A stretch of DNA of 64,000 nt from positions 817,469 through 881,468 of the forward strand of contig JAHJQF010000001.1 in the NCBI GenBank assembly GCA_018819405.1. Direction: 5' to 3'. Origin of the DNA: Patescibacteria group bacterium (lineage in GTDB: Bacteria > Patescibacteriota > Patescibacteriia > UBA1558 > GWA2-36-10). Positions 1 through 64,000 of this stretch are shown one piece after another. The notes below the pieces were generated by a model that saw nothing but the letters and a program-made list of their open reading frames with translations, did not search any database and had not been told where the DNA came from. The position numbers and the translations under genes are program-made. How positions within the stretch are numbered: the first letter of the stretch is position 1; every line of letters starts with the position of its first letter.

Positions 1-483
1 TAAATGATCAGAAGAGGCCTTGCTGGCTGAATAGGGACTGCGCGGATCATACTTGGTATTTTCAGAAAATTTTTCCTGATTATCTTTGAGCTCACCAAAT
101 ACCTCATCAGTAGAAACATGATGAAAGCGAATATTATTTTCCTTGGCAACTTTAAGCAGGGTATGAGTACCCAATACATTGGTAATAATAAATGGATCTG
201 GGCCGGTGATAGAATTGTCTACGTGGCTTTCAGCGGCAAAATTTATTATCAAGTCTACACTATCCTCTCTGGCTATTTTAGAAACTAAATCATAATCTCC
301 GATATCTCCTTTTACAAATTTGTAATTTGGATTATTTTCCAATGATTTTAAATTGGCCAAATTTCCGGCATAAGTCAAAACATCCAAATTAATTATTTTG
401 TAATCTGGATATTTTTTTATAATATAGTGTATGAAGTTGGAACCAATAAACCCCGCACCACCTGTCACCAAAATATTTTTCAT
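1..483 (-). CDS. rfbB: dTDP-glucose 4,6-dehydratase, N-terminal ~160 aa; 3' end lies beyond the window edge
   Basis: Reverse translation from ATG at 483 gives MKNILVTGGAGFIGSNF...YDPRSPYSASKASSDHL. It has the Rossmann GxxGxxG, the YxxxK SDR motif region and typical RfbB blocks (THTLLK, VSTDEVFG). Confidence 0.85.
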   Translation of the reverse strand, partial: MKNILVTGGAGFIGSNFIHYIIKKYPDYKIINLDVLTYAGNLANLKSLENNPNYKFVKGDIGDYDLVSKIAREDSVDLIINFAAESHVDNSITGPDPFIITNVLGTHTLLKVAKENNIRFHHVSTDEVFGELKDNQEKFSENTKYDPRSPYSASKASSDHL

Positions 484-565
484 AATTTTATCGTAATTTT
501 TATAGTTTTGTAACACATTTTTAAAAATAAATTTATTTTATAATAGGTTGCAATCTAAAAATTTT

Positions 566-597
566 GGATTGCCGCGCCCTTCGGGCTCGCAATGACG
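566..597 (+). repeat. GC-rich hairpin element, copy 1 of the GGATTSC-stem-loop-SAATGACG family
   Basis: Sequence ggattgccgcgcccttcgggctcgcaatgacg. Related copies at 1019-1043 (inverted) and 1367-1395. The stems differ but remain complementary. Confidence 0.5.
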
Positions 598-600
598 TTT

Positions 601-1023
601 TTAATTAATCTTAATTTTTTCTAATACTTCAGCTGCTTTGCCTTCTGGATATGGCTCCTGTGGCCACATCTTGATGCCGTCGTTTTCATGTCGTGGCACA
701 ACGTGAAAATGAATATGGGGAATCAATTGTCCAGCCACTGGATCATTATTTTCACAAACATTATAACCTTCAACTTCTAAACCATTTTTGATAGCCTGTC
801 CCACTTTTTTTACCGTAATTATCAATTGTTGTAATTCATTGGTTGGGATTTCTTCCAAATTGGCGTAGTGTTGTTTAGACACCACCAAAGTGTGCCCATG
901 ATTTACCGGACTAATATCTAAAAAAGCCATAGTAGTCTCATCTTCGTAAACTTTGTAACTAGGTATTTCTCCTTTGATAATTTTGCAAAAAATACAATCT
1001 TCCATAACATTACAGCTAGTCAT
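601..1023 (-). CDS. HIT-family (histidine triad) nucleotide hydrolase
   Basis: 140 aa with the HxHxHxx motif (IPHIHFHVVPR) near the C-terminus, typical of HIT/Hint proteins. Confidence 0.85.
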   Translation of the reverse strand: MTSCNVMEDCIFCKIIKGEIPSYKVYEDETTMAFLDISPVNHGHTLVVSKQHYANLEEIPTNELQQLIITVKKVGQAIKNGLEVEGYNVCENNDPVAGQLIPHIHFHVVPRHENDGIKMWPQEPYPEGKAAEVLEKIKIN

Positions 1024-1043
1024 TCCCGCGAAAGCGGGAATCT
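1019..1043 (-). repeat. GC-rich hairpin element copy 2 (tcattcccgcgaaagcgggaatc), inverted relative to copies 1 and 3
   Basis: Perfect 8-bp palindrome attcccgc/gcgggaat flanked by ga-tt and aatgac, between the HIT and GIY-YIG genes. Confidence 0.5.
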
Positions 1044-1055
1044 AGCAATTAAAAA

Positions 1056-1352
1056 TTAAATTATACGATAATAAAGATCGTCCCAATATGGATTTTCTTT
1101 TTCTATAAGCTCCAACTTCCACTTTCTATTCCATTTTTTAAGTTGTTTTTCTCTCATTATAGCCAAAGTTATATCATATATTATTTCATAATAAACTAAC
1201 TTGTGTATTCCATACCTTTTTGTAAATCCGTCGTGTAGCTTATTTTTATGCTCAAATACGCGCCTAACTATATCATTGGTAACGCCTATATATAATGTAC
1301 CATTTCTTTTATTTGCTAAAATATAAATATAATACTCTTTGTACATAATCAC
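1056..1352 (-). CDS. GIY-YIG nuclease-family small protein (YhbQ/UPF0213-like)
   Basis: 98 aa with YIYIL...GTLYIGVTNDIVRRVFEHK (GIY-YIG core with conserved R and E). Flanked by hairpin elements. Confidence 0.75.
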   Translation of the reverse strand: MIMYKEYYIYILANKRNGTLYIGVTNDIVRRVFEHKNKLHDGFTKRYGIHKLVYYEIIYDITLAIMREKQLKKWNRKWKLELIEKENPYWDDLYYRII

Positions 1353-1366
1353 TTTCCTTCTTTGCT

Positions 1367-1395
1367 GGATTCCCGGGTCAAGCCCGAGAATGACG
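1367..1395 (+). repeat. GC-rich hairpin element copy 3 (ggattcccgggtcaagcccgagaatgacg)
   Basis: Same GGATTCC...GAATGACG frame as copies 1 and 2 with a different stem sequence. Confidence 0.5.
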
Positions 1396-1397
1396 AA

Positions 1398-3026
1398 TTA
1401 TGGCATCTTTTGTACTTTATATAAGATAAAATTATCCCATATTTGGCTAGGCTCTGCTAAATCTAAGTTTAGCTCATTGGCTGCTTGCCGGTCAACTTGA
1501 ATTTTTTCCTCACTCTCATTGCTATAATAATAAACTGGCACTACATCTACAATATTTTTGACCCTCTCCCACAAAGGCAAATCACCCTGAAAAGCTATCA
1601 CTCTATATTTTGGGAAAAATACTTTATCAGATCTCTCTGAAATAATAACAGCATCATCCTCCACTAGAGAACTCACTCTCTCATATTGAGCATAATAATT
1701 ATTTAAGGTCTTACGATTTTCCAAGAGCCCATCATGCTCAGACATAAACGCCAACTTGAGAGATGAAACTACAATAATACTAACTACTACATAAGAGGCT
1801 ATCTTGTTTGTTGTACTACTACCCATAAACAATTCTTTGATAGCTAAAGCTACCAAAGGAAGTATCCAGATATATAAAGGCATAAAATATCTGACATAAG
1901 AAATAGAAATTGTGTTTAGCTCTTTGACCAATGGATCTGCCAAATTCCAAGAAGCATAATAAAGAAGTATTAAAATAAAAATAAAAGGACTAATCAATAA
2001 ATATTTTTTCCAGGCCAATGATCTTTTTTTGTACTTGCTGATCAAAAGTACAAATCCAGCTACCGCCAATACAAAATGTGGCAGTATTATATCAATATAA
2101 TACTTATAAAAATTCTTTAATATCAAAACAAAATTAAAACCAAAAGGAGCAATCAATAATTTTATATAAGAAAAAATACCCCTTGATTGAAGCTGTATCT
2201 CAGAATCAACCTGACCGGACTGTAAATTGAGATAACCAAATGTAAAATAGCCACCATAAGTAGCTTTATTAAGTGAAAAAAATCCAAATAAGACTGCCAC
2301 TAGTACCAAAAGACCAAAAACAATTTTTTTGGCACTCAAAATATCACGCTTAATATACAAAACAAATAAACTAATAAGAGCTAGCCAAACTACTTCGGTT
2401 GGCCTGACGACAACTGCCAAAGATAATAGAAAACTACCCAGTATCCACCATAGTTCGTGCTTGGACTTAAAACTTTTTACTATTGCCCACCAACCGCCAA
2501 GTACAAGAAATACAAACATGACCGTCGGCACCATGACAACATTGGCAAAAAATACCCATGGGGCTAAAGACAAAAATAATAATGTGCTAATAAAAGCAAT
2601 GTCCAAGTCTTTGAATAAATACAGTACTAATCTATAAACTAGCCAAGCGCTAAACATAGCCATCAAAGGAGTAATAAATAATACTCCATAAGCTCCTAAT
2701 ATTTTATAAAACAAGGAAAAAACCACTATGGATGGCAAAAAAGCCATCGGCACCAAAGAGCCCTCTAGTACATTGACACTTCTAGCGTGTAATAGATTAT
2801 TAGTTATTAGATTGAGCGGCTCATAGACAAATAGTAAACGGGTATTAGCATAGCTAGAAGCAAAAAAATGGTTGGCTGTTGCATCAGGCCAGTTAAAAAT
2901 CAAATGCTCAAATTGCATCCATTTGGGCCACCAAACAGTAATATTATTAAAATTATATATAATCAAAAATATCACTGATAAAAAAACCAGTAAAAATTGA
3001 TATCTTTGTTCTTTAGTTAGTTCCAC
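1398..3026 (-). CDS. Polytopic membrane glycosyltransferase, GT-C type (ArnT/PMT GT39/GT83-like)
   Basis: 542 aa with more than 10 predicted TM helices and an N-terminal GT-C-like region, adjacent to GT2/GT4 genes. No exact family match verified. Confidence 0.5.
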   Translation of the reverse strand: MELTKEQRYQFLLVFLSVIFLIIYNFNNITVWWPKWMQFEHLIFNWPDATANHFFASSYANTRLLFVYEPLNLITNNLLHARSVNVLEGSLVPMAFLPSIVVFSLFYKILGAYGVLFITPLMAMFSAWLVYRLVLYLFKDLDIAFISTLLFLSLAPWVFFANVVMVPTVMFVFLVLGGWWAIVKSFKSKHELWWILGSFLLSLAVVVRPTEVVWLALISLFVLYIKRDILSAKKIVFGLLVLVAVLFGFFSLNKATYGGYFTFGYLNLQSGQVDSEIQLQSRGIFSYIKLLIAPFGFNFVLILKNFYKYYIDIILPHFVLAVAGFVLLISKYKKRSLAWKKYLLISPFIFILILLYYASWNLADPLVKELNTISISYVRYFMPLYIWILPLVALAIKELFMGSSTTNKIASYVVVSIIVVSSLKLAFMSEHDGLLENRKTLNNYYAQYERVSSLVEDDAVIISERSDKVFFPKYRVIAFQGDLPLWERVKNIVDVVPVYYYSNESEEKIQVDRQAANELNLDLAEPSQIWDNFILYKVQKMP

Positions 3027-3046
3027 TACGTTAGAAATTTAATTTA

Positions 3047-4273
3047 TTAATGAGGTCTATTGATAAGTTCTAAAATTTTATTAATATAATTTTCTAAATT
3101 ATGTTGTTTTACACTAATCCGACAATTATCAGCCATTTTGGCAATTTTTTCTCTCTGCTTATAAAGGCCGACTATTTTTTTATTTAAAATATCAAAATCT
3201 CCCGCCGGAAAAGACCAGCCATTTATATTTTCTACTATCAGTTCACTAGCTCCGCCAATGTCCGATGCAATCACTGGCATACCCATAGATAGTGATTCGT
3301 AAATAACAGTTGGGGAATTTTCATAGCAAAGAGATGGCACCAGCATCACATCCATAGATGACAAAAGGGGCAATAATTTGTGATTGGGTAGCCAACCATG
3401 AAAAATAATTCTTTTATCATCTTTGGCTTTATGTTTTGCTCTGGGTAGATCTTCCCCTACTCCGACAATATGCAGGCGCATGTGTGGCAATTTTATTTTT
3501 ATAAAAGAGTCAATCAAATCCAATACTCCTTTGGCACGATGAATCTGACCCAGATATACCAATTCCAAATTTGGCGTTGGTGTCTTGGGCATTTTCATAA
3601 GTGAACGAATAGGGTTGGGAATAACTGCTTTTTTTGAATGCTTAAAAAACCCATTTTTAGTATAAAAATCCATCAAAAATTTGGAAGGAGAAACTACCAC
3701 ATCAGGGCTACCCATCAACTTTCTCATCAAAGCTACATAACCAATATATCGAAAAAAACGATGGCTAAAGGCATTTTCTTTGCCCTTGATAATCAAACCA
3801 GAGGGTGTGACTAGCTGTACATCATGGACAGTATGAAGATGTTTTATTTTTAAATTCCTAATAAGCATTGGTACCAAAAAACCAATACCCATCAGATTGT
3901 GAGTAATCACCACATCCGGCTTTTCTTTTAACAAAATCTTTTTTATTTTGAAATAAGAAAAAATATTGAAGATATCAAAAATATGCCAAAACAAACGTAA
4001 GAAAGATGGAAACTTAAAATCATCTAAATAATAATAAAGATTAACTGGATTGAAACGATAGACATCAACCTCTTCAAAAGTATCGACACTGGTTGTCCAA
4101 AGTCCCGTGCGAAAAATATGAGCGCCAATAAACTTTACTTTAGCTGGTCGAGTAGAAATTGCAAAGACATGCTGCCATGATTTTTTGAGCCCCTGAGCCT
4201 CCATAGCAGCCACTATCTCTGCCCCACCACGCACAAATGGCGGATATAAATTTGATATTACAGCAATTTTCAT
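3047..4273 (-). CDS. Glycosyltransferase family 4 (GT-B)
   Basis: 408 aa with a C-terminal EX7E-type region (GGASELIVENINGWSF) typical of GT4. Confidence 0.8.
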   Translation of the reverse strand: MKIAVISNLYPPFVRGGAEIVAAMEAQGLKKSWQHVFAISTRPAKVKFIGAHIFRTGLWTTSVDTFEEVDVYRFNPVNLYYYLDDFKFPSFLRLFWHIFDIFNIFSYFKIKKILLKEKPDVVITHNLMGIGFLVPMLIRNLKIKHLHTVHDVQLVTPSGLIIKGKENAFSHRFFRYIGYVALMRKLMGSPDVVVSPSKFLMDFYTKNGFFKHSKKAVIPNPIRSLMKMPKTPTPNLELVYLGQIHRAKGVLDLIDSFIKIKLPHMRLHIVGVGEDLPRAKHKAKDDKRIIFHGWLPNHKLLPLLSSMDVMLVPSLCYENSPTVIYESLSMGMPVIASDIGGASELIVENINGWSFPAGDFDILNKKIVGLYKQREKIAKMADNCRISVKQHNLENYINKILELINRPH

Positions 4274-5413
4274 TTAAATACTTCTTATAATATTATCCAA
4301 TTTATAGCCTATCTTTTCCCAAGTATATTGACGCAATACTTTTTCGCGACCAGCCTTACCATAGGCCTTGGCTTCTTTGGGATTTCTTAAAAGATAATCA
4401 ATCATAGAAGCCAGATTATCTACATTACCTGGTTTGATCAAAAGACCAGTCTTTCTTTTATCTACTACCGATCTGACTCCCGGCAAATCAGAAGCAATAA
4501 CCGGCACACCTGATGACATGGCTTCAAGAGATACTATACCAAAGGCTTCTGATCTATCAATAGACGGCAAGACAAAAATATCAGCCACACTATAAAACTT
4601 TGGCAAAAAATCATCTGGCACAAAACCAGTAAAAATAATCTTTTTGGACAAGCCCAGACTATCTACCATGCTCTCATAAGTAGAGCGCAAATTACCATCA
4701 CCAATAATTAATAACCTAAAATCATCACTACTGGCTATCTTGTTGATAGCCTGAATAAGCACATTTATGCCCTTAAAATAATGGGCTTTATCTAAGGCTC
4801 CGACAAACATTATTATTTTTTTGTCGTGCAAACCGTATTTATCTATTACTCCTTTATCTCTGATACGAGGCTTAAATAGAAGATGATTAACTCCACATGG
4901 TATTTCTACGAATTTTTCCGGCTCGGCCTGTAGACGCTCTTTCAAGCTGGAATTTTTGGCATAATCAAAAGAAGTAACAATAATCTTGTCAGCTGAATCC
5001 AAAATTCTTGGCGTGACATTATTGGTGTGCCAATTAAAAAACTTCGACAACAGCCCCCTGCCCTGAACATCCATATGATAAGTAACCAGTAAGCGCAGAT
5101 CCTTTATCTTATCCAAAAAATATATTATCTCTGCCCCACCAAAAAAAGGATAATGCAGATGAATAATATCATAAGCAGACAGCTTATAAAAAAGCTGGGG
5201 CAGGATACCGGCATTACCATATTTGAACCACGGCCTTAATCTCTGCACCTCAAAAGGATATTCATCACGATACGGAGTATTGATCTTGTAAAGAGGTGTA
5301 AAAACTGTGACATCATGACCAAGCGTACTAAGAGACCAAGCATTGTAGTAAGCAACATTGCCCATACCGGCCTTATATGGAGGAAAAGTAGATGTAACTT
5401 CTGCTATTTTCAT
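4274..5413 (-). CDS. Glycosyltransferase family 4 (GT-B)
   Basis: 379 aa with a GT4 C-terminal domain (SEAFGIVSLEAMSSGVPVIASD...TGLLIKP). Abuts the downstream GT4. Confidence 0.8.
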   Translation of the reverse strand: MKIAEVTSTFPPYKAGMGNVAYYNAWSLSTLGHDVTVFTPLYKINTPYRDEYPFEVQRLRPWFKYGNAGILPQLFYKLSAYDIIHLHYPFFGGAEIIYFLDKIKDLRLLVTYHMDVQGRGLLSKFFNWHTNNVTPRILDSADKIIVTSFDYAKNSSLKERLQAEPEKFVEIPCGVNHLLFKPRIRDKGVIDKYGLHDKKIIMFVGALDKAHYFKGINVLIQAINKIASSDDFRLLIIGDGNLRSTYESMVDSLGLSKKIIFTGFVPDDFLPKFYSVADIFVLPSIDRSEAFGIVSLEAMSSGVPVIASDLPGVRSVVDKRKTGLLIKPGNVDNLASMIDYLLRNPKEAKAYGKAGREKVLRQYTWEKIGYKLDNIIRSI

Positions 5414-5520
5414 CCCGTTATAAATTTATTTTGTTAATTTCTTTATATTTATTATTCATATTGTTTATTTGAAAATTATTTTTATTTTACTAAAAATTAA
5501 ATTTATTTAACGCGATGAAT

Positions 5521-6579
5521 TTACCAAAAAATAAATATTTTTATCAACTGCCAATAAATAAAAAATAAAACATTGGCCGTTTTAAGAGCCAGCGAATTGA
5601 GTGGCTGAAATAAAATCAATCCAGTAAACTTTGAAATTACTTGACGATCAGATCGAGTTCTTTTGGACTGTATATATTTTCTTTTGGTGGCTAGCATTTT
5701 CATATCACTGACTGAAAATAAAAATGAATACGCTTTTATTTTATCTTTTGTTCTTCTGTTTATCATGGCTAGCATCAATTGCCCAAATTCCATAATCAAC
5801 CAGGCTGGGAAAATAATTATCAAAGTGGCTATTTTATAATTTTTTAGCATTACCCAAAGACGATTTCTTTCAAAATAATAAAAATGCTTCATGCCTCTTT
5901 TGAATTCATACTTATGATAAATAACACTCTCTGGAATAAGATAATTATCATAACCCAACATAGACAAACTCCAACCCAAATCCAAATCCTCTAAATACAT
6001 AAACATAGTCTCATCAAACAAATATCCTAACTCTGCCAAAGCAGCCATAGACAAAAATTCACCAGCTCCGGAGGAATAATTTATTTTTTTTATTTTGTGA
6101 TCATTGCGATCAATTTTGCCGGATTCTGTACCATAACCAAATCCCAAAAAATGTATAGCATTACCCACCGTATTAATCCTATCCTTTTTGGACCATAATC
6201 TAAGTTTTGACTGCAGAGAACCAAATTTGTTTTGCTTGGCAAATTTATAAAGCGGCTCCAAAAAACCTGGACTGACTACAGTGTCCTGGTTCAAAAGATA
6301 TATATAATCCGCTCCTCTAGTCTTGGCCCAATCATAACCAATATTATTACCTCCGACAAAACCTGTATTTTCTTTATTAACAATAATATCAACACTGGGG
6401 AAATTATTTTTTATAAATTCTACTGAATCATCACTAGAATTATTATCTACCACCAAAATCTCCACATCAAAATCATGGTACTTTTCTTGTACCAAAGGTG
6501 GCATAAGGGCCGGTAGGTACTCACGACCATTATAAGAAACTATTATAACAACAACTTTATCACGCAGCATTTTTACCAT
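5521..6579 (-). CDS. Glycosyltransferase family 2 with C-terminal membrane segment
   Basis: 352 aa. The N-terminus has VVIIVSYNGREYL...VVDNNSSDDS and DXD-like motifs (GT-A fold). The C-terminus is hydrophobic. Confidence 0.75.
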   Translation of the reverse strand: MVKMLRDKVVVIIVSYNGREYLPALMPPLVQEKYHDFDVEILVVDNNSSDDSVEFIKNNFPSVDIIVNKENTGFVGGNNIGYDWAKTRGADYIYLLNQDTVVSPGFLEPLYKFAKQNKFGSLQSKLRLWSKKDRINTVGNAIHFLGFGYGTESGKIDRNDHKIKKINYSSGAGEFLSMAALAELGYLFDETMFMYLEDLDLGWSLSMLGYDNYLIPESVIYHKYEFKRGMKHFYYFERNRLWVMLKNYKIATLIIIFPAWLIMEFGQLMLAMINRRTKDKIKAYSFLFSVSDMKMLATKRKYIQSKRTRSDRQVISKFTGLILFQPLNSLALKTANVLFFIYWQLIKIFIFW

Positions 6580-6627
6580 ATATTAACTTTTACCCACACG
6601 ACATCCATAAATAAAATAGTACGGGAT

Positions 6628-6960
6628 TTATCTTTTTTCAGCATTTTTTATGGCGTCCTCTCTGACGGCTTTAGTAATTTCATTTTCAATTTTATTCAAT
6701 CGTACAAAAATTCTAAAGAGCATATAAAATATTACAACAATTGATATATAAACAACCAAATCTGCCCCTCTGCCTATACCCAAAACATTGGCCAAATAAG
6801 TAGTGGTATCAGGCTGCCAAAAAACGACTAATACTGCCAGCCAGAGCAAAAACCAAATAATAAAAGAAAAAAGTGATATTTTATTTTTTTGCTTTTGCAC
6901 AAAAAGCTTAAACAAAATAACCAAGACAAATAAAGTAATTATGATTTGTAAGTAAATCAT
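6628..6960 (-). CDS. Small membrane protein (DUF2304-like), typically paired with a GT2
   Basis: 110 aa with 3 TM helices. Overlaps the upstream GT2 by 4 nt (translational coupling). Confidence 0.5.
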   Translation of the reverse strand: MIYLQIIITLFVLVILFKLFVQKQKNKISLFSFIIWFLLWLAVLVVFWQPDTTTYLANVLGIGRGADLVVYISIVVIFYMLFRIFVRLNKIENEITKAVREDAIKNAEKR

Positions 6961-7628
6961 TTGCTTATTTTACTAAATAATAAATCTTTTATAATTCTCA
7001 CCCCACCACCTAATCCTTGACCAAAGTCACGGTAAATCACAGTAACTGGTATCTCTCTGATACGCATACGATAAGCAAAAGACTTGGCGATAATTTCTGA
7101 GCAATGAGCATATTCGTCATTTTCTATCCTGATCTTCTGGGCAGTTGATTTGGTCATGGCTCGAAAACCATTTTGAGGATCAGATGATTTTACTCCCAAA
7201 AGGATTCTATTTACCAGTCTAGCCATTGGCATATAGATTTTCTCTTTGAGCCATGGCATCTGTGACTTTTTACCTAAAAATCTAGAGCCAAACACAATAT
7301 CAGCTTGGCCGCCCAATAATGGATCAATTATATCTTTTATCTCTTCAGCCAAAAACTGACCATCACCATCGAAATGCACTATAATATCTGCTCCATTTCT
7401 GATGGCATATTGATTACCGGTTTCTAGGGCTGCCCCTTGTCCACGGTTTATTTTGTGCTTCAAAATATCTACTTTGTAATTTCTGACTATATCCAAAGTC
7501 TCATCTGTAGAGCCATCATCAACTACCACCAATTTATAAGGCAAAGCAGACAGGTCACTTAACACCTGTCCGATTCTTTTGGCTTCATTCCAAGTTGGTA
7601 TAATGACAAAAATATTCACCCAATTCAA
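6957..7628 (-). CDS. Glycosyltransferase family 2 (polyprenyl-phosphate sugar synthase-like)
   Basis: 223 aa with IIPTWNEAKRI...VVDDGSTDET...HFDGDGQ, typical of DPM1/GtrB-like GT2. Confidence 0.8.
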   Translation of the reverse strand: MNWVNIFVIIPTWNEAKRIGQVLSDLSALPYKLVVVDDGSTDETLDIVRNYKVDILKHKINRGQGAALETGNQYAIRNGADIIVHFDGDGQFLAEEIKDIIDPLLGGQADIVFGSRFLGKKSQMPWLKEKIYMPMARLVNRILLGVKSSDPQNGFRAMTKSTAQKIRIENDEYAHCSEIIAKSFAYRMRIREIPVTVIYRDFGQGLGGGVRIIKDLLFSKISK

Positions 7629-7634
7629 AATTAA

Positions 7635-8546
7635 TTATCTTTTTTCTTTAAACCAACGATAGGTTATTTCTAATCCTTGATGCAAATCATAATTGGGCTG
7701 CCAGCTTATCTCTCGACTAGCCTTGGAATAATCCAAGCAACTCCTTCTCACCTCGCCCACTACCGGATCACTGTGTTTGACCGACACTTTTTCTTTGGCA
7801 ATATTAGAAATAGTATCCACCAAATTCAGAATAGAAGTTTCTTGGCCGGTACCAATATTATAAATGCCTGTGACATTTTGATTTACCTTGAGCAAAGCAT
7901 CTACGGCATCAGCTACATACATAAAATCTCTGGTTTGCTCTCCATCACCGAAAATATTCAAATCTTTTCCTTTGATAGCATTATCCAAAAATATAGCTAT
8001 CACTCCGGCTTCACCATATGGATCTTGCCTTGGTCCGTAAATATTTGACAGCCTAACTGCTGACCACTTTATTTTTTCCTGACCTAAAATAGCCAGATAT
8101 TTTTCAAAAGTCAGTTTATTTAATATATATGGAGAAAGAGCCTGTTCTGGCCCAGTTTCAGTGGTAGGCAACTGATCAGTGTCACCATATATACCACAGG
8201 TTGAGACAAAGACAAAATGTTTTACTTTGTGCTTTATTGCTTGATCCAAAATATTTAGAGAGCCCAATATATTGATGCTGGCATCAAGCATTGGATTTTC
8301 CAAAGAAGTACGCACATTTTTTTGAGCAGCCAGATGATATATTATATCTGGCATAAAATCAGCTACAATATTACCCAATTTTTCATCCCGTACATCAAAC
8401 TGGACAAATCTAGCGTGTGGATTTATATATTCTTTTTTGCCAGTACTCAAATCATCCACCACCAATACCTGATGTTCGTCTTTAACCAAACTATCTACCA
8501 AATGTGAGCCAATAAACCCCGCACCGCCTGTGACCAATATTTTCAT
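7635..8546 (-). CDS. NAD-dependent epimerase/dehydratase (UDP-sugar 4-epimerase-like SDR)
   Basis: 303 aa with MKILVTGGAGFIGSHLVDSL and extended SDR catalytic YxxxK (SPYILNK). Confidence 0.8.
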   Translation of the reverse strand: MKILVTGGAGFIGSHLVDSLVKDEHQVLVVDDLSTGKKEYINPHARFVQFDVRDEKLGNIVADFMPDIIYHLAAQKNVRTSLENPMLDASINILGSLNILDQAIKHKVKHFVFVSTCGIYGDTDQLPTTETGPEQALSPYILNKLTFEKYLAILGQEKIKWSAVRLSNIYGPRQDPYGEAGVIAIFLDNAIKGKDLNIFGDGEQTRDFMYVADAVDALLKVNQNVTGIYNIGTGQETSILNLVDTISNIAKEKVSVKHSDPVVGEVRRSCLDYSKASREISWQPNYDLHQGLEITYRWFKEKR

Positions 8547-8556
8547 AAATTTTTAA

Positions 8557-9588
8557 TTATTCTTCTATTTTTCCTTCAAATACAGGGCGATGCAAAAATG
8601 CCGTAGCCTTGTAATAATCAATAGCTTCTTTGAGCCCGTCTTCTATTGATACCAGAGGAAACCAATTTAATTCTTCTTTGGCCTTACTAATATCTGGTAT
8701 AGCTGGCTGCATGGTATAGGCATATTTATTGGTATAAGTTATAGAAGAACTTGAGCCTACTAAATCAATAACTTTTTTGGCAACTTCTGTCATAGTGTAT
8801 TGTTGTTCGGTTCCTAAGTTTATTGGTTCAGATATTTCTGAGACCATCAAAGCAATGAGCCCCTCTACAATATCTTTGACATAACAAAAGCTAATAACCG
8901 AATTTTCATCACCGGCAATCTCTACATCTTTGTTGTCAACTGCACTCCTAATAAAATCCGGCACTTGACGACCGCTGTGTTGGAGCATCCTTGGTCCATA
9001 GGTGGAAAATATCCTAGCAATACTGGTATTTAGTTGGTAAACATCCCGATAAGTGACAACCAGTGTTTCGGCAAATCTCTTACCTTCATTATAGCAAGCA
9101 CGAGGACCCAAAAAATCTAGCAAACCATAATAGCTTTCTCTGACTGGTGTACCATCTTCGGGCGGCTTACCATAAACAGCTGAAGTGGAGGCTAATAAAT
9201 ATCTAGCCTTATATTTTCTGGCCATTTCTAAACTATTTACTACCACTACCGAATTGGCAATGGCTGTTTTGACAGGAAATTTTGTATAATCTTTCGGAGC
9301 AGTCGGACAAGCTAAATTGTAGATTTCCTGAAAACCCTGCACCTCGACTTTAAATTTGCCCAAACCAGGCTGAATAGAAAAATCTATTTGTTCTTCCAAA
9401 TCGTGTCTGATAAATTCGAAATTTGGGTATTCCAAAAGTGAACGTATATTTTCTACATCTGATGATATAAAATTATCCACGCAGACAACATTGTCTCCCC
9501 TTCTAACCAGCTCTTCACAAAGGTGCGATCCAATAAAACCGGCTCCACCCAAAACCAAAATGTTTTTATTTTCAATAAATGGTTTCAT
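8557..9588 (-). CDS. NAD-dependent epimerase/dehydratase (UDP-glucuronate decarboxylase / dTDP-glucose dehydratase-like)
   Basis: 343 aa with ILVLGGAGFIGSHLCEEL, SAVYG and extended SDR features. Confidence 0.75.
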   Translation of the reverse strand: MKPFIENKNILVLGGAGFIGSHLCEELVRRGDNVVCVDNFISSDVENIRSLLEYPNFEFIRHDLEEQIDFSIQPGLGKFKVEVQGFQEIYNLACPTAPKDYTKFPVKTAIANSVVVVNSLEMARKYKARYLLASTSAVYGKPPEDGTPVRESYYGLLDFLGPRACYNEGKRFAETLVVTYRDVYQLNTSIARIFSTYGPRMLQHSGRQVPDFIRSAVDNKDVEIAGDENSVISFCYVKDIVEGLIALMVSEISEPINLGTEQQYTMTEVAKKVIDLVGSSSSITYTNKYAYTMQPAIPDISKAKEELNWFPLVSIEDGLKEAIDYYKATAFLHRPVFEGKIEE

Positions 9589-9600
9589 AATATTTTTATC

Positions 9601-10299
9601 TTAATTGTATTTTCCAAACAAATTATTTAAATTAATTTTTATTATATCCATAAAAGTCTTGGGATAATCATGCCACTTCACCGTAGAATCAAAGTTATTT
9701 TCCCAAGTAATAGGCATTTCTTTTATTCTGAATTTATACTTTTTAGCTAAAAAAATCAACTCAAAGTCAAAGGAAAATCCTGAAATAGTCAGCTTTTCAA
9801 AAATAAACTTTAAATCTTTGCTAAAGAGCTTAAACCCACATTGGGTATCACCGATACTTTTGTGTATAAAAATCCGACTGACCAAATTGCCCAAACGCCC
9901 CAAAAATATCTTCAAAAAATTTTGTTTTATTTTTATATTAGAGTCTGCTAGGGCTCGAGAGGCAATCACCAAATCATATTCGGCTATTTGAGGCAAAAAA
10001 GAATCTAACTCTGATATTTGAGTGGAGTTGTCGGCATCCATAAACAGTATCAAATCTCCATGAGCTGCTTTTACTCCCTTGGCAACCGTATAACCCTTGC
10101 CGTGGTTCCTCAAATTTCTAATGATTCTAATCCCTTCAAAAGATTTTAAAATTTCCAAAGTACTATCACGAGAACAATCATCAACTACTATTATTTCAAA
10201 ACTAGAAAAATTTTTTTCCAAATAATCTTTGACTTGAGAAATGGTAAGTAAAATTACCTTGGCTTCGTTGTAAGCCGGTATAACTACACTGATTTTCAT
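9601..10299 (-). CDS. Glycosyltransferase family 2
   Basis: 232 aa with VVIPAYNEAKVI...VVDDCSRDST...FMDADN (GT-A DxD). Confidence 0.75.
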   Translation of the reverse strand: MKISVVIPAYNEAKVILLTISQVKDYLEKNFSSFEIIVVDDCSRDSTLEILKSFEGIRIIRNLRNHGKGYTVAKGVKAAHGDLILFMDADNSTQISELDSFLPQIAEYDLVIASRALADSNIKIKQNFLKIFLGRLGNLVSRIFIHKSIGDTQCGFKLFSKDLKFIFEKLTISGFSFDFELIFLAKKYKFRIKEMPITWENNFDSTVKWHDYPKTFMDIIKINLNNLFGKYN

Positions 10300-10300
10300 T

Positions 10301-12319
10301 TTATCTGGCTAAAATATCAAAATTGTAACCGGTCTTGTCGTTTTCATTTCTGAGATAAACATTACTCTTTTCAGTACCGTCACTGTCATAAATACGAAGT
10401 AGTGCGGAGCTACCCCGACCAGGTAAGACCAATATCTCCGGCAGATTATCTCCCGAAATATCTTTGGCCAAAACTTTTACCCCACTAAACAAATATTTAC
10501 TAAAAGATAAAAATTCACTCTTTAAGGTGCCCCTCATACTAAAAAGTTTTATCTGGGGAGGATACAACCTAGCTGGTGCGGTGACAATTTCCGGCCAATG
10601 ATCTGCATTGACGTCACCAATAGAAATATTTACACCCGCTGTCATATCTTTGTCGTAGGCTAAAAAGCTAGCTTTTTGTCTATTTTCATAATTGAAAACT
10701 TTTATTTCAGGTATATAATTGCTAGCTGGTGCGGTGACAATCTCATCCTTTTCGTCGTTGTTGACATCGCCCAAAGCGACATTGACCCCACCGGCAAAAG
10801 CAGCATCATAAGCAAAAAATTCGTAAAGCAAATTACCTTGATAATCAAAAACTCTGATGTGTGGCCCGCCACCAGCCATAGGCGCAGTGACAATTTCTAG
10901 TGTTCCATTACCATCTACATCTCCGGTAGCAATATTTACTCCCCCTGTAAAGTTGGCATCATAAGCAAAAAATTCTGACTGAACATTACCATGAATATCA
11001 AAAACTCTGATATGTGGCCCGCCACCAGCCATAGGCGCAGTGACAATATTTTCCAGACCATCACCTGTTACATCTGATACCAGCACATTTACACCTCCTC
11101 GAAAACCAGCATTATAAGCTAAAAACCAACTTTCTAAATTGCCCTCAGTATCCATTATCAAGACTTCCGGCGGCAAACCTTTCAAAGGAGTAACTACAAT
11201 TTTTATAGAATCATTATAATAATGATCAGCCAGATTAAGAGCAGCCCCTACATCGACTAAGCCGGCGCCCAAATCTATATGATGAAGTGGATTGGATTCG
11301 CGTAAATCTTGAGCACTAGCTAGAATAATACTATATATATCATAAGGCCTCAGATCAGGATACTGACTTTTTATCAAAGCTGCTGTTGCCGAAATAATCG
11401 GAGCAGCGACTGAAGTTCCACTCCAGCCTCCCTGATAGTTATGATAAAAATTTCTGTCTGAAGAATTATAATAAGTCGTAGAATAAAAATCTGTACCCGG
11501 AGCTGAAATATCAATACACTGTTCACCATAATTGGTAAATTCGGTCATCTGCTTATTTTCATCTACTGCCGCGACACCTAAAACACGGTTAACATCATCT
11601 ATATCACAGACTGGATAACGAGGATCAATATCTAAGCTTATTCCAACACTTTCCTCGTTGCCAGAAGCCGCTACTATCATTACACCTTTATTGTAAGCAT
11701 TAATGATAGAAGTATTGAGTGGCTCGCCCAAAAACTCGCCAACCAAACTAAGATTGATTATATCTGCACCATTTTCTACGGCATAATCAATGGCCTGAGA
11801 CAAAACCAGAGTATTACCTACTCCTTTGGCATCCAAAATGCGAAGCGGCATAATCTTAGCATTTGGAGCAATACCTACTATACCGGTATTATTTATTCCG
11901 GCCGCAATAATTCCTGCCACCACGGTGCCATGATTTATAGCTGTGTAGTCATAATCTTTATCCAAAGTTGGCTCTGGATCGTTGTCAGAAGAAACAAAAT
12001 CCCAGCCATGGACATCATCAATAAAGCTATTATTGTCATTGTCTATCCCATCACCAGGTATCTCACCCGGATTTATCCAGATATTATTTTTCAAATCAGG
12101 GTGCTCCAAATAAACACCTGAATCAAGAATTGCTACTACTACTTCTTTGTTAGTTTTTAGCTCATTAGACCAAGATGGGCCTATATTTATATAGTTCAAA
12201 TATGATTGATAAACCAAGTTGGGGTCTGTTGGTGTATAATCTTGAGTAAAAGCTTGCACTGTGTTGGCCAAAAATAACAAAAATATGGCAAAAACAGCAA
12301 TTTTTTTATTTGTTTTCAC
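10301..12319 (-). CDS. Secreted S8 (subtilisin-like) serine peptidase with C-terminal FG-GAP/beta-propeller-like repeats
   Basis: 672 aa with a signal peptide and the catalytic triad blocks AILDSGV (Asp), HGTVVAGI (His) and GTSVAAP (Ser). It ends with four or more repeats of GDVxGDGxxEIVTAPMAGGGPHIRVFD. Confidence 0.8.
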   Translation of the reverse strand: MKTNKKIAVFAIFLLFLANTVQAFTQDYTPTDPNLVYQSYLNYINIGPSWSNELKTNKEVVVAILDSGVYLEHPDLKNNIWINPGEIPGDGIDNDNNSFIDDVHGWDFVSSDNDPEPTLDKDYDYTAINHGTVVAGIIAAGINNTGIVGIAPNAKIMPLRILDAKGVGNTLVLSQAIDYAVENGADIINLSLVGEFLGEPLNTSIINAYNKGVMIVAASGNEESVGISLDIDPRYPVCDIDDVNRVLGVAAVDENKQMTEFTNYGEQCIDISAPGTDFYSTTYYNSSDRNFYHNYQGGWSGTSVAAPIISATAALIKSQYPDLRPYDIYSIILASAQDLRESNPLHHIDLGAGLVDVGAALNLADHYYNDSIKIVVTPLKGLPPEVLIMDTEGNLESWFLAYNAGFRGGVNVLVSDVTGDGLENIVTAPMAGGGPHIRVFDIHGNVQSEFFAYDANFTGGVNIATGDVDGNGTLEIVTAPMAGGGPHIRVFDYQGNLLYEFFAYDAAFAGGVNVALGDVNNDEKDEIVTAPASNYIPEIKVFNYENRQKASFLAYDKDMTAGVNISIGDVNADHWPEIVTAPARLYPPQIKLFSMRGTLKSEFLSFSKYLFSGVKVLAKDISGDNLPEILVLPGRGSSALLRIYDSDGTEKSNVYLRNENDKTGYNFDILAR
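10570..11160 (-). repeat. Intragenic tandem DNA repeats (~150 bp units) encoding the FG-GAP-like blades of the subtilase
   Basis: Recurring ggcgcagtgacaat... and ccagccataggcgcagtgacaat segments at ~10582, 10735, 10875 and 11033. Confidence 0.6.
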
Positions 12320-12511
12320 AAGTAAATTTTGATTAATTATTTTACCAAATTTAAAAATTTATGGTACTAAATATAGTAAAATATCACCATTTTTTTGAGT
12401 ATTATTTTTACTATAATTTCTAAATTGGCTTACTAAATTATAACAGAATTCAAATGTAATAACAAGATGATTTTTGTATTTATAAAGTCAAAAAATACTA
12501 GATTATTTGAT

Positions 12512-12540
12512 ATTGACAAAATCATAAATATATGATATAA
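12512..12540 (+). promoter_or_regulatory. Sigma70-like promoter (TTGACA-17-TATAAA) for GC-rich cassette A
   Basis: ttgacaaaatcataaatatatgatataaa lies ~55 nt upstream of the RBS AGGAGGA. Confidence 0.5.
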
Positions 12541-12598
12541 AAAATAGTCCCAAGTTGTCCTGAAACTCCCTACAACACACAACAGGAGGAAAATAATC

Positions 12599-12877
12599 GT
12601 GACAACTTCGAAGGTAAGACTGCTGCCACAGGGGCGGGTATTTCTGGAGGAGTTGATCCGACTCAGGATCAGCAAACGATACGACCTCGACGAAGTAGTC
12701 GAAAAGTTGAACGCCGCTATCAGCGGGCGCAAATTCAACGGCTGTTGGGCCTTCATCGAGTTCGGCATCGCCGCTACCGACCCCCAGGTGATCTGTCTGC
12801 AGTTCACGCAGGACGGACAACCGGGTACGTTCACGTTCTCACAAGAGAACATTGACAACATCCTGGCTGAATACTGA
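12599..12877 (+). CDS. Hypothetical 92-aa protein in GC-rich cassette A
   Basis: RBS caggaggaaaataatc, then a GTG start. Visibly GC-rich ORF with E. coli-like codons, followed by a hairpin terminator. No recognisable domain. Confidence 0.5.
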   Translation: MTTSKVRLLPQGRVFLEELIRLRISKRYDLDEVVEKLNAAISGRKFNGCWAFIEFGIAATDPQVICLQFTQDGQPGTFTFSQENIDNILAEY

Positions 12878-12912
12878 CATACGTCAGCCAGACAACTATG
12901 GCAACATGCCAA

Positions 12913-12944
12913 AAAGGACCACGCTTCAGCGAGGTCCTTTTCTT
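12913..12944 (+). terminator. Rho-independent terminator of cassette A
   Basis: aggaccacgcttcagcgaggtcc followed by ttttctt. Confidence 0.6.
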
Positions 12945-12955
12945 ATTTTAATTTT

Positions 12956-13996
12956 CTAAGCTGCCGCTTTCAAATTTTCTATTTCCCCTATAAAACTATC
13001 AATATCTAATAACTCCATTTTTCTTTTTATCTCCGCTTGCATAAAAGGAGTTTGTCCGGCAAAATCATCAGATTCTATATAAATATTCATTTGTTCTTTT
13101 ATCTCTTTCAAAACCTTGAGAGTCCTGTTTATCTGTTCTCTTTCCCCTTTTGGCAAAACTTGAGATATAGGAGCTAATCCATCATTTCGTTGGGATTTGG
13201 CATATTGATTAGGACTCTGGCCAGCTTGTCTGGCTTTTTGAGCTCTGATTTCCAAAAGTTTTTGCATATAACTCATACCTGACAACTTGTCTATATAATC
13301 ATCCAAATCTTCCTGAATAAAAACTCTAAAAATAGCGCCTGCCTCTGGATTTTCAGGAAAAAATCTAATCGGATCCTTAGTAATATGTCTTTTTTTATCA
13401 GAAAAAGATCTTTGAATACCAATTATTATTTTTTCTCCCTCTTCATCTCCTTGAGTGGATAAACTAGTAGAATCAAACTCCAATATTTCATCTATACCAT
13501 CCAAATAATCCTGCCTTGGTCTTGCCTCCTTAGCTTCCAAACCATCAATACCCAAATCATTGATTATTTTTGTAAACACAGGGCTATGGTTACGTGCTGT
13601 TTCCTGCTGAAGATTATCATACGAAGCCCCTTCATGAGTAAATTTCTGGTGTTGGCGTATAGAAGCTGCTGTGCGATTATCAACTGACTTTTGATGAAGA
13701 TCTCTCAAAAGATCCTGTAGATTTTTATCCGGCTCCTCTTTTTTGGTTTTAAAAAACCAATCGTACTTTACCCCGATACGTTGTAAATACTCACCAAAAG
13801 TCATAGTCTGATTTTTGGCGGACAAGACTACTTCCACTTCATCATTTTCACGTGGAATAGCAGAAAATTCCCCCAATATACGTGGATGTACAACTTCATG
13901 AAAACGACCTTTTATATCATGAAAATTTATTGTCTCAAAGGTTTTTTCTTGTTCTTGGGCATTTATTTCTTGAGATTTCATTTCTAAAGTTTCCAT
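12956..13996 (-). CDS. Hypothetical protein (346 aa), charged and partly coiled
   Basis: Long ORF with native AT-rich composition. No domain recognised. Confidence 0.4.
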   Translation of the reverse strand: METLEMKSQEINAQEQEKTFETINFHDIKGRFHEVVHPRILGEFSAIPRENDEVEVVLSAKNQTMTFGEYLQRIGVKYDWFFKTKKEEPDKNLQDLLRDLHQKSVDNRTAASIRQHQKFTHEGASYDNLQQETARNHSPVFTKIINDLGIDGLEAKEARPRQDYLDGIDEILEFDSTSLSTQGDEEGEKIIIGIQRSFSDKKRHITKDPIRFFPENPEAGAIFRVFIQEDLDDYIDKLSGMSYMQKLLEIRAQKARQAGQSPNQYAKSQRNDGLAPISQVLPKGEREQINRTLKVLKEIKEQMNIYIESDDFAGQTPFMQAEIKRKMELLDIDSFIGEIENLKAAA

Positions 13997-14069
13997 ATAT
14001 AAATATTATATTTTTAAAACTATCCATACTATATTATGGATAGACAAAATATTCAAGTGCTATATTTTA

Positions 14070-15086
14070 TTAATTAGCATTTCTAAATAAAGATCGGGCA
14101 AGATACCAATATTCTGAATGCCCTTTTTCTTTTTGGACATACCACCACTCCACTCCCCACAAATAAGCTTGCCTAAAATCTGTATTTATTGCAAATTGTA
14201 AGTTGGCTTCAAATTGCTCCACTGAAAAAGACTTGTTATATTCCTTGAAATCAAGATCAGCCAAAGTACCATTTGGTACCCATGGTTCAGTCTGAAGCTC
14301 GCTAATAATTGACGAATGCTTATTTATACCAAACAAATCAGCCTTAAAACCATAAAACCAGTCAGGAATTGGATACCTGACATATCTAAACCAGGGATTC
14401 CATACTACCCGATACATCGTAGTGGCAAATATATCAGCTAGCTGCCCTTCCTGACGCCAAGAGCTCAACTCGCCGGAGGCAGAGATAATGATTGGTCGGT
14501 CATCCAAACTTTTTACCAATTCTATTTCTTGTTTCAAAAACTGCTTATCACCTTTTGGGCATTTGCCAAACCAATCAAGCAAAGGTTCATTTTCTACTTG
14601 CCAAGCCACAATTTCCGGCCGGTCTTTGTATCTATTCACCAGCCTCTCAAGCAACAATAAAGTCTGCCCTTTGATATCATTTATTTCATCGTTGTTCAAC
14701 CAGACCGGATTATGACATTCCGGCCAACGTGGCAAACGCCAGCCGATATTGGCGATAAACTTTACATTTCTTTTGGCGCCCTCATCAAATATATAATCAT
14801 AATCATCAAAGACAAAGACACCCTCTTCTTTTTCTATCTGGTCCCAATATATAGGTATGCGTATATTTTTCACTTCCAAATCATCCAAAACTTCTACGTA
14901 TACCTCTTTCCAGTCCAAACCCAGCTCAGTAGCAAATTTTGGTGAATAAGTCAGCCCCCAATAATTTTCTTTGGCCTCCAAATCAATCTTAGTCGGATAA
15001 TGACTATCTATCTTAAAAGACCACAATAATATCAATATAATTACGAGTGGTATCCAATATCTTTTTTTTATTTTTATCTTTTTCAT
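14070..15086 (-). CDS. Membrane-anchored glycoside hydrolase, GH5-like TIM-barrel
   Basis: 338 aa with an N-terminal signal-anchor, a WQVENEP (NEP acid/base) block and a later QTEPW candidate nucleophile block. Confidence 0.5.
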   Translation of the reverse strand: MKKIKIKKRYWIPLVIILILLWSFKIDSHYPTKIDLEAKENYWGLTYSPKFATELGLDWKEVYVEVLDDLEVKNIRIPIYWDQIEKEEGVFVFDDYDYIFDEGAKRNVKFIANIGWRLPRWPECHNPVWLNNDEINDIKGQTLLLLERLVNRYKDRPEIVAWQVENEPLLDWFGKCPKGDKQFLKQEIELVKSLDDRPIIISASGELSSWRQEGQLADIFATTMYRVVWNPWFRYVRYPIPDWFYGFKADLFGINKHSSIISELQTEPWVPNGTLADLDFKEYNKSFSVEQFEANLQFAINTDFRQAYLWGVEWWYVQKEKGHSEYWYLARSLFRNAN

Positions 15087-15094
15087 TATAAAAA

Positions 15095-16033
15095 TTAAAT
15101 AGCCATAAAGTATAAACCCAAAGCTATAAAAATAATGGCTAGCACTTTTTTGGACAGACGCCCATGACCATAATCTTCTTTTGCTATCTTAGGATAAAAA
15201 AATGTAAGCAGACCACTAAATAGCAACACCAAAGCATATTGTAAACCTTGTAGGGATGTCACCAGAGCTACAGAACCCAGAGCTACAGCATAATTTTGTA
15301 AAACAGAGCCCAACGCTCCCATACCCTGCGTACCTACATAAATAAATTTATTATTTTTTTGTTTATTTGATTTTTTTATTTCTGAAAATATTTCCTGCCG
15401 AGAAGATTGTTTTATAAGTAAAAATAAAACCGTCAAAAATGTACCGATTCTGACCCAGATAAATCCACTGACAAATTCTTGAGTATTATAAACTTGCTTG
15501 GTACCAACCCAAAAAAGAGCAAAAAATAAAGCGGCTATAATAGTAGAAAAAATACTCGGTAGTTGATATGGATCTAAAATATTTAAAAACTTTCTAATAT
15601 TAAACCAAATATTATGATGAACCGAAGTCCTAGAAATTATTATAGTACCTGATATCAAAAATAAAATAGCCAGCCATTGATAATTGCTGAATTTTTCTGC
15701 AAACAAAAGTAGAGAAAATAACACTGTAAAAACCGGTACCATACCGCCTACCAAAGTAAAAATCCGACTGGCTTCACCACCTTTGAGACCACGGTACAAA
15801 AAAAACAAACCACCGGCAAAAAAAGATCCCACCAAACAGTCAAAGAAAAACAAACCCCAGCCCGGCCAAGTCAAAAACCAAGGTGCTAGCAAGACCACTG
15901 CTACTCCGGTAGCGCCCACCAAAAATGTATAAGTCTTCGGACCAGGTATGACATTTTCCAAAATAAATTTATCAGCCACATTGACCAAACCCAGTACAAA
16001 ATAAGCTAAAATGGCAACTAGCAGCCAACTCAT
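15095..16033 (-). CDS. Polytopic membrane protein (about 10 TM), possible DMT/EamA-like or flippase-like protein
   Basis: 312 aa, highly hydrophobic. Overlaps the upstream gene start by 4 nt. Confidence 0.3.
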   Translation of the reverse strand: MSWLLVAILAYFVLGLVNVADKFILENVIPGPKTYTFLVGATGVAVVLLAPWFLTWPGWGLFFFDCLVGSFFAGGLFFLYRGLKGGEASRIFTLVGGMVPVFTVLFSLLLFAEKFSNYQWLAILFLISGTIIISRTSVHHNIWFNIRKFLNILDPYQLPSIFSTIIAALFFALFWVGTKQVYNTQEFVSGFIWVRIGTFLTVLFLLIKQSSRQEIFSEIKKSNKQKNNKFIYVGTQGMGALGSVLQNYAVALGSVALVTSLQGLQYALVLLFSGLLTFFYPKIAKEDYGHGRLSKKVLAIIFIALGLYFMAI

Positions 16034-17361
16034 ATATTATCTATTACTTCTTTTAAATTTCGCATCACTTTAGAATCATATTCCTGCCAACTGATAAAAC
16101 TAGCCGCTTTGAGAGCACTGAGAGATTTACTGTCTTCATTTTGGTATTTGCGTGGATAATTATTTTCCAAATCCCCATTATCCAATACATAAATATCATA
16201 CTGCTTAAGTGCTCGAATTAGTTCTGTATCATGTAAAGGCGCCAATTTTATATTCAGATCTCTCATCAAATCTCTAAGGTGCTGGGTTTTCATGACGTCA
16301 CGATCCAAAACTACCATAAAAGGTATTTTAAAAGTAGTCAAAATATCTATATAAATTTGCATATTACCCTTGCCGTCAGTCTGGATTACTTTGACATCTT
16401 TGCTGCCCTGATAAAACTTATCTATCAAACCTCTAAAAAGCAAGCGATCTGATACTCCTTCTACTAAAATTACCTTATCCGTAAAAAACATCTCTAGATT
16501 ATCGGCATTGAGCTCCTGGATAAGACGCTTATAATTGTAATGCCCCTCTATAGTAAAAGCTCTGGTATGATTATTATTATCTTTTTCTACTCTGACAAGT
16601 TGGGGTAAAGTGGCCGGAGTTATAAACAAGGGACTATGGGTAGAAAAAATTATCTGTCCAGCATTGGCATTTTGAATAGCCCAAAGTAATTTTTTTACCA
16701 TAGCCGGATGAAGGTGAGTCTCCGGCTCATTTATCATTACCACTGAATATTTTGGATGAAAAATATAAAGCAAGATTGTAAAAATCTGCCGGAAACCGGA
16801 ACCAAGTCTATCAATAGTGGCTTTTCTCTTGCCTTCAATAATACCCTCATTTTCATAACGAACATCCATGGCATTTTTGGTGGCTGATATTTTGGGAAAA
16901 TGATGTTTAAGATAAGACCGAAAATTTTCCAGATTACTGGGGAAATTAAAAAGTGAATGATAATCCAATTCTATTTGCTGGTAGTCATGAAAATTAACAT
17001 AGTCCAATCTCTTGACCTGTGAAGACAACAAAACAGACAAAGCTTTATTGTAAGTTATTTCTTTGTCAACAAATCTTAGATGTCGCTGACCGTTTTTTAA
17101 AATAAATCTAGCTGACTTTTCCGGAAATTGATTTTTGATTTGCTCATCGCTGTCAAACTCCAAATCAAGCTCTATATCAGCTTTGTCGTAAACAAGATTT
17201 TTATCCGTAAATGCCCCATCAAAAACAAACTCAATAGCATCTAAAATATTACTCTTACCACTATTATTTTGCCCAATAAAAATAGCCACCTGATTAAAAT
17301 CTAAAATCATCGGCTCTTTGATGCTTTTATAATAATTGATGGTTATTTTTTTTATAGTCAT
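16030..17361 (-). CDS. OLD-family ATP-dependent endonuclease (ABC-type ATPase + Toprim)
   Basis: 443 aa with Walker A GQNNSGKSN, Walker B VVMINEPETHLHP, and a C-terminal Toprim with VILVEGVSD (Glu) and VVLDRD (DxD). Confidence 0.7.
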   Translation of the reverse strand: MTIKKITINYYKSIKEPMILDFNQVAIFIGQNNSGKSNILDAIEFVFDGAFTDKNLVYDKADIELDLEFDSDEQIKNQFPEKSARFILKNGQRHLRFVDKEITYNKALSVLLSSQVKRLDYVNFHDYQQIELDYHSLFNFPSNLENFRSYLKHHFPKISATKNAMDVRYENEGIIEGKRKATIDRLGSGFRQIFTILLYIFHPKYSVVMINEPETHLHPAMVKKLLWAIQNANAGQIIFSTHSPLFITPATLPQLVRVEKDNNNHTRAFTIEGHYNYKRLIQELNADNLEMFFTDKVILVEGVSDRLLFRGLIDKFYQGSKDVKVIQTDGKGNMQIYIDILTTFKIPFMVVLDRDVMKTQHLRDLMRDLNIKLAPLHDTELIRALKQYDIYVLDNGDLENNYPRKYQNEDSKSLSALKAASFISWQEYDSKVMRNLKEVIDNI

Positions 17362-17362
17362 A

Positions 17363-18709
17363 CTACAAGAGGTGTACTTCGTCTATCTCACTTATTTTAT
17401 TACGTAATACTATATTTTCTATATGATAGGTGCCCATTTTAGGAGCATCTAAAAATCCTTCCATAGCCGCTTCAGCCAGCCAGCCAGAGTTGAGCCAGTC
17501 AAACAGCCATTCATCCACATAATTTGGATCCATGCTGTCTACACCCGCCCCGATAGCCAACAACCAACCTCGATTGTACCTTTCCTGATAGCCAATCGGC
17601 TCAGTCATAATAATAGGCAATCCCAAAGCACTATAAAAAGTAAGCTCTGACGGTTTGGTCCACAAAATATCTGTCTTTCTCAAGAGTTTATTAAATATTT
17701 TAAAATAATCCATTTTGTCCTCAGCATAAATCAATTGGACATTTTCACAATTCCCTAGACCACAACTTTTGACTACACTCTGATAGTAAATATAAACATC
17801 ATTTCTAACTCCGGCAATGAGGTTTAGCCTTATTTCTCCTGCTTTGAGGTATTTGTGTAGCCTTTTTAAAATAATTACTCCAATATCACGCTGAGCACCA
17901 GCTCCACCGACAGCAAAAGTAATACTCAATGGCCGTTTGGGATTTTTTATATTTTTGACAGGACCAAGATAATCTTCTATCAATTTGGCATATTTTTTTC
18001 TATAAATACCCCTAGGGTCAAGTTTAAATATTCTGGCGCTCAAATCACTACGAAGTATCTTTTGAGCGCTGCCACCGATATTTTCTTTTGGCAAGGGAAA
18101 ACCTGTCACATAAATTTTTTCTGGACGCACACCATAGAGTTTTAATCTTTGCTTCACTCGCTTATTTGGAACCAAATATTTAATCCTACTTTTACCCGGA
18201 TAAAAAGGTGCCCAAGCACGAGCCACATCAGCATCGCAAACTATCAAATATATATCTCCTTTGTAACCATGATGCTCCGCAAAGTAAGCTGGTACAAAAA
18301 AAGTAGTTAAAAATGGCAATGGCTTGTCATAATTTTTGGGAATACGCTGATTGAGCTCTTCCACCAAATGACGCCCCAGTCCACCTTTGACTTGATTGAA
18401 AAAATATTTTTGTTGCTGAGAATTTTTGGACAAATCCCTTTGTGGATAAAGCGGCTCTATTTTTTGAAAATTATCCATTATTTTAAAAGCCGTAGTGCCC
18501 AAAAATGGTACTTTTTTGAAACGAGATATTATTTCATACCATCTGCGTCCGCTGTTCCACTGTTTTTCCTCGCTTCTACTAATACCCTGATAATGATTGG
18601 CATTAGTAATACCACGATAAGCACTCTCCAAAAAAGGATAAGCCGCGCGCTGATGACCGTAGCCCATATCAACTGCCACTACGTGCATCAATTCTTTTTG
18701 TTTTGACAT
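17363..18709 (-). CDS. Putative GT-B fold glycosyltransferase (MurG/UgtP/MGDG-synthase-like)
   Basis: 448 aa. The N-terminus has VAVDMGYGHQRAA. The C-terminal half has FAVGGAGAQ and LGLPIIMTEPIGYQERYNRGWLLAIGAGV, resembling a GT28 C-domain. Confidence 0.4.
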   Translation of the reverse strand: MSKQKELMHVVAVDMGYGHQRAAYPFLESAYRGITNANHYQGISRSEEKQWNSGRRWYEIISRFKKVPFLGTTAFKIMDNFQKIEPLYPQRDLSKNSQQQKYFFNQVKGGLGRHLVEELNQRIPKNYDKPLPFLTTFFVPAYFAEHHGYKGDIYLIVCDADVARAWAPFYPGKSRIKYLVPNKRVKQRLKLYGVRPEKIYVTGFPLPKENIGGSAQKILRSDLSARIFKLDPRGIYRKKYAKLIEDYLGPVKNIKNPKRPLSITFAVGGAGAQRDIGVIILKRLHKYLKAGEIRLNLIAGVRNDVYIYYQSVVKSCGLGNCENVQLIYAEDKMDYFKIFNKLLRKTDILWTKPSELTFYSALGLPIIMTEPIGYQERYNRGWLLAIGAGVDSMDPNYVDEWLFDWLNSGWLAEAAMEGFLDAPKMGTYHIENIVLRNKISEIDEVHLL

Positions 18710-18826
18710 TTTTATTTTTATTTACTCTCCTACTAAAAAGATTCGTCTAATTTCTAATATTAGATATTTCTTTACCAGCTTTGCGGCGGTGTTTTTTCTT
18801 GGCTAATTTCTTTTTCTTATTCACTT

Positions 18827-18855
18827 TGTTAGACCTGTTAAAAATTAATTAAAAG
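18827..18855 (-). promoter_or_regulatory. Copy of the conserved upstream motif (TTAATTAATTTTTAACAGGTCTAACAAA-GTG), degenerate
   Basis: On the minus strand it reads ttaattaatttttaacaggtctaacaaa directly 5' of a GTG-initiated 25-codon basic ORF. Confidence 0.4.
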
Positions 18856-18940
18856 GCGTTAAAAAATAGACTTCTAAGTAGCCCCTCTAAGGTTTATAGT
18901 ATTATTATACCACAAATTACTATCATAAACCAAAAAATTA

Positions 18941-19114
18941 TTTATCAGTTATCTTATTTAAAATATAAACAAAAATTAATCCATAAAAATAATATTCTAA
19001 ACTTATAAAACGATTTACCATACCAGTATTAAAAACTTCCATGAATAAAAGAATTATCCATGTAAAAAATGCTATCTGAAAAAAATCATTTAAAATAAGA
19101 TGTAAAGTTTTCAT
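18941..19114 (-). CDS. Small hydrophobic ORF (57 aa), hypothetical
   Basis: ATG directly preceded by ttaatttttaacgggtctaatggg (conserved motif). Encodes MKTLHLILNDFFQIAFFTWIILLFMEVF... Below the ORF-track cutoff. Confidence 0.3.
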
Positions 19115-19146
19115 CCCATTAGACCCGTTAAAAATTAATTAAATAA
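19115..19146 (-). promoter_or_regulatory. Copy of the conserved upstream motif (TTAATTAATTTTTAACGGGTCTAATGGG-ATG)
   Basis: The plus strand reads cccattagacccgttaaaaattaattaaataa. Confidence 0.5.
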
Positions 19147-19186
19147 GTATTTTTATATTTTAATTTATTTCTAAATTCAACAGAAA

Positions 19187-19702
19187 TTATCTTTTAAGTA
19201 TTATTTGCCAATTGTTTATTAGACTTACTACCGAAGTATCTGATATATTAGGTAAAGATAAAATAATCTCCAGTTGATTATTTTTTGTCAGAGCATCAGC
19301 TAGGGCAAAAGTCAAAGAAAAATTATTGTTGGCTATATTTTTCCATTGCCAAGATCCGTCTTTTTGGCGTAGACCAATATTTATTTCTGTCGCTTCATCA
19401 AAATAAAAACTACCCTCTATAGTCATCATATCAAAATCAACTGGTGTATAAATTTTCATATAAATTGGTTCGCCTAGGATATCAAAAGTTTGACCTTCCA
19501 AACGATCAAAAACTGGAGTCAATCTAGATTCCGGATACCAGCCTCTTATATCACGGCTAAGAGATTGCGAAAAATCCAAATGATATTTCAAATCACGCTT
19601 TGTATAAATCCCTTTATTCAATATAAACAAAAGTAAAAGAAGGGAAAAAATCAGCCAAATATAACGAAAAACCTTAACTATTGAATTTTTATCTAAAGTC
19701 AT
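19187..19702 (-). CDS. Hypothetical membrane-anchored protein (171 aa)
   Basis: N-terminal TM helix, AT-rich native ORF. Confidence 0.4.
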   Translation of the reverse strand: MTLDKNSIVKVFRYIWLIFSLLLLLFILNKGIYTKRDLKYHLDFSQSLSRDIRGWYPESRLTPVFDRLEGQTFDILGEPIYMKIYTPVDFDMMTIEGSFYFDEATEINIGLRQKDGSWQWKNIANNNFSLTFALADALTKNNQLEIILSLPNISDTSVVSLINNWQIILKR

Positions 19703-19766
19703 ATATATATATTTTAGCAGAAACTTTACTATTTACCAAAGTATTTGCTAAAATAAAGTCAAGATT

Positions 19767-21869
19767 ATGCTTAGTTTCAGTAGAATACAAAATATTTTTT
19801 CTCAACTTTTATTGGCTCTTGTTATATTGGGCAACGTTTTTTTATTCCACAATACTAAAATAGGCCTTATTTTTGGTCTATTTTATCTATGGCTAAACAG
19901 TAAAAAGATAGCCGATATGTATGCCTCCAATATCCACCAAGGCCTAAAAAATGTGATGGGGCTTTTGACTATCTTAGCTTATATATCACTTGTATACACC
20001 ATGGCCTACCACTTGTGGCAAATAAACATTTATATCTGGCTATTTGTCTTCTTATCTATACCACTAGCTGTTGAGATACTTTCTTACTACCAAAATAGCC
20101 GACACTATTTTTTGACCAATACTAATTTTGGTTTTCTCAAAATCAGTCATATCAGAAAAACTATTTTACCTTTAGCTGTAATTGTTTTGGATATAATACT
20201 TGTTTCAGCTCTATTTAAAAAAGCCAGTCTGGGCATTATACGATCCCCTTGGGAGCTAGTTGGATTTAGATTTTGGTTGGTGTTTGCCCTTTCAAACTTC
20301 AGTTTGGCCGCCAGTATTATTGACCAAAAATCTTATAAAAATATAATACTTATTTGTTGGCATTTTTTCCTTATTTCTAGTATTGGAATTATTTTATATC
20401 CCCTAGGCTATGGCTATGACTCTTTTATACATCTAGCTGTTTTAGAAAATATCAACCAGACAGGCACTATAGAACCACGTCTTTTTCTTTATATTGGACA
20501 ATATGCTTTGACATTTTTCCTTAGCAATATATTGCAAATATCTATTGCTACTGCCAACAAACTGTTGATGCCGGCTCTATTTAGTATTTTTTGGCCAACC
20601 AGTCTATATTATGGTTTACGATACGGATTTAACTGGTCATACAAAGCTAGCTACCTAGCAGTTTTATGGAGTCTATTTATTGGCTTCAACTTTGCTATCA
20701 TGACCACTCCCCAATCTTTGACTTTTTTACTGCTGGCTATTTTTGTTTTCATACTGCCGGAAATAAACAAAAAGACTATTAGTCTCTATTTTACCCTGTT
20801 ATTAAGTCTCATGGCTCTTACTATCCACCCCTTAGTGGGTATACCAATGCTTTTCTTTACGACTATTTTAGCTATCTGGAAATTAAAAAAACACAAAAAA
20901 ACAAACCTTATATTAAAAGTCATTGCCTACGGATCATCAATTATGATATTGCCAGTTTTGTTTGCAATATATCAAAAAATAAATCAATTTAGCTGGCAGG
21001 AAATAATAAAGATAAACTGGTGGCCAATCATAAATCTACCTCGTATTTTTTGGTTTAAAAGCTATAGCTTTCCCCTTGATATGATCCACAATATTGGAGC
21101 CAACCAGTTTTGGATATACTCTCTGATAGTATTATTGGGCGTTTATGCCATATTCAGAGAAAACAAATATATTTTTTTCAAAAGACTCCTGATATTTTCC
21201 GGTCTTATATTGGCTAATTATCTACTAGCTTCCATATTTTTGTCTTTTAATCTACAAATTAGCTATCAAAAACATGACTACATCAACAGAATAGTATTTA
21301 TGCTGGCTATTATGCTTTTACCTATATTTCTAACTGCTGTTTATTTTTGGTGGAGTTCTGTTTTGAAGAAAAACAAACTAAGCCAAAAAACTTTTATTGC
21401 TGTCTTAACTACTATGGTGATATCTGTCAGCACTTATTTTAGTTATCCTGTATATGACCAACATGCCAACAGCAAAAGTTTTAATATCACTTCTACTGAC
21501 CTAAAAACTGTCCAGGCTATAGAAAATGATGCTCAAGGTCAAAACTATATAGTACTAGCCAATCAAATGTTAGGAGCAGCGGCTATATACCAATATGGTT
21601 TCCGAAATTACTATAATGAAAATTTTTATTATTCTATGCCGCTTGGTTCAGATAATATTTACCAAAATTTTCTCAATATGATAGAAAATGAGGCTAGCGT
21701 AGAAGAAGTGGTTATGGCGATGGATAAAGCCGGTGTGGATAAAGTTTATTTTGTAGTCAACAACTATTGGCACAGCGCCAAACAAGCCATTAAGCAGGCC
21801 GAAGAGACTGCTGACAAGAAATTATCTATAGATAATGGAATAAATACTGTGTTTATCTATAATCGCTAA
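19767..21869 (+). CDS. Large polytopic membrane protein (700 aa), possible GT-C-type glycosyltransferase
   Basis: About 14 predicted TM helices over ~550 aa plus a soluble C-terminal domain. Confidence 0.35.
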   Translation: MLSFSRIQNIFSQLLLALVILGNVFLFHNTKIGLIFGLFYLWLNSKKIADMYASNIHQGLKNVMGLLTILAYISLVYTMAYHLWQINIYIWLFVFLSIPLAVEILSYYQNSRHYFLTNTNFGFLKISHIRKTILPLAVIVLDIILVSALFKKASLGIIRSPWELVGFRFWLVFALSNFSLAASIIDQKSYKNIILICWHFFLISSIGIILYPLGYGYDSFIHLAVLENINQTGTIEPRLFLYIGQYALTFFLSNILQISIATANKLLMPALFSIFWPTSLYYGLRYGFNWSYKASYLAVLWSLFIGFNFAIMTTPQSLTFLLLAIFVFILPEINKKTISLYFTLLLSLMALTIHPLVGIPMLFFTTILAIWKLKKHKKTNLILKVIAYGSSIMILPVLFAIYQKINQFSWQEIIKINWWPIINLPRIFWFKSYSFPLDMIHNIGANQFWIYSLIVLLGVYAIFRENKYIFFKRLLIFSGLILANYLLASIFLSFNLQISYQKHDYINRIVFMLAIMLLPIFLTAVYFWWSSVLKKNKLSQKTFIAVLTTMVISVSTYFSYPVYDQHANSKSFNITSTDLKTVQAIENDAQGQNYIVLANQMLGAAAIYQYGFRNYYNENFYYSMPLGSDNIYQNFLNMIENEASVEEVVMAMDKAGVDKVYFVVNNYWHSAKQAIKQAEETADKKLSIDNGINTVFIYNR

Positions 21870-21938
21870 AAAATATAGAAAACAAAAAAAGACTGTCCCA
21901 CTATGGGAAGCCTTTTTTTGTTTTAAGCTTTAGATGCT

Positions 21939-22220
21939 TTAAAGTACAGCGTCTTTACAAGCCTTAGCTACACGGAATTTTACTACAGTTTTAGCTGGGA
22001 TTCTGATAGTTTCGCCAGTAGCCGGATTGCGGCCGTCACGGGCAGCACGGTGTTTTTTTACTAGTTTACCCAAACCTGGGACAGTAAATTCACCACTTGT
22101 TTTGACCTCTTTGTAGGCTAACTCTCCTAATGTATCCATTAAACTGGTTACATCTTTTTTGCTTAGTCCAGTCTTTTCTGACAAGACATTAAACAATTGT
22201 GACTTGGTTAATTTTGCCAT
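21939..22220 (-). CDS. hup: DNA-binding protein HU
   Basis: 93 aa: MAKLTKSQLFNVLSEKTGLSKKDV...GRNPATGETIRIPAKTVVKFRVAK, the canonical HU/IHF fold signature. Confidence 0.9.
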   Translation of the reverse strand: MAKLTKSQLFNVLSEKTGLSKKDVTSLMDTLGELAYKEVKTSGEFTVPGLGKLVKKHRAARDGRNPATGETIRIPAKTVVKFRVAKACKDAVL

Positions 22221-22447
22221 AAGCGTAATATTAACTTATTAATTATTATTTTTCATCAATAAATATAGCACATTTAAAAAAGTTTGTGAATATTTGTCAA
22301 TAAAAATGGGGGAAAACTTATACACAGTTACAAAAATTTGTCAAATTACTGGGTTTTTTGCTTTTTATTTTTATTTCAAAGAAAGGCCCCGGAGTCAAAA
22401 AGACTACGGGGCCATCACCATCATCAATAACAGAGAGAAGTGCCAAT

Positions 22448-22615
22448 TCAGATCAGGTTGGCAATGTTGTAGCTGCACTTGCGTCTGTGCTGACCATCTG
22501 TGCATTTGCACTCCTGGCAGATGTCTCGTCTCGTATCTGCTGCCTGACGCTCCTCCTGAGTAACAGTAGTGTCCTCACGCTTGTCGCTCATATTGTACCT
22601 TCTTTCGTTGGACAT
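22448..22615 (-). CDS. GC-rich cassette B, gene 3: 55-aa Cys-containing mini-protein
   Basis: RBS ggaggtaggctg then ATG. MSNERRYNMSDKREDTTVTQEERQAADTRRDICQECKCTDGQHRRKCSYNIANLI, followed by hairpin ggccccg...cggggcc. Confidence 0.45.
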   Translation of the reverse strand: MSNERRYNMSDKREDTTVTQEERQAADTRRDICQECKCTDGQHRRKCSYNIANLI

Positions 22616-22626
22616 CAGCCTACCTC

Positions 22627-22830
22627 CTAAATATTTGCCGCATCCACAGATACCGCAGCGATTTTTGCTGCTTCCAGCTCCTCTTGTCTGAGTTTTTTGA
22701 GCCTCTCCAGGCAAGAAATTGGCGTGCAAAATTCCTGCCCGCAAAAATTACAACGCCATTTCCCTTTTGGCAGATTTCGATTGCCTTGGCAATCGTCCCC
22801 AGCTTCTGCTTCCTTGGACAAATCAGTCAT
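22627..22830 (-). CDS. GC-rich cassette B, gene 2: 67-aa Cys-rich mini-protein (zinc-ribbon-like)
   Basis: MTDLSKEAEAGDDCQGNRNLPKGKWRCNFCGQEFCTPISCLERL... The AAGGAGG directly abuts the ATG (suboptimal spacing), so the start is uncertain. Confidence 0.4.
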   Translation of the reverse strand: MTDLSKEAEAGDDCQGNRNLPKGKWRCNFCGQEFCTPISCLERLKKLRQEELEAAKIAAVSVDAANI

Positions 22831-22850
22831 CCTCCTTGATTGTTCTCCGA

Positions 22851-22931
22851 CTAACAGCCGAAGGTAGTGGGAAAGTAGCTGTCAAACAGCTCGTCGTCGC
22901 TGGCGTCATAGCCGAAAAAATTGTTGCTCAT
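22851..22931 (-). CDS. GC-rich cassette B, gene 1: 26-aa peptide MSNNFFGYDASDDELFDSYFPTTFGC
   Basis: RBS gaggag 8 nt before the ATG. First of three tandem small ORFs. Confidence 0.3.
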   Translation of the reverse strand: MSNNFFGYDASDDELFDSYFPTTFGC

Positions 22932-23217
22932 TGTCAGAACTCCTCTGTTTGATGGTTAGTGACTTGTGGTGGAATGTACACTTCTAAAACACCAAAAAAG
23001 CCGCCTTATTGGCGACCTGCATTTTTTGATGTTTAGAAGTTAAATAATTACTACTAGCAAAAAAGCAATCGCCTAAGGCGTCAACAAAATAATGCTAATA
23101 ATGATAATCAAACTTCTAAACATATATTTATATAAATAATAATATCACCACTAAAAAAGACTGTCAATATTTAGATGCGGCTGGTTTTCCTTTGGAAAAC
23201 CAGCCGCCAAAGCACTG

Positions 23218-23448
23218 CTAACCGCGCCAAAATCCCAGGGCAGGAGTATTGAGAATATTCTCGTTGGAAACCCCCAACACTGGATCTCCAGACTCAACAT
23301 CTAAGCTGGCCTGGCACTCGTGTTCTGCACAAGCATCAATAATGCTCCACCCTTTCTGGTAGCGAACCGTTGCCGGACGACTGACGCCCGATTGATCACA
23401 GATTGTACAGACTCCCTCTCCTGACCTAAGAGCCAGCCTCTTAGCCAT
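23218..23448 (-). CDS. GC-rich cassette C: 76-aa CxxC...CxxHxC mini-protein
   Basis: RBS cacggaggtgttgac then ATG. MAKRLALRSGEGVCTICDQ...DACAEHECQ, followed by hairpin gcggctggtttt...aaaaccagccgc. Confidence 0.45.
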   Translation of the reverse strand: MAKRLALRSGEGVCTICDQSGVSRPATVRYQKGWSIIDACAEHECQASLDVESGDPVLGVSNENILNTPALGFWRG

Positions 23449-23544
23449 GTCAACACCTCCGTGATTGTAATGATAGAGCTCATCTTGGAGCTCCCCCAGT
23501 TTTATCAGAGATTTCCTCCTATCCTAGTTTAGTAGTCAATAGTA

Positions 23545-23733
23545 TCAAAACCCATCCCCCTTTATCTGCCCGTTAGGCAAACTGGAATTGGAGACAATTT
23601 CCTGAGCAACTGTCGGCGCCTCTTTATCCGTATTTTCCAGATACAGACACTGATCATAGCGGCCACGCAGACAGTTTCGACAATAGCAGATTTCCATAAA
23701 TCCGCCGCTGGGATGTGGGATTTTCTGACGCAT
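23545..23733 (-). CDS. GC-rich cassette D: 62-aa Cys-containing mini-protein
   Basis: RBS aaaggagggtggtc then ATG. MRQKIPHPSGGFMEICYCRNCLRGRYDQCLY... A TTGACA lies upstream on the minus strand (-35 candidate). Confidence 0.45.
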   Translation of the reverse strand: MRQKIPHPSGGFMEICYCRNCLRGRYDQCLYLENTDKEAPTVAQEIVSNSSLPNGQIKGDGF

Positions 23734-23982
23734 GACCACCCTCCTTTGTGCACTAAGTGCGGTTGAATGCTTATGTCAATGAACTCTATCAAAAAAGGCC
23801 GCTGTTAGGCGACCTTTATTTTGTATAATTTATAAATTTTGAAATATATGATTACACAAAACTAGGTCGTCTGAGCGTCCAAAATAAATGAAATGCGAAT
23901 ATAGGTGTGATTTAGTTTTGTGAAATTTATTATCATATTGAATTTAGCTTATCATAGCTTAAAATATCTTGTCAAATGTTTT

Positions 23983-24996
23983 TTAATTTTTAACATCAAA
24001 ATCCAAGAAAAAACCATAATGAGCTCTTTTTCTAAATTGAGGGCTCCTCAAATTCAACTTTTCTATAATACCTTTAGGGGACAAATCATAACCTTCTATT
24101 TCTATGGACTTGCCGTCAACTAAAGCTGTGGCCATGACTGGTTGTGGGTGTCCGATGGCATAAGCTAATTTTACCAAGACCTCTTTGGCATTATATTTTT
24201 TGAGATACTCTACTGCCAAATAACGAGCCATATAAGCGGCGGATCTATCTACTTTGGTGGAATCTTTACCTGAAAAACAACCTCCACCAACTGGGATTTG
24301 AGGGCCATAGTTGTCAGCGGTTATTTTCCTACCGGTCAAGCCAGTATCAGCTTCAAAACCTCCTTGGACAAAAGGGCCAGCCGGATTGATAAATATATTT
24401 TTGTATTCTGGGATTATAGGTTTTACTACTTCTTCTTCTATTAATTGTTTTAGTTTTTCAAAATCAACATCAGCCTTGTGTTGAGTGGAAACTACTACTG
24501 TATCCACTACTTGATTGTCATTTAAAGTGACCTGAGCTTTAGCATCAGGCATAAGATATTGAGATAATTCTGTTTTAGCTTCATTGCGAATTTCTTCTAG
24601 TTTTCTGACTAGTTTTGTGGCTAAAACATGTTCTATAGGCAACATTTCAGGAGTTTCACTGGTAGCATAGCCGACCATAATACCCTGATCACCTGCTCCA
24701 CCGGTATCAACACCACGAGCAATATCTGGACTTTGTTTTACTATATTTACCAATATCTCTAATTCTTCTTTATAACCTATATCTTTATATACATCTCTGG
24801 CAATTTGAGCGGCATCAAATTTGGCAGTTGTAGTCACTTCTCCCATTATGACTAATTTTCCATGACCACCTAAAGCCTCCACTGCTACCCGACTAGTAGG
24901 ATCTTGACGCAAACATTCATCTAAAATAGCGTCCGATATTTGATCACATACTTTATCAGGATGTCCATAAGTAATTTGTTCTGCAGTTTTCAACAT
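23983..24996 (-). CDS. metK: S-adenosylmethionine synthetase (short form)
   Basis: 337 aa with GHPDKVCDQISDAILD, GGGCFSGKD and GDQGIMVGYA motifs. Confidence 0.9.
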   Translation of the reverse strand: MLKTAEQITYGHPDKVCDQISDAILDECLRQDPTSRVAVEALGGHGKLVIMGEVTTTAKFDAAQIARDVYKDIGYKEELEILVNIVKQSPDIARGVDTGGAGDQGIMVGYATSETPEMLPIEHVLATKLVRKLEEIRNEAKTELSQYLMPDAKAQVTLNDNQVVDTVVVSTQHKADVDFEKLKQLIEEEVVKPIIPEYKNIFINPAGPFVQGGFEADTGLTGRKITADNYGPQIPVGGGCFSGKDSTKVDRSAAYMARYLAVEYLKKYNAKEVLVKLAYAIGHPQPVMATALVDGKSIEIEGYDLSPKGIIEKLNLRSPQFRKRAHYGFFLDFDVKN

Positions 24997-25020
24997 TTTT
25001 GTATAATTAAATTATTAATT

Positions 25021-25155
25021 AAAAAACTCTCTTTTTATTATAGAGAGTAGATTCGTCATCTTTCCCTCCAAATAGGGTTGGACTTAGCACCTTTCTAAAA
25101 GTAGGTTGCTGACGGATCATAGAGCCAAATCTCTCCCCGTTCTCTTGATAATTTA
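25021..25155 (-). promoter_or_regulatory. SAM-I (S-box) riboswitch with intrinsic terminator, in the metK leader
   Basis: The minus strand reads TTATCAAGAG..GGGAGAGA..GGCTCTATGA..GTCAGCAACC..AAGGTGCTAAGTCC..GGAGGGAAAG, then hairpin actctct-ataataaaa-agagagt plus TTTTT. This matches the S-box consensus blocks. Confidence 0.7.
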
Positions 25156-25244
25156 TATTAAATTTTACTACAAGTAGTATAAGGCATTTTGCTAAAAATG
25201 GCAAATATGACTATAATATAATTATAAAAAGTAAAAAATAAAAT

Positions 25245-25478
25245 ATGTTTCATGAACATTATTCAAGAAGTCTACTAAAATCAATTACCTGGTTTATTTT
25301 GGCTTTTATAATTACTTTCGTTATCTTGTCTATATTGAATCAAGATTGGCGTACTGGCTTATGGGAGGCTATTTTTGTACAAATATTAAAAGCTCTTTTC
25401 TATTATATACACGAAAGGATGTGGAATAAAACAAATTATGGACAAAAATTAAAAAAACCATCCCTAGTAATAAAATAA
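25245..25478 (+). CDS. Hypothetical small membrane protein (77 aa)
   Basis: Two predicted TM helices, native composition. Confidence 0.35.
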   Translation: MFHEHYSRSLLKSITWFILAFIITFVILSILNQDWRTGLWEAIFVQILKALFYYIHERMWNKTNYGQKLKKPSLVIK

Positions 25479-25480
25479 AA

Positions 25481-25798
25481 GTGCAGCTGTCAATTTTACA
25501 AAAGTTTATCCTCATTAAAACTTGGGAAAATAAAAAAAATACAATTTCCCGACAAATTTTTGATTCGTTTTATAGTTCTAAAAAAAATCCACCAGCTGCC
25601 AAGATAAGAGCCAATATTATTACCAAGAGTATTGAAAGATTGATTGATCGCGGATTACTAATAGGACTCGGCGAAAAAACCCAACACAAATTGTTTATCA
25701 ACCAAGTCAGACTTACTCCAAAAGGAAAAAAAACGACCATCTCTCTCCTAGATCGTCAAGCTCAATTTCCTTTTATTAAAAAAATAAATAAAAAATAA
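25481..25798 (+). CDS. Hypothetical protein (105 aa), basic
   Basis: ORF immediately after the previous one. No domain recognised. Confidence 0.35.
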   Translation: MQLSILQKFILIKTWENKKNTISRQIFDSFYSSKKNPPAAKIRANIITKSIERLIDRGLLIGLGEKTQHKLFINQVRLTPKGKKTTISLLDRQAQFPFIKKINKK

Positions 25799-25799
25799 T

Positions 25800-26540
25800 T
25801 TACTCAATAACTATTTTTGTACCAACCTGGGACCACCAATATAGGGGTTCCATGTTTTCGTAGGCTACATTGACACAACCATGGCTCATCGGGTGACCAA
25901 AATTGTTGTGCCAATAAGCTCCGTGGATATAATATCCGTAGATACGCTTGGTAAAAAGCAAATTCCATTTGGTATTGGGATAATCATAGCCTATACCTCC
26001 ATAATGTTTGGTGGGAAATTTTTGCATAACCTCAAAATCTCCAACTGGAGTATCCATCCCTCTTACTCCGGACGATATCTTAAATGAATCCATCATCTTA
26101 TCACCAAAATAATAAGATAGACTTTGGTCTTTTATATTTACTTTGATAAGCTTCTCTATCTGTATTGGACGCATATCTAAAGGATCGTAAGCGTTGAGTA
26201 CTTCCTGTCCATCACTATAGCCGTCATGGTCAGTATCAGTGTCCATCAAATCAGTGCCCAATAAAAGCTCCCAATTATCATTGAGATTATCACCATCTGA
26301 GTCAATCTGCATCAAACGAGCGCCATCGCCTTTGAGAGGCGAATAACCATACTTTATCTCTTCACCGTCAGAAAAACCATCTCCATCAGTATCTGGATTT
26401 TTGTGATCAGTATAATATATCTGGATTTCATATAAATCATTTAAACCATCACCGTCACTATCCGCCAAAACTTGAGCCAAACATAAACCAGGAAAAAATA
26501 AAAAAAGGCCAGCTGTAAATATAAATACTTTTATATTCAT
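25800..26540 (-). CDS. L,D-transpeptidase (YkuD fold) with N-terminal Asp-rich calcium-binding-like repeats
   Basis: Signal peptide. DSDGDGLNDLYE, DTDGDGFSDGEE and DTDHDGYSDGQE repeats (thrombospondin-type-3-like). C-terminal HGxxxxxxGxSHGCV catalytic block (YIHGAYWHNNFGHPMSHGCVNV). Confidence 0.75.
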   Translation of the reverse strand: MNIKVFIFTAGLFLFFPGLCLAQVLADSDGDGLNDLYEIQIYYTDHKNPDTDGDGFSDGEEIKYGYSPLKGDGARLMQIDSDGDNLNDNWELLLGTDLMDTDTDHDGYSDGQEVLNAYDPLDMRPIQIEKLIKVNIKDQSLSYYFGDKMMDSFKISSGVRGMDTPVGDFEVMQKFPTKHYGGIGYDYPNTKWNLLFTKRIYGYYIHGAYWHNNFGHPMSHGCVNVAYENMEPLYWWSQVGTKIVIE

Positions 26541-26728
26541 AATTAAATTATAACATATTTTACAGATAAATATAATAAATATTGACTAAAGGTGGTTTTT
26601 AGGTTACATTATTTAAATAATCTCGGCCCTTTTCATTTGCAACATAGAAAGGAGGTTTTGACAGTTCAAGGATGAACGCTAGCTCTTGAAGCTAGCACAA
26701 AACAAACCCTAGGAACAGGAGTTCCAAA

Positions 26729-27067
26729 ATGCAAGCAAGTGCTGCTATTTTCAATCAGCTCCTCGACACGCTGGGAGTGCCGAGCCGACAGAGGCCGCTC
26801 AACAATGAGCAGGCCGAAAGACTCGGTATGCAACTGGTCCACGTCTGGCAAAAAAACAGCAAACTGCTGGCAGCTGCCCATCGCAACTTGCCAGCAAGTC
26901 GCCACGAAGCTGGGCGCTTGGCTCGGATGAATGGTGACCATTGTCACCATTTGGCAACAGCCATGGTCGCCAAGATGGACCAGATCGCTCCCGACAACGA
27001 TCCGATACTCTCCTCAGTCGTGAGGTCTCTCAACGAATCACTTGCTCACAATCAGGCCTCGGCCTGA
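26729..27067 (+). CDS. GC-rich cassette E: hypothetical 112-aa helical protein
   Basis: RBS aggag 7 nt before the ATG. An upstream leader holds a 5-codon mini-ORF (ATGAACGCTAGCTCTTGA) embedded in the hairpin gctagct-cttga-agctagc. Confidence 0.5.
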   Translation: MQASAAIFNQLLDTLGVPSRQRPLNNEQAERLGMQLVHVWQKNSKLLAAAHRNLPASRHEAGRLARMNGDHCHHLATAMVAKMDQIAPDNDPILSSVVRSLNESLAHNQASA

Positions 27068-27085
27068 TTCTCGCCAACTCCTTTC

Positions 27086-27128
27086 GACCCCGTCGCGCAA
27101 ACTTGTACGACGGGGTCTTCTTTTTTTA
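27086..27128 (+). terminator. Rho-independent terminator of cassette E
   Basis: gaccccgtcgcgcaaacttgtacgacggggtc followed by ttcttttttt. Confidence 0.7.
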
Positions 27129-27134
27129 TACCCG

Positions 27135-28289
27135 TCAATATTTATTGCGACGACGACGGCCGGCTGACAAAGCAAATCTATGGGCTTCTTCCCTTACTTT
27201 AAGTAAGGTATTTTTTATATTTTCAGTCATCTCTTTAAATTCTTTTTTAGTTCCTTTTGGATACACCAATTTATCACCAGAAAATTTGGAAATACCAACA
27301 ATAGGAATATTTATATTTTGAGCCTTAAAAACTTTATCAACATAATCTATTTGCGGACGACCGCCATCAATCATCATTAGGTCAGGCCGAGTCCACTCCT
27401 TATGAGTAAGTCTTCTTAGCAAGGCCTCTTCCAAAGAACGCAAATCATCATTAGCCGGAGAATTTTTTATTTTAAAAAGCCTATATTGATTTTTGTCAGC
27501 CACCCCGGCAGAAAATACTACCATAGAGGCATAAGTTTCTTTGCCCGAAAAATGAGAAATATCATAACCCTCTATTCTATTGATGCCACCCAGCACAGAA
27601 TCTTCATTGGTCAAAAGCGACACATCCTGCAAATGCCTTAAGCTGTTTGCCTGCTCCGGATTTTCTTTGGCCAGCTTAGCCATCAACCTTGTCTTTTGAC
27701 CGGACAAAAGCAAAATAATATTATTTATATTTTTTTGATAATCTTTTTTGCTAATTTTCCCTACACATACTCCTGGACACAAGCCAATCTGGTGATCAAA
27801 ACATGGCCTAGTCTGATCAGGACGGCATTTACTGTAAGGAAAAATACGCCTGATAATCTTCAGAGCATTATTGAGTAATGCCGCGGCCTGGTATGGCCCA
27901 AAAACTCTGACACTGCCTTGGGGAAACTTTTTTAAATCCCGACCACGGATAAGTATAGGATGTGGATAATCAGTCTTGGCTATTACCAGATACAAAAACG
28001 ACTTATCGTCACGCTGAATGACATTGTACTTTGGCCAATATTTTTTTATATCATTAGCCTCCAAAACAACTGAATCCAAAATACTGTCAGTTTTTTGATA
28101 TTCTATATCACTAGCCAGATTTACCATCTCGGCAATTCTATTTTCTATATCTTTTCTAAAATACTGTGCCACTCTTTTTTTCAAAGATGCAGCTCGACCG
28201 ACATAAAGAATGTGACCCTTATCATCAAGCCAATGGTAAACTCCGGGACTATCAGGAAATTTTTTAATTTTTTCTTTTAACTTTATCAT
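27135..28289 (-). CDS. uvrC: Excinuclease ABC subunit C, short form lacking the C-terminal HhH domain
   Basis: 384 aa. N-terminal GIY-YIG (GVYHWLDDKGHILYVGRAASLKKRVAQY), Cys cluster CFDHQIGLCPGVC, and C-terminal RNase-H-like block (DISHFSGKETYASMVVF). Confidence 0.85.
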   Translation of the reverse strand: MIKLKEKIKKFPDSPGVYHWLDDKGHILYVGRAASLKKRVAQYFRKDIENRIAEMVNLASDIEYQKTDSILDSVVLEANDIKKYWPKYNVIQRDDKSFLYLVIAKTDYPHPILIRGRDLKKFPQGSVRVFGPYQAAALLNNALKIIRRIFPYSKCRPDQTRPCFDHQIGLCPGVCVGKISKKDYQKNINNIILLLSGQKTRLMAKLAKENPEQANSLRHLQDVSLLTNEDSVLGGINRIEGYDISHFSGKETYASMVVFSAGVADKNQYRLFKIKNSPANDDLRSLEEALLRRLTHKEWTRPDLMMIDGGRPQIDYVDKVFKAQNINIPIVGISKFSGDKLVYPKGTKKEFKEMTENIKNTLLKVREEAHRFALSAGRRRRNKY

Positions 28290-30891
28290 TTTTTATTTGC
28301 TCTTTCAAATAATAACCCGTCACTGATTTTTGATTATTAGCTACTTCCTCAGGTGTACCAGAGGCCACTAATTTTCCACCTTCATCGCCACCCTCTGGAC
28401 CCAAATCCAACAAATAATCCATAGATTTTAACATATGAAGATTATGTTCAATTACTACTACGGTATTTTGTCTGACCACCAACTTATTTAGCACCTGAAG
28501 TAACATCTCCACATCATGATAATGTAAACCCACCGTTGGCTCATCCAGAAGATATAGACTGCGTTTACCTAAAGTATGAGTCAGCTCACGAGCTAATTTG
28601 ATACGCTGAGCCTCACCGCCAGAAAGAGTAGTGGCACTTTGTCCTAGCTGTAGATAACCCAAACCCACCTCTTGCAAAACTTTGAGTTTGTCGGCGATAC
28701 GATAGTTAGCATCAAAATAATCTATAGCTTCATCAATTGTCAGGGCTAGCACTTCGGCAATATTTTTACCTTTGTATTTTACCTGCAAAGTCTCACGGTT
28801 GAATCTTTTACCACGACAGACATCACACTCTACATAAACTGCCGGCAGAAAATGCATTTCTATCAATTTGGCACCCGCTCCGTCACAGGCCTCACACCGT
28901 CCACCCGGACGATTAAAAGAAAATCTGGAAAGTGAATATCCCCTTTCTCTAGCTTCTGGCAGCAGGGCAAAAAAATCTCTAATTGGTGTAAAAATTCCAG
29001 TATAAGTTGCTGGATTAGACCGCGGCGTCCTGCCAATTGGTGATTGATCTATCACTATGACTTTACTGATATATTCACTACCCTCTATCCTAGTTACATC
29101 TTGGAGCTTAAATTTGCCAGGACGATTTTTGATAGCACTGAGATTTTTGTAAAGCACATCATAAAGTAAGCTTGATTTGCCAGAACCAGACACACCACTA
29201 ATGCCCACTAGTTTACGCAAAGGTATCTCTACTTGCAAATTTTTTAGATTATTGGCTCTAGCACCTATCAATTTTAGACTCTCGGTACTTTTTTCCCGAC
29301 GCTTATCAGGAATGTGAATTCGCCTCTTGCCGACCAAATAGTCAACGGTTAATGATTTTTTACTATTGGCCACATTTATAATCTTATTAGTCTCACCAGC
29401 TATCATGACTTCACCGCCGTGTATTCCGGCCATCGGTCCAAGATCCACAAGATAATCTGATGACATGATAGTCTGTTCATCGTGCTCTACTATTATTACT
29501 GAGTTGTTTTTGCTTTGCAAAGATCTTAGAGTTTCAATCAATCTAGAAGTGTCTCTTTCATGAAGGCCGATAGTTGGCTCATCAAGAACATACAAAGTGC
29601 GGGATAAATGTGATCCGATCTGGGATGACAGTCTGATACGCTGTGCCTCGCCGCCAGATAATGTATGAGCTCGTCTGTCTAAAGTAAGATAATTTAAACC
29701 AACTTTGAGTAAAAATTCCAAACGACTAATAATCTCAACCACTACCGGCTCAGCAATAACCCGATGATTATCCGGCATATTAGTAAAATAATCTTCAAAA
29801 AATTTGTGCGCCTTATCAATTGACCAAGCACTAATCTCGGCAATATTAACCTTGTTTATTCTGATTGATAAAGTCTCGGGTCTAAGCCTCAGACCATGAC
29901 AATCACCGCAAGTATCTTCATCTTCCCAAGATACCATACCTAGGCCATGACAAGTTGGACAAGCACCGTGTGGACTGTTGAAAGAAAAGAGTCTTGGCTC
30001 TATTTCCGGAAAAGAAAAATTGTCTTTGGGACAAGTCCAATTGGCTGATAAAAGCATTTCTTCGGATTTTTTCTTTTGACTGTCAAACAGGATTGTAATT
30101 ACTCCTTGACCATAGTCCAAAGCACTTTCTACTGCCTCATAAAGACGGGTACGATCACTGAGCATTATTTTATCTACTACAATATCAATATCATGTTTTT
30201 TGTACCTAGCCAGATTTATTTTGTCGTGCAAATTATGAAGTTTGCCATCTACTCTAGCCTGAGAATAACCCAAAGACAAGTAATCATACAAAAGTTGGTA
30301 ATATTCTCCTTTTCTGCCACGAACTACTGGAGCTAGGATGGTAATATACTTATCACCTCGGTCTTTAGCTTTTTTACTTATTATGTCTATCATCTCATCC
30401 ACCGACAGTTTTTCTATCTTGGTCTTACAAATTGGACAATATACCTCACCCAACCTAGCAAATAAGACACGCAAATAATCATATATTTCAGTCAATGTAC
30501 CGACTGTAGAGCGCGGATTGTGACTCAATGATTTTTGATCTATAGAAATAGATGGAGCTAGACCAATTATCTCATCAACCTCGGCCGGCTTCATCTGTCC
30601 CAAAAATTGCCGAGCATAAGGGGAAAGAGATTCAATATATCTGCGTTGCCCCTCGGCAAAGATAGTATCAAAAGCCAAAGATGACTTACCACTGCCTGAC
30701 ACACCAGTAATAACAACCAGCTTATTGTGCGGTATAGTTAAATTTATATTTTTCAAATTGTGCATGCGCGCACCTTTGATTATTATATTTTCATCCATAT
30801 TATTTTCTTTGTTTATTCTCAATATCCAAAAATCTGGAAATTTCTTTTTTAATTGTCTTTGGCTTGATGCCGTGCTTTCTATTGTAGGCAA
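28264..30891 (-). CDS. uvrA: Excinuclease ABC subunit A
   Basis: 875 aa with two ABC ATPase modules (GVSGSGKSSL twice), zinc-finger Cys clusters and signature LSGGEAQRI twice. Overlaps the uvrC start by 26 nt. Confidence 0.95.
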   Translation of the reverse strand: MPTIESTASSQRQLKKKFPDFWILRINKENNMDENIIIKGARMHNLKNINLTIPHNKLVVITGVSGSGKSSLAFDTIFAEGQRRYIESLSPYARQFLGQMKPAEVDEIIGLAPSISIDQKSLSHNPRSTVGTLTEIYDYLRVLFARLGEVYCPICKTKIEKLSVDEMIDIISKKAKDRGDKYITILAPVVRGRKGEYYQLLYDYLSLGYSQARVDGKLHNLHDKINLARYKKHDIDIVVDKIMLSDRTRLYEAVESALDYGQGVITILFDSQKKKSEEMLLSANWTCPKDNFSFPEIEPRLFSFNSPHGACPTCHGLGMVSWEDEDTCGDCHGLRLRPETLSIRINKVNIAEISAWSIDKAHKFFEDYFTNMPDNHRVIAEPVVVEIISRLEFLLKVGLNYLTLDRRAHTLSGGEAQRIRLSSQIGSHLSRTLYVLDEPTIGLHERDTSRLIETLRSLQSKNNSVIIVEHDEQTIMSSDYLVDLGPMAGIHGGEVMIAGETNKIINVANSKKSLTVDYLVGKRRIHIPDKRREKSTESLKLIGARANNLKNLQVEIPLRKLVGISGVSGSGKSSLLYDVLYKNLSAIKNRPGKFKLQDVTRIEGSEYISKVIVIDQSPIGRTPRSNPATYTGIFTPIRDFFALLPEARERGYSLSRFSFNRPGGRCEACDGAGAKLIEMHFLPAVYVECDVCRGKRFNRETLQVKYKGKNIAEVLALTIDEAIDYFDANYRIADKLKVLQEVGLGYLQLGQSATTLSGGEAQRIKLARELTHTLGKRSLYLLDEPTVGLHYHDVEMLLQVLNKLVVRQNTVVVIEHNLHMLKSMDYLLDLGPEGGDEGGKLVASGTPEEVANNQKSVTGYYLKEQIKNDKVKRKN

Positions 30892-32635
30892 TTTGTTTTT
30901 CCCGTCTTCTCTCCACTTCAGCCATAGCCCTTTTTATAGAACCAGTTTTTTTATCAGCGTACAAAATGACCTTGCCATTTACATTTCTGGCTGCTCTACC
31001 CATAATTTGCATCAAAGATGTCTCACTCCTCAAAAATCCTTCACGATCAGCATCAAGAATGGCCACCAAGCTAACCTCCGGCAAATCTAATCCTTCTCTT
31101 AGCAAATTAACGCCAACTAATACATCAAATTTTCCGCTCCTAAAATCCATCAAAATATCGGCTCTTTCTACGGTTTTTATATCAGAATGAAGAAAATTTG
31201 ACTTAATTTTCTTAGATTTTAAATAACTGTGTAAATCTTCGGCCTGCTTCTTGGTCAAAGTATTTACTATTGTCCTGTCATGGCTTTTTACCAATATTCC
31301 TATCTCGGATACTATATCATCTATCTGGGTGCGATTTTTCTTTTTATCAAAAATTGGTCGCACTTCTACTGGTGGATCAATCAAGCCAGTGGGTCGGATA
31401 AGCTGCTGGACAATCTGTTTGGAGTGTTCTATTTCCCAATTACCGGGAGTAGCCGAAGTAAAAATAACCTGCCCCACTCTATCCAAAAATTCTTCAAAAC
31501 GGAGTGGTCTATTATCCAAAGCTGACGGCAAACGCCAGCCATATTGAGATAATATTTCCTTACGACTTTTATCCCCCATATACATACCCCTGATTTGTGG
31601 CAAAGCAATGTGTGATTCATCAATAATTGTCAAAAAATCTTTTTTATCAAAATAAGCCAAAAGTGTATCCGGTGCTTGCCCAAGCAACTTACCAGTCAGA
31701 TGCCTAGAATAATTTTCTATACCATGACAGTAGCCCAAAGATTTCATCATCTCCATATCAAAACGTGTACGACGCTCTAGTCTTTCAGCTTCTAGATAAA
31801 GCTTCTTTTTATTAAAATATTTTAAACGTTCTTGGAGCTCATCTTTTATCTCTTTGATAGCCTGTTCAATCTCGGGCTGAGAAGAAACAAAATGTTTAGG
31901 CGGAAAAACTACTATCTCTTTTAGGCTACTAGATATTTTTCTGCTCAATTTTTCCAACAAATCTATTGAACTAATTTTTTGTTCAATAAATTCTATACGA
32001 TAGACAGTCTCCTCAGAGGCCGGCATTATCTCAAATACATCACCTCGTACTCTAAATTTACCTCGACCAAGTTCTCCGGGTGTGCGTTCAAATTGCATTT
32101 TGATAAGTTGCCTAATAAGATCACCACGGACAATAGGCTGACCAACCGCCAGACGCAAAGCGTGCTCCAAATAATTTAGTGGTATTCCCAAATTATAAAT
32201 ACAAGAAACCGAAGCCACTATAATCACATCTTTTCTAGTCAGAAGCGCACTAGTAGCCTGATGGCGCAATCTATCAATCTCATCATTTATCATTGCCTCT
32301 TTTTCAATGTAAGTGTCAGTAATCGGCATATAAGCTTCCGGCTGATAATAATCATAATAAGAAACAAAATAATTCACTGAATTTTCAGGGAAAAACATTT
32401 TGTATTCATGATAAAGCTGAGCGGCCAGTGCTTTGTTGGGAGCAATCACCAAAACAGGCCGATTGAATTTTTGAATTACATTGGCCATGGTAAAAGTCTT
32501 ACCAGATCCAGTCACTCCCAAAAGTGTCTGAAAGTCGTGACCTCTTTCTAAGCCACCGGCCAACTTGGTTATAGCTTGTGGTTGATCACCAGCCGGTTCA
32601 AATTTTGACTTTATTTTAAATATTTTATCCTTCAT
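30800..32635 (-). CDS. uvrB: Excinuclease ABC subunit B (start placed at the internal ATG, MKDKIFKIK...)
   Basis: Helicase motifs GVTGSGKTF and DESH, a beta-hairpin region and a C-terminal UVR domain. The track ORF starts 21 codons upstream in AT-rich sequence. Confidence 0.9.
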   Translation of the reverse strand: MKDKIFKIKSKFEPAGDQPQAITKLAGGLERGHDFQTLLGVTGSGKTFTMANVIQKFNRPVLVIAPNKALAAQLYHEYKMFFPENSVNYFVSYYDYYQPEAYMPITDTYIEKEAMINDEIDRLRHQATSALLTRKDVIIVASVSCIYNLGIPLNYLEHALRLAVGQPIVRGDLIRQLIKMQFERTPGELGRGKFRVRGDVFEIMPASEETVYRIEFIEQKISSIDLLEKLSRKISSSLKEIVVFPPKHFVSSQPEIEQAIKEIKDELQERLKYFNKKKLYLEAERLERRTRFDMEMMKSLGYCHGIENYSRHLTGKLLGQAPDTLLAYFDKKDFLTIIDESHIALPQIRGMYMGDKSRKEILSQYGWRLPSALDNRPLRFEEFLDRVGQVIFTSATPGNWEIEHSKQIVQQLIRPTGLIDPPVEVRPIFDKKKNRTQIDDIVSEIGILVKSHDRTIVNTLTKKQAEDLHSYLKSKKIKSNFLHSDIKTVERADILMDFRSGKFDVLVGVNLLREGLDLPEVSLVAILDADREGFLRSETSLMQIMGRAARNVNGKVILYADKKTGSIKRAMAEVERRREKQIAYNRKHGIKPKTIKKEISRFLDIENKQRK

Positions 32636-32743
32636 AAATTTATATAAATAGCACAAAGGCCCCAAGTTTTTTTGGGGTGAGTATATATAATAATACAAGA
32701 CACAAAAATATGCAAAATATAAATAATTAGTTTCCCAATGCTA

Positions 32744-32772
32744 TTGACAAAAAACTAAATATATGTTAATAT
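32744..32772 (+). promoter_or_regulatory. Consensus sigma70 promoter (TTGACA-17-TAATAT) driving the ncRNA candidate
   Basis: ttgacaaaaaactaaatatatgttaatat. Confidence 0.6.
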
Positions 32773-32778
32773 AGCAAG

Positions 32779-33030
32779 GTTCAACTAATAATAACTTTTC
32801 TTTCAATTCGCAGGAGAAAAATTTAGGTGATAGATTGCCGCGCGGCTCTCGCTAGCGCTGTCCAATTCTTAAGTGCTCAAACACTGCGGGATTGTTGACA
32901 CCTCGCGCAGCAAATCAGGTCACCTGGGATAGCTATTTGAACTAGCACATCGCCTGTTCAAGTCCCCGCTCCTGCTTGGAGCCCGATACTACACAATGGA
33001 ACAAAACGTGTGGGTCGGGCTCTTTTTTTT
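32779..33030 (+). ncRNA. Unclassified GC-rich structured small RNA candidate (~250 nt), stand-alone between uvrB and rlmN
   Basis: Promoter upstream, then a GC-rich noncoding stretch with multiple palindromes (cgctagcg, agtgctcaaacact, ccgcgcgg...cgcgcag). Ends in a strong terminator gagcccga...tcgggctc plus T8. No ORF with an RBS. Confidence 0.5.
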
Positions 33031-33060
33031 GTCAAAAGAAAAACCCTTTTTGTGTTGGAA

Positions 33061-34053
33061 TTATTTTTTATCAGTAGCCAGCTGTCCACAAGCTGCCTCT
33101 ATATCTCTACCAAAACTATAACGCTGAGTAACTGATATTCCTTCTCTTTCCAAAAGATGACGAAATTTTTGTATGTCTTTGACGTCACTGGCTTTGAAGA
33201 CATCTGTCGGATTATAAGAAATAAGATTGACCATATACAAAGGTTTTTTCATTAACCGAGCCAATTCTTCAGCATGTTTTGGCTGATCATTTACTCCTTT
33301 GATCATCAAATATTCAAACATAACCCGACGACCGGTTTTGGCAATATATTCGTCAACCTCTTTTAGTAGTTTAGTAATATTAAAACCACGATTTATAGGC
33401 ATGAGTTCACTTCTCAATTTGTCATTTGGTGCATGAAGCGACACTGCCAAATTGACTTGAAAATTTTCACTAGCTAATTTTTTGATACCATGAATTACAC
33501 CACTGGTAGAAATAGAAATGCGTCTGGCTCCAATGTGCAAATCTTCATTAAGATACTTGATAGCCTTGATCACATTTTCATAATTTAAAAATGGCTCCCC
33601 CATCCCCATAAATACCACATTGGAAACACGATCATTACTTTTGGCCAAATATCTGCTAAAAAATAAAACCTGCTCTATGATTTCATTATAATCAAGATTT
33701 CTTTTTAAACCCATTTTACCGGTAGCACAAAAAGTACAGCCCAAAGGACAGCCAACTTGAGTAGACACACAGACTGTAAAGCGCCCGTCTTTGTGCCCCA
33801 AAAGTACAGTCTCTATTTTCAAACCATCAGACAAAGTAATCAAAGCTTTGGTAGATTGAGTGTTTTTGGAAGCAAAAATTTGCCCATCAATTTCTAAAGG
33901 ACAAACTTCATTTAATTTTTCCTTCAAATCCTTGGGTATATTACTAGCCTCAGACCAATTGGTGACCATTTTCTCAAAAATAGCCTCTTTGGCCTGTTTT
34001 ACCCTATATTTAGGCTGTTCTGCCAAGACTTCATATAAATTTTCTAAATTCAT
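33061..34053 (-). CDS. rlmN: 23S rRNA (adenine2503-C2)-methyltransferase, radical SAM
   Basis: 330 aa with the CPLGCTFCATG radical-SAM Cys motif and the MGMGEP block. Confidence 0.85.
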   Translation of the reverse strand: MNLENLYEVLAEQPKYRVKQAKEAIFEKMVTNWSEASNIPKDLKEKLNEVCPLEIDGQIFASKNTQSTKALITLSDGLKIETVLLGHKDGRFTVCVSTQVGCPLGCTFCATGKMGLKRNLDYNEIIEQVLFFSRYLAKSNDRVSNVVFMGMGEPFLNYENVIKAIKYLNEDLHIGARRISISTSGVIHGIKKLASENFQVNLAVSLHAPNDKLRSELMPINRGFNITKLLKEVDEYIAKTGRRVMFEYLMIKGVNDQPKHAEELARLMKKPLYMVNLISYNPTDVFKASDVKDIQKFRHLLEREGISVTQRYSFGRDIEAACGQLATDKK

Positions 34054-34132
34054 AATTGTATTATATCAAAAGTCCTAGTAAATACTAGGACTTAATTGAA
34101 TAGACTAGTTGATAAAAGCTTATCTGTCAAAC

Positions 34133-35860
34133 CTAAGCTCTCTTTCTTTTAAAAATAAATCCAGCAACCACCAACAAAATAATTACTATTCCCCAAATCA
34201 TATTTTTATTATTACTTGAAGAATTATCTTCCAAAAAAATACTATCAGTATTTTGATTATCTATTGGCGTATTATCTACAAGCTGCTCTGGCTCAGTAAT
34301 GCTTTTTATGTTTTCATCTTTATCAAACTCCACATAAGTATCTGGCTGACCGTCACCTGTAGTATCATGAGCCTCGGTCATAAGATACAAATCATCATCA
34401 AATCTAAGCCAAGTATCATCCTGACTATTACTGTCGCTATCGTAGACTGCCAAAAGCAATTTATCACCATTATAATACAATTTACTACCGTCCTCTTCTT
34501 CCAATCTATCATAATTTATATTGGAGCTGGCAAAGACAATTGTCTGTTCCGGATTTTCTTCAGTCTGAGCCAAAGCACTATTTAGAAAATGCCAAGAAGT
34601 ATCTTTGTCCTTTTGCCAATTAGCTTTTTGCTCATTACACTGACTTTCCAAAATATCTTTTATTCTGGTCTTTTCTTTGGCTTCCCAACCAGTTGCTTCG
34701 GCTTGCAATCTAGCTATTTCTTTTTCATTGGCCAAAAGCTCTGCCCGACGGGCGGCATTTTCCCGATAACTATCAGCGATAGCCTCGGTCAAAAACTGAT
34801 TGGTAATACGCTGGTCACGCAAAATATCAAATTCCTCCTGACTAATATCAGCTGATGGCAAAATTGCATTGCGAGAATCAGTGGCTATTTGTTTTACTAC
34901 TGACGTAGGATCACCTATGCTCTCTAGAGCTTCTAAGGCGGCATTGACTCCTATAGAAGCTACTTTACCTTTGGCATCACTAGTGTCTATTGCTAGTTTG
35001 GAATTAGCCGGAACACTGGCTTGAAATACCTTTAATGCCGCTCCAATTCTTTCAATCTGTTCAGTACCAGACAATACCTTACTATATGACTGACCAGTGC
35101 CAATGCCAGACTTGATTGTAGTATAAGTAATATAAGCCAAACGGGTAGTGGCTTTTATCAAATTGTTTCTCATATTTTGCACCAAAGCCATTTTATATTC
35201 CCGCAAAGCTAGGCGCATCTCCCTATCAATTTCCATATCTCTTTCAAGCTCAGCATTTCTAGCCATCAATTCAATTATTTTTTCATAAGTAGCTGTGTGT
35301 TGTTGCACTTCCCAGCTTCTGACACCTGGCTCTAGACGATAATCAAAATCAGAATACTTTTTCCAATCAGTATCAAATTGTCCTTCTATCAGATTGCAAT
35401 CACTATCAAATGGACCGTCTGGGACAAAACCAGCTGTATCAGCATCTGGGGGTTCTTTGGAATCATTTTCTTCTGGTTTTACACATTTGTCTCCTTGTTT
35501 GATATAAGGATCTTCACAGTAATTACACTGTTTATTTTTGTAAATACCGCCAGCTAGCTCACAATTGTCGGCAAAAGTATCAAGTAGACCCTGTGCCCAT
35601 TTGTCGTATTCATCTTGGACATAGCTATTGGCTGCTGACTTATCCAAGCCAATATTGTCACAATATTCATTGTGAAAAGCACACTTACAATACTGAAAAT
35701 TCATCACCACCCCGCAAAAATCATCTTTGATATCTGGTTTTTGAAATTTTTCTATTTTTCCTTTGCTGCAGCCGGAAAAAACAAAAAGGGCCAAAAATAA
35801 GGTGCCCATTAAAACAAAAGATTTGTTATTTTTCATATATTTAAAGCAATTGTTAGCCAA
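34133..35860 (-). CDS. Hypothetical lipoprotein / coiled-coil surface protein with C-terminal TM anchor
   Basis: 575 aa. Signal peptide with a lipobox-like FSGC, Cys-rich N-domain, long coiled coil, Asp-rich C-terminal region and a terminal hydrophobic helix. Confidence 0.4.
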   Translation of the reverse strand: MANNCFKYMKNNKSFVLMGTLFLALFVFSGCSKGKIEKFQKPDIKDDFCGVVMNFQYCKCAFHNEYCDNIGLDKSAANSYVQDEYDKWAQGLLDTFADNCELAGGIYKNKQCNYCEDPYIKQGDKCVKPEENDSKEPPDADTAGFVPDGPFDSDCNLIEGQFDTDWKKYSDFDYRLEPGVRSWEVQQHTATYEKIIELMARNAELERDMEIDREMRLALREYKMALVQNMRNNLIKATTRLAYITYTTIKSGIGTGQSYSKVLSGTEQIERIGAALKVFQASVPANSKLAIDTSDAKGKVASIGVNAALEALESIGDPTSVVKQIATDSRNAILPSADISQEEFDILRDQRITNQFLTEAIADSYRENAARRAELLANEKEIARLQAEATGWEAKEKTRIKDILESQCNEQKANWQKDKDTSWHFLNSALAQTEENPEQTIVFASSNINYDRLEEEDGSKLYYNGDKLLLAVYDSDSNSQDDTWLRFDDDLYLMTEAHDTTGDGQPDTYVEFDKDENIKSITEPEQLVDNTPIDNQNTDSIFLEDNSSSNNKNMIWGIVIILLVVAGFIFKRKRA

Positions 35861-36014
35861 ATATATCTAAATTATAACCTGCTATATAAAATATTGTCAA
35901 AAATCTCATATATTGACAAAAAATCTAAAAAATTATACTATATATTGTTTTCCAAGCGCAAGAAAGCTATATGCTAACTTGCTAAATTGTTCACACAAGC
36001 CTGGAGGAAAGTAC

Positions 36015-36470
36015 ATGGAACGGAAATACCTGACTTTTGAAATGTCCGGACAGATCATTGCACTATGGGTTCTGCAAATTAAAGAAATCTCTGATATGCA
36101 AAATATTCATCTGGTACCCAACGCTGGCGACGGTCTGCTGGGCGTGTTCGCATTGCGAGGTCGCAACATACCGGTCTTTGAATTCCGCACTGGCGAGCCG
36201 CGAATCAGCGAATGCATCATCGTCATCAAAGTGGATGCACCCAATCTGCATAGTTTCGCGCTGATCGTGGATAGACCCGAAGAGGTCTTGAGTATTCCGG
36301 ATGATTTGCCTCGCTCGCCGATCGAAGAAAAAACTCTGCGTCAAGCAGTGACGCCGGCTTGTCAAGGTATCAAATACCAGGTCTCCCACGATGACCGCCA
36401 ATTCTGGCTGATGGATCCTGAGAACATCCTGAGCAAAGAGCAGTTGGCCAGAGCCGCCTCACTGCTCTAG
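36015..36470 (+). CDS. GC-rich cassette F, gene 1: CheW-like domain protein (151 aa)
   Basis: TTGACA-17-TACTAT promoter, RBS ctggaggaaagtac then ATG. Core LTFEMSGQIIALWVLQIKEISDMQNIHLVPNAGDGLLGVFALRGRNIPVFEFR matches the CheW fold (hhxFxhxxxxYxhxhxxVxEIxxxxxIxxVPxxPxxhxGhhNLRGxxhPVhDLR). Confidence 0.65.
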   Translation: MERKYLTFEMSGQIIALWVLQIKEISDMQNIHLVPNAGDGLLGVFALRGRNIPVFEFRTGEPRISECIIVIKVDAPNLHSFALIVDRPEEVLSIPDDLPRSPIEEKTLRQAVTPACQGIKYQVSHDDRQFWLMDPENILSKEQLARAASLL

Positions 36471-36521
36471 AGCCTTAGCCATTACAACAGGCCAAAAAAG
36501 GTCTAAAACAAGGAGTCTGCC

Positions 36522-36830
36522 ATGATTCACTTTGAGCTGCACCTGCTGGCGTCCAGTCTCGGCCATTTCAAATCAGAAATACAGTTCAAAATAACCGACG
36601 TCGCCGAAAAACTGGAACTTCGCGAGGCTACTCTGGAGATCATCGAGGTCAAGTGCCTAATCAATTTGAACAACGCCTCGGCCTACCCTCACGATTGGGG
36701 GCGCCTGATCATTCAATGTGATGATAGCCACATGATCCAGGAAATCATAAAGGCACTGCAGGAGTCTGACTTCGGTATGATGATCAGCACCACAACCGAT
36801 GTTTTTGTCCCATCCCGACCCACGACATGA
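36522..36830 (+). CDS. GC-rich cassette F, gene 2: hypothetical 102-aa protein (possible ACT/ferredoxin-like fold)
   Basis: RBS acaaggagtctgcc then ATG, co-oriented 50 nt after the CheW-like gene, followed by terminator gccggggtccca-catatg-ggactccggc plus T6. Confidence 0.5.
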   Translation: MIHFELHLLASSLGHFKSEIQFKITDVAEKLELREATLEIIEVKCLINLNNASAYPHDWGRLIIQCDDSHMIQEIIKALQESDFGMMISTTTDVFVPSRPTT

Positions 36831-36896
36831 TGGACTCCTATCCGTTCGTCGATGAACACATCTAGAACCTCGACTGATGGAGTTCATACCTAGACA

Positions 36897-36935
36897 GCCG
36901 GGGTCCCACATATGGGACTCCGGCCTACTTTTTTA
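36897..36935 (+). terminator. Rho-independent terminator of cassette F
   Basis: gccggggtcccacatatgggactccggcctactttttt. Confidence 0.65.
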
Positions 36936-36952
36936 TATAAACACAATAAACA

Positions 36953-36981
36953 TTGACATTTGCAGCCTTTTTGTTTATAAT
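36953..36981 (+). promoter_or_regulatory. Consensus sigma70 promoter (TTGACA-17-TATAAT) for the tRNA-Thr/rpmG island
   Basis: ttgacatttgcagcctttttgtttataat, about 22 nt before the tRNA 5' end. Confidence 0.65.
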
Positions 36982-37003
36982 TTACCCCGTATTTAAAAAA
37001 TCC

Positions 37004-37079
37004 GCCGGGATAGCTCAGTTGGTAGAGCAACGGTTTTGTAAACCGTGGGTCGGGGGTTCAAATCCTCTTCCCGGCTCCA
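37004..37079 (+). tRNA. tRNA-Thr (anticodon TGT)
   Basis: gccgggatagctcagttggtagagcaacggttttgtaaaccgtgggtcgggggttcaaatcctcttcccggctcca. Cloverleaf with acceptor gccggga/tcccggc, anticodon loop tttgtaa and encoded CCA. Confidence 0.85.
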
Positions 37080-37181
37080 TATAATAATTGCCTAATAGTA
37101 TAATTGTTTAATTGAATAATTGATATTAGACAAAAAACTATTATACTATTAACCTATTAATCAATTAACCTAATAATTTTT

Positions 37182-37337
37182 ATGTCACAAGATAATCTAG
37201 CCAAACTGGAATGCACTGATTGCAAAACTATCAATTATCACAGTCATCGTAACAAAAAAACAGTCAAAGAAAGACTGGAAATGAAAAAGTATTGCAAAAA
37301 GTGCAAGAAACATACTATGCACAAAGAGACTAAATAA
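37182..37337 (+). CDS. rpmG: 50S ribosomal protein L33 (zinc-ribbon type)
   Basis: 51 aa: [51 protein letters not shown], the CxxC...CxxC L33 pattern. Below the ORF-track length cutoff. Confidence 0.7.
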
Positions 37338-37350
37338 TTTGGTCTTTTGA

Positions 37351-37473
37351 GGGGGAGTAGTATAGTGGTAGTCCACCCAGCCGCTCGCGAGCAGCTGGGA
37401 CAGGGGTCTCCACCCAGCCCTTCGCGAAGGGCTGGGTCCACCACAGCCACCATTGTTGGCTGGGTCCAAAACC
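37351..37473 (+). pseudogene. 5' portion of a split tRNA-like gene (acceptor + D-arm + CCA-type anticodon-stem region) interrupted by three GC-rich hairpin elements
   Basis: gggggagtagtatagtggtag, then hairpins tccacccagccgctcgcgagcagctggg, acccagcccttcgcgaagggctgggtcc and accacagccaccattgttggctgggtcc between ggtctcc and aaaacc. No T-arm. Its acceptor is complementary to the 3' piece at 37933-37939. Confidence 0.45.
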
Positions 37474-37515
37474 TAAAAAAGCATAATTAAAACAAGAAAA
37501 GCGATTATTTATTAT

Positions 37516-37752
37516 GTGTATATTTTAAAATTAAATAGCGGCAGATTTTATATAGGTTATACGAAAAATATAAAAAGAAGATTATCTGAACACAAAAGAA
37601 AAAAATCTTACATAACTGGCCGAGAAAAATGTTTTGAATTAATCTACTTTGAAGCTTATAATGAGATATACCCAGCTCAAGAAAGAGAGAAAAAACTCAA
37701 ACAATACGGATCAGCTTATCATGGATTATTAAAAAGGTTAAAAATTCGCTAA
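37516..37752 (+). CDS. GIY-YIG nuclease-family small protein (78 aa), second copy in the window
   Basis: MYILKLNSGRFYIGYTKNIKRRLSEHK...E..K. Sits between the two halves of the split tRNA-like gene. Confidence 0.7.
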   Translation: MYILKLNSGRFYIGYTKNIKRRLSEHKRKKSYITGREKCFELIYFEAYNEIYPAQEREKKLKQYGSAYHGLLKRLKIR

Positions 37753-37760
37753 CAGTTGGA

Positions 37761-37836
37761 GGGGGTGTAGTGTCAATGGCTAGCACGTCGGTCTCCAAAA
37801 CCGTAAGTCTGGGTTCGAATCCTAGCACCCCTGCCA
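37761..37836 (+). tRNA. tRNA-Trp (anticodon CCA), intact
   Basis: gggggtgtagtgtcaatggctagcacgtcggtctccaaaaccgtaagtctgggttcgaatcctagcacccctgcca. U8 and T-loop ttcgaat are present, with a G-U closing pair in the acceptor. Confidence 0.85.
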
Positions 37837-37866
37837 TTTGTTAGTGAATTTTTTAATTAAAAATTT

Positions 37867-37943
37867 CTGGTCTCCACCCAGCCGCTCGCGAGAGGCTGGG
37901 TCCAAAACCTCTAGCGTGGGTTCGATTCCTACCTCCCCTGCCA
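37867..37943 (+). pseudogene. 3' portion of the split tRNA-like gene (anticodon-loop region with one inserted hairpin, T-arm, acceptor 3' strand, CCA)
   Basis: ctggtctcc[acccagccgctcgcgagaggctgggtcc]aaaacctctagcgtgggttcgattcctacctcccctgcca. Removing the bracketed 28 nt gives ggtctccaaaacc, identical to the tRNA-Trp anticodon loop. Confidence 0.45.
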
Positions 37944-38022
37944 GCTTAAGATCATCTTTTGAGATGGTTTTTTTGTTTGCAAAAGAAAAGGAGACTCACG
38001 AATTTTGAATTCATAAATCTCC

Positions 38023-38502
38023 TTAATCATCATCATTGTAAATGCGACATTGATATTCGCATTCATCACACCAGCCATCACTATCTAACTTTGTTGCTGG
38101 ATTGCCACAGTTTAGACATATACCCTTCTCTCTTGCTTCATTTACCTTCCTTTCTTTTCTTAAGGCTATTTCTTTTGCTTCTCTCTGAGCTTTTAATGAC
38201 TCTTTATTTATCCTTTCCATTTCTAATCTATAACGCTCTTCTCTGTTTACTTCCCGTTCTTTTGTTATTATGTCATATTTCTTTACTTCTTCACTAAGCT
38301 GTTTGTCAAAACATTTAGGGCATAGTTTTTTCCCGTGAAAATTGGTGAAGATTGTTTCTTTTTTCTTTTTGCATTTATCACAAATGCCTTTACTACAAAG
38401 TGTGATGTTTTTGCCCTGTCTAGATGAGGCGCCTCTCTTACTATCCAAAACAATACCCACCCAAACCACGAACATAAGCAGGGCTAAGACGATGATTCCC
38501 AT
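38023..38502 (-). CDS. Hypothetical membrane-anchored protein with two zinc-ribbon-like Cys clusters and a coiled coil
   Basis: 159 aa. N-terminal TM, CxxC...CxxC pairs (CDKCKKK...CPKCF and CLNCGN...CDEC). Confidence 0.4.
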   Translation of the reverse strand: MGIIVLALLMFVVWVGIVLDSKRGASSRQGKNITLCSKGICDKCKKKKETIFTNFHGKKLCPKCFDKQLSEEVKKYDIITKEREVNREERYRLEMERINKESLKAQREAKEIALRKERKVNEAREKGICLNCGNPATKLDSDGWCDECEYQCRIYNDDD

Positions 38503-38718
38503 TCTTGTACCTCCAGAAAGGGTTGATGGTCAACGTACGAACAAATCATATTATATTAATATACTTTACTGTTTTTGTCAATCCTTATTATCAAAAAAAG
38601 TTCAAACACCAACCCACAGTCCCTGCCAAAAAACACCGATTACAAAAATTGGTGTTTTTTGATTAAAAAAAGACCGTCTCTTGAAGGTGGACGGCCTTAC
38701 CCGGCTCGTGGAGCCAAA

Positions 38719-38910
38719 CTAGTGATAGATCCCCGCATGGACACCAGCGATACCGAGGAGGACCCCCATGATCACGTAAGTGACCTTGTAGAGCGGCTGA
38801 TGCCACTCCGGATGCTCGTCCCAGTTGATCTGGACGATCTTCCTGTCGATGATGTTGGTGACCAAAGGGCAGATCAACAACGCGAGAATGAACTGCAACA
38901 TACCAGACAT
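38719..38910 (-). CDS. GC-rich cassette G: 63-aa two-helix membrane peptide
   Basis: Minus-strand promoter TTGACA-17-TATATT. RBS caaggaaggatgcc then ATG. MSGMLQFILALLICPLVTNII...GVLLGIAGVHAGIYH. Terminator ccgtc...gacgg plus T7. Confidence 0.45.
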   Translation of the reverse strand: MSGMLQFILALLICPLVTNIIDRKIVQINWDEHPEWHQPLYKVTYVIMGVLLGIAGVHAGIYH

Positions 38911-39067
38911 GGCATCCTTCCTTGTTTGTGTACAGCTATTAGCCGGAATTGGCTATTTTTAGCATTAAATTAATATAGCATAAAATAGCTTTTTTGTCAA
39001 TAATATTAATTTGACCTAAATTCTCAATATAGTATAATTAACAAACTATTATTAAACTAAAGCAAAT

Positions 39068-39745
39068 ATGAACAAAAATATCATCATTGTGGTATTAGCT
39101 GTAATCTCAGCTGCTCTGGCTGTATATGTTGGATTTATCAGTTCACAAAATAAAGGTATTGGTTTGGAAAATGCTAGTACCAGAACTGGCAAACTAGTCA
39201 ACGAGATTTTACTACAACCGGGCATTAGCGCCGAAATCGGCCAAGCTGTGGAAGAAAACGGGATGTATAAAATACCAATCTCTCTGCCAGATGGCACTAA
39301 CATAAATACTTATCTGACCAGAGATGGTAAGCTATTTTTCCCAGAAGCCATAGATGTTGATGAGCTGACTGAAAAATTAGCTCAGGAAAACTCAGGAACT
39401 AATAACCAAAACAACATGGAACTAAAAACAGAAATTTTAAACGAGGGTAGCGGTGATCAACTAGTCGCCCCCGGTGACAATATCACTGTGGATTATACCG
39501 GCACTTTAGAAGATGGCACACAGTTTGATTCTAGTGTTGGCAAAGATCCATTTACCTTTACTATTGGCGAGGGTCAAGTTATCCAAGGTTGGGATCAAGG
39601 CTTGATTGGTATGAAAGTTGGCGAAGAAAGAAAGCTCACTATCCCCTCTGATCTAGCGTACGGTTCATACGGTAGCGGTTCGATACCACCTAATGCAACT
39701 TTGATCTTTACTGTCAAACTTATTTCTATAAATTCAGGCAACTAA
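39068..39745 (+). CDS. FKBP-type peptidyl-prolyl cis-trans isomerase, membrane-anchored/secreted
   Basis: 225 aa with an N-terminal TM/signal and the C-terminal FKBP domain DYTGTLEDGTQFDSS...GEGQVIQGWDQGLIGMKVGE...IPPNATLIFTVKLI. Confidence 0.85.
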   Translation: MNKNIIIVVLAVISAALAVYVGFISSQNKGIGLENASTRTGKLVNEILLQPGISAEIGQAVEENGMYKIPISLPDGTNINTYLTRDGKLFFPEAIDVDELTEKLAQENSGTNNQNNMELKTEILNEGSGDQLVAPGDNITVDYTGTLEDGTQFDSSVGKDPFTFTIGEGQVIQGWDQGLIGMKVGEERKLTIPSDLAYGSYGSGSIPPNATLIFTVKLISINSGN

Positions 39746-39804
39746 ATTAAAAAACAGCCTCTTTTGGCTGTTTTTTAATTCCCAAAATCTGCTATAATAA
39801 AAAC

Positions 39805-40842
39805 ATGGAAATACATAAATATTTGGAAAGTAAGCTAAAAAACTGTTCACAATATGCACTAACAAAAGAAGACCAAGAGTATATTGAAAAATACTCATTA
39901 AAAGATTTTCTTTTCAAAGAAATAAGTCGAAAAAAATTTAGGCGTTGGAAATTGTCTGATCCAGCTCGTGAAAAAATAGACAAAGCGCTTGACTATTGTC
40001 TGGCTGAAAATAAGCCAATAATTTTTCGTTCTCGTTTCGGTGGCTACAAATTATGGCGTTTTCCGACTACTCCCGAAGTAGATTGGGCAGAATTTTTTAT
40101 GCTCTGCCACTATATTGAGTATCTAGCTCCTATCATAGCCGCCTACAAGCCTGGTATAAAACTTTATTTTGCTTCAGATGATGTATTTGTAGAACGCCTA
40201 GACAACATACCCAAATCACACACTGAAGCTTACTATCAAAGTTTTCAAAAATTACTAAATCAATTCAGAAAATATATTCCCAAAAATTTTGAAGTGGATA
40301 TGATAAGGCATAGTTCGCTGTTTAAATCCAGAAAAGAATTTGAGCTTGAATTTGATCAATCTGTCAAAAATGCAGCCAAAAAAGAAAATTGGGACATCAA
40401 ACGCCAAAGCCAACCTCTAGAAGCCGCCCTCAAAACATCCGAAATGAATATAAATTGGAACGGCGTAGAAGATTTGACCAAACTGTCAGATTCTGAAAAA
40501 GAAGAAAAGATAAAACAGAGTGTCCTCTATCACGATGCCCTGGTACAAATGCCCACTATAAGGCAATGGTCATCTACTCCTGATAAAATAGCTATCTTTA
40601 CTACACCGCTTTCTGCAGTAGTCCCTATAGGAGTCACTAAAAATTCTGTAGTCAGATTTTGGGTTGGTACAGGAGTGCTAGAAAAAAGAAATGATAAATA
40701 TATAGAACATGTATTGTCTATCAGCCAATATGAATCAATCAAAAATATTCCTTTTGAAGAAATAAAAATAAATTTTATTCCTTTGCATAATTTTTCCAAT
40801 ATTCGATTGTATAAACAAATGCTTAACTTTTCCAACAAATAA
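39805..40842 (+). CDS. Hypothetical protein (345 aa)
   Basis: Native AT-rich ORF. No domain recognised. Confidence 0.35.
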   Translation: MEIHKYLESKLKNCSQYALTKEDQEYIEKYSLKDFLFKEISRKKFRRWKLSDPAREKIDKALDYCLAENKPIIFRSRFGGYKLWRFPTTPEVDWAEFFMLCHYIEYLAPIIAAYKPGIKLYFASDDVFVERLDNIPKSHTEAYYQSFQKLLNQFRKYIPKNFEVDMIRHSSLFKSRKEFELEFDQSVKNAAKKENWDIKRQSQPLEAALKTSEMNINWNGVEDLTKLSDSEKEEKIKQSVLYHDALVQMPTIRQWSSTPDKIAIFTTPLSAVVPIGVTKNSVVRFWVGTGVLEKRNDKYIEHVLSISQYESIKNIPFEEIKINFIPLHNFSNIRLYKQMLNFSNK

Positions 40843-40848
40843 TCTGAT

Positions 40849-41610
40849 ATGAAAAAAATAATTATATTTTTGCTAGCTATATTTTTATACGGTTGCCAAA
40901 TAATAGAAGCCCCTATTAATGACACCCAAAATATAACGGTAATTAATACTAATACTGCCAACGACAATCAAACAAATACTACACCAGAAAAAAATAATGA
41001 GCCAAAAAATGAAGATATTGTCTGCACTATGGATGCGATGCTTTGTCCGGACGGTACTTATGTTTCTAGAGTTGCGCCTGATTGTAATTTTGCTCCCTGT
41101 CCTGAAATAGGCAAACTCATCCAGCCAATAGCTGAGTTTGACAAAAGAATTAGCAAAAAACCATTTAGCATATATATCACACCAAAAGATTCGCCTGTTC
41201 AGCCAGAAAAATTCACTGGCTATCATACGGGAGCTGATGTAGAATATTCAGATATGCCAGATGCTGACATAACAGTCCATGCCATAGCTGACGGCCAAGT
41301 TGTCCGCTCCGGCTGGGTCAGTGGCTATGGTGGTATGATTGCTATCAGGCACAATATAGAAGGGAAAGATTATATAGTTATTTATGGACACCTCAAGCCA
41401 GATACTTTAGAAAAAAATGAATCTGATATAAAATCAAACCAAGTGATTGGTCTATTAGGCCAGGGATACAGCTATGATACTGATGGCGAAAGAAAACACC
41501 TTCATTTTGCCATTTATACCGGCACTGATATCAATGTCCAAGGCTACGCACAAAGCCAGGATGAATTAAAAAAATGGCTTGATCCTCAAAAATTTTTATT
41601 AAATAAATAA
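40849..41610 (+). CDS. M23-family (LytM-like) metallopeptidase lipoprotein
   Basis: Lipoprotein signal (LLAIFLYGCQ). HTGADVEY (HxxxD), GYGGMIAIRHN and HLHFAIY (HxH) blocks. Confidence 0.8.
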   Translation: MKKIIIFLLAIFLYGCQIIEAPINDTQNITVINTNTANDNQTNTTPEKNNEPKNEDIVCTMDAMLCPDGTYVSRVAPDCNFAPCPEIGKLIQPIAEFDKRISKKPFSIYITPKDSPVQPEKFTGYHTGADVEYSDMPDADITVHAIADGQVVRSGWVSGYGGMIAIRHNIEGKDYIVIYGHLKPDTLEKNESDIKSNQVIGLLGQGYSYDTDGERKHLHFAIYTGTDINVQGYAQSQDELKKWLDPQKFLLNK

Positions 41611-41614
41611 TTTA

Positions 41615-41647
41615 ACACCCTCGCTACTAGAACGAGGGTGTTTTTTC
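41615..41647. terminator. Bidirectional hairpin terminator between the M23 gene and cassette H
   Basis: caccctcg-ctactagaa-cgagggtg followed by tttttt. Confidence 0.6.
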
Positions 41648-41651
41648 ATGC

Positions 41652-41855
41652 CTATTTGGCATGATTTGTCTCCAAAGCCTTGACCAAAAGATCTTTGTAG
41701 TCGGCATCAAAAAAGCCGACGATGGTCACCTGACCCTGGATTGTGTTGTCCACTTCGCGTTTGAGACGCGCTCCTAAGTCACCGTTGATGGGTCCCAAAC
41801 TACTGAAAACGAAATCTCCGGACATGGTCTTGACGACTTTTTGCCAGTTGGACAT
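41652..41855 (-). CDS. GC-rich cassette H: hypothetical 67-aa protein
   Basis: RBS cataaaggagcaggtc then ATG. MSNWQKVVKTMSGDFVFSSLGPINGDLGARLKREVDNTIQGQVTIVGFFDADYKDLLVKALETNHAK. TTGACA lies upstream on the minus strand. Confidence 0.45.
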   Translation of the reverse strand: MSNWQKVVKTMSGDFVFSSLGPINGDLGARLKREVDNTIQGQVTIVGFFDADYKDLLVKALETNHAK

Positions 41856-42002
41856 GACCTGCTCCTTTATGAAAAGTGTACACCAGCAACCTCTAACTAG
41901 TCAGGATACTATGTAATAGCTTCATTGTCAATATAAATATAGATATTTGCAAATTCCAAAAAAGTGCTATAATAATATTATTAACAAACCTAAACTAAGA
42001 AA

Positions 42003-43328
42003 ATGAATAACGAAAAGCCTCCATCGGCGCCCTTTGAAAAGAAAAGATTTCTTTTTGTTTCTTTTGATGCGCTGATAAGTGACGTGGCCTGGCAAGTCCT
42101 AAAAGAGGGTCATGAAGCTAAATATTTTATAAAAAATCAAGCTATCAAAGATGTAGCCGACGGCTTTGTGCCAAAAAGCGATGATTGGGAAAAAGACCTA
42201 GACTGGGCAGACATTGTTGTTTTTGATGATGTCCTTGGTATGGGAACTATGGCTGAAAAAGTCAGAAAGCGCGGTATTCCAGTCATTGGTGGCACACCAT
42301 ATACCGACCAATTAGAAGACGACCGTTCTTTTGGTCAGGAGGAATTAAAAAAGGCTGGCATTCCTATAATCCCTTACGAAACATTTACTGATTTTGATGC
42401 TGCCATTGATTATGTCAAAAAAAATGAAAATCGTTATGTTATCAAACCTAGCGGCGAAGCTCAAAATACCAAACATTTTCTTTTTGTCGGTCAAGAAGAA
42501 GACGGTAAAGACGTCATCCAGATGCTAGAGGCTTACAAAAAAGTTTGGAGTCAGAAGATAAAAGAATTTCAACTACAAAGAAGAATGTCAGGAGTAGAAG
42601 TAGCCGTCGGAGCATTTTTTAACGGTTATGAATTTGTCTTTCCAATAAATATCAACTTTGAGCACAAAAAAATGTTTCCTGGCAATATTGGCCCATCTAC
42701 TGGGGAAATGGGTACATCTATGTTTTGGTCAGGCCAAAATAAAATATTTAATAATACTCTGAAAAAAATGGAGCCGATTCTGCGTCGTGAAAAATACACC
42801 GGCTATATTGATCTCAATTGTATTGTAAATGGTAATGGTATTTATCCCCTAGAATTTACTGCTCGCTTTGGCTATCCAACTATCCAGATACAAATGGATG
42901 GCATACTTATGCCTATTGGACAATGGCTCTATGAAATGGCTACTGGCACACTAAAAAATTTCAAAACAAAAACCGGCTTTCAAGTCGGAGTCAGACTGGT
43001 AGTCCCTCCTTATCCCTATGGCTCAAGCATCAAAACTGAGCTAGCTGAATACAAAAATGCCCTTATAATATTTAAAAAACCAGCTTCGGAAGGTATTCAC
43101 ATTGTAGAGACCAAATTGATAAACGGAGAATGGATAGTAACTGGCGATCACGGAGTGGCTTTGATAGTAGTCGGCACTGGTTCTACTATGAAGCAAGCCC
43201 AGCAACAGGTCTATCATAGAATTCAAAATATATTAATACCAAATATGTTTTACCGGGATGATATAGGCGACCGCTGGTTTGAAGACAGCGACAAACTGCA
43301 CAACTGGGGCTACCTCAGAGAATCCTAA
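42003..43328 (+). CDS. ATP-grasp enzyme, phosphoribosylamine--glycine ligase (PurD)-like
   Basis: 441 aa with blocks parallel to PurD: IKPSGEA (cf IKADGLAAGKG), HKKMFPGNIGPSTGEMG (cf HKRVGDKDTGPNTGGMG), PLEFTARFGYPTIQIQM (cf VIEFNCRFGDPETQPIM). The N-domain is divergent. Confidence 0.55.
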   Translation: MNNEKPPSAPFEKKRFLFVSFDALISDVAWQVLKEGHEAKYFIKNQAIKDVADGFVPKSDDWEKDLDWADIVVFDDVLGMGTMAEKVRKRGIPVIGGTPYTDQLEDDRSFGQEELKKAGIPIIPYETFTDFDAAIDYVKKNENRYVIKPSGEAQNTKHFLFVGQEEDGKDVIQMLEAYKKVWSQKIKEFQLQRRMSGVEVAVGAFFNGYEFVFPININFEHKKMFPGNIGPSTGEMGTSMFWSGQNKIFNNTLKKMEPILRREKYTGYIDLNCIVNGNGIYPLEFTARFGYPTIQIQMDGILMPIGQWLYEMATGTLKNFKTKTGFQVGVRLVVPPYPYGSSIKTELAEYKNALIIFKKPASEGIHIVETKLINGEWIVTGDHGVALIVVGTGSTMKQAQQQVYHRIQNILIPNMFYRDDIGDRWFEDSDKLHNWGYLRES

Positions 43329-43825
43329 AAATATTTAGAAATAATTATCTTAAACCAGTCAGTATATATATCAGGCTGGTTTTTGATTTGATCTTTTATA
43401 GTTTTGATATCAAGCCATTTGATATCAGATATTTCATTTTTGTCAAAATCAACTGGGTCATCATAGTATCCAAAAAACACATGGTCATATTCATGTTCCG
43501 TCAGACCGTTGTCAAACTCGGCTTTATAAATAAAAGAAAATTTTTCTTCCAAATCACAATCAAACCCCAGCTCTTCTTTGAGACGACGATGAGCTGCTGA
43601 CAAAGTATCTTCCTCTGGCTTGGGATGGCTACAACAAGTATTTGTCCACATACCAGGACAATGATATTTGCTGTCTACTCTTTTTTGTAAAAGCAGTTGA
43701 CCAAATCTGTTGAAAATCAAAATAGAGAAAGCTCGATGAAGCTGACCTTTTTTGTGTACTTCCATCTTCTGACCAGTACCAATTGGCTGATCATTTTTAT
43801 CTACGAGTATTATATCGTCTGGCAT
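43325..43825 (-). CDS. idi: Isopentenyl-diphosphate delta-isomerase, type 1 (Nudix)
   Basis: 166 aa with LHRAFSILIFNRFGQLLLQKRVDSKYHCPGMWTNTCCSHP, matching the IDI-1 signature (LHRAFSVFLFN...LLLQRRA..K.TWPGVWTNSCCGHP). Confidence 0.85.
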   Translation of the reverse strand: MPDDIILVDKNDQPIGTGQKMEVHKKGQLHRAFSILIFNRFGQLLLQKRVDSKYHCPGMWTNTCCSHPKPEEDTLSAAHRRLKEELGFDCDLEEKFSFIYKAEFDNGLTEHEYDHVFFGYYDDPVDFDKNEISDIKWLDIKTIKDQIKNQPDIYTDWFKIIISKYF

Positions 43826-43896
43826 ACCAAAATTATAACAAATATAAAATAAAAAGACACCCCCACTTTCCGCAAAGTGAGGGTGCGCTATTAGCC

Positions 43897-44115
43897 TTAC
43901 AGGCCGGTAGAGGCCTTGGGATGTCTGAGCTTGGGATCAAAGGCACTCAAGCCGTGTGCACCATGATCTATACACTCGCAGACTACTTGGGCCCCCTCAC
44001 CGATGTTGTGTTTGGGGTCCTTGTAGATAATCTTCAACCTCTGGCCATGCAGACGATGACCTGCCTGATCGACCACAACAACTTCACCGCAGATAGTGCC
44101 CCTAATTGTTTCCAC
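43897..44115 (-). CDS. GC-rich cassette I: hypothetical 72-aa Cys/His-containing protein
   Basis: RBS ctcaggaggaagtc then a GTG start. METIRGTICGEVVVVDQAGHRLHGQRL...VVCECIDHGAHG. Terminator cacttt-ccgc-aaagtg within a longer GC stem plus a T-run. Confidence 0.45.
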   Translation of the reverse strand: METIRGTICGEVVVVDQAGHRLHGQRLKIIYKDPKHNIGEGAQVVCECIDHGAHGLSAFDPKLRHPKASTGL

Positions 44116-44302
44116 GACTTCCTCCTGAGGCTATGGTTATTAGTGACAGGGAACTTATTTTTAAAACTTATAAATTAGCAATACCATAAAAATTATTTTT
44201 AGTCAATAAAACCAAAATTTATTTTAGTAAATTTTTCATTTAACTCTTCCAAAAAGCGATCTGAACAAAATAAGTAAGCCAAAGGATATATCTCTTAAAG
44301 CA

Positions 44303-45400
44303 TTACAATTTACTATCAAATTCCTTGTCTAATTCCTCTAACAATTTCCTCTGTTTTTTGGTCAATTTACTCGGTACATCTACATTGACTATTACTATTT
44401 GGTCTCCTCTACCCCTAGCTTTGAGGTGAGCCACACCTTTATCTGACAAAACAAATTTTTTGCCACTAGGTGTACCAGACGGAATTTTTAGTTTGACTTT
44501 ACCATCTATAGTCCTAGCTTCTATTTGTCCGCCTAGAGCTGCCATGGTAAAGGGAATATCATATTCAGTTATCAAATCATCACCCTGACGCTCAAAACCT
44601 TTCTCCGGCAATACATGGACTACGACATACAAATCTCCAGACACAGCTCCATTTTTACCAGCATTTCCCTGCCCAGACAGACGGATAGATTGTCCATCAT
44701 CAATACCGGCTGGAATTTCTACTTTGATATCTACATTTTCAGTATCAAAGCCCTGACCATGGCAGGCTCCACACTTATTTTTTATGGATTTACCTTTACC
44801 CCGACAATCCGGACAAACTGTCTGAGTGCGAAATGTGCCAAGTACTGTACTAGTAATATGCCCACTACCACCACAAGTTCTACACTCCTCAAAAGATGTA
44901 CCTTTGTCAGCACCAGTGCCTTCACAAGACTGACACTTTATTTTTTTTCGCAAAGATAGGCTCTCAGATAATCCAAAAACAGCATCTTTGAGGCTAATAT
45001 TTATATCAACTTGAATATCCTCGCCTCTTTGATTACGACCAGACCTAAAAGGGCTGTCGCCACCAAAAAAACTACCAAAAATATCTCCCAGATCAAAATC
45101 CATATTTTGCCCGCCAGAAAAATCAAAACCACCAAAACCCTGTCCGCCGCCAAAAGGATTTCCGCCGGAAAATCCACCGGTTTGATCAAAGTTGGCGCCA
45201 AACTGGTCATACTGCTGACGTTTTTCTTTGTTGGACAGTACCTGATAAGCTTCGTTTATTTCCTTAAACTTTTTTAGATTTTCTTCACCACCGTTTTTAT
45301 CGGGATGATATTGGTGAGCCAATTTACGAAAGGCGCGCTTGATCTCAGAATCAGTCGCACCTTTCTCTACTCCCAATGTTTTATAGTAATCTTTGGGCAT
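44303..45400 (-). CDS. dnaJ: Chaperone DnaJ
   Basis: 365 aa with J-domain HPD (YHPDKN), G/F-rich linker and four CxxCxGxG zinc-finger repeats. Confidence 0.95.
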   Translation of the reverse strand: MPKDYYKTLGVEKGATDSEIKRAFRKLAHQYHPDKNGGEENLKKFKEINEAYQVLSNKEKRQQYDQFGANFDQTGGFSGGNPFGGGQGFGGFDFSGGQNMDFDLGDIFGSFFGGDSPFRSGRNQRGEDIQVDINISLKDAVFGLSESLSLRKKIKCQSCEGTGADKGTSFEECRTCGGSGHITSTVLGTFRTQTVCPDCRGKGKSIKNKCGACHGQGFDTENVDIKVEIPAGIDDGQSIRLSGQGNAGKNGAVSGDLYVVVHVLPEKGFERQGDDLITEYDIPFTMAALGGQIEARTIDGKVKLKIPSGTPSGKKFVLSDKGVAHLKARGRGDQIVIVNVDVPSKLTKKQRKLLEELDKEFDSKL

Positions 45401-47307
45401 TATTTATCTTTTTTTTCGTCGTCTTTTACCTCTTCAAAATCTCCTTCAACTGGACCTTTATCTTTTTTTGGTTCATCATTTTGCTGCGCGTCCGCCGAAG
45501 CGTTAGCGGAGGCGGAATACATAGCTGCCCCAATTGCCTGGACAGTATCTTCCATTTCTTTGATAGCCGATTTGACAGCTTCAATATCGGCAGAATCTTT
45601 GACTTTTTTCAAAGCTTCCATTTTCTCTTCCATTTTTTTCTTATCTTCATCTTTGAGTTTAGCTTCACTCTCTTTGATGAATTTCTCTGTATGAGCAATG
45701 ATATTATCAGCGTTGTTTCTGACTTCTACTTCTTCTTTTTTCTTTTTATCTTCTTCAGCATGAAGATCAGCATCTTTTTTCATTTTTTCTATTTCTTCTT
45801 CTGAAAGTCCTGAAGAAGACTTGATAGTGATAGATTGTTCTTTACTAGTAGCCTTATCTACTGCTTTGACATTTAAAATACCGTTGGCGTCAATATCAAA
45901 AGAAACCTCAATCTGTGGTACACCACGGGGAGCTGGCGGGATACCTGATAGTGTAAATCTGCCAAGCGTCTTATTGTCTTGAGCCATTGGACGCTCACCC
46001 TGAAGTACATGAATTTCTACAGAATCCTGATGATCAGCTGCGGTAGAAAAAACCTGAGTCTTGGAAGCCGGAATAGTAGTGTTTCTCTCAATAAGCGGTG
46101 TTCGTACGCCACCTAAAGTCTCAATCCCCAAAGTAAGCGGAGTGACATCAAGTAGCAAAACATCTTTGACATCCCCTTGCAATACTCCAGCTTGGACAGC
46201 TGCTCCAAGAGCCACTACTTCATCTGGATTGACAGATATATTTGGTTTTTTGCCAAAAAATTCTTCTACTTTCTTTTGTACCAAAGGCATCCTAGTCATA
46301 CCACCGACCATTATCACCTCTTCAATATCAGTGACAGACAATTTGGCATCAGTCAGAGCTTTTTTGCATGGTTCCAAAGTCTTGGCTACCAAATCGCCTA
46401 CTAATTCTTCTAGTTTGGCCCTGGTCATTTTCATGACTAAATGTTTTGGGCCTGATTCATCAGTAGTAATAAATGGCTGATTGATTTCTGTTTCCATTGA
46501 TGAAGAAAGTTCTACTTTAGCTTTTTCAGCAGACTCTTTGAGCCTTTGCATAGCCAAAGCGTCTTTGCTCAAATCAATGCCTTCTTGCTTTTTGAATTCA
46601 TCCAATATCCAATTGATAAGCACCTGATCAAAATCATCACCACCCAAGTGAGTGTCACCGTTGGTGGCTTTTACTTCTACTGTGTCAGCGGAAACATCCA
46701 AAATAGATATATCAAAAGTACCACCACCCAGATCATAGACCGCTATTTGCTGATCTTTTTTCTTGTCAAAGCCATAAGCTAAGGCTGCGGCTGTTGGCTC
46801 GTTGATAATACGCTTTACTTCCAATCCGGCAATTTTACCGGCATCTTTTGTAGCCTGACGCTGAGAGTCATCAAAATAAGCTGGTACAGTGATAACTGCT
46901 TCAGTGACTTCTTCGCCCAATCTTTCACTGGCGTCAGCTTTTATCTTTTGTAAAATCATAGCAGATATTTCTTGCGGACTGTACTGCTTGTCCCCCATTT
47001 TGACTTTTACACCTTCGCCTGATTGACTAATTTCATAAGGCACGGTATCAATATCTTTTTTGATTTCACCGTCACTATATTTTCGGCCAATCAAACGCTT
47101 GACCGAAAAAATTGTATTTTTTGGATTGGTGACTGCCTGTCTTTTGGCTGGCAAACCGACCAATCTCTCTCCATTTTTTGACAGGGCTACTATAGAAGGA
47201 GTAGTACGATTACCTTCTTTGTTTTCCAAAATTTTTGGCTTACCCCCTTCGACAATAGCTACTGCTGAGTTGGTTGTACCCAAATCAATTCCTATAATTT
47301 TTGACAT
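45400..47307 (-). CDS. dnaK: Chaperone DnaK (Hsp70)
   Basis: 635 aa with [18 protein letters not shown] and [11 protein letters not shown] signatures and an acidic C-terminus. Confidence 0.97.
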
Positions 47308-47327
47308 GTTATTTTATTCCTCTATAT

Positions 47328-47395
47328 TGTCATTCTGAATTTATTTCAGAATCTCACCTCCTCATTAGAGATCCTGAAACTAGTTCAGGATGACA
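47328..47395. promoter_or_regulatory. Pair of related hairpins in inverted orientation immediately upstream of dnaK
   Basis: tgtcattctgaatttatttcagaatctc (47328-47355) and agatcctgaaactagttcaggatgaca (47369-47395); the second is the near reverse complement of the first. Confidence 0.4.
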
Positions 47396-47407
47396 AATTA
47401 TTATTTA

Positions 47408-47743
47408 TTATATTAATTTCTTTAAATTATTTATTAATTCTTTTTTTGACAAGAGATGTTGGATATCTAAGACATCATCTGCATCCATATCGTCTAACAA
47501 AGCAAAATCCATTACTTCCTGCGGACTCAAATCTGTCAAAATTGCGTTGCCTATCACTCCTTGTGGCAAGCCGGCAAATTTTGTCAAAAGGTTTGCTCCA
47601 CAACTATGGCAACTGGCATAAGTCAAAACACTATATTCTGACTCATCCAAAACCTGTATATTTGGTTGCCTATACTCTGACGAACAAATTGGACAGTTTT
47701 TTATCAGCCGCAGATTGAGAGGCGAATTTAGGTTATTTATCAT
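47408..47743 (-). CDS. Hypothetical zinc-ribbon protein (111 aa) within the heat-shock operon
   Basis: CPIC...CHSC pair, acidic C-terminus. Located between hsp20 and dnaK. Confidence 0.4.
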   Translation of the reverse strand: MINNLNSPLNLRLIKNCPICSSEYRQPNIQVLDESEYSVLTYASCHSCGANLLTKFAGLPQGVIGNAILTDLSPQEVMDFALLDDMDADDVLDIQHLLSKKELINNLKKLI

Positions 47744-48145
47744 TTATTTTTTATTATTTACATTTATTTTGATACTTTTTGCTCTAGCATCAATCTCTTT
47801 TGGCAGACTGATTTTTAAGAGACCATTTTCAAAATCAGCCTGTGCCTTGTCAGCTTTGACAGAGCTTGGCAAAACTATACTGCGATGAAAGGATCCACTC
47901 CTAACTTCTTTGCGGTAATAATTTTTTTCATCAATTTCTGAAGAAGTCTCGCGTCTGCCCTCAATGGTCAAAACATCATCGTGGACGTTTATCTCCACAT
48001 CCTGAGGCTTAATGCCGGCCAGTGTTGCCTCAACTACAACATTGTCTTTTTCTTCATACACATCAATGGCTGGTACAAAATTTTGGAAATTATTTTCCAA
48101 ATTTTCAAAAGTGTCTAATAATGGACTCCATGGTATTAATGTCAT
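47744..48145 (-). CDS. Small heat-shock protein, Hsp20/alpha-crystallin family
   Basis: 133 aa with an alpha-crystallin domain (AIDVYEEKDNVVVEATLAGIKPQDVEINVHDDVLTIEGRR...GSFHRSIVLP...ADFENGLLKISLPK). Confidence 0.85.
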   Translation of the reverse strand: MTLIPWSPLLDTFENLENNFQNFVPAIDVYEEKDNVVVEATLAGIKPQDVEINVHDDVLTIEGRRETSSEIDEKNYYRKEVRSGSFHRSIVLPSSVKADKAQADFENGLLKISLPKEIDARAKSIKINVNNKK

Positions 48146-48163
48146 AATTATCTTCTCCTTCCT

Positions 48164-48196
48164 AACCCGTTGTTATATTTGTATAATTTACGGGTT
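48164..48196. promoter_or_regulatory. Inverted repeat aacccgt-N19-acgggtt upstream of hsp20 (candidate operator)
   Basis: ctaacccgttgttatatttgtataatttacgggttctt. Shares the ACGGGT core with the conserved TAACGGG motif. Confidence 0.4.
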
Positions 48197-48217
48197 CTTA
48201 ATTTATTATTAAATTAA

Positions 48218-48688
48218 TTATATATTATTGATAATCACTTTGGCTGGTCTGATGACCATATTATCTATTTTATAACCTATTTGCTTTTCTTCCACTATTA
48301 TGTGATCTTCATTTTTGTCATCACTTACTTGTCCGACTGATTCGTGTAAATTGGCGTCAAATTTTTCTCCGACAGCCTTTATTTTTTTAACGTTGCGTTC
48401 GTTTAGAAAGCCGTCCCACATCCTCAGGATATGTTCTAGGCCTACTGCCCATGATTCATTTTTTTGATCCTTCGGAATATGATTGATAGCTGTCTGATAA
48501 TTATCAAATATGGGCAAAAGCTGCAAAATAATATCTGATCTGACAAATATACTTAAATCTTTTAGGCGCTTATCTGTCTCTTTCTGAAGGTTCTGATAAT
48601 CAGCCAGAGCTTTTTGCCAGCCAGCTAGATTCTCATCAGCCATCAATTTGTAGTCTATTTTTTCATGTTTATGTTTTTTGTCTTTCAT
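48218..48688 (-). CDS. grpE: Nucleotide exchange factor GrpE
   Basis: 156 aa with ILQLLPIFDNYQTAINH and C-terminal GYKIDNMVIRPAKVII blocks typical of GrpE. Confidence 0.8.
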   Translation of the reverse strand: MKDKKHKHEKIDYKLMADENLAGWQKALADYQNLQKETDKRLKDLSIFVRSDIILQLLPIFDNYQTAINHIPKDQKNESWAVGLEHILRMWDGFLNERNVKKIKAVGEKFDANLHESVGQVSDDKNEDHIIVEEKQIGYKIDNMVIRPAKVIINNI

Positions 48689-48720
48689 CCCGTTAGACCC
48701 ATTAAAAATTAATTAAATAA
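48689..48720 (-). promoter_or_regulatory. Copy of the conserved upstream motif (TTAATTAATTTTTAATGGGTCTAACGGG-ATG) abutting the grpE start codon
   Basis: The plus strand reads cccgttagacccattaaaaattaattaaataa immediately after the grpE start codon complement (cat at 48686-48688). Confidence 0.5.
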
Positions 48721-48769
48721 ATATTTTTATCTTTCAATTTATATCCAAACCCAAGTTATAGTAAATTTT

Positions 48770-49456
48770 TTACTTGATAATTTTTACTGTTTGTTCCAAT
48801 AATCCCAATACTCTATTATAATCCATCCTAGTTGGTCCCAAAATAGCTAAAAGCATATTATCCGGCAAGGGTGCAATGGCCACTGAGCAGTCTTCACTAA
48901 ATGGGTTGTCAGGGCCAATCAATATCTCTGGAGCAGTTATATTGTTATAAATTTCTGAAATAGCTTTTTCCAAACTGTCTACTACCTGACTCATAGACAA
49001 TACCATTTTGTAATCTTCAAATTCTGGTTGAGAAAACAAATTGAAAAGACCAGTAAAATAATAATCATTCGGAGCTAGTCCTACGATAGTAGCTAGATTT
49101 GTCTTATCTACCAAAAGCTTGGCCAAATCTCTAATATCCTTTTTATAAGCTTTTTCCAATTCCTTTTGTTCATTGCTATTTGGAGATTTTATAGACAACA
49201 AATTGTCCAGATAATACCTATATCCAGAAATAGTAGGAATACGTCCGGCAGACGTATGAGGTTGTGCAATATAACCCTGAGACTCCAATTCATACATATC
49301 ATTTCTGATAGTAGCCGATGACACCTCAAAGCTCTCCTCGTCACACAAAGTTTTTGATGCTACCGGACGGGCAGTTTTTATATATATATCAATAATTGCC
49401 TTGAGCAGTTTTTGACTTCTATTTTCCATCCCGTACAAAAATTTAATATTATTCAT
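48770..49456 (-). CDS. hrcA: Heat-inducible transcription repressor HrcA (short form)
   Basis: 228 aa with an N-terminal wHTH: RSQKLLKAIIDIYIKTARPVASKTL...VSSATIRNDMYELESQGYIAQPHTSAGRIPTISGYRYYLDNLL. Confidence 0.85.
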   Translation of the reverse strand: MNNIKFLYGMENRSQKLLKAIIDIYIKTARPVASKTLCDEESFEVSSATIRNDMYELESQGYIAQPHTSAGRIPTISGYRYYLDNLLSIKSPNSNEQKELEKAYKKDIRDLAKLLVDKTNLATIVGLAPNDYYFTGLFNLFSQPEFEDYKMVLSMSQVVDSLEKAISEIYNNITAPEILIGPDNPFSEDCSVAIAPLPDNMLLAILGPTRMDYNRVLGLLEQTVKIIK

Positions 49457-49526
49457 TAACTCTACTTTTATCCCGAAAAATTTTATTAAATTTTATACGG
49501 GACACGTACAATACATTATAAACAAA

Positions 49527-49553
49527 TTAGCACTCGCCGTCAAGGAGTGCTAA
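49527..49553. promoter_or_regulatory. CIRCE operator (TTAGCACTC-N9-GAGTGCTAA) upstream of hrcA
   Basis: Exact match to consensus: ttagcactcgccgtcaaggagtgctaa. Confidence 0.9.
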
Positions 49554-49584
49554 CAAATAAATAAATTTTATCTAATTTTAGCTA

Positions 49585-50820
49585 TTATTCTCTTCTTAAA
49601 GCTGTGATTGGATCAAGGTCAGCTGCTCGCTTGGCTGGATAAAGGCCAAAAATCAGACCAACTATTACTGAAAATCCAAGCGCCAAAAATATACCTGGTA
49701 TAGAAAGAGAAAATGCCCAATCAAAATTATAATAATTGGCTACCAAATAAACAAAATAAATTAAAACAATACCAAAAATTACCCCATAAAATCCGCCTTG
49801 AACAGTAATTACCACTGCCTCAGCTAAAAACTGTTTTAAGATACTAGATTTACTGGCACCAACTGCTTTTCTCAATCCTATTTCAAAAGTACGCTCAGCT
49901 ACTGTAGCATACATAATATTCATAATGCCCACTCCTCCCACTACCAGTGATACAGCGGCTAAAGCAATCAAAAGTAAAGTAACACCACCAATGATAGTAT
50001 TTAAAAGATCTTGAGTATCAGCCATAGACATTACTTCAAAGTCATCCCTATCTGGATCACTAATGTCATGATTTTCTCTAAAAATTTTCTGTATAGTATC
50101 TACGGCTTCATCCTCACGATTGGGATCAGTCAGATGGGAAGTAATAGACATCACATGGTCAATGCCCAAAAGTTTCTTTTGTGTGGTCTGTAGTGGTATA
50201 TAAACCAATTCATCCATATTAAAGAAAAACACAGTGCCTCGTGGTGCGGCTACTCCAATTACTTTGTAATTCTGTTTATTTATTTTTATGTTTTCGCCCA
50301 CTGATGGTGAAACACCAAATAATTTTTCTTTGACCTCACTACCTAAAACTACTACTTGAGACAAATTGTCATCTTCCTCCTGAGTAAAAAATCTTCCCTC
50401 AGCTATTTCAGTAGCATCAATATCAATGAAATCTTCGGTCACTCCGTATATCAAAGATTTTTTGATATTACCTTGCCAAGAGACAATTTCTTGTGCCGTC
50501 ACTGCAGAATAAGCCTTGTCTATATACGGTAAATCCAAAATATCCCAACGATCTTTTTCAGTCATAGTGGTAATCACCACTCCCTGAGCTTGGCTAAAAC
50601 TGCCACCTCCTGATTTTGGAACCCTGACTTCAGATTGTATAAAATCAGCACCAAAGCTAGCTACCTGATCATAAACAAAAGATTTTATACTATCACCAGC
50701 CGAAACTATGACCGTAACTGAAGTAATACCTATCATCACACCCAAAATAGTCAAAAAAGTCCTAAGCCTATTTTTGCTCAGTGCGTTGGTTGCAATATAA
50801 ATAGCACCTAAAAATTTCAT
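49585..50820 (-). CDS. ABC transporter permease, MacB/FtsX-like
   Basis: 411 aa with an N-terminal TM, large periplasmic domain and C-terminal FtsX 4-TM module. Confidence 0.8.
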   Translation of the reverse strand: MKFLGAIYIATNALSKNRLRTFLTILGVMIGITSVTVIVSAGDSIKSFVYDQVASFGADFIQSEVRVPKSGGGSFSQAQGVVITTMTEKDRWDILDLPYIDKAYSAVTAQEIVSWQGNIKKSLIYGVTEDFIDIDATEIAEGRFFTQEEDDNLSQVVVLGSEVKEKLFGVSPSVGENIKINKQNYKVIGVAAPRGTVFFFNMDELVYIPLQTTQKKLLGIDHVMSITSHLTDPNREDEAVDTIQKIFRENHDISDPDRDDFEVMSMADTQDLLNTIIGGVTLLLIALAAVSLVVGGVGIMNIMYATVAERTFEIGLRKAVGASKSSILKQFLAEAVVITVQGGFYGVIFGIVLIYFVYLVANYYNFDWAFSLSIPGIFLALGFSVIVGLIFGLYPAKRAADLDPITALRRE

Positions 50821-50823
50821 AAT

Positions 50824-52068
50824 TTATTCATAACGCAAAGCTTCTACTGGTTGCAAAGAAGCTGCCTTTTTAGCTGGATACCAACCAAAAGTCAAAGCCA
50901 CTAAAACCGTAAAAAATACTGACAATAATATTGATGATACTGGTATCACAAAATCCCAATCATAGCCCAAAGTATTGGCTACAATACTTATTAAAAATGA
51001 TATAAAAACACCCCAAATAAGGCCTATTAGACCACCTAAAAAAGTCAAAATAATAGTCTGAATCAGAAAATGCATACTAATATCTCGCCGAGTGGCACCG
51101 ACTGCTTTCCTCAGTCCTATTTCTTTGGTACTTTCAGTAACAGAAACAAGCATAATATTCATAATACCAATACCCCCTACTATCAGAGATATGCCCGCCA
51201 CCAAACCCAAAAAATAATTTAAAGCATTTGTAATGTCAGTCAAAGTATTAAGATTTTCTTCAGAACTACGCACCGAAAAATCATCCTGCTCAGGATCATC
51301 TATATTGTGCTGACTACGAAGTACTGATTTGACTTCTTCCATCACATAGTTTACATCAGCTCCTGGGTCTACCTTGGCTCTAGCAAAACTGAGATAATTA
51401 ATACCCAACATCAATTTTTGAGCGGTCAAAAGGGGAATAAAGATTTGATTATCCTGATCTTGAAATCCTACCGTGCCCCTCTCCTTCATGACTCCTATTA
51501 CCCTAAAAGACTCTTTATTTACTTTTATACGCTGGTCAATTGGATTAGATGTACCACCAAAAAGATCATCGGCTACTTTGCTTCCTAATACTGCCACTCT
51601 ACTTATGGTCTTATCATCCTCGGCTGTAAAAAAATGACCAGAGACAATCTCTGCTCCTGTTTCTACAGATAAATAATTTGATGTTGTGCCTAAAAAACTA
51701 GTGTCTGATGTTTTGCTTTGCCAAGAAGTAGTGCAGACTCCTCTGACATAAGAGGCAGCCGCTATCACACTATCAACTTGCTCCTCTATAGCCTCTATAT
51801 CGGCTTGGACCAAAGTAGTGATATTAATACCCATCACTGAAGCAGGTGGCTCATCTTCATCACTACCACCTGGTAAAATACCTAGAAGGTCACTGCCAAT
51901 ACCATTAATTTGATTGGTAATAAGACTTTGTGCACCAGCCCCACCTGACATAATAATAATTACTGAAGAAATACCAATTACAATTCCCAAAGACGTCAAA
52001 AAAGAGCGCATCTTGTTTACCTTCAGCGCAGCAATAGTACCTAAATAAGTTTTGAAATCAATGCGCAT
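50824..52068 (-). CDS. ABC transporter permease, MacB/FtsX-like (second copy)
   Basis: 414 aa with the same architecture. The start codon sits inside a conserved cccgttag motif. Confidence 0.8.
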   Translation of the reverse strand: MRIDFKTYLGTIAALKVNKMRSFLTSLGIVIGISSVIIIMSGGAGAQSLITNQINGIGSDLLGILPGGSDEDEPPASVMGINITTLVQADIEAIEEQVDSVIAAASYVRGVCTTSWQSKTSDTSFLGTTSNYLSVETGAEIVSGHFFTAEDDKTISRVAVLGSKVADDLFGGTSNPIDQRIKVNKESFRVIGVMKERGTVGFQDQDNQIFIPLLTAQKLMLGINYLSFARAKVDPGADVNYVMEEVKSVLRSQHNIDDPEQDDFSVRSSEENLNTLTDITNALNYFLGLVAGISLIVGGIGIMNIMLVSVTESTKEIGLRKAVGATRRDISMHFLIQTIILTFLGGLIGLIWGVFISFLISIVANTLGYDWDFVIPVSSILLSVFFTVLVALTFGWYPAKKAASLQPVEALRYE

Positions 52069-52150
52069 CCCGTTAGAAATTAGGGCAAAAATTATTTATT
52101 AATTATTTTACAATCCCGCAGAAGATTTTAAATTCCTAACGGGACGCATT
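52062..52150. promoter_or_regulatory. 14-nt inverted repeat (gcgcatcccgttag / ctaacgggacgcat) bracketing a 60-nt AT-rich spacer and the permease start codon
   Basis: Seen directly: atgcgcatcccgttag ... ctaacgggacgcatt, between the ABC ATPase gene end and the permease gene start. Confidence 0.4.
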
Positions 52151-52861
52151 TTATTTTAATTGACCATGTATAGATTCGGCTCTTACAACATCTTTGTTTT
52201 TTTCATCAGTGGTAATTTTACCATCCATCATAGTAATAATACGTCTGGCATAACGGGCTGTATTTGATTCATGAGTTACCAATACTACTGTCTTACCTAT
52301 TCTATTTAGCTCCGCCAAAATAGACATAATCTGTATGCCTGATTTTGAATCCAAATTTCCAGTCGGCTCATCGGCAAAAATAATATCTGGTTTGTTGACC
52401 AAAGCTCTAGCAATGGCCACGCGTTGTTTTTCGCCACCTGAAAGCTGGTTGGATAAATAATCACGCCTATGTTCCAAACCGACACTTTTGATTGCCTCTT
52501 CTACCACATGAGTGTCTCTGCTACTATTACTATAAAGCAAAGGGAGTTTGACATTATCCCAGACAGAAGTCTTGGGCAACAGGTTAAAACTTTGAAAAAT
52601 AAAACCAACTCGTTTATTTCTATAATTTGCCAAAGTGTCATCATCCAAAATACTGACATCTTTGTTGTCAAAATAATATTTACCACTGGTCAGAGTATCC
52701 AAAAACCCTAGGATATGCATCAAAGTTGATTTACCAGATCCAGAGGGACCCATAATAGCAATAAACTCGCCACGGTCAATCTTGAGACTTACACCGTGTA
52801 GGACTTTGGTTTTTACTTCGTCATTTACAAACTCTTTATATATGTCTTTTAATTCTATCAT
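52151..52861 (-). CDS. ABC transporter ATP-binding protein (MacB/LolD-type)
   Basis: 236 aa with Walker [10 protein letters not shown], signature [15 protein letters not shown] and Walker [13 protein letters not shown]. Confidence 0.9.
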
Positions 52862-52864
52862 AGT

Positions 52865-54526
52865 TTATTGACCATTTTTTATATAAGTTACTACCTGGTC
52901 ACCGTCATTTAAACCAGAAGTTATTTCTATCAAGCCTCCATCTCCCCTCAATCCTGTCTCAACTTCTACTTCTGACAGACTCTTGCCGTCAAATATCTGG
53001 ACATATTTTTTGCCTTCACGGTAGATCACTGCTCTTGAAGGCACAATGAGCACACCCTCACGACTATCTGTACCAATCGCCAAATCAGCGGTCATACCAG
53101 ATTTTATCCTTTCATCTTTTTCATTAAAAAAAATTTTTACTTGATAATAAACCACTCCGTCAATAATTGTAGAGGCCGGATCTATAAAAGTAACCGTACC
53201 AGAAAATTTGTCTTCTGAAGAAAAAGCATCTAAAGTTACATCTACTTGGTGCCCGACTGCCAATTTTACAATATCTGACTCCGGCACATCTACCTGAATC
53301 TGCATATTACTCATACCTATCATAGAAATAACCGGCGTAGACATTGCTGTCTGCTCACCCACATCAAAATTTACTTTGGTAACTAGGCCATCTACCGGTG
53401 CCTTGATGACAGTCTCTGACCAATCACTAAGATATCTATTTAAAGTTGCTTCAGCTCTTTTGATTCTAGCCTTGGTAGCTTCTATCTCAAAATCACGCGG
53501 TGGCGCTTTTTTGAAATCTAGCTTAGCCTCGGCTAAATTGAGACTAGCTTGAGCGCTAGAAAGTGCATTATTAGCATCTACAATCTGATTTTGATAATAC
53601 AAGCTTCTGGTTCTAATATCAGATGCGGCACTCTGAATCACAGCTATACCAGTATTAATAGCTGTACTTTTGGTACTAATATTTGATTTATAAGCGTCAA
53701 TATTGGTGTCTGAGTAGTGCCCATAAATCAAAGCGGCTACCATAGAATCAAATGATTTGTTGAGTGCATCAAGGGTCAAAGACAAAGTGCTTTGTAAATG
53801 ATCCAAAGACGCTAAAATATCTTCATCACTACTAGTCTCTTCAGCCTGAGCAATCAAATCTACATCTTCATCATAGCTTGCTTTGGCAATATAATAATTA
53901 TTTTTGGCTTCAGTCAAAGCCACAATATCACTGACATAAAGATCACGATCTGCATCGTCATCTAAAATAGCGTCATAAACCGTTTCCAAAGAATACAAGA
54001 TAATAGAATATTTATCATTTAAGGCATTGATGGCAATCTGTCTCAAACTTTTTAGCTCGTTGTCTCTGGTTGATTCTAGATTTGCCAAATTATCAATAGC
54101 TGTATTATAGCTAACTTGAGCTGTAGCTACTTCCTCTTCGGTAACTTTGAGATCCTGATGACTGGCTCCAGCCAAAAGCTCGTCCAGCTCCAACTGTGCT
54201 ATCTCTAAGCTGGCTCTGGCATCAGATACTTGGGATGACACATTTCCGGCAAATAATCTAGCCAGAGTCTGCCCAGATCTCACTTCATCGCCCGCCTTTA
54301 CCAACATTTCCTGCAAAGTGCCGGCTGTCTTAAAATTTAGGTCAATATCATCTGCTGCTTCAACCGAGCCAGTCACTTCTACAGTCTGCCTAATATCACC
54401 TATATAGGCCGTTTCGGTCACATAATTAACCTCGGTTTTGGATAAACGGCTAAAAACTACAACTGCTACGATAATTAAAACAACAATTATAGCCCAAAAC
54501 CATTTTTTCTTTACTAATTTAAGCAT
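52865..54526 (-). CDS. Periplasmic adaptor (HlyD/MacA-like membrane fusion protein)
   Basis: 553 aa with an N-terminal TM, long coiled-coil region and C-terminal beta-barrel blocks. Confidence 0.75.
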   Translation of the reverse strand: MLKLVKKKWFWAIIVVLIIVAVVVFSRLSKTEVNYVTETAYIGDIRQTVEVTGSVEAADDIDLNFKTAGTLQEMLVKAGDEVRSGQTLARLFAGNVSSQVSDARASLEIAQLELDELLAGASHQDLKVTEEEVATAQVSYNTAIDNLANLESTRDNELKSLRQIAINALNDKYSIILYSLETVYDAILDDDADRDLYVSDIVALTEAKNNYYIAKASYDEDVDLIAQAEETSSDEDILASLDHLQSTLSLTLDALNKSFDSMVAALIYGHYSDTNIDAYKSNISTKSTAINTGIAVIQSAASDIRTRSLYYQNQIVDANNALSSAQASLNLAEAKLDFKKAPPRDFEIEATKARIKRAEATLNRYLSDWSETVIKAPVDGLVTKVNFDVGEQTAMSTPVISMIGMSNMQIQVDVPESDIVKLAVGHQVDVTLDAFSSEDKFSGTVTFIDPASTIIDGVVYYQVKIFFNEKDERIKSGMTADLAIGTDSREGVLIVPSRAVIYREGKKYVQIFDGKSLSEVEVETGLRGDGGLIEITSGLNDGDQVVTYIKNGQ

Positions 54527-54652
54527 AATTTTAAAATTATTTTTCTTTACCTTATATTATAATTATACCTCAAAAACAAATGTTTTCCAAACAACAAAAA
54601 AGCCTGGCTCAAAAAAATTTTGAGTAGGCTTTTTTTCTAAAAAATATCAAAC

Positions 54653-55138
54653 TTACCTCAAAACCTTGATTGTCTGGCTGTTGTAAGTTTCGCAAGCTCC
54701 CACATGCAGAGCACCATTAGCATCCTTCATAAGATAATACCCCGTATTGGTAGTAGCCGCACTACTTGATTTTGGATCATAAGGTATGGCTGGCAAATAT
54801 CCAGCGGTCACCAAAGGATCTAACCAAATTAGCCCATTGGTAGTGGTAGCTGAAGCAGAACAATCATAGCCTGTATCAGTACCTGCATAATTAGCAACCA
54901 TACATGGAGTTGGCCCATCAATACAAGTAGCTGAACTGGTAGGATTTGTACCATTGTTATCAGCAACATAAGTATTCCAGGCATCGGCAATAGCTGTGAC
55001 ATCAGCCCAACGCTGAGCATTGTAAGCTTCACCAATTCTCTTGGCAGGATTTAAAGCTACAAAGGTAGCGGCCGCTAGTAGAGCAATAATGGCTACTACG
55101 ATGATGAGCTCTACCAGAGTAAAACCTTTTTGTCTCAT
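54653..55138 (-). CDS. Type IV pilin (prepilin-type N-terminal methylation/cleavage domain)
   Basis: MRQKGFTLVELIIVVAIIALLAA (class III signal G-F-T-L-V-E) followed by a Thr/Ser-rich globular domain. Confidence 0.85.
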   Translation of the reverse strand: MRQKGFTLVELIIVVAIIALLAAATFVALNPAKRIGEAYNAQRWADVTAIADAWNTYVADNNGTNPTSSATCIDGPTPCMVANYAGTDTGYDCSASATTTNGLIWLDPLVTAGYLPAIPYDPKSSSAATTNTGYYLMKDANGALHVGACETYNSQTIKVLR

Positions 55139-55244
55139 AATTTTATTTATTAATATTTTATATTAATATTATTATAGCATACTTTCGCCAAAAAAAATAG
55201 GAAATATCAACAGCTTATATTATATCATAAATATTTAGATTTCT

Positions 55245-57020
55245 CTATATACCCTGAAATTTGACATTTATATCAAATAAATCAGCACCGTTTTCTATGG
55301 TGTAACTAAAAATTTGGTAGCCCTGAAGTTGTATTTTTTCTTTATCTATTTGGCTAATATTAGATAAAATATTTAATATATACTCATCTTTAGCCATCAA
55401 AAATATAAATTTTATAGTAGCTTTTAGTGTGTCTCCTGGCACAAACTCCTCGGCCGGAGGGTCAGCTGATATAAGTGAGGAGGACAATACCTGAGGGATA
55501 ATATAATACCCTTCTCTGGCATATTGCTGGTTTAGATAAGGCAGTATTGCCTCGCCAGCTTGGTTTTCCAATGAGTCCAAAGAGCTCTCATAATCAGCGT
55601 CAGTAAGTATTTCATATTCAAAATCTATATTAAAATATTCACCTAAAACAAAATTGTCAATATCACCTCTACTAGCATTACTGACGAAAATATGACGGGT
55701 CATACTTTCTGTCTGCTGAATATTGTCTACTGGACTAGCCTGCTCTGTTGGCACAACCGATATTTCTTCAACTGGCTTGGAAAAATAACCAGAGATATTA
55801 TCTTTGAAAATATATATAGCCAAAGCACCAACAATCAACAAGGCCATTAGCAAAAACAGCCAAATCTTTTTGAAGTTAAATTTTAATTTTTTTGCTTGTT
55901 TTTTTCCAGAATCTTTACTACTATCTTCTGATTTATTATTTTTGCTTGTTTTATCATTTTCAGATGATTTATCTTTTGGCAAATTACTATAAAAGTCTAT
56001 TTCTGTATTTTCCTGAGCTAACCTAGCTAGACCAATAGCATTGATATATTTACTTGGTGATATTCCTTGCTTAAATAGATTACTATGCACAAAAGGCTGG
56101 CCTATATATGCCGGCAAATTTAAATTCTGGCCAAAGTATTGATCAATGCCCTTCATTTGAGCCAGACCGCCAACCAAGACAACTTGCTCTATCTTTTTAC
56201 CAGAATTATCCTCAAAATGCGTAATAAATCTTTTTAGCTCATCTATCAGCGGTTGAAATTGACCCTGAATAATAAGCATAATTTCCCCATTGCCATCTGG
56301 AGTTAAGCCAATGTCTCTTTTCTTTTCTTCAGCAGTGCTATGAGATATATTGAGTTTTTTGGCAATAGCGCTGGTCAGATTATTTCCGGCAATATTTATG
56401 TTTATACTGGAATAAATACCATTATCATCAAAGACAGAAGCAATGGTTGTCCTGGCGCCAATATCCAAAAGTAAAGTGATATTTTTTTTGAACTCATCAT
56501 CTAATCCAGCAAATGAACTGACAGCCTCTGAAGTAATAAATTGAATATCAATACCAAGCTCTGAAAAAACTTTTACCAAATCATAAACTATATCTATCTC
56601 AGCCGCCGAATAAAAAACCTCTCTCTGTTCTCCATTTGATTTGAGAATTTTGGCTGCTGATACCAAACTAGCCCTATTCTCTGGAAATAATTCTTCAGCT
56701 TTATTGCTAGCTGCTCTTATCAAATCCTTGTCTTTGAGATTTTTTGGCAAGGTAAAAACTTTGGAATAGATTTTTGATTCTGGAACAGACAGTGCCACTT
56801 TTTTGTAACTTTCCATTGAATGTGGCTGCCCGTTTTTGAGCATTTTTAAGATGGCCTCTTTCAATCTATTTTTATCCAAAATCCTACCATCATCTACAAT
56901 CTCAGGAGAAAGACGAAAACGAGAATAAGCATCTATATCAAAATGCCCTCGGGACTTGTCTATTGCCACAGCCTCAATAGAAAAATCTGAAATATCTATA
57001 CCTATTGTATTTTTTGCCAT
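55245..57020 (-). CDS. pilM: Type IV pilus assembly protein PilM fused to a PilN/PilO-like membrane segment
   Basis: 591 aa. N-terminal actin-like ATPase fold (IGIDISDFSIEAVAID ... DIGARTTIASVF), central Lys/Ser-rich linker, TM helix and C-terminal periplasmic domain. Confidence 0.7.
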   Translation of the reverse strand: MAKNTIGIDISDFSIEAVAIDKSRGHFDIDAYSRFRLSPEIVDDGRILDKNRLKEAILKMLKNGQPHSMESYKKVALSVPESKIYSKVFTLPKNLKDKDLIRAASNKAEELFPENRASLVSAAKILKSNGEQREVFYSAAEIDIVYDLVKVFSELGIDIQFITSEAVSSFAGLDDEFKKNITLLLDIGARTTIASVFDDNGIYSSININIAGNNLTSAIAKKLNISHSTAEEKKRDIGLTPDGNGEIMLIIQGQFQPLIDELKRFITHFEDNSGKKIEQVVLVGGLAQMKGIDQYFGQNLNLPAYIGQPFVHSNLFKQGISPSKYINAIGLARLAQENTEIDFYSNLPKDKSSENDKTSKNNKSEDSSKDSGKKQAKKLKFNFKKIWLFLLMALLIVGALAIYIFKDNISGYFSKPVEEISVVPTEQASPVDNIQQTESMTRHIFVSNASRGDIDNFVLGEYFNIDFEYEILTDADYESSLDSLENQAGEAILPYLNQQYAREGYYIIPQVLSSSLISADPPAEEFVPGDTLKATIKFIFLMAKDEYILNILSNISQIDKEKIQLQGYQIFSYTIENGADLFDINVKFQGI

Positions 57021-57037
57021 ATTAAAAATTTATTTTA

Positions 57038-57895
57038 TTACAAACACTCCGAAACACAGCTACCACAATCAACGGCGCAATATGGATTTCTTGTACACCC
57101 AACCGGAGAGGTAAAAGTCAGATTAGAACCACCGCAACTTACTCCAGTATAATCACAGGCCTCCCCGCCAGCATAAGCAGCGCTACAGGTAGCATTACAA
57201 TAGCCACTTCCTGATTGTAGCGTACCATCACCGCAACTTTCTGTCACTACATTGCCGTCATCGCAAGTTTCATTGAGACCCAAACTGGCACTACAGTCGG
57301 CACTACAACCACCTACAGTAGTATCACCATCACCACAGCTCTCTGTCACTGTATTACTATCATCACAAGCCTCATCGCCTTCTATAGTACCATTGCCACA
57401 GACTGCACAAACTCCACAATCAGCTCCACAGGTTGAACAAGTCTCAATACCATTACAAGAGCTGTCGCCACAATAAGTAAAAGAATTATAAGACATGTTT
57501 GAATTTTTGTAAGAATATATAGAAACAGGTGTAGTAGAAACATTGACCATTACAATCACCGTATCTTCCCAATAACCCACGTCAGAGGTGGTACTGGCAG
57601 TCGACGTCACAGTTTTTAAGCCTCCATCTATAACCGAGCTTATTTCATAATAACATTTTGTACCAAGCTCAGACAAATAATAAGTGCCTGTGGCATCAGT
57701 ACTTGATGCTATCCTATATAGTGCATCATCAATACAAGCATTGTTTTCTACTGATACCTGCTCTGATTCACTGACATGATAGCTGGAAGTCAAATCAGAA
57801 ATATTCAATAATGATACAGTCAAACCAGCTACAATCGTCAAAGTAGTAATCATTATCACAAATATCAAGGCTATAGCTCCTTTATTATTTATCAT
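57038..57895 (-). CDS. Secreted Cys-rich repeat protein (pilus-associated?), hypothetical
   Basis: 285 aa with an N-terminal hydrophobic anchor and a C-terminal half of CGDG/CDDGN-type Cys-rich repeats. Confidence 0.4.
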   Translation of the reverse strand: MINNKGAIALIFVIMITTLTIVAGLTVSLLNISDLTSSYHVSESEQVSVENNACIDDALYRIASSTDATGTYYLSELGTKCYYEISSVIDGGLKTVTSTASTTSDVGYWEDTVIVMVNVSTTPVSIYSYKNSNMSYNSFTYCGDSSCNGIETCSTCGADCGVCAVCGNGTIEGDEACDDSNTVTESCGDGDTTVGGCSADCSASLGLNETCDDGNVVTESCGDGTLQSGSGYCNATCSAAYAGGEACDYTGVSCGGSNLTFTSPVGCTRNPYCAVDCGSCVSECL

Positions 57896-57904
57896 GAATT
57901 TTTA

Positions 57905-59200
57905 TTAATAATCCCCTTGTGATTGCAGAGCCCAGATTTCTGCTTCACTAAGTGCCCGGTTATAAATACGCAAGTCGTCTATGATACCGTCAAAAGCTGC
58001 ACTACCTAGTGATACATTGAAATCTCCCGAATCATTTACCAAGTTTAACACTGTACCTGGTGAAGTGGAAGTAGCCACGCCACTGTTGGCTTTTTTGTAA
58101 ACATAAACCTGAAAACGATTGTTGGGATAATCATACACACAAGTCACCAAATATATACTACCATCGGCTGCTACAGTAGCTGAAGTATTTGTATCTTGAG
58201 AAGCAGTACTGTCATAAACCCGACAATAAACATCCCCTGAACTATTTATCCAAAGCTTGTAGCCCAGATTGCTAGCGCCGGTTTCTTTGGCTACAATGTC
58301 TCCTTCAGTTGGTAATGATTCCGGTTTCATCCAGGATGAAATAGTAAACTGGTCGGAAAAATTAAGATTGTTAGGATTAGTCGGACTAGTTGGTGTGCAA
58401 AGATTGCTATTGGTTGCTTCAAAATCAAGACCATAACTGCTTCCGTCTACAATACCGGTAATATAAGCTGCCTCGCTTCCACCAGGCGCACAAGTCAAAT
58501 CGTTGCTATCCTGATAATCAGTCGGCGTAGTGCCACTACCTTCTTCAAAAGACCAAAAAGACACCAGCCCACTTGGCGGTTCACTGTACATAACTACTGT
58601 ACTAGAGGCCGTGGAAGTAGCTCGTTTATTTATTTGTCCGCCAGATAAAGTACCAACTGATAATAAAGTGGTAACACTTGTATAGGGATTGGAGGTTGAG
58701 GTAGCTGTAGAGCTAGAAAATACCAAGCTGCCATTTAATATATCCACATCCATTGATGTCAGATAATAAGTGTTTACTGCCGGATACACAGTAGTGTCAC
58801 AATTTTTGTGATGGCCGTTGCCGTTCATATTGGGATAGCAAGTCATAGCTAGACGTCTGTCATCTACCGTAATTCTCACTCCCCCGCCAGTTTCTACACA
58901 ATTGCCTGGTAGATAATTATCATTATTAAAATAAAGAGCCAAGCTAGGCGGCGAAGCTCCAAAGTCCGAACAATAGCCATCAGTATCCTTGAGTAGGCCA
59001 TCTGAATTGGCCATCAGATAATCAACCGCACTAAGAGCCACTCGACGATTGCGTGACACATCAACATTGGCCGCTAGCTTGGAAGAAGTATTGGCCAAAG
59101 TCAAATAAAAATTTACCACTGCAGTCAAAAGTATCCCCACAATAGCCAAATAAATAATTGTCTCAATAATTGATATTCCTTTTTGATTTTTTATTATCAT
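57905..59200 (-). CDS. Minor pilin-like protein with C-terminal LamG/ConA-like lectin domain
   Basis: 431 aa. Prepilin-like N-terminus (KGISIIETIIYLAIVGILL) and C-terminal LamG_3 ending DDLRIYNRALSEAEI. Confidence 0.6.
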   Translation of the reverse strand: MIIKNQKGISIIETIIYLAIVGILLTAVVNFYLTLANTSSKLAANVDVSRNRRVALSAVDYLMANSDGLLKDTDGYCSDFGASPPSLALYFNNDNYLPGNCVETGGGVRITVDDRRLAMTCYPNMNGNGHHKNCDTTVYPAVNTYYLTSMDVDILNGSLVFSSSTATSTSNPYTSVTTLLSVGTLSGGQINKRATSTASSTVVMYSEPPSGLVSFWSFEEGSGTTPTDYQDSNDLTCAPGGSEAAYITGIVDGSSYGLDFEATNSNLCTPTSPTNPNNLNFSDQFTISSWMKPESLPTEGDIVAKETGASNLGYKLWINSSGDVYCRVYDSTASQDTNTSATVAADGSIYLVTCVYDYPNNRFQVYVYKKANSGVATSTSPGTVLNLVNDSGDFNVSLGSAAFDGIIDDLRIYNRALSEAEIWALQSQGDY

Positions 59201-62200
59201 TAGCGATAATTAAATTTTGCTCCATATAAAGTAGGCGTTTCCGTGTTGCTATTGCAAGCTGTCATATCAACTTTGTAGCGCAAATATCTTTTGCCATTTA
59301 AAGTAGCATCCGTACTACTGGTATAGTAGCTTACGCTAGTATCACTATATACTTCGCTGATGACATTGCCAGAGGCAAAAGTAGAATCATCACTCACCTC
59401 AGCTGTAATTTGCAAAGCGCAGCCAGTAGGCAAATTTTGCTCTACTGTAATACTCTTGAGTTCTTTATCAGATGACCCCAAATCTAAAATAGAAGAATAT
59501 AGACTACCTGGGCTCTCATAACCACTGGCCAAAGCTTGACTGCCAATACTATAAAAAGTGGAAGTAGTATTTTCGTTATTATAAGCAGTTTCTACCCAGC
59601 CGGCAGTTTTGGCAGTATTAGCCAGCCTAACTTCATCAAGTAAGCCGTTCATCCAATACGCATTTGTCTGAATAGTTCCCGTGATAATACCGCCTGTGGT
59701 ATTTAATAAATTATAATCAGTAGCATATTCAGTAAGATATGATCCATTTTTATAAACTGTAGTAACAGGTCTATCAAAAACCACATCTATTTTTGTCCAC
59801 TCTCCCCAATTAAATACATTATTATAAGGACCATAACTATTAAGAGTATTAGTATCATCCCATATTTGTAATCTTAAATAAGAGGGGTCTGCTTCGCTAG
59901 CAAAAAATCTACTACCAGCTATACTTACTAAACCATTCAAAGTACTAGCACTAACACCACTTATATTTACCCAAAAAGACCAAGTAAACTGATCAACAAA
60001 ACCAAAATTATCAGAATGGACAGCATAGCCATAATCAGCATCCCCATCATAAGAAAAAGCTGTACCAATTTTACCAGAAGTATTCTCTGCGACATTGTTA
60101 TAATTGGTCAAATAATTATGAAAAGCCGAACTGTCTCCTTGTTTATTTAATAATTCATGGTGCTTTTGCATGTGATTTACATATTTATAATCATTATTAT
60201 TCCAAACGCCCTCCATCCTTTCTTGGGTGTTCTCTATATTACTATTGCCATAAAACATATAAATATCTTTATTAGTACTTAGGATTGGTACTTCTACCCA
60301 AGCAACAAATTCGCCTGTGCTGGAGCTATATTTTTCTATTTCATGATCCAAGATTGTAGTCCCAGCTGAATCAGAGGTAAATATAATATCATAACCCTTA
60401 TCACTTTCTACATTACCGCCATTGGTAGTTGTTTTTAGATAATCCTGTGTCTCGGCAAACAAAAACGGAAAATTGCTGTGAGGACCGCTGATTACTTTGG
60501 TACCACCAGAATCAATAGTAATAGTTCTTTTATAATCATAACCAGAACCAGTATTTCTGGTTTCTGGACGGGGCAACCAGCTAATACCGTCAGCTACTGC
60601 CGCTTGCCCATAATCTTGGAAAAGATAGCCCCCTTTGGAAGAAACATATTGTAAAAAATGATGAGGCAAAGTACTAAGTATACTTTCAATAGTAGTAGAA
60701 TCCTCGGTCAAACTTTGGCTTAGATTTGAAACATCAGATACGTCAATAATAGCCAGATTACCAGATGTTTTGGCTAACACCAAAACCTCACCATCGCCAT
60801 CATATTCTAATTCAGCTGTATCATTGAAAGTACCCGGATCAATAGTATCCAATACAGTCAAAGCACTACCTGTATCTCTTATTGTTTTTATTTCAGATGT
60901 CGAGTCAGCGCAAACTATGACAAATTCATTTCCACTGCCATTATCACCCAAAGATTCTAGGTCATCACAATCCCCCGAGCCTTCATAAGCATATGACAAG
61001 CTTGGTACTGTACTTGATGAGATATCCCATTTAGCTAGAGCATAAGATGCATAATCAGTCACAATATACATATAAGGAGTAGCTCCCGAATCATCTAGCC
61101 ACATTCTATTTGGTGCAGTGCCCCACTGATTCCAAGATGGTACAACCAGACTATCGTCTCCACCACCGCCATCTCTTTTGGCAGTCAAGGTAGAGCCATC
61201 TGCCGATACCTCATAAGCATAAAATCCGCCATAACTACTGATAGCATAAAGCATGCTAGCATCTGAGCTCAATATTATATCCTTACCAACTAGACTATCA
61301 CCAGACATATAATCATCAGATAACTCAGAATCTACTATGCTACCATCGCTAGTATCTATTACCCATACAAAAGGTATTGTAGCGATTTCAGCATTATCAA
61401 GATCATAATTTAAAGCATAAAGATACCTACCATTTGGGTTTATGGTCATAGCTCCTACCTGCTCAGGCATAGCATTTTCCCATAATAAAGCATTGAATAT
61501 ATTTTCTCTTATATTTGTAATATCCAAAGCTTTTATATCAACATTTGTTTGACCAAAAGAATACAGAGTATCACCGTCTGGTGATTCTACATATCCATGC
61601 ATTTGCCGCCAAGCTCCCAAATCATACTGAGTAGTAGTAGCAAAGCTTGTCAAATTTCCATATATAGCCCCCGGAGCAGCTGTCTGTGACAAAACCAATT
61701 CTCCAACAGTTGTAGTGCTGACATTACTATATGATGAAGAAGCCATAGTCAAACTTGACCAAAACTCCCTATCTCCCACTCCTGACCAATCTGATTGCTC
61801 CCAAGTCTTGTATGACCAATTGGTAATATAAGTAGTAAGTACATAATCAGCCATTCCCGTAGCCGAGACTGTGACTATAATTTTTTTGGTGTTGGGATCT
61901 ACTGTGCCTCCGGAATCAACTATTTCCCAAGTGCTATTTCTCTCAACATCACTTATCACAATAGTCCTAGTCAAATCTCCCAAAGTATTACTGGTACCGC
62001 TAAATTCCCAATAACCATTGGCGTTTTGAGCTACGCCTTGATTGCCAGTGCCCGAGACTGTCTCAATCTTCTGCCAGCTATTGTCACGAATTGCTTTGGT
62101 TATTTCTATACCTTCTTGAGCAAACTCAACCACAGTCTGCTTGTCACCCTTACCAGAATAATTACGATAAGAATTGGTCACCACTGAAAAAACACCAGAA

Positions 62201-62280
62201 GCTAAAATTACAAAAATACCAACAGCCAGTATGACTTCTACCAGATTAAAACCTTTTTTATTTTTGTATATTTTATTCAT
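59200..62280 (-). CDS. Giant pilin-like protein (1026 aa) with beta-propeller-like region and LamG domain
   Basis: N-terminus KGFNLVEVILAVGIFVILASG (prepilin type). C-terminal LamG block LLDEVRLANTAKTAGWV. Confidence 0.6.
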   Translation of the reverse strand: MNKIYKNKKGFNLVEVILAVGIFVILASGVFSVVTNSYRNYSGKGDKQTVVEFAQEGIEITKAIRDNSWQKIETVSGTGNQGVAQNANGYWEFSGTSNTLGDLTRTIVISDVERNSTWEIVDSGGTVDPNTKKIIVTVSATGMADYVLTTYITNWSYKTWEQSDWSGVGDREFWSSLTMASSSYSNVSTTTVGELVLSQTAAPGAIYGNLTSFATTTQYDLGAWRQMHGYVESPDGDTLYSFGQTNVDIKALDITNIRENIFNALLWENAMPEQVGAMTINPNGRYLYALNYDLDNAEIATIPFVWVIDTSDGSIVDSELSDDYMSGDSLVGKDIILSSDASMLYAISSYGGFYAYEVSADGSTLTAKRDGGGGDDSLVVPSWNQWGTAPNRMWLDDSGATPYMYIVTDYASYALAKWDISSSTVPSLSYAYEGSGDCDDLESLGDNGSGNEFVIVCADSTSEIKTIRDTGSALTVLDTIDPGTFNDTAELEYDGDGEVLVLAKTSGNLAIIDVSDVSNLSQSLTEDSTTIESILSTLPHHFLQYVSSKGGYLFQDYGQAAVADGISWLPRPETRNTGSGYDYKRTITIDSGGTKVISGPHSNFPFLFAETQDYLKTTTNGGNVESDKGYDIIFTSDSAGTTILDHEIEKYSSSTGEFVAWVEVPILSTNKDIYMFYGNSNIENTQERMEGVWNNNDYKYVNHMQKHHELLNKQGDSSAFHNYLTNYNNVAENTSGKIGTAFSYDGDADYGYAVHSDNFGFVDQFTWSFWVNISGVSASTLNGLVSIAGSRFFASEADPSYLRLQIWDDTNTLNSYGPYNNVFNWGEWTKIDVVFDRPVTTVYKNGSYLTEYATDYNLLNTTGGIITGTIQTNAYWMNGLLDEVRLANTAKTAGWVETAYNNENTTSTFYSIGSQALASGYESPGSLYSSILDLGSSDKELKSITVEQNLPTGCALQITAEVSDDSTFASGNVISEVYSDTSVSYYTSSTDATLNGKRYLRYKVDMTACNSNTETPTLYGAKFNYR

Positions 62281-62281
62281 T

Positions 62282-63358
62282 TTAATAGTTTTTTAAACAC
62301 CTGATTGAAAAACCCCAGGCCTGACTATTACTAGTCTCATCCATAGTAGCTGTCAAAGTATCAGTATAATGTACATAAGCTTCTGTGGGCGCGGCATCAT
62401 TATCAGTCGAGCTCCAAAGCGCACTTATATCAGCATCGTCATAAGTATCGGTAACAGTATTCATTTCATTTGATTCCAATAGATTAAATCCTGAACTACC
62501 ACCAATTTTTAATTCCGTACCGTCAGACGCAGACGAATAATTTGCCTCAAGAATATCTAACTGAGAATCAGAAGGGATATGCCAGCCAGCCGGACAAATA
62601 CCCCGCGCTCCTTCAGTAGTAACATAGCCCATGGCCTCATCCCAATGATACAAACCACCTGTCACAGCACAATTAGCACTTGAATCTCCATTGCACCATT
62701 TTTCTATCAAGCCATTGTCAGTTGGATCAGTAGCTGCACTGGCCAACATTGTACCAATATTAAGATTTTGTGCCATCCAACACTGACTGCCAATTTTAAC
62801 TGTATCATAGGCATTACCCTGATCATCAAACATTTGACTTTCTCCACAGCTAAATATTGATGTGACTCCGCTAGTATTTACTACTACTGATTTTTGATCT
62901 CCAAAATTACTCTTCAAAACTATCCACTGGTCAGTAGAAGTGCCAGTCGTAGTCGCTAACCAGCCTGATGAAGGCGCAAAATAAAATTCATTTACCTGAC
63001 TAGCCTCAAGATATACTCCCGTAGTACCTGACAATTCTACCACCTGATCAAAACTAGCGTCTCTATCCGAATAAATAACCCCTTTATACATCACCACACA
63101 ATCAGCACTATCAGCACAGTGAGAGTCTGAATCAAGCACCTTGATGCCCCAGACATCGTCACGATAACCGGTCATAGAATAATTCTGTGCTTTGGCTACC
63201 ATATCAGCTACTTGCTTAACTTTGTAAGTCAAATCCTCCTGGTTTACTCTATTATTTACCAAAGAAACCGATCCAGCCAAAAGAATCACAAATACAGCTA
63301 CTATAAGTAGAACTTCAATAAGTGTAAATCCATTTTTTTCTTTTTTCTTTATATCCAC
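62282..63358 (-). CDS. Minor pilin-like protein (358 aa)
   Basis: N-terminus NGFTLIEVLLIVAVFVILLAG (prepilin signal). Confidence 0.55.
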   Translation of the reverse strand: MDIKKKEKNGFTLIEVLLIVAVFVILLAGSVSLVNNRVNQEDLTYKVKQVADMVAKAQNYSMTGYRDDVWGIKVLDSDSHCADSADCVVMYKGVIYSDRDASFDQVVELSGTTGVYLEASQVNEFYFAPSSGWLATTTGTSTDQWIVLKSNFGDQKSVVVNTSGVTSIFSCGESQMFDDQGNAYDTVKIGSQCWMAQNLNIGTMLASAATDPTDNGLIEKWCNGDSSANCAVTGGLYHWDEAMGYVTTEGARGICPAGWHIPSDSQLDILEANYSSASDGTELKIGGSSGFNLLESNEMNTVTDTYDDADISALWSSTDNDAAPTEAYVHYTDTLTATMDETSNSQAWGFSIRCLKNY

Positions 63359-63374
63359 TTTTTATTTAAAAAAA

Positions 63375-64000
63375 TTATCTGCCAACTTGGCTAGTCAAAT
63401 CATAGATTGGATTGATAATAGCCATAGCTACAAAACCAACACCCAAACCAATCACTACCAAAAGTATTGGTTCCAAAAGAGTAGAAAGATTTTTGGTGTC
63501 AGTATCAACCTCTAGTTCATAAAAATCCGCTAAATAGTCTAAAACTTCACCCAAATTACCGGATTCTTCGCCTACTTTGGTCATGCGCGATACAATACTA
63601 GGAAAATGACTTTTACTTCGCAGAGCATCAGCCAGTGAATTTCCCTTTAACACTTTATGATAAAGAGCAATTGTTTCATTTTTGAAAACATCATTGGTCA
63701 AAGTCTCAGCTACAATTTGCAAAGATTGATCAATAGTAATACCACTACTAAGTAGTGATGATAATGTCCTACAAAAAAGAGCCAAATTCATATTCTTTGT
63801 AATTTTGCCAGTAATTGGCAAGCTTATTATTATTTTATGTAAAAATAAACGACTAGGTCGGATTTTTAACATAAAATTCCATATAAGCATTAAAATAACA
63901 AGACCTAAAATCACCCAGATCCAATAATTGGCAAAAAAACTGGCCACGGCCATCAATATTTTAGTGGTTGTCGGCAGATCTATCCTCAAGCTGTCAAAAA
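63375..64000 (-). CDS. pilC: Type IV pilus/T2SS platform protein PilC/GspF, C-terminal part; gene continues beyond the window
   Basis: GspF-domain blocks (LSSGITIDQSLQIV, KVGEESGNLGEVLD, ILLVVIGLGVGFVAMAIINPIY). The ORF is open to the window edge. Confidence 0.75.
   Translation of the reverse strand, partial: FDSLRIDLPTTTKILMAVASFFANYWIWVILGLVILMLIWNFMLKIRPSRLFLHKIIISLPITGKITKNMNLALFCRTLSSLLSSGITIDQSLQIVAETLTNDVFKNETIALYHKVLKGNSLADALRSKSHFPSIVSRMTKVGEESGNLGEVLDYLADFYELEVDTDTKNLSTLLEPILLVVIGLGVGFVAMAIINPIYDLTSQVGR

Follow-up and report, generated by a model that had tools for sequence, protein, structure and literature searches.

The region analysed here belongs to a 1.035 Mb contig deposited at NCBI under the name 'Patescibacteria group bacterium', and the window, by which we mean the whole stretch of 64,000 nucleotides that was examined, contains a small GC-rich unit lodged in a variable slot between rlmN and a tRNA-Thr gene. 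This unit holds two open reading frames, named here ORF A and ORF B. The first one is NCBI MBU1203251.1, already named 'chemotaxis protein CheW', and the second one is MBU1203252.1, 'hypothetical protein KKH39_04400'. The elements of the unit, the landmarks of the slot and the pilus genes further downstream are the following:

33061-34053, rlmN, left landmark of the variable slot
35910-35921, + strand, extended promoter motif ATATTGACAAAA, overlapping the TTGACA part of the promoter-like site
35913-35941, + strand, promoter-like site TTGACA-17-TACTAT, agreeing with the consensus at 10/12 positions
35948-36014, + strand, putative 5' UTR with a conserved hairpin (GCAAG..AGC..GCU..CUUGC) and a 5' UUUUCC able to pair with the Shine-Dalgarno (SD) sequence GGAGGA
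36015-36470, + strand, ORF A, 151 aa, with its GGAGGA SD (36003-36008) 7 nt 5' of the ATG
36471-36521, + strand, intergenic spacer of 51 nt containing an AAGGAG SD for ORF B
36522-36830, + strand, ORF B, 102 aa, preceded by that AAGGAG
36800-36865, + strand, frameshift site of ORF B (T5 run at 36800-36804) and conserved C-terminal tail, CPIPTHDMMDSYPFVDEHI followed by a stop, readable only in the -1 frame
36897-36934, + strand, intrinsic terminator found by scan, GCCGGGGTCCCACATATGGGACTCCGGC plus a T run, with a 12-bp hairpin at 36897-36924
37004-37079, + strand, tRNA-Thr(UGU), detected by ARAGORN and Rfam, right landmark of the variable slot
54653-63989, - strand, part of a type IV pilus operon, with N_methyl pilins, PilM and the start of PilC at the window edge (Pfam)

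The promoter-like site, good but not perfect, lies upstream of both genes, and the hairpin after ORF B was the sole + strand terminator that the scan assigned to the unit, the spacer between both genes (36471-36521) having given none on this strand. Because of this arrangement, a single transcription unit holding ORF A and ORF B is the simplest reading and a likely one, in agreement with a preliminary description of this DNA, which had proposed co-transcription from a promoter and towards a terminator of its own. In the 5' UTR model, where we infer the position of the transcription start, the RNA folds with -17.2 kcal/mol (z = -2.0) and the SD is paired. The ATATTGACAAAA motif occurs in 10 copies in the window against 1.7 expected, five of them upstream of GC-rich units. 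Known RNAs were absent from 32700-33100, 37300-38000 and 21900-24000 according to Rfam, which elsewhere recognised only tRNAs and a SAM riboswitch.

The composition of the unit is that of a GC-rich, foreign-looking cassette, as it had been described. The GC content reaches 48.2% in positions 36001-37000, compared with 36.8% for the whole window, and the GC content at third codon positions (GC3) is 0.572 in ORF A (z = 9.9) and 0.631 in ORF B (z = 12.0), compared with 0.303 +/- 0.027 in a native set formed by the 46 window ORFs of at least 120 aa that were kept as likely genes.

The CheW/PilI-type domain proposed for the 151-aa ORF was recovered by profile search over its full length, since ORF A matches Pfam CheW (PF01584) from position 1 to 137 of 138, with E=2.4e-15 and 56.8 bits (cut-off 23.5). 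With the NCBIfam equivalog of the enteric CheW, NF007903, it scores 17.7 bits, below the cut-off of 260, and its best relative of solved structure is the CheW-like 2qdl_A. In a 23-sequence CheW alignment, ORF A keeps 14 of the 16 invariant or near-invariant residues, the remaining two being replaced conservatively, D by E and G by A. Among the residues kept, F8, I25, R48, V54 and D86 are invariant in the comparison with 21 single-domain CheWs, and L6, E24, P35, G43, V44, L47, P53, I68, V85 and V91 are near-invariant. The conserved core, consisting of a Glu/Arg pair, GV..LRG...PV..(D/E).R and VD, is therefore present, and we take the Glu/Arg pair to be the counterpart of E38/R62 in E. coli CheW.

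ORF A thus shares with the ordinary members of this family (PF01584; E. coli CheW, PDB 2qdl) a single CheW domain of about 150 aa matched by the full-length profile, the G-V-x-x-L-R-G-x-x-x-P-V motif together with the Glu/Arg pair and a genome encoding MCP and CheA partners. It differs from them in the lack of an N-terminal extension, in a shorter loop after the FEFR strand, in a distinctive C-terminal half (..LRQ.V.P.C..IK.Q.S.D..Q.WLMDPE..) and in the location of its gene, a GC-rich unit distant from the che genes. ORF A is a genuine, very divergent and intact CheW-type adaptor.

This divergence is also evident from the scarcity of its relatives. An exhaustive phmmer search with ORF A among 1.84 billion representative proteins gave 877 hits at E<=1e-3, and below 1e-30 a single protein, P0003, was retrieved besides ORF A itself. 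Only two close relatives exist in this collection, P0003 with 52% and P0044 with 31% identity, both from related Patescibacteria. The other hits were ordinary CheWs or triple-CheW proteins with about 30% identity, and up to 44% over partial lengths, so that ordinary CheWs reach at most ~30-44%. A profile scan of genome contigs with the ORF A alignment produced ordinary CheWs only (27-35%, from a Proteobacteria MAG, Treponemataceae and Sebaldella), and so did the plasmid search (~28% identity). Exact-sequence look-ups of the 151-aa ORF A and of ORF B gave nothing, a match being found for the 185-aa call of ORF A with a TTG start, and word-index homology searches with both proteins returned self matches only. 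The novelty is modest and comprises a three-member clade of divergent CheWs specific to related Patescibacteria, the lineage-specific partner ORF B, the modular variable slot and the che-headed pilus operon described below.

P0003, which is ~50-52% identical to ORF A, is encoded on the ENA contig L001, syntenic with the window along rlmN, the island, tRNA-Thr, L33, tRNA-Trp, FKBP, a 345-aa gene and an M23 peptidase. The flanking proteins of both contigs are 72-96% identical, compared with ~50% for CheW and 30-34% for ORF B. Whereas the slot in the window is occupied by a 575-aa gene and one unit (ORF A/ORF B), the L001 island comprises 2.4 kb with 46-61% GC and three tandem units:

L001 unit 1, ORF B homologue and a 188-aa ORF
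L001 unit 2, CheW alone
L001 unit 3, 103-aa ORF

Each of these units has a ATATTGACAAAA-type promoter and a GGCCGGGG..CCCCGG hairpin terminator, and they are separated by a 76-nt terminator/promoter junction repeated at 87% identity. Members of both families, ORF A and ORF B, are thus found together in the window as well as in the L001 island, in differing arrangements. The homology extends to the regulatory elements. The window promoter-like site aligns with the promoter of the L001 CheW unit, and the stretch from the promoter to the ATG is 69% identical to L001 9953-10060, compared with 58% in the coding region. The terminator hairpin of the window is homologous to the three hairpins of L001 and to a fourth one on L008, and three of its 13 pairs show double-sided changes that preserve the pairing. 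L008 is the short Logan contig encoding P0044 (149 aa, 31% identical to ORF A), where the gene is AT-rich (GC3 0.25), the homologous hairpin lies 3' of it and the neighbouring FKBP gene is 68% identical to window 39068-39745. In a further relative, represented by contig L006, the distance from rlmN to the tRNA is only ~215 bp and has no hairpin, which corresponds to an empty site. The tRNA-Thr is identical in the window, L001 and L006.

Taken together, the ORF A unit is an old yet dispensable resident of the variable rlmN/tRNA-Thr slot and no recent private acquisition, because it has positional orthologues in two related genomes, one of them fully AT-rich. The earlier suggestion of a horizontal acquisition has to be restricted accordingly: the foreign-looking composition was confirmed, but these orthologues speak against an acquisition that is recent and private to this genome.

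Variable chromosomal slots are known to exchange their contents by homologous recombination between the conserved flanking genes, as in the 'minimal mobile elements' of Neisseria. Like these elements and the cassette arrays of integrons, the slot studied here is a fixed site between conserved genes where relatives hold different small units; contrary to integron cassettes, the units of the window and L001 carry their own promoters. No attC-type sites were recognised when the hairpin junctions were examined by eye, and these junctions behave like terminators followed by T runs. A tRNA-targeted integrative island was discarded as a candidate, since no integrase domain was present in the Pfam-scanned ORFs of the window or in the ORFs of the L001 island, and a repeat search found no tRNA-derived direct repeats at the left border of the slot.

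Regarding the evolution of the coding sequences, synonymous sites are saturated between the window and L001 in every gene compared (pS 0.68-0.79). ORF A and its L001 orthologue show pN 0.31 and pS 0.79, and the dN of ORF A (0.41) compares with 0.10-0.19 for its neighbours, which means that it evolves 2-4 times faster. The family is nevertheless intact in three lineages, with its CheW core preserved. Since pS is saturated (0.79) while pN stays at 0.31, and both ORFs are open, the protein is clearly under constraint despite its fast evolution.

ORF B is a more elusive protein. It belongs to no family in Pfam, NCBIfam, PADLOC or PHROGs, and its sole homologue, encoded at L001 8829-9176 (P0153, 115 aa), is 34% identical over 89 aa (E=5e-16). 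A search with the resulting alignment added only P0153, which equals the L001 copy. At its SD and start, ORF B has ~70-85% identity to L001 8802-8852. The structure prediction that had been suggested for this partner delivered alpha/beta elements at low confidence (AlphaFold pLDDT 54 with the single sequence and 47 with a two-sequence alignment), and no significant PDB fold: Foldseek against PDB gave generic ferredoxin-like matches only, with a best E=0.075. Two candidate assignments were rejected, namely RRF, suggested by a weak Pfam hit (17 bits, below the cut-off of 29.7), and kinship to a 146-aa GC-rich ORF of L006, for which BLASTP found nothing and hhalign gave a probability of 2%.

The 3' end of ORF B deserves a separate mention. 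By tblastn, residues 99-115 of the L001 homologue align with window 36812-36862 at 59% identity in another frame, and the conserved tail has the pattern ..IP.H.MMD..P.VDE.. before its stop. The same T5 run recurs in a Logan assembly, L010, that matches the window at 100% over 6,558 bp and was possibly built from the same reads, so that its support for the run is not fully independent. Either the tail of ORF B was lost recently, or the gene depends on ribosomal slippage.

As previously noted, the window itself encodes no MCP, CheA or CheY: MCPsignal, Hpt/HATPase_c and Response_reg had no Pfam match in the 46 likely-gene ORFs nor in the ORF A frame. The type IV pilus cluster, placed about 18 kb away in the preliminary description, starts at 54653, 18.2 kb downstream of the ORF A/ORF B unit, and it provides the way beyond the window. 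The look-up of its 1026-aa protein (59200-62280) led to the contig L009 (Logan, run SRR6514730), whose positions 8281-19938 correspond to window 64000-52343 with 100.000% identity over 11,658 bp, and which runs 8.3 kb past the window 3' end. This extension encodes the following proteins:

L009, MCP, 382 aa, MCPsignal 44.8 bits
L009, native CheW, 138 aa, CheW 54.8 bits
L009, CheA, 516 aa, Hpt 39.0, HATPase_c 67.7 and P5/CheW 30.7 bits
L009, CheY-like receiver, 157 aa, Response_reg 88.6 bits
L009, PilB, 561 aa, T2SSE and MshEN
L009, PilC, 405 aa, T2SSF

These genes follow each other as mcp-cheW-cheA-cheY-pilB-pilC on the strand of the pilus genes, with overlaps or gaps of 44 nt at most. The string continues into the pilin-like genes of the window, so that the che set is located directly upstream of pilB-pilC. 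Extrapolated to window numbering, pilB, the cheY-like gene, cheA, cheW and mcp would occupy 64637-69942, with the che genes at ~66.4-69.9 kb, about 30-33 kb from ORF A. Their composition is native (GC3 0.27-0.34). ORF A (36015-36470) is not part of this pil-che cluster, which extends over ~54.6-69.9 kb on the opposite strand. The genome thus has one complete chemosensory pathway (MCP-CheW-CheA-CheY), arranged in a string with pilB, pilC and the pilins, which lends substance to the Chp/Pil-type circuit that had been suggested as a possible setting for ORF A.

This finding removes the status of orphan that the preliminary description had considered for ORF A, since the search for che homologues revealed the full set on a contig identical to the window over 52343-64000. 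It does not turn ORF A into the plain duplicate that had been envisaged in the event of a che operon elsewhere in the genome either, because in a pairwise comparison ORF A and the native CheW share only 19% identity over 53 aa (E=5e-4), a value that also led us to reject a recent paralogy between them. Similarity of ORF A to the P5 domain of the native CheA was not detectable. A CheW in a CPR-like genome had been described as unusual in itself, but chemotaxis genes have been reported for CPR Peribacteria (PMC4736985); they are absent in other CPR genomes (PMC7143001). Our literature search found no paper specifically linking Patescibacteria with CheW or CheA.

Our main proposal, which we hold with about even confidence, is that ORF A may be an accessory CheW of the pilus-linked array, either becoming part of it or modulating it. 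According to this model, ORF A would take a place in the receptor/CheA array controlling the pili, or compete there, its presence would change the coupling or the output of the array, and ORF B would act as its partner or modulator. Both a physical contact between ORF A and the native MCP or CheA and the part played by ORF B are inferred. To our knowledge, CheW domains have an established role in chemosensory arrays only, and we know of no CheW acting outside an array. The accessory-adaptor function is the best supported one because CheW domains are known only as array adaptors, the pathway of this genome is wired to pili and the core of ORF A has been kept.

Several observations accompany this proposal. 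In its favour speak the co-occurrence of ORF A and ORF B, the constraint on ORF A, the orthologous units of the relatives, with homologous promoter, UTR and terminator in L001 and a homologous terminator in L008, and the fact that no defence or phage family emerged as a rival match. On the opposite side, ORF A shows the low identity to the native CheW and the lack of P5 similarity described above, and its unit is a separate transcription unit located 30 kb from the che genes. The tip of the native MCP has itself diverged from the usual consensus, so that one would not readily expect a more canonical, foreign-looking CheW to fit it. Furthermore, the site is empty in L006, the family counts three members among 1.84 billion proteins, ORF A evolves fast and ORF B is frameshifted.

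Pilus-linked pathways with more than one CheW adaptor have a precedent in the Pil-Chp system of Pseudomonas aeruginosa, which uses PilI and ChpC as its CheW proteins and has the genes of both within the pil-chp cluster. Here, one CheW is likewise in the operon and ORF A would be the extra one; contrary to PilI and ChpC, ORF A lies 30 kb off, has a different composition and varies among relatives. A second precedent comes from Myxococcus xanthus, whose divergent CheW FrzB influences how the array is organised but does not bind to CheA; it lacks the strands contacting CheA P5. Both cases would share the idea of a divergent extra CheW modulating the architecture of the array rather than duplicating the main adaptor, whereas the P5-contact region missing in FrzB is kept in ORF A (LRGRNIPVFEFR).

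The alternative that survives best, even though we consider it doubtful, is that the unit is cargo of the variable slot with a job unrelated to the array of its own cell, the CheW fold being reused together with ORF B, for instance in a conflict function or in the interference with the chemoreceptor arrays of a host bacterium. The variation of the slot, which is empty in L006, carries three tandem units in L001 and contains the 575-aa gene plus one unit in the window, would suit such cargo, as would the fast evolution of ORF A and a foreign-like composition (GC3 z of about 10-12) that is common to other small units of the window. Moreover, CheWs from other phyla resemble ORF A more closely (30-44% over partial lengths) than the native CheW does (19%). 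A phage connection is hinted at by the only PHROGs match, a weak one of ORF A to phrog_18840 (E=8e-7), a group of phage-borne CheW-like proteins whose function is not known; however, tblastn against phage records found no relatives, and viral contigs scanned with either ORF alignment, with the terminator/promoter junction or with the L001 hairpin were negative in all cases. PADLOC gave no match for ORF A, ORF B or the proteins of the L001 island, neither a signal peptide nor a gene associated with secretion was noticed in the unit, and this use of the fold would have to be reconciled with an obvious cognate pathway in the genome and with the fact that no CheW is known to act outside an array.

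A decaying remnant of an old acquisition, useless now and being lost, appears to us improbable. The frameshift of ORF B in two assemblies, the two genes of the window unit compared with four in the L001 array, the one relative that lost or never had the island and the raised dN of ORF A would be expected from such decay. However, ORF A is intact and full length, its CheW core persists in three lineages despite saturated synonymous sites, and promoter, UTR, SD and terminator are conserved. As for ORF B, the lesion is recent or bypassed, because the shifted tail is still open and 59% identical.

The least tenable reading, according to which the genome lacks CheA and MCP and has acquired an orphan CheW recently, is hardly credible: the 64-kb window without che genes, the GC-rich composition and the lack of close homologues in large protein collections beyond the two related CPR sequences would fit it, but the same chromosome carries MCP, CheW, CheA and CheY as a complete set, 0.4-6 kb past the end of the window, and related genomes, one of them AT-rich, carry orthologous units.

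The accessory-adaptor proposal derives its interest from the biology of these organisms, as type IV pili are central to host attachment and DNA uptake in CPR/Patescibacteria. If the extra CheW tunes the pilus pathway, it would give access to the way in which an episymbiont controls its search for a host. A CheW without a pathway would have been the greater surprise, and this is not the case here. The one remaining puzzle is the persistent GC3-richness of ORF A, ORF B and other mini-genes, three of which share the promoter motif in the window:

12599-12877, GC3-rich unit, GC3 0.71
26729-27067, GC3-rich unit, GC3 0.61
38719-38910, GC3-rich unit, GC3 0.81, with an L001 positional orthologue that is 34% identical and GC3-rich too

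No shared terminators or homologous borders were found among the GC3-rich units of the window, and an all-against-all comparison of the products of the GC-rich mini-genes revealed no families beyond orthologous pairs. Both A and T are depleted at the third positions of genes of the ORF A/ORF B type, as happens in GC-rich genomes, which speaks against an adenine-specific (DGR-like) mutagenesis as the cause of their GC-richness. That GC3 stays high despite a saturated synonymous divergence could reflect a very GC-rich donor whose signature has been ameliorated only in part, repeated replacements drawn from an unsampled pool, or a locus-specific bias. A broader view, speculative and rather unlikely in our estimation, would make ORF A and ORF B part of a class of small, fast-evolving, GC3-rich genes, each with its own consensus promoter and its own terminator, scattered in AT-rich Patescibacteria. 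Such genes would either be replaced repeatedly from an unsampled GC-rich pool, through recombination at conserved flanks or at promoter/terminator junctions and plausibly via pilus-dependent DNA uptake, or be subject to a locus-specific GC-biased process, and the ORF A/ORF B unit would then serve as a replaceable modulator of pilus chemosensing, or else as a decoy directed at the receptor arrays of a host. At least four small GC3-rich units are present in the window, and others are found in L001 and L006.

The contig L009, which is identical to the end of the window and continues beyond it, carries a complete chemosensory module at the head of a type IV pilus operon, consisting of an MCP (382 aa), a CheW (138 aa), a CheA (516 aa) and a CheY-like protein (157 aa). 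This module is followed by pilB, pilC and then the pilin genes, with no overlap or gap exceeding 44 nt, and neither cheR nor cheB is found in the 2.3 kb upstream of it.

L009 2339-8906, extrapolated to window 63375-69942, just past the window end, minus strand: start of the che-headed type IV pilus operon

Besides the unit encoding the divergent CheW and its small partner, the window contains four further self-contained units, each running from the promoter ATATTGAC(A/T)AAA through a GC-rich body to a hairpin terminator.

12510-12960: GC-rich unit with a small ORF (92 aa)
26579-27160: GC-rich unit with a small ORF (112 aa)
32741-33030: GC-rich unit whose ORFs do not exceed about 23 aa
38560-39003, minus strand: GC-rich unit with a 63-aa membrane-like protein

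The small ORFs of three of these units (92, 112 and 63 aa) have a GC3 (codon third-position GC) of 0.61-0.81, and none of them matches a Pfam family. The remaining unit may encode a small RNA, since it lacks any ORF above that length and is 72% conserved in L001, a syntenic contig from a related genome. The stretch 22300-23750 is also GC-enriched (47-53%) and devoid of long ORFs; its minus strand carries several short ORFs of 64-76 aa that are rich in Cys, together with one strong promoter-like site (23167-23139, 11/12 match), with no match to an Rfam family.

L001 has a GC-rich island between rlmN and tRNA-Thr, in which an element of about 110 nt is repeated.

L001 9199-9301 and 10685-10806: two copies of the repeat, upstream of the 188-aa and 103-aa island ORFs

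In each copy a conserved mini-ORF of 7 codons, MRWKFR(E/Q)P*, has its own SD and is followed on the 3' side by a perfect 10-bp hairpin (GAATCTCGGT-AGCC-ACCGAGATTC). The repeat resembles a leader-peptide regulatory device. In L001 8822-9986, the public gene calls (8822-9232, plus; 9225-9986, minus) are frames supported by neither homology nor GC3, and the better-fitting genes are a homologue of the small partner gene (8829-9176) and the 188-aa ORF (9315-9881, GC3 0.81). Gene calling may go wrong systematically in GC-rich islands of this kind, and relatives would then stay hidden from protein databases.

In the relative L006, whose rlmN/tRNA-Thr site is empty, GC3-rich small ORFs are present at other loci, with no detectable similarity to the GC-rich units of the window.

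L006 4062-4385: small ORF, 107 aa, GC3 0.84
L006 9121-9561, minus strand: small ORF, 146 aa, GC3 0.70

The rlmN/tRNA-Thr slot of the window holds a protein of native composition with no Pfam family and no counterpart in L001 or L006. It has a lipoprotein-like start, a Cys-rich region close to the N-terminus and a C-terminal TM segment.

34133-35860, minus strand: 575-aa protein

A tRNA-Trp gene of the L001 type is interrupted in the window (37351-37943), its fragments being separated by about 530 nt that include three GC-rich hairpins, each ending in GGCTGGGTCCA.

37351-37372: tRNA-Trp fragment, first 22 nt
37516-37752: 78-aa GIY-YIG ORF, between the fragments
37761-37836: second tRNA-Trp(CCA), complete, 78% identical, between the fragments
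37901-37943: tRNA-Trp fragment, last 43 nt

Rfam detects no group I intron at this locus, and it looks as if a GIY-YIG element disrupted the tRNA-Trp gene and supplied a replacement copy.

Elsewhere in the window, an OLD-family nuclease-like protein of 443 aa, combining an AAA_21/AAA_15 ATPase with an OLD TOPRIM, adjoins a 448-aa DUF6938 protein (16030-18709, minus strand), and the two may form a two-gene defence pair. A SAM-I riboswitch (25053-25154, minus strand; Rfam RF00162, 66.7 bits) lies immediately upstream of a SAM synthetase gene (23983-24996).

Follow-up and report, generated by a model that had tools for sequence, protein, structure and literature searches.

A tRNA-Trp gene split by a cassette with a small GIY-YIG nuclease gene and a second tRNA-Trp in Patescibacteria: a probable intron-less homing-type element

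The locus described here lies in a window of 64,000 nucleotides, by which we mean the whole stretch of DNA that was analysed, and its features are on the plus strand unless stated otherwise. It opens with a promoter-like site that agrees with the sigma-70 consensus TTGACA-17-TATAAT at 12 of 12 positions (36953..36981; a consensus match only), followed by an intact tRNA-Thr(UGU) gene (37004..37079; 70.6 bits, Rfam) and by rpmG, which encodes the 51-aa ribosomal protein L33 (37182..37337; PF00471). Judged from its sequence, the site likely drives tRNA-Thr, rpmG and the cassette that follows, and we infer that the cassette and tRNA-Thr-rpmG form one transcribed operon. Behind rpmG lies the 5' remnant of a tRNA-Trp gene, here termed A. 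It consists of positions 1-22 (acceptor 5' strand and D arm to GGTAGT; 37351..37372), a 27-nt palindromic unit in the D stem (CCA + CCCAGCCGCTCGCGAGCAGCTGGG; 37373..37399; -14.3 kcal/mol), positions 23-32 (ACAGGGGTCT; 37400..37409), a 28-nt palindromic unit after U33 (CCACCCAGCCCTTCGCGAAGGGCTGGGT; 37410..37437; z=-4.8), the exact sequence of which also occurs in at least 10 other loci, a tandem and divergent second 28-nt hairpin unit (CCACCACAGCCACCATTGTTGGCTGGGT; 37438..37465), and the left copy of the anticodon and 3' anticodon stem (CCAAAACCT; 37466..37474), where the remnant ends. A spacer with a conserved GAAAAGCGATT motif (37475..37515) leads to a minimal GIY-YIG nuclease ORF of 78 aa, read from GTG (37516..37752; PF01541; NCBI MBU1203254.1), and to a second, intact tRNA-Trp(CCA) gene, termed B (37761..37836; ARAGORN; Rfam RF00005, 54.7 bits). 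The 3' remnant of A starts with the right copy of the 5' anticodon stem (GGTCT; 37869..37873), is again broken after U33 by a 28-nt palindromic unit (CCACCCAGCCGCTCGCGAGAGGCTGGGT; 37874..37901), and continues from the anticodon to CCA (positions 33-74; 37902..37943) with 0 mismatches to the related strain L002 (ENA ERZ27293400). The halves of A hold four of these GC-rich hairpin units, all of which had been missed in a preliminary description of the locus. Further downstream, a 159-aa CxxC-rich, zinc-ribbon-like ORF on the minus strand (38023..38502; weak DUF7685 match), which is missing in L002 and probably came in with the cassette or earlier, is followed by genes for an FKBP isomerase and an M23 peptidase. 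The lack of secE and nusG at this place, noted before as a broken neighbourhood, is real and says little, since other Patescibacteria rpmG-tRNA-Trp loci are also without them there. The same arrangement is present in an independent Logan assembly, SRR6514730 (L001/L003; loci of other genomes are given L numbers throughout).

The two halves had been taken to belong to one tRNA, and a chance resemblance can be dismissed: when the inserts are removed in silico from the three pieces of the 5' part and the two of the 3' part, the resulting 74-nt sequence is called by ARAGORN as tRNA-Trp(CCA) and is identical at 74/74 positions to the uninterrupted tRNA-Trp of L002. In the present state of the locus, tRNA models call A from neither of the halves and not from the whole 593 nt, and A is a dead gene. 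B, in turn, forms a contiguous cloverleaf well recognised by Rfam (54.7 bits, gathering score 29) and is presumed to be the working Trp gene. The presence of a GIY-YIG ORF (E=5.7e-12) and a complete tRNA-Trp(CCA) between the halves was likewise upheld, as was the threefold occurrence of the anticodon region, the core GGTCTCCA..AAACC being found at 37405-37474, 37790-37802 and 37869-37910. In the outer two occurrences a tRNA segment is directly repeated, once per junction (GGTCTCCA, unit, AAACCT), so that the anticodon stem-loop is duplicated over 14 bp, or 42 bp including the unit (tRNA positions about 29-42). A leader/trailer inverted repeat extends the acceptor stem of B (5' arm 37740..37767, partner 37826-37853; z=-6.1). 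We considered its 15-nt form as a feature of the cassette and rejected this, as comparable stems flank tRNA-Thr in other Patescibacteria loci; since similar stems flank other tRNAs of the group, the repeat is not cassette-specific.

Comparison with L002 revealed an empty site. There, rpmG is followed by a 13-nt spacer and an uninterrupted A, not by two tandem tRNAs, and neither the ORF nor a second tRNA nor palindromes are present, so that a presence/absence polymorphism exists at one site, empty in L002 and filled in the window. The tRNA-Thr genes are identical (76/76), and rpmG is identical at 151/156 nt, the five differences being synonymous and the protein the same. As A is unchanged at 74/74 positions while rpmG has acquired five synonymous changes, the split is recent.

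The cassette recurs among Patescibacteria on about 30 independent contigs, in the order 5' remnant, GIY-YIG ORF, intact tRNA-Trp and 3' remnant. Scans with the palindrome pattern led to six species-representative genomes and about 15 metagenome contigs; all units found in this way lie within a tRNA-Trp anticodon loop, and on contigs of sufficient length a GIY-YIG ORF or a 23S-IVP-like ORF, together with an intact tRNA-Trp, lies beside the unit. The GIY-YIG ORF is a C-terminal stub in L014 and L016, and in L018 and L027 the 23S-IVP-like ORF takes its place. L018 also contains fragments of tRNA-Thr, which may point to comparable cassettes at tRNA genes of other identity. A second sample was led by the protein and is free of palindrome bias (homologues P0002, P0016, P0026, P0013, P0028 and P0022); at all six places with DNA sequence, an intact tRNA-Trp follows the ORF directly, and remnants and palindromes accompany them. 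An intact tRNA-Trp always adjoins the nuclease gene in the relatives, while the halves are often missing or decayed: the 3' half is absent from L013, L007 and L017, the 5' acceptor strand from L026, and the halves of L032 and L019 are decayed. The remnants of the relatives are dead. The context differs by locus, the cassette following rpmG in some and standing behind its own promoter in others. In L034 the remnant is the allele that is intact in the window, agreeing with B except for the anticodon stem and the variable loop (identity over 26 nt on the 5' side and 30 nt on the 3' side), and the intact tRNA bears the acceptor stem of A; remnant and intact gene have thus swapped roles relative to the window, and swaps of a comparable kind are seen in L026 and L030. 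A chimeric intact tRNA, composed of a 5' half from the element and a resident 3' half, was considered and rejected, as in the window, L013 and L019 both halves are co-adapted and unlike the remnant. Where the 5' parts of remnant and intact gene are identical, a chimeric origin is conceivable.

Pairwise identities of the GIY-YIG proteins do not track those of L33 (Spearman rho -0.19, 45 pairs), in a comparison that is noisy given the shortness of L33 (about 50 aa) and the non-independence of the pairs. L004 and L005, for example, share 84% identity in L33 and 56% in the nuclease, and L004 and L026 share 61% and 73%, respectively. For the window and L034 the two values are alike (L33 78%, GIY-YIG 76%), so that vertical descent is possible for this pair. 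The viral contigs of IMG/VR contained no match to the palindrome pattern or to the protein profile; this leaves no obvious vector, and carriage by phage was rejected on this ground.

The homologues of the nuclease have about 81 aa, and the ATG that is canonical for the family reads ATT in the window (37507-37509), the loss of which may have weakened this copy. Four residues are invariant across 31 homologues (G14, R22, H26 and E58), a further four are conserved in at least 90% (Y2, Y12, Y15 and E25), and the C-terminal motif KLKQYGSSYxGLLKRL is strongly conserved as well. Going by its residues, the protein comprises a GIY-YIG domain with conserved, putatively catalytic positions, and this conservation indicates that it is kept under constraint. 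Structure prediction (pLDDT 88.8) suggests a UPF0213/UvrC-N fold. The 78-81 aa form one compact domain with a short basic C-terminal helix and include no separate DNA-binding domain. This branch of small GIY-YIG (UPF0213-like) proteins counts about 3,000 cluster representatives at E<=1e-10. No integrase or recombinase is encoded in or beside the cassette of about 0.5 kb, the contents of which are the nuclease ORF and the tRNA only.

The palindromic units are near-constant and consist of a 4-nt leader and a 24-nt GC-rich palindrome with the centre TTCGCGAA or CTCGCGAG. Their length is exactly 28 nt in 9/11 aligned cases, one register is common to all, and within the remnants they are positioned after U33, in the D arm or in the T loop. 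Each folds as a continuous helix of 8-13 bp, the base of which coincides with the unit boundaries. The copies are distinguished by compensatory changes, and the centre is the best-conserved part of the unit, its two middle bases varying by copy (GC, AC, GT, TT, AT or GA). L007 contains a unit in reverse orientation, so that insertion occurs either way round. Stem mismatches are unbiased (G.T 5, A.C 4), and this balance gives no sign of RNA-strand selection. A single copy was found outside cassettes in about 197 kb of loci (L035:2336), and the 64-kb window has none besides those in the cassette; a dispersed REP/MITE-like repeat was rejected because of this lack of spread. The idea that every unit is accompanied by a target-site duplication was also rejected: one is seen for the anticodon-loop units (TCCA) and for unit 1 in the D loop of L007 (TGAA), not for the T-loop units.

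We propose, with a probability of about 0.7, that an intron-less homing-type selfish element with its own replacement tRNA split and killed A. The preliminary description had suggested either an intron or a mobile module that invaded a tRNA-Trp gene, possibly with its own replacement; the mobile module is the part that stands, given the empty site in a close relative, the cassette in many genomes and in differing contexts, and the uncoupled divergence of nuclease and L33. According to this proposal, a selfish cassette of roughly 0.5 kb would recently have split A within the anticodon stem-loop, would be bracketed by two copies of this stem-loop, each broken after U33 by a 28-nt unit, and would now supply the single essential Trp acceptor through the carried B directly after the nuclease gene. 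The putative nuclease may cut naive tRNA-Trp DNA, comparable to the tRNA-motif recognition of T4 SegB, a homing enzyme of the GIY-YIG type for which a T-loop motif of tRNA genes serves as recognition site and which drives the inheritance of its own gene along with neighbouring tRNA genes (PMC2330249). The donor locus would then be copied in by repair, and the nuclease gene would by this copying be passed on between target-derived homology arms, with the functional tRNA going along. More speculatively, the palindromic units might themselves be small elements, mobile at the DNA level and linked to the nuclease; as interruptions of the tRNA leftovers they might block revival of the old gene, and they might also block deletion of the cassette through repeat recombination, so that the host would be locked into keeping it.

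Several points do not fit homing well. The protein consists of the catalytic domain only and lacks the part by which known GIY-YIG homing enzymes bind DNA. Intact and remnant alleles have the same anticodon stem-loop and T-loop motifs, by which the element's own tRNA should be exposed to cutting as well. The stem-loop duplication of 14 bp (42 bp with the unit) is not predicted by simple double-strand-break repair, and a purely disruptive role of the units does not account for the strong conservation of the palindrome centre. It might be speculated, with rather low confidence, that the 28-nt units are a new class of ultra-small mobile DNA, moved or made by the stand-alone 81-aa GIY-YIG nuclease, with the loop regions of tRNA-Trp DNA as its targets, and that together with the carried tRNA they form an addiction device. 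If true, the host's only tRNA-Trp gene would be irreversibly destroyed and the deletion-prone repeats chopped, so that the cell could not lose the cassette.

The other part of the preliminary reading, a split or intron-containing functional gene whose halves would be united after transcription by splicing in cis or in trans, with the hairpins as intron or guide elements, is hardly credible. The joined halves do give a perfect tRNA-Trp, and the units at the half ends complement one another (I1, 81% over 37 nt), superficially like the split tRNAs of Nanoarchaeum. Archaea have such split tRNAs, and Thermoproteales have multi-intron tRNAs with transposed introns; the likeness extends to short related hairpin inserts at D, anticodon and T positions and to GC-rich complementary half ends, whereas the locus described here has a bacterial host and decaying pseudogene copies beside an intact gene. 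A bulge-helix-bulge reading of the hairpins is ruled out by the folds, which are uninterrupted helices without 3-nt bulges, and no such motif lies at the boundaries. Pairing of the first and last hairpins in a 621-nt fold was rejected as evidence for trans-splicing, being uninformative since similar palindromes are mutually complementary anyway. Group I introns occur in anticodon loops of bacterial tRNAs, including those of Patescibacteria, some with homing endonuclease genes, and the main text of that study mentions neither tRNA-Trp nor GIY-YIG nor hairpin units (PMC13011429). Phylum and insertion in the anticodon loop agree with these introns; however, the search for a group I core (P3-P9) with cmscan of 36900-38100 against all Rfam models (E<=10) returned the two tRNAs only and no intron of group I or group II. 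Here, moreover, the interrupted gene is not the functional copy and a complete second tRNA lies inside. One unit is in the D stem, so that four separate excisions would be required; each junction has its own copy of the anticodon stem-loop, whereas introns do not duplicate exon sequence; an intact tRNA-Trp is there every time; and relatives have one half only or halves without the acceptor strand. The balanced G.T and A.C mismatches and the reversed unit also argue against splicing.

A locally evolving, non-mobile locus, in which the GIY-YIG gene is an old neighbour of tRNA-Trp with a housekeeping or repair role and the remnants arose by palindrome-promoted duplication, slippage and decay, is improbable. 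It would explain the constant order of nuclease and tRNA-Trp, the similar divergence of L33 and nuclease between the window and L034, and the blank result in IMG/VR, and the 5' remnant indeed equals the 5' part of the intact tRNA in L007, L015, L032 and L039-L041, as if locally duplicated. However, the empty site of L002 is clean, remnant and intact tRNA are different alleles in the window, L019 and L034 with roles that swap among genomes, the cassette is found wherever tRNA-Trp is, and nuclease and L33 identities are not correlated. Quite improbable, too, is a cassette driven by a host tyrosine recombinase, as in Xer/dif or with an integron integrase, for which the 28-bp palindromes (arms of about 10-11 bp, 6-bp centre TCGCGA) would be the sites and the nuclease a passenger or accessory; nuclease gene and tRNA would be excised and integrated together. 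The units resemble dif-type sites, which are 28 bp in size with an arm-centre-arm layout, and their centre is best conserved; the cassette lies between two units in direct order in the window, L019/L021, L032 and L034, and the downstream remnants of L026 and L030 have the appearance of a collapsed product in which 5' half, unit and 3' half adjoin. Yet solo units in D arms and T loops cannot arise by site-specific recombination, there is no recombinase gene in or next to the cassette, and the central two bases differ among copies, which strand exchange between sites would tolerate poorly.

The proposed homing-type element has partial counterparts in several known systems. Mobile endonuclease ORFs with a replacement gene segment include the insertion in the mitochondrial atp6 of Allomyces and organellar homing endonuclease genes with duplicated 3' ends. 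As in these, an own copy keeps the host gene working and the displaced piece becomes a pseudogene remnant; here, in contrast, a whole tRNA gene is carried in a bacterial chromosome, both resident halves are kept, and palindromes lie within the remnants. Small GC-rich palindromic mobile elements are known as REP/BIME with RAYT, as GC clusters of yeast mitochondria and as PstI palindromes of Neurospora. They share with our units the unit length, the GC-rich palindromes in AT-rich genomes, the occurrence in either orientation and the compensatory changes, whereas our units have only 28 nt, are confined to tRNA-Trp remnants beside one nuclease family, and have no evident HUH transposase. Direct repeats of a tRNA segment at the junctions recall tRNA-targeting integrative elements, which differ in having an integrase gene. 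The free-standing GIY-YIG enzymes of T-even phages, such as SegB, likewise have their gene among tRNA genes, without an intron, and with presence/absence polymorphism between relatives; unlike SegB with its DNA-binding part, the protein described here has about 81 aa and a catalytic domain only, and is located on a cellular chromosome, and it is associated with a split resident tRNA gene, a duplicated anticodon stem-loop and 28-nt palindromes. In rRNA genes of CPR bacteria, sparse insertions that are neither group I nor group II introns encode GIY-YIG proteins, and their authors judged them to be outside a homing context (PMC11270868). They agree with our cassette in phylum and in a GIY-YIG ORF inside a structural RNA gene within a non-intron insert, and differ in their rRNA location; no replacement gene or palindromic units are described there.

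A search of the searchable full-text literature found no description of the cassette; within this literature it would be the first described selfish element of a bacterial chromosome to capture a single-copy, essential tRNA gene, which it splits and for which it provides a copy of its own. It would account for scrambled-looking tRNA-Trp loci of Patescibacteria and for stray half-tRNAs in annotation pipelines, and it suggests a concrete candidate role for one branch of the very abundant small GIY-YIG (UPF0213-like) proteins. It also brings to light a palindromic insertion unit that is discrete and 28 nt long. Since the allele that is intact in one genome may be the remnant in another, the locus is a natural system for studying allele turnover of an essential gene.

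Some smaller features lie 3' of the split gene. A possible terminator hairpin with a T run follows the 3' remnant (37951..37974); it was recognised by eye and not flagged by the terminator scan. Immediately 5' of this hairpin, the sequence GCTTAA is common to the window and L034 in the alignment. A terminator hairpin at 38627..38661 is homologous to the hairpin directly after tRNA-Trp A in L002. A third, older and degenerate tRNA-Trp 3' fragment (GTTCAAACACCAACCCACAGTCCCTGCCA), overlooked in the preliminary description, is present at 38600..38628.

Comparison with related DNA establishes that a resident tRNA-Trp gene, here termed A, is split in the window by a cassette that brings a working tRNA-Trp along with a nuclease gene, and that one type of cassette has spread through the Patescibacteria, where it is turning over. 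On the plus strand of the source contig (1,035,872 bp; Patescibacteria group bacterium), a sigma-70-like promoter with a perfect consensus match (36953-36981) lies upstream of tRNA-Thr(UGU) (37004-37079) and rpmG (37182-37337). The 5′ remnant comes next and consists of positions 1-22 of A (GGGGGAGTAGTATAGTGGTAGT, 37351-37372), a 27-nt hairpin within the D stem (37373-37399), positions 23-32 (ACAGGGGTCT, 37400-37409), two tandem 28-nt hairpins (37410-37437 and 37438-37465) and a closing CCAAAACCT (37466-37474). An AT-rich spacer (37475-37515) leads to the GIY-YIG ORF (37516-37752; protein MBU1203254.1) and to an intact tRNA-Trp(CCA), termed B (37761-37836), which a second spacer (37837-37868) separates from the right-hand copy. 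This 3′ remnant starts with GGTCT (37869-37873), continues with a 28-nt hairpin (37874-37901) and ends with CCAAAACCTCTAGCGTGGGTTCGATTCCTACCTCCCCTGCCA (37902-37943). ARAGORN and Rfam detected only the tRNA-Thr and B at the locus, and the joined halves of A, with the inserts cut out in silico, were called as tRNA-Trp(CCA).

The tRNA-like halves that the preliminary description had recognized around the GIY-YIG ORF and the intact tRNA-Trp are real and not a chance resemblance. The L33 protein of the window, the product of rpmG, recurs on an ENA contig of 794 bp from a relative (L002, ERZ27293400), with 151/156 nt of rpmG and the entire protein identical. There, rpmG is followed by an identical 13-nt spacer and by an uninterrupted 74-nt tRNA-Trp equal to the joined window halves at 74/74 positions; GIY-YIG ORF, second tRNA and hairpins are all absent from this contig. 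As the window arrangement was in addition reproduced in an independent Logan assembly of another run (L001/L003, SRR6514730), these alignments identify the window as an insertion allele of a tRNA-Trp gene that a close relative keeps intact. Between window and L002 there are no substitutions in the dead halves of A and five at synonymous sites of rpmG, so that the split would be recent relative to the divergence of the window strain and L002, unless recombination has homogenized the halves.

The preliminary description had offered two readings, an intron within spliced tRNA halves or a mobile module with its own replacement tRNA. The former was not borne out. At E≤10, 36900-38100 matched no Rfam family besides tRNAs and hence no intron of group I or group II, and a bulge-helix-bulge motif is absent, since the hairpins fold as continuous, bulge-free helices of 8-13 bp. 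Moreover, the D-stem unit interrupts the 74-nt gene between positions 22 and 23 (23/24 in standard tRNA numbering), and tRNA positions ~29-42 are duplicated with one copy at each junction, which splicing would not generate; a spliced or intron-containing A was rejected on these grounds. Pairing of the first with the last hairpin in a global fold, considered as a sign of trans-splicing, is a consequence of two similar palindromes. The mobile module is the reading upheld by the empty site in L002 and by the occurrence of one cassette type across Patescibacteria.

This occurrence was traced by an anticodon-loop hairpin pattern (TCCACCCAGCC-N8-12-GGCTGGGTCC), which matched 12 loci in species-representative genomes, 6/12 in tRNA-Trp context, and 18 metagenome contigs, of which about 15 are true. 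The six genomes with tRNA-Trp context are Patescibacteria, Parcubacteria and Curtissbacteria MAGs and two low-GC MAGs labeled Gammaproteobacteria that show Patescibacteria-like tRNA gene order. In the latter, labeled 'uncultured Gammaproteobacteria' (L004, CAZPMS010000006.1; L015, CAYHHA010000022.1; 35-41% GC), the cassette occurs along with the order tRNA-Thr/Tyr/Thr-rpmG-tRNA-Trp, and the label is probably wrong. Mapping of tRNAs and ORFs revealed one architecture: a tRNA-Trp 5′ remnant with a unit after U33, the GIY-YIG ORF, an intact tRNA-Trp, and GGTCTCCA-unit-AAACC with the 3′ remnant. Loci retain one or both remnants, both being present in the window, L019/L021, L032 and L034. Protein-first sampling, which is free of hairpin-pattern bias, placed all six homologues chosen (P0002, P0016, P0026, P0013, P0028 and P0022; 45-75% identity) directly 5′ of an intact tRNA-Trp, and each of these loci also contains remnants and palindromes. 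A profile search at E≤1e-10 returned ~3,000 cluster representatives of the small nuclease type, counted irrespective of a tRNA-Trp neighborhood.

Upstream of the cassette, L015 (3900-4560, with a run of N at the repeat) and L032 (1-520) repeat the terminal part of the nuclease ORF together with an identical tRNA 5′ half, as if a unit made of palindrome, ORF and 5′ half had been copied in tandem. In L018 (2800-3145), the ORF 5′ of the intact tRNA-Trp is not GIY-YIG and by eye resembles the four-helix-bundle '23S rRNA intervening sequence protein', despite which palindromic units occur in a downstream tRNA-Trp remnant. On this contig (2012-2420), tRNA-Tyr and tRNA-Thr(UGU) also flank a second GIY-YIG ORF, a distant one. 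After it come two tRNA-Thr 5′ fragments, truncated within the D loop (one after GGTAGA, the other after GGTA), and then the intact tRNA-Thr; judging by this order, other tRNAs may have analogous cassettes.

The nuclease matches PF01541; among solved structures, BH0048 and EF2693, both UPF0213 proteins, are nearest to it, and the UvrC N-terminal domain comes next. Its AlphaFold model has high confidence (pLDDT 88.8), and a separate DNA-binding domain is absent. Among 31 homologues, G14, R22, H26 and E58 do not vary, conservation is 90% or higher at Y2, Y12, Y15 and E25, and the C terminus bears a strongly conserved motif, KLKQYGSSYxGLLKRL; this pattern indicates purifying selection. The family start (gcgatt ATG TAT TAY GTN) reads ATT TAT TAT GTG in the window (ATG to ATT at 37507-37509); as translation would begin at ATT or, with loss of the first three residues, at GTG 37516, the window copy may be weakened.

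When remnants were aligned to intact alleles, the insert measured 28 nt in 9/11 cases and 27 and 29 nt in the others. All units share one register, a 4-nt leader followed by a 24-nt GC-rich palindrome with arms CCCAGCC, TCCAGCC or TCCCGCC and a center YTC-NN-GAR, mostly TTCGCGAA or CTCGCGAG, and they are located in the D arm, 3′ of U33 and, in L004, L026, L030 and L034, 3′ of U55 in the T loop. For anticodon-loop units (TCCA) and D-loop unit 1 of L007 (TGAA), leader and adjoining target are the same, resembling a 4-bp duplication of the target; the relation fails for T-loop units. One T-loop-type unit of L007 is reversed, and 219/232 stem pairs are Watson-Crick with balanced G.T and A.C exceptions, both of which point to DNA-level palindromes rather than sense-strand RNA structure. 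Compensatory changes distinguish copies (L032 left TTTCGCGAAA vs right TCTCGCGAGA; window 37410 vs 37874). Units are alike within a locus, such as the D and anticodon units of L039, both with TCCCGCC arms, which suggests local copying. The center is conserved far better than the adjoining ORF (~50% amino-acid identity), implying sequence-specific constraint, and the nuclease is the only conserved protein near units. Outside cassettes, no unit was found in the 64-kb window and one in ~197 kb of loci (L035:2336); this copy (2336-2361, GTCCAGCCTCTCGCGAGAGGCTGGAC) follows the next ORF and is identical to one just after tRNA-Trp at 1848. Two contigs from different samples (L018, 3277-3397; L027, 1-101) end in a giant fold-back palindrome centered on a T-loop unit, with the entire 3′ remnant repeated in inverse, either a true inverted duplication or a palindrome-triggered assembly artefact.

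The remnants also record turnover. The 3′ half is missing in L013, L007, L017 and L028, the downstream remnant of L026 lacks the 5′ acceptor strand, and the remnants of L019 and L032 are visibly decayed. In L034, also located after rpmG and with a nuclease 76% identical to that of the window in the aligned region, the remnant has the allele of B (5′ 26 nt and 3′ 30 nt identical) except for anticodon stem and variable loop, while the intact tRNA-Trp carries the acceptor stem of A; L026 and L030 are reciprocal in the same manner. GCTTAA after the window 3′ remnant is common to L034 and not to L002. At 38600-38628 the window holds a third, older and degenerate tRNA-Trp 3′ fragment (GTTCAAACACCAACCCACAGTCCCTGCCA), adjoining a terminator (to 38661) that directly follows A in L002, and a 159-aa minus-strand ORF (38023-38502), missing from L002, separates this fragment from the newer remnant; this arrangement points to an earlier replacement round. 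Dead remnants, exchanged roles, the third fragment and the shared GCTTAA together indicate that the window locus has been overwritten more than once. In L014 (548-774) and L016, the ORF between 5′ remnant and intact tRNA-Trp is cut to a C-terminal stub (..REQKLKQFGSSYHGLVKRLNLK), and we regard both as cassettes with a decayed endonuclease gene. An unusual T loop (GGGCGCGACACC / GAGTGCGACAC) replaces GGTTCGAnTCC in L020 (500-580) and in the L005 remnant; the L020 copy was not called by ARAGORN, and this contig may lack a canonical intact tRNA-Trp gene.

The position of the cassette follows that of tRNA-Trp itself, after rpmG in the window, L004, L005, L020, L026, L030, L031, L034, L037 and L041, and with its own promoter instead in L013. 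Pairwise identities of nuclease and L33 are uncorrelated (Spearman rho -0.19, p=0.2, 45 non-independent pairs), with L33 and nuclease at 84% and 56% for L004/L005, 61% and 73% for L004/L026, and 73% and 88% for L026/L030. This uncoupling favors mobility and, since L33 is short, is supportive rather than decisive; an IMG/VR search gave no matches. We infer that the cassette spreads by intron-less homing. A break in a naive tRNA-Trp gene would be repaired from a cassette donor with the ORF between tRNA repeats, and repair would copy the ORF in while leaving one intact tRNA; in L007, L015, L032 and L039-L041, the ORF lies between a left copy of the tRNA 5′ part and a right full tRNA. It might further be speculated that, with every leftover segment interrupted by units, a tRNA formed by recombination between the two anticodon stem-loop copies would still bear a unit and hence be dead, and that units would cut the direct repeats of the 5′ part into short tracts, which together would prevent loss of the cassette.

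Some organellar endonuclease insertions share the replacement-copy logic of the cassette. Among known systems, SegB of T4, a free-standing GIY-YIG homing endonuclease, comes closest; it recognizes a motif of tRNA genes and drives the inheritance of neighboring tRNA genes together with its own (PMC2330249), a precedent for intron-less homing at tRNA genes. GIY-YIG ORFs have been reported in non-intron inserts of CPR rRNA genes (PMC11270868) and group I introns in Patescibacteria tRNAs, in a paper that mentions neither tRNA-Trp, GIY-YIG nor hairpin units (PMC13011429). No description of the cassette was found in the literature searched, and the 28-nt units, unlike the rest of it, could prove new in kind.

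Several Patescibacteria tRNA genes have acceptor stems lengthened by complementary leader/trailer stems of 8-19 bp, as in the window (37740-37767 / 37826-37853), at tRNA-Thr(GGU) of L004, at tRNA-Thr of L005 and L018, and at tRNA-Trp of L019 and L020. The stem sequences differ between loci; rather than belonging to the cassette, they seem to be processing stems that are general to these genomes.

What the first reader, a model, noticed from the sequence alone, without database searches (positions are those of the whole stretch)
37363..37903. Family of 28-nt GC-rich hairpin elements (CCACCCAGCC-loop-GGCTGGGTCC) inserted at the anticodon-loop position
Four elements were found (e1 37371-37398, e2 and e3 in tandem at 37412-37467, e4 37877-37904). 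All have a 7-12 bp perfect stem with variable palindromic loops (gctcgcgag, ttcgcgaa, accattgt). e2/e3 and e4 can each be excised precisely to restore ggtctccaaaacc, the tRNA-Trp anticodon loop, with a tcca direct repeat at the junctions. Precise insertion within the anticodon loop as a helix extending the anticodon stem is reminiscent of archaeal/eukaryal-type tRNA introns or of site-specific miniature palindromic elements. Neither is expected in bacteria.
Basis: seen in the sequence. Interest (0 to 1): 0.6.

Follow-up and report, generated by a model that had tools for sequence, protein, structure and literature searches.

The report
Mobile hairpins in a displaced tRNA-Trp
The four GC-rich hairpins are real, but they are not tRNA introns: they are copies of a tiny mobile palindrome, common in Patescibacteria (CPR), lodged in the dead halves of a tRNA-Trp gene that was split and replaced by a cassette carrying a small GIY-YIG nuclease gene and a spare tRNA-Trp.

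Summary
Four related 24-nt GC-rich palindromes lie at 37373-37904. Three sit between TCCA repeats in tRNA-Trp anticodon-loop sequence; e1 sits in the D-stem.

A 97%-identical relative (L028) carries the same tRNA-Trp uninterrupted. Removing e1 and a 492-bp insertion from the window rebuilds that gene exactly. The insertion carries e2 and e3, a 78-aa single-domain GIY-YIG nuclease gene, a different complete tRNA-Trp, and e4. The interrupted copies are therefore two halves of one displaced, dead gene.

The layout recurs. Of 80 loci encoding relatives of the nuclease, 76 have an intact tRNA-Trp just downstream. Most have a tRNA-Trp 5' fragment plus the hairpin just upstream.

The same hairpin also occurs alone in many Patescibacteria genomes, often flanked by 4-nt direct repeats (TCAA, TCCA).

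The nuclease is homologous to a second GIY-YIG gene in the window. That gene is flanked by the window's only two matches to the published Ssn-related hairpin motif.

Best reading: an Ssn-like nuclease with its hairpin repeats, coupled to a rescue tRNA. The intron reading is rejected. The "miniature palindromic element" reading is supported. How the hairpins move is inferred, not shown.

The parts
36953..36981 (+). Promoter-like site (TTGACA-17-TATAAT, 12/12) upstream of tRNA-Thr. Likely drives tRNA-Thr, rpmG and the whole tRNA-Trp region.
   Evidence: consensus scan only; function inferred
37004..37079 (+). tRNA-Thr(UGU)
   Evidence: ARAGORN; Rfam 70.6 bits
37182..37337 (+). rpmG (ribosomal protein L33)
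   Evidence: Pfam PF00471, E 8.6e-18
37351..37372 (+). Displaced resident tRNA-Trp 'A', 5' part, first segment (acceptor 5' strand, D-arm up to GT of the D-stem 3' strand)
   Evidence: Joined with 37400-37412 and 37905-37943 it is 100% identical to the intact tRNA-Trp of L028 616-689
37373..37399 (.). e1: 27-nt hairpin insertion in the D-stem (CCA + 24-nt core with a C.A mismatch). A near-identical hairpin sits at the same position in L030.
37400..37412 (+). tRNA-Trp 'A' 5' part, second segment (ACAGGGGTCTCCA: rest of D-stem, anticodon stem 5' strand, loop up to the CCA anticodon)
37413..37904 (+). The whole 492-bp insertion relative to the empty site of L028. Contains e2, e3, the GIY-YIG gene, tRNA-Trp 'B' and e4.
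37413..37440 (.). e2: perfect 24-nt palindrome CCCAGCCCTTCGCGAAGGGCTGGG plus duplicated TCCA
37441..37468 (.). e3: degenerate copy (CCACAGCCACCATTGTTGGCTGGG) plus TCCA, in tandem with e2
37469..37474 (+). AAACCT: cassette-internal copy of the 3' side of the anticodon arm. Left inner half of the 14-bp duplication GGTCTCCA/AAACCT.
37516..37752 (+). 78-aa single-domain GIY-YIG nuclease gene (GTG start; the family's ATG is ATT here). All residues invariant in the family are retained.
   Evidence: Pfam PF01541, E 5.7e-12; alignment A1; PDB profile hits to UPF0213 proteins 1zg2/1ywl; NCBI MBU1203254.1
37761..37837 (+). tRNA-Trp(CCA) 'B': the only intact tRNA-Trp in the window. It lies inside the insertion and differs in sequence type from 'A'.
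   Evidence: ARAGORN; Rfam 54.7 bits; nhmmer
37869..37876 (+). GGTCTCCA: cassette-internal copy of the 5' side of the anticodon arm, preceded by a 31-nt AT-rich spacer
37877..37904 (.). e4: CCCAGCCGCTCGCGAGAGGCTGGG plus duplicated TCCA
37905..37943 (+). Displaced tRNA-Trp 'A', 3' part (AAACCTC..., T-arm, acceptor 3' strand, GCCA)
   Evidence: nhmmer E 3.2e-10
1018..1395 (-). Related unit elsewhere in the window: a 96/98-aa GIY-YIG gene (1056-1352, minus strand). It is flanked by the window's only two matches to the published Ssn-related hairpin motif, at 1018-1045(+) and 1365-1395(-).

Best explanation
The hairpins are copies of a 24-26 nt GC-rich palindromic insertion element, consensus A-CCC(A/C)GCC-NN-TCGCGA-NN-GGC(T/G)GGG-T. 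The element is widespread in Patescibacteria and linked to small single-domain GIY-YIG nucleases related to the Ssn family.

In this window they sit in the remains of the organism's original tRNA-Trp gene. That gene was split at its anticodon (TCCA) by a 492-bp cassette. The cassette carries one such nuclease gene and a complete, different tRNA-Trp. The split gene is dead and the cassette tRNA is the working copy.

The hairpin inserts next to T-C-(C/A)-A tetranucleotides and duplicates them. The Trp anticodon loop (cTCCAa) is such a site. So are TCAA in D-loops and the encoded CCA 3' ends of tRNAs.

Inferred mechanism:
1. By analogy with Ssn, the nuclease binds the hairpin when the DNA is single-stranded and nicks a few nucleotides 5' of it.
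2. The resulting ends promote copying of the hairpin into nearby exposed TCMA sites.
3. They also promote recombination between hairpin copies, which integrates or deletes the DNA lying between them.
4. A hairpin in the anticodon loop kills a single-copy essential tRNA. Only genomes holding a spare tRNA-Trp survive, so nuclease gene and spare tRNA travel as one 'kill-and-replace' cassette.
5. The cassette cannot be lost without losing the only working tRNA-Trp.
6. It is probably expressed by read-through from the tRNA-Thr/rpmG promoter.

Shown here: the anatomy, the filled/empty pair, the recurrence, the target duplications and the homology. Inferred: the nuclease's substrate, the way hairpins are copied, and the addiction logic.
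For: (1) Empty site. L028 shares 97% nt identity across rpmG and has an uninterrupted tRNA-Trp. Window 37351-37372 + 37400-37412 + 37905-37943 matches it 74/74.

(2) Same layout in another species. L029/L031 (nuclease 75% identical) has a tRNA-Trp 5' half, GGGTCTCCA-hairpin-TCCAAAACC, the GIY-YIG gene, an intact tRNA-Trp, the same 43-bp repeat, and a 3' half with a further hairpin in the T-loop. There the dead and the intact tRNA types are swapped relative to the window.

(3) Recurrence.
- 76 of 80 loci encoding relatives have an intact tRNA-Trp, in most 2-80 nt downstream and in a few up to about 300 nt; 2 have tRNA-Arg(CCT) instead.
- 44 of 64 distinct loci have a tRNA-Trp 5' fragment upstream.

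(4) Hairpin density. 108 GC-rich hairpins in 81.5 kb around the cassettes, against 15 in 251 kb of flanks, only 2 of those of this family.

(5) Family conservation. In 54 distinct hairpins, 94.8% of cells are paired and 6 of 10 pairs show compensatory changes.

(6) Dispersed copies. The exact motif hit 94 places in low-GC MAGs, mostly labelled Patescibacteria or a named CPR phylum and spanning more than 10 such phyla. There were 3-5 copies or more per MAG, even though the scan was truncated.

(7) Target duplication.
- 17 of the 94 have a perfect 4-nt direct repeat abutting both sides (TCAA/TTGA 10, TCCA/TGGA 5); about 0.4 expected.
- In tRNA context: GGTC-TCCA[hp]TCCA-AAACC; D-loop GTG-TCAA[hp]TCAA-TGG in L043.

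(8) Link to the nuclease. In 630 kb around the dispersed hairpins, 12 of 15 GIY-YIG ORFs lie within 500 nt of the hairpin.

(9) Link to Ssn.
- PMC11893778 describes single-domain ~94-aa GIY-YIG ssDNA nucleases. Their genes are flanked by 20-50 nt hairpin repeats, and they cut just 5' of the hairpin.
- The window holds a 96-aa GIY-YIG gene flanked by the only two matches to that paper's motif (0.1 expected).
- The 78-aa protein is 39% identical to it. Profile-profile probability is 99.3%, E 2e-20.

(10) No group I intron or any other Rfam family in 37250-38050. No BHB motif.
Against: - The hairpins do not fit the published SRM search sequence, so the Ssn analogy rests on protein homology and architecture.
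- CDD family membership (cd10448) could not be tested. The best solved relatives are UPF0213 proteins.
- GIY-YIG enzymes hydrolyse DNA and cannot join strands, so something else must copy or ligate the hairpin. No mechanism for a 3-4 nt duplication is demonstrated.
- The working tRNA carries the same TCCA target with no visible protection. Its intactness is explained only by selection.
- Most dispersed hairpins (about 78 of 90 loci) have no GIY-YIG gene nearby. Many lack flanking repeats, and some look like ordinary terminators.
- In most cassette loci the upstream fragment is nearly identical to the 5' half of the adjacent intact tRNA (33 of 44). That also fits a local partial duplication rather than imported cargo.
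- The rest of the source genome could not be scanned.
- The hairpin alignment was built from sequences picked by a hairpin finder, which inflates the percentage paired.
Confidence: 0.75

Rival explanations
1. The hairpins are introns (archaeal BHB-type or a new kind) that are cut out of the transcript, so the interrupted tRNA-Trp is functional.
For: An artificial join of the 'A' halves with e4 folds as a cloverleaf with a hairpin on the anticodon loop. ARAGORN in intron mode calls it tRNA-Trp with a 28-nt intron.
Against: - In the genome the halves are 492 bp apart, with an ORF and a whole tRNA between them.
- e1 disrupts the D-stem and pairs with e4 in silico.
- The junction is a 4 x 5 internal loop, not bulge-helix-bulge.
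- The same hairpin lies in non-tRNA DNA in many genomes.
- An intact tRNA-Trp is present.
- Many related loci keep only a 5' fragment.
Confidence: 0.02
2. The hairpins are not mobile elements in their own right. They are repair scars: templated fill-ins copied from a neighbouring hairpin by microhomology-mediated template switching, each time the nuclease breaks tRNA-like DNA.
For: - Extreme local enrichment next to the nuclease gene.
- Hairpins sit at deletion junctions, e.g. anticodon loop joined to T-loop, or D-arm joined to anticodon loop.
- Short repeats at junctions could be microhomology.
- A hairpin nested in a hairpin (L044).
Against: - Solo copies lie far from any GIY-YIG gene, with clean 4-nt direct repeats and the same 24-nt sequence, in many phyla.
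- The deletion junctions are equally explained by recombination between two inserted copies.
Confidence: 0.13
3. The hairpin mainly serves as the attachment or recombination site of the cassette. A circular nuclease+tRNA unit integrates by recombination between its own GGTCTCCA-hairpin-TCCAAAACC and the same sequence in a target. The direct repeats are att-like products rather than target duplications.
For: - 43-bp identical direct repeats flank the cassette in L029.
- The 14-bp anticodon-arm duplication plus hairpins flank it in the window.
- Similar two-sided loci: L061, L071, L073, L077, L096, L097.
Against: - The empty site in L028 has no hairpin.
- No recombinase is encoded in the cassette.
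- Only 16 of 61 loci have a 3' fragment.
- It does not explain solo hairpins with TCAA repeats.
Confidence: 0.07
4. The hairpins are kept for an RNA-level role, such as a processing site, a stabiliser of the nuclease mRNA 5' end, or an attenuator, and their position in tRNA debris is incidental.
For: - The hairpin lies 20-120 nt (typically 20-50) upstream of the nuclease start codon in most loci.
- Loop positions vary as C-N-N-G while the stem co-varies.
- Some solo copies are followed by T-runs like terminators.
Against: - It does not explain e1, the T-loop and D-loop copies, the tandem e2/e3, or the target duplications.
- Ssn acts on ssDNA, not RNA (PMC11893778).
Confidence: 0.03

Closest known systems
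Ssn nucleases and their NTS/SRM hairpin repeats (Chenal et al., Nat Commun 2025, PMC11893778)
   Same: - A single-domain GIY-YIG protein under 100 aa.
- Its gene is flanked by 20-50 nt GC-rich hairpin repeats that are also dispersed in the genome.
- A GTC-containing 5' flank and a C just after the palindrome.
- A canonical SRM-ssn-SRM unit sits in the same window (1018-1395), and its protein is 39% identical to the tRNA-linked one.
   Different: - The hairpin sequence does not fit the published SRM pattern.
- The protein is shorter (78-81 aa) and lacks the WNRKWKLELIE C-terminus.
- The gene is fused into a unit with a tRNA gene.
- The hairpins interrupt tRNA sequence with target duplications.
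- The paper mentions neither tRNA nor CPR, and it does not show how the repeats spread.
REP/BIME repeats with RAYT, and IS200/IS605 'peel-and-paste' elements (own knowledge; also discussed in PMC11893778)
   Same: - Short palindromes recognised as ssDNA hairpins.
- A short specific tetranucleotide next to the hairpin.
- One enzyme gene flanked by hairpins, plus many solo copies.
   Different: - The enzyme there is an HUH/Y1 transposase that forms covalent intermediates, not a GIY-YIG hydrolase.
- Those elements make no target duplication.
- There is no GTAG head here.
GC clusters, PstI palindromes and double-hairpin elements of fungal mitochondria (own knowledge; yeast GC clusters: PMC4478555, title and abstract only)
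   Same: - Very small GC-rich palindromes mobile in AT-rich genomes.
- They often sit next to tRNA genes and next to mobile endonuclease ORFs.
   Different: - Organellar, with different sequences and no assigned enzyme.
- Not known to split a tRNA gene that is then replaced.
Free-standing GIY-YIG homing endonuclease genes that bring a copy of part of their target gene, e.g. Allomyces atp6-ORF360 (own knowledge); T4 SegB in the tRNA cluster (PMC2330249, abstract)
   Same: - The nuclease gene is inserted in or beside an essential gene.
- The displaced original piece is left as a pseudogene.
- A functional gene is restored by sequence that came with the element.
- Filled and empty alleles exist.
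   Different: - Those enzymes have separate DNA-binding domains and long dsDNA targets.
- No hairpin repeats are involved.
- Here the restored tRNA still carries the presumed target.
Integrative elements that insert in tRNA genes and restore them from their own att site (own knowledge; fragments discussed in PMC9897764, abstract)
   Same: - Insertion within a tRNA gene, with a duplicated tRNA segment.
- An intact gene plus a leftover fragment result.
   Different: - Those use integrases, restore the 3' part and are kilobases long.
- Here there is no recombinase, the 5' part or the whole tRNA is supplied, and the unit is about 0.5 kb.
Archaeal tRNA introns that transpose between tRNA genes (Fujishima et al. 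2010, as cited in PMC10714607)
   Same: Short sequences that spread among tRNA genes at loop positions.
   Different: Those have BHB motifs and are spliced by EndA and a ligase, so the host gene stays functional. Here there is no BHB, and the hosts are gene fragments.

Membership tests
Archaeal/eukaryal-type (BHB) tRNA intron | One continuous gene whose two exons directly flank the intron | tested here: not met
   The halves are separated by 492 bp containing an ORF and a complete tRNA. The 5' half has a second insertion in the D-stem.
Archaeal/eukaryal-type (BHB) tRNA intron | Bulge-helix-bulge motif (two 3-nt bulges separated by 4 bp) at the exon-intron boundaries | tested here: not met
   The MFE fold of A+e4 gives a 4 x 5 nt internal loop between the anticodon stem and an 8-bp hairpin.
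Archaeal/eukaryal-type (BHB) tRNA intron | Splicing endonuclease and RNA ligase encoded in the genome | not testable with these tools
   Only 64 kb of a ~1.04-Mb contig is available. The window's ORFs were not screened systematically for EndA or RtcB.
Group I intron in a bacterial tRNA anticodon loop | Group I ribozyme core detectable between the tRNA halves | tested here: not met
   Rfam cmscan of 37250-38050 at E<=1 finds only tRNA 'B' and a chance sRNA hit.
Ssn nuclease / SRM hairpin system (PMC11893778) | Single-domain GIY-YIG protein of about 90-100 aa | tested here: met
   78 aa. PF01541 covers residues 2-63. There is no other domain.
Ssn nuclease / SRM hairpin system (PMC11893778) | Belongs to the CDD family cd10448 clade | tested here: inconclusive
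   CDD is not available. As a proxy, the protein is 39% identical (E 1e-10) to the in-window 96-aa protein whose gene is flanked by SRM-pattern matches, with hhalign probability 99.3%. The closest solved structures are UPF0213 proteins. No Neisseria SsnA sequence was available for comparison.
Ssn nuclease / SRM hairpin system (PMC11893778) | Gene flanked by hairpin repeats on one or both sides | tested here: met
   e2/e3 lie upstream and e4 downstream in the window. Hairpins lie upstream in most of the 80 related loci.
Ssn nuclease / SRM hairpin system (PMC11893778) | Repeats fit the published SRM search sequence HGTCWYN(0-2)YYVSBRHN(0-5)WNVSBRGN(0-2)RNCYNB | tested here: not met
   The pattern hits only 1018-1045 and 1365-1395 in the window, not e1-e4.
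Ssn nuclease / SRM hairpin system (PMC11893778) | Cuts single-stranded DNA only, a few nt 5' of the hairpin | not testable with these tools
   Needs purified protein and oligonucleotides.
REP / RAYT | Associated HUH (Y1) transposase and a conserved GT(A/G)G head on the palindrome | tested here: not met
   The neighbouring gene is a GIY-YIG. The flanks are TCCA/TCAA, not GTAG.
MITE (non-autonomous IS derivative) | Target-site duplication | tested here: met
   TCCA in anticodon loops, TCAA in a D-loop, and 17 of 94 solo copies with a perfect 4-nt direct repeat.
MITE (non-autonomous IS derivative) | Terminal inverted repeats shared with a parent IS that encodes a transposase; length 50-500 bp | tested here: not met
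   The element is 24-26 nt. No transposase gene was seen next to any copy. The only recurrent neighbour is a GIY-YIG gene.
Free-standing homing-endonuclease cassette | Filled and empty alleles of the same site in close relatives | tested here: met
   Window versus L028, 97% nt identity in rpmG.
Free-standing homing-endonuclease cassette | Nuclease with a DNA-binding module that recognises and cuts the empty allele | tested here: not met
   No domain beyond the 78-aa catalytic core. Cleavage of the empty allele is not testable here.

The most novel reading that the evidence does not exclude
A natural 'cleave-and-rescue' drive. An Ssn-type ssDNA nuclease and its 24-nt hairpins destroy the single-copy, essential tRNA-Trp gene by inserting at the anticodon itself. 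The same cassette supplies the replacement tRNA, so the host cannot lose it. The system has spread across Patescibacteria and has sister versions on tRNA-Arg, tRNA-Gly and tRNA-Tyr. It would also give the first natural evidence of how Ssn-associated hairpin repeats multiply: target T-C-M-A, with a 4-nt duplication.
Probability: 0.3. Interest if true: 0.85.

Novelty: new variant of a known kind. Interest (0 to 1): 0.68.

Why it matters
- It removes a false lead. There is no evidence here for protein-spliced tRNA introns in bacteria.
- It shows that the 'two interrupted plus one intact tRNA-Trp' picture is one invaded gene plus an imported replacement. Annotators of CPR genomes should expect tRNA fragments, hairpins and a small GIY-YIG ORF at the tRNA-Trp locus.
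- It ties a recently described enzyme family (Ssn, site-specific ssDNA nucleases with hairpin repeats) to a concrete selfish-element architecture. It also gives filled/empty sites and target duplications for the hairpins, which the Ssn paper left unexplained.
- If the nuclease does cut next to GGTCTCCA-hairpin, this is a compact natural kill-and-replace system aimed at an unmutable target, the Trp anticodon. That is of interest for mobile-element biology and as a source of new ssDNA-cutting specificities.

Tried and rejected
- Motif scan of viral contigs. 25 hits, all unrelated GC-rich terminators or coding sequence in 49-69% GC contigs. Dropped.
- Group I intron or other known RNA. Rfam at gathering score on the whole window and at E<=1 on 37250-38050 gave only tRNAs, the SAM riboswitch and one chance-level sRNA hit (E 0.61, 22 bits against a gathering score of 52).
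- BHB intron. Folding and ARAGORN intron mode on artificial joins. Formally callable, but the real locus is not a continuous gene.
- Closest strain. The P0001 contig (nuclease 99% identical, 847 kb) is not on record, so hairpin content in a near-identical strain could not be compared.
- NCBIfam. No family above cut-off for the 78-aa protein.
- Supplementary tables of the Ssn paper are not held. No Neisseria SsnA sequence was available, so direct comparison and CDD assignment were impossible.
- Published SRM pattern on e1-e4: no match.
- Whole-genome copy number in the source MAG could not be done.
- Literature. Eight full-text searches for GIY-YIG + tRNA, CPR, hairpin or intron combinations found no description of this cassette or hairpin. 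Absence from this library is not proof of absence.
- Simple 'element brings only a 5' half' model. It fits many one-sided loci but not the window, L029 or L041, where the whole tRNA is foreign. Kept as one of two modes.
Full report
**What is in the sequence**

The region follows a perfect sigma-70-type promoter (36953-36981), tRNA-Thr (37004-37079) and rpmG (37182-37337). After these come, in order:
- a tRNA-Trp 5' part (37351-37412) interrupted by hairpin e1 (37373-37399);
- hairpins e2 and e3, each followed by TCCA (37413-37468);
- AAACCT and an A-rich stretch;
- a 78-aa ORF (37516-37752) that is a GIY-YIG nuclease domain and nothing else (Pfam E 5.7e-12);
- an intact tRNA-Trp (37761-37837; ARAGORN and Rfam);
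- a 31-nt spacer, then GGTCTCCA;
- hairpin e4 plus TCCA (37877-37904);
- a tRNA-Trp 3' part (37905-37943).

The four hairpins share the stem CCCAGCC/GGCTGGG. In e1, e2 and e4 they also share the centre TCGCGA. Predicted energies are -12 to -21 kcal/mol. The motif occurs nowhere else in the 64 kb. An independent assembly is identical over 6.2 kb. The corrections are that e1 lies in the D-stem and the coordinates are off by 1-2 nt.

**The key comparison**

A short ENA contig (L028) encodes the same L33 protein, with 97% nucleotide identity across the region. It has an uninterrupted tRNA-Trp. Joining window 37351-37372, 37400-37412 and 37905-37943 reproduces that tRNA exactly, 74 of 74 nt.

Relative to this empty site the window therefore has two insertions. 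One is e1 (27 nt) in the D-stem. The other is a 492-bp block in the anticodon loop, flanked by TCCA on both sides. The 'interrupted copies' are two halves of one gene. The intact tRNA-Trp is of a different sequence type and lies inside the insertion.

**Recurrence**

The nuclease has relatives named by their sources as Patescibacteria, Parcubacteria or Falkowbacteria.

In another species (L029/L031, protein 75% identical) the layout is the same. It runs: 5' half, GGGTCTCCA-hairpin-TCCAAAACC, nuclease gene, intact tRNA-Trp, the same 43-bp repeat, then a 3' half with a further hairpin in its T-loop. There the dead gene is of the type that is alive in the window, and vice versa.

A metagenome scan with the protein alignment returned 80 loci.
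- 76 have an intact tRNA-Trp on the same strand, in most 2-80 nt downstream and in a few up to about 300 nt. Two have tRNA-Arg(CCT).
- Among 64 distinct loci, 44 have a tRNA-Trp 5' fragment upstream. 33 of those are at least 95% identical to the 5' half of the neighbouring intact tRNA. Only 16 of 61 also have a 3' fragment.
- So two forms exist. In the common one-sided form a 5' half is duplicated around hairpin plus nuclease. In the two-sided form (window, L029 and others) a whole foreign tRNA came in.

**The hairpin family**

GC-rich hairpins are more than a hundred times denser around the cassettes than in their flanks: 108 in 81.5 kb, against 15 in 251 kb, only 2 of the latter of this family.

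They sit in the anticodon loop (most), in D-loops, in the D-stem and in T-loops. They also sit at junctions where the segment between two such positions is missing.

In 54 distinct copies the stem is kept through compensatory changes at 6 of 10 pairs (CCCAGCC/GGCTGGG versus CCCCGCC/GGCGGGG, and so on). The four central bases vary as C-N-N-G. The caveat is that these sequences were collected with a hairpin finder.

A scan of one genome per species with CCCAGCC-NN-TCGCGA-NNN-GCTGGG stopped at its 120-locus limit.
- 94 hits lie in low-GC MAGs, mostly labelled Patescibacteria or a named CPR phylum and spanning more than ten such phyla. Several genomes have 3-5 hits.
- The remaining 30 hits are chance matches in high-GC (58-75% GC) genomes, mostly actinobacteria.
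- Most of the 94 are not near a tRNA-Trp or a nuclease gene.
- 17 have a perfect 4-nt direct repeat on both sides (TCAA/TTGA 10, TCCA/TGGA 5), against about 0.4 expected. Nine more have a 3-nt repeat.

In tRNA context the unbroken sequence is known, and it shows the same rule:
- GGTC-TCCA[hp]TCCA-AAACC in anticodon loops;
- GTG-TCAA[hp]TCAA-TGG in a D-loop (L043);
- TACA[hp]ACA for e1 and its counterpart in L030.

Some copies abut the encoded CCA end of other tRNAs. The hairpin thus behaves as a very small insertion element with a T-C-(C/A)-A preference. The Trp anticodon loop contains that target.

**Link to a known enzyme family**

A 2025 paper describes Ssn, single-domain ~94-aa GIY-YIG nucleases. 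These enzymes:
- bind a hairpin repeat (NTS/SRM) only in single-stranded DNA;
- cut a few nucleotides 5' of it;
- are encoded by genes typically flanked by the repeats, an arrangement the authors liken to an insertion sequence (PMC11893778).

The paper does not mention tRNAs or CPR.

The window has a second GIY-YIG gene (1056-1352, minus strand). It is flanked by the only two matches in the window to that paper's search pattern. One of them, AGTCATTCCCGCGAAAGCGGGAATCTAG, fits the Neisseria consensus apart from the first base (shuffles give 0.1 matches). Its protein family is very large and 63-77% identical across phyla.

The tRNA-linked 78-aa protein is 39% identical to it. The two clades align at 99.3% probability (E 2e-20), though the tRNA-linked clade lacks the C-terminal extension. 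In 630 kb around dispersed hairpins, 12 of 15 GIY-YIG ORFs lie within 500 nt of the hairpin. Other paralogues sit just upstream of tRNA-Gly, tRNA-Tyr and tRNA-Arg genes.

The hairpins e1-e4 do not fit the published pattern, and CDD membership could not be tested. I therefore call the system Ssn-like, not Ssn.

**How it most likely works**

Shown: the resident tRNA-Trp is split and dead; the working copy came with the nuclease gene; the hairpins are insertions with short target duplications.

Inferred:
- The nuclease recognises its hairpin in single-stranded DNA and nicks beside it.
- The breaks promote copying of the hairpin into nearby T-C-M-A sites. tRNA genes offer such sites in their loop-coding segments.
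- The breaks also promote recombination between hairpin copies. This would explain the deletion junctions, the tandem and nested copies, and the direct repeats around the cassette.
- A hairpin in the anticodon loop destroys an essential single-copy gene. Only a linked spare tRNA allows survival, which welds nuclease and tRNA into a unit that cannot be lost.
- The intact copy keeps the same TCCA target. I can explain its integrity only by selection.

A hydrolytic GIY-YIG enzyme cannot by itself join DNA, so the copying step remains open.

**Rivals**

- Splicing is close to excluded: no continuous gene, no BHB, no group I core, and the hairpins also occur outside tRNAs.
- Templated repair scars, att-like recombination sites and an RNA-level role each explain part of the data. 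They are not mutually exclusive with the main reading.

**Novelty**

Eight full-text searches found no description of this hairpin, or of a GIY-YIG plus tRNA cassette in CPR.

The components resemble known things: Ssn/SRM, REP/RAYT, mitochondrial GC clusters, and homing-endonuclease genes that bring a piece of their target. The combination is new to me in three respects: the tRNA-anticodon target, the rescue tRNA, and the 24-nt element with a target duplication. I rate it a new variant of a known kind.

Noticed in passing
window 1018-1395: A second GIY-YIG gene (96/98 aa, minus strand, 1056-1352). It is flanked by inverted hairpins that are the window's only two matches to the published Ssn-related motif. 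One fits the Neisseria NTS consensus apart from the first base. Its protein family is 63-77% identical across distant phyla.
   Followed up: yes
window 25053-25154 (minus strand): SAM riboswitch (S-box), Rfam 66.7 bits.
   Followed up: no
window 37507-37518: The family's start ATG TAT TAC GTG reads ATT TAT TAT GTG here. The nuclease must therefore start at GTG (or the rare ATT) and lacks the usual MYY N-terminus.
   Followed up: partly
window 35913-36470: A CheW-like domain protein (Pfam E 5e-15) directly upstream, in a Patescibacteria genome. Its partners were not examined.
   Followed up: no
L097 3695-3720 and 4751-4776: Two hairpins of the family lie inside ~100-nt direct repeats (ctctccA[hp]Tccacaaactc). 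The repeats bracket a pair of small ORFs that look like a toxin-antitoxin pair, judged by eye and not scanned against any family library. This may be another DNA segment captured between hairpins.
   Followed up: partly
L089, L091-L093, downstream of the intact tRNA-Trp: Three or four tandem remnants of the form TCTCCAA-hairpin-CCTTCCTCCCCTGC. They look like a graveyard of tRNA 3' ends from successive displacements. The 'intact' tRNA there has an altered anticodon loop (TTTCCAAAA) and T-loop (GTCCGATT).
   Followed up: no
L044, about 2415-2470: A hairpin inserted inside another hairpin, just past its TCGCGA centre.
   Followed up: no
L177 6521-6900; L124 about 5028-5312; L101, L103, L191: Related small GIY-YIG genes sit directly upstream of tRNA-Gly(GCC), tRNA-Tyr(GTA) and tRNA-Arg(CCT). 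The Arg cassettes have D-arm-hairpin-TCCTAAACC junctions. The nuclease-plus-tRNA pairing is therefore not limited to Trp.
   Followed up: partly
L208 622-645; L182 6852-6875: Hairpins abut the encoded CCA 3' end of tRNA-Ile and tRNA-Arg(TCT) (…CACCA[hp]). This suggests NCCA ends are also targets, or that the hairpin serves as a terminator there.
   Followed up: no
L124, L145, L196 (genome collection): Low-GC MAGs labelled 'uncultured Gammaproteobacteria' carry the Patescibacteria-type GIY-YIG/tRNA-Trp cassette and several hairpins. The taxonomic labels look doubtful.
   Followed up: no
L030 about 2330-2460: The closest cassette relative (nuclease 78% identical) has a hairpin at the same D-stem position as e1, one base different. 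Its anticodon-arm repeat has decayed (GGGTCCCT…CAGAACC). Either the insertion is old or it was co-transferred with the cassette flank.
   Followed up: partly
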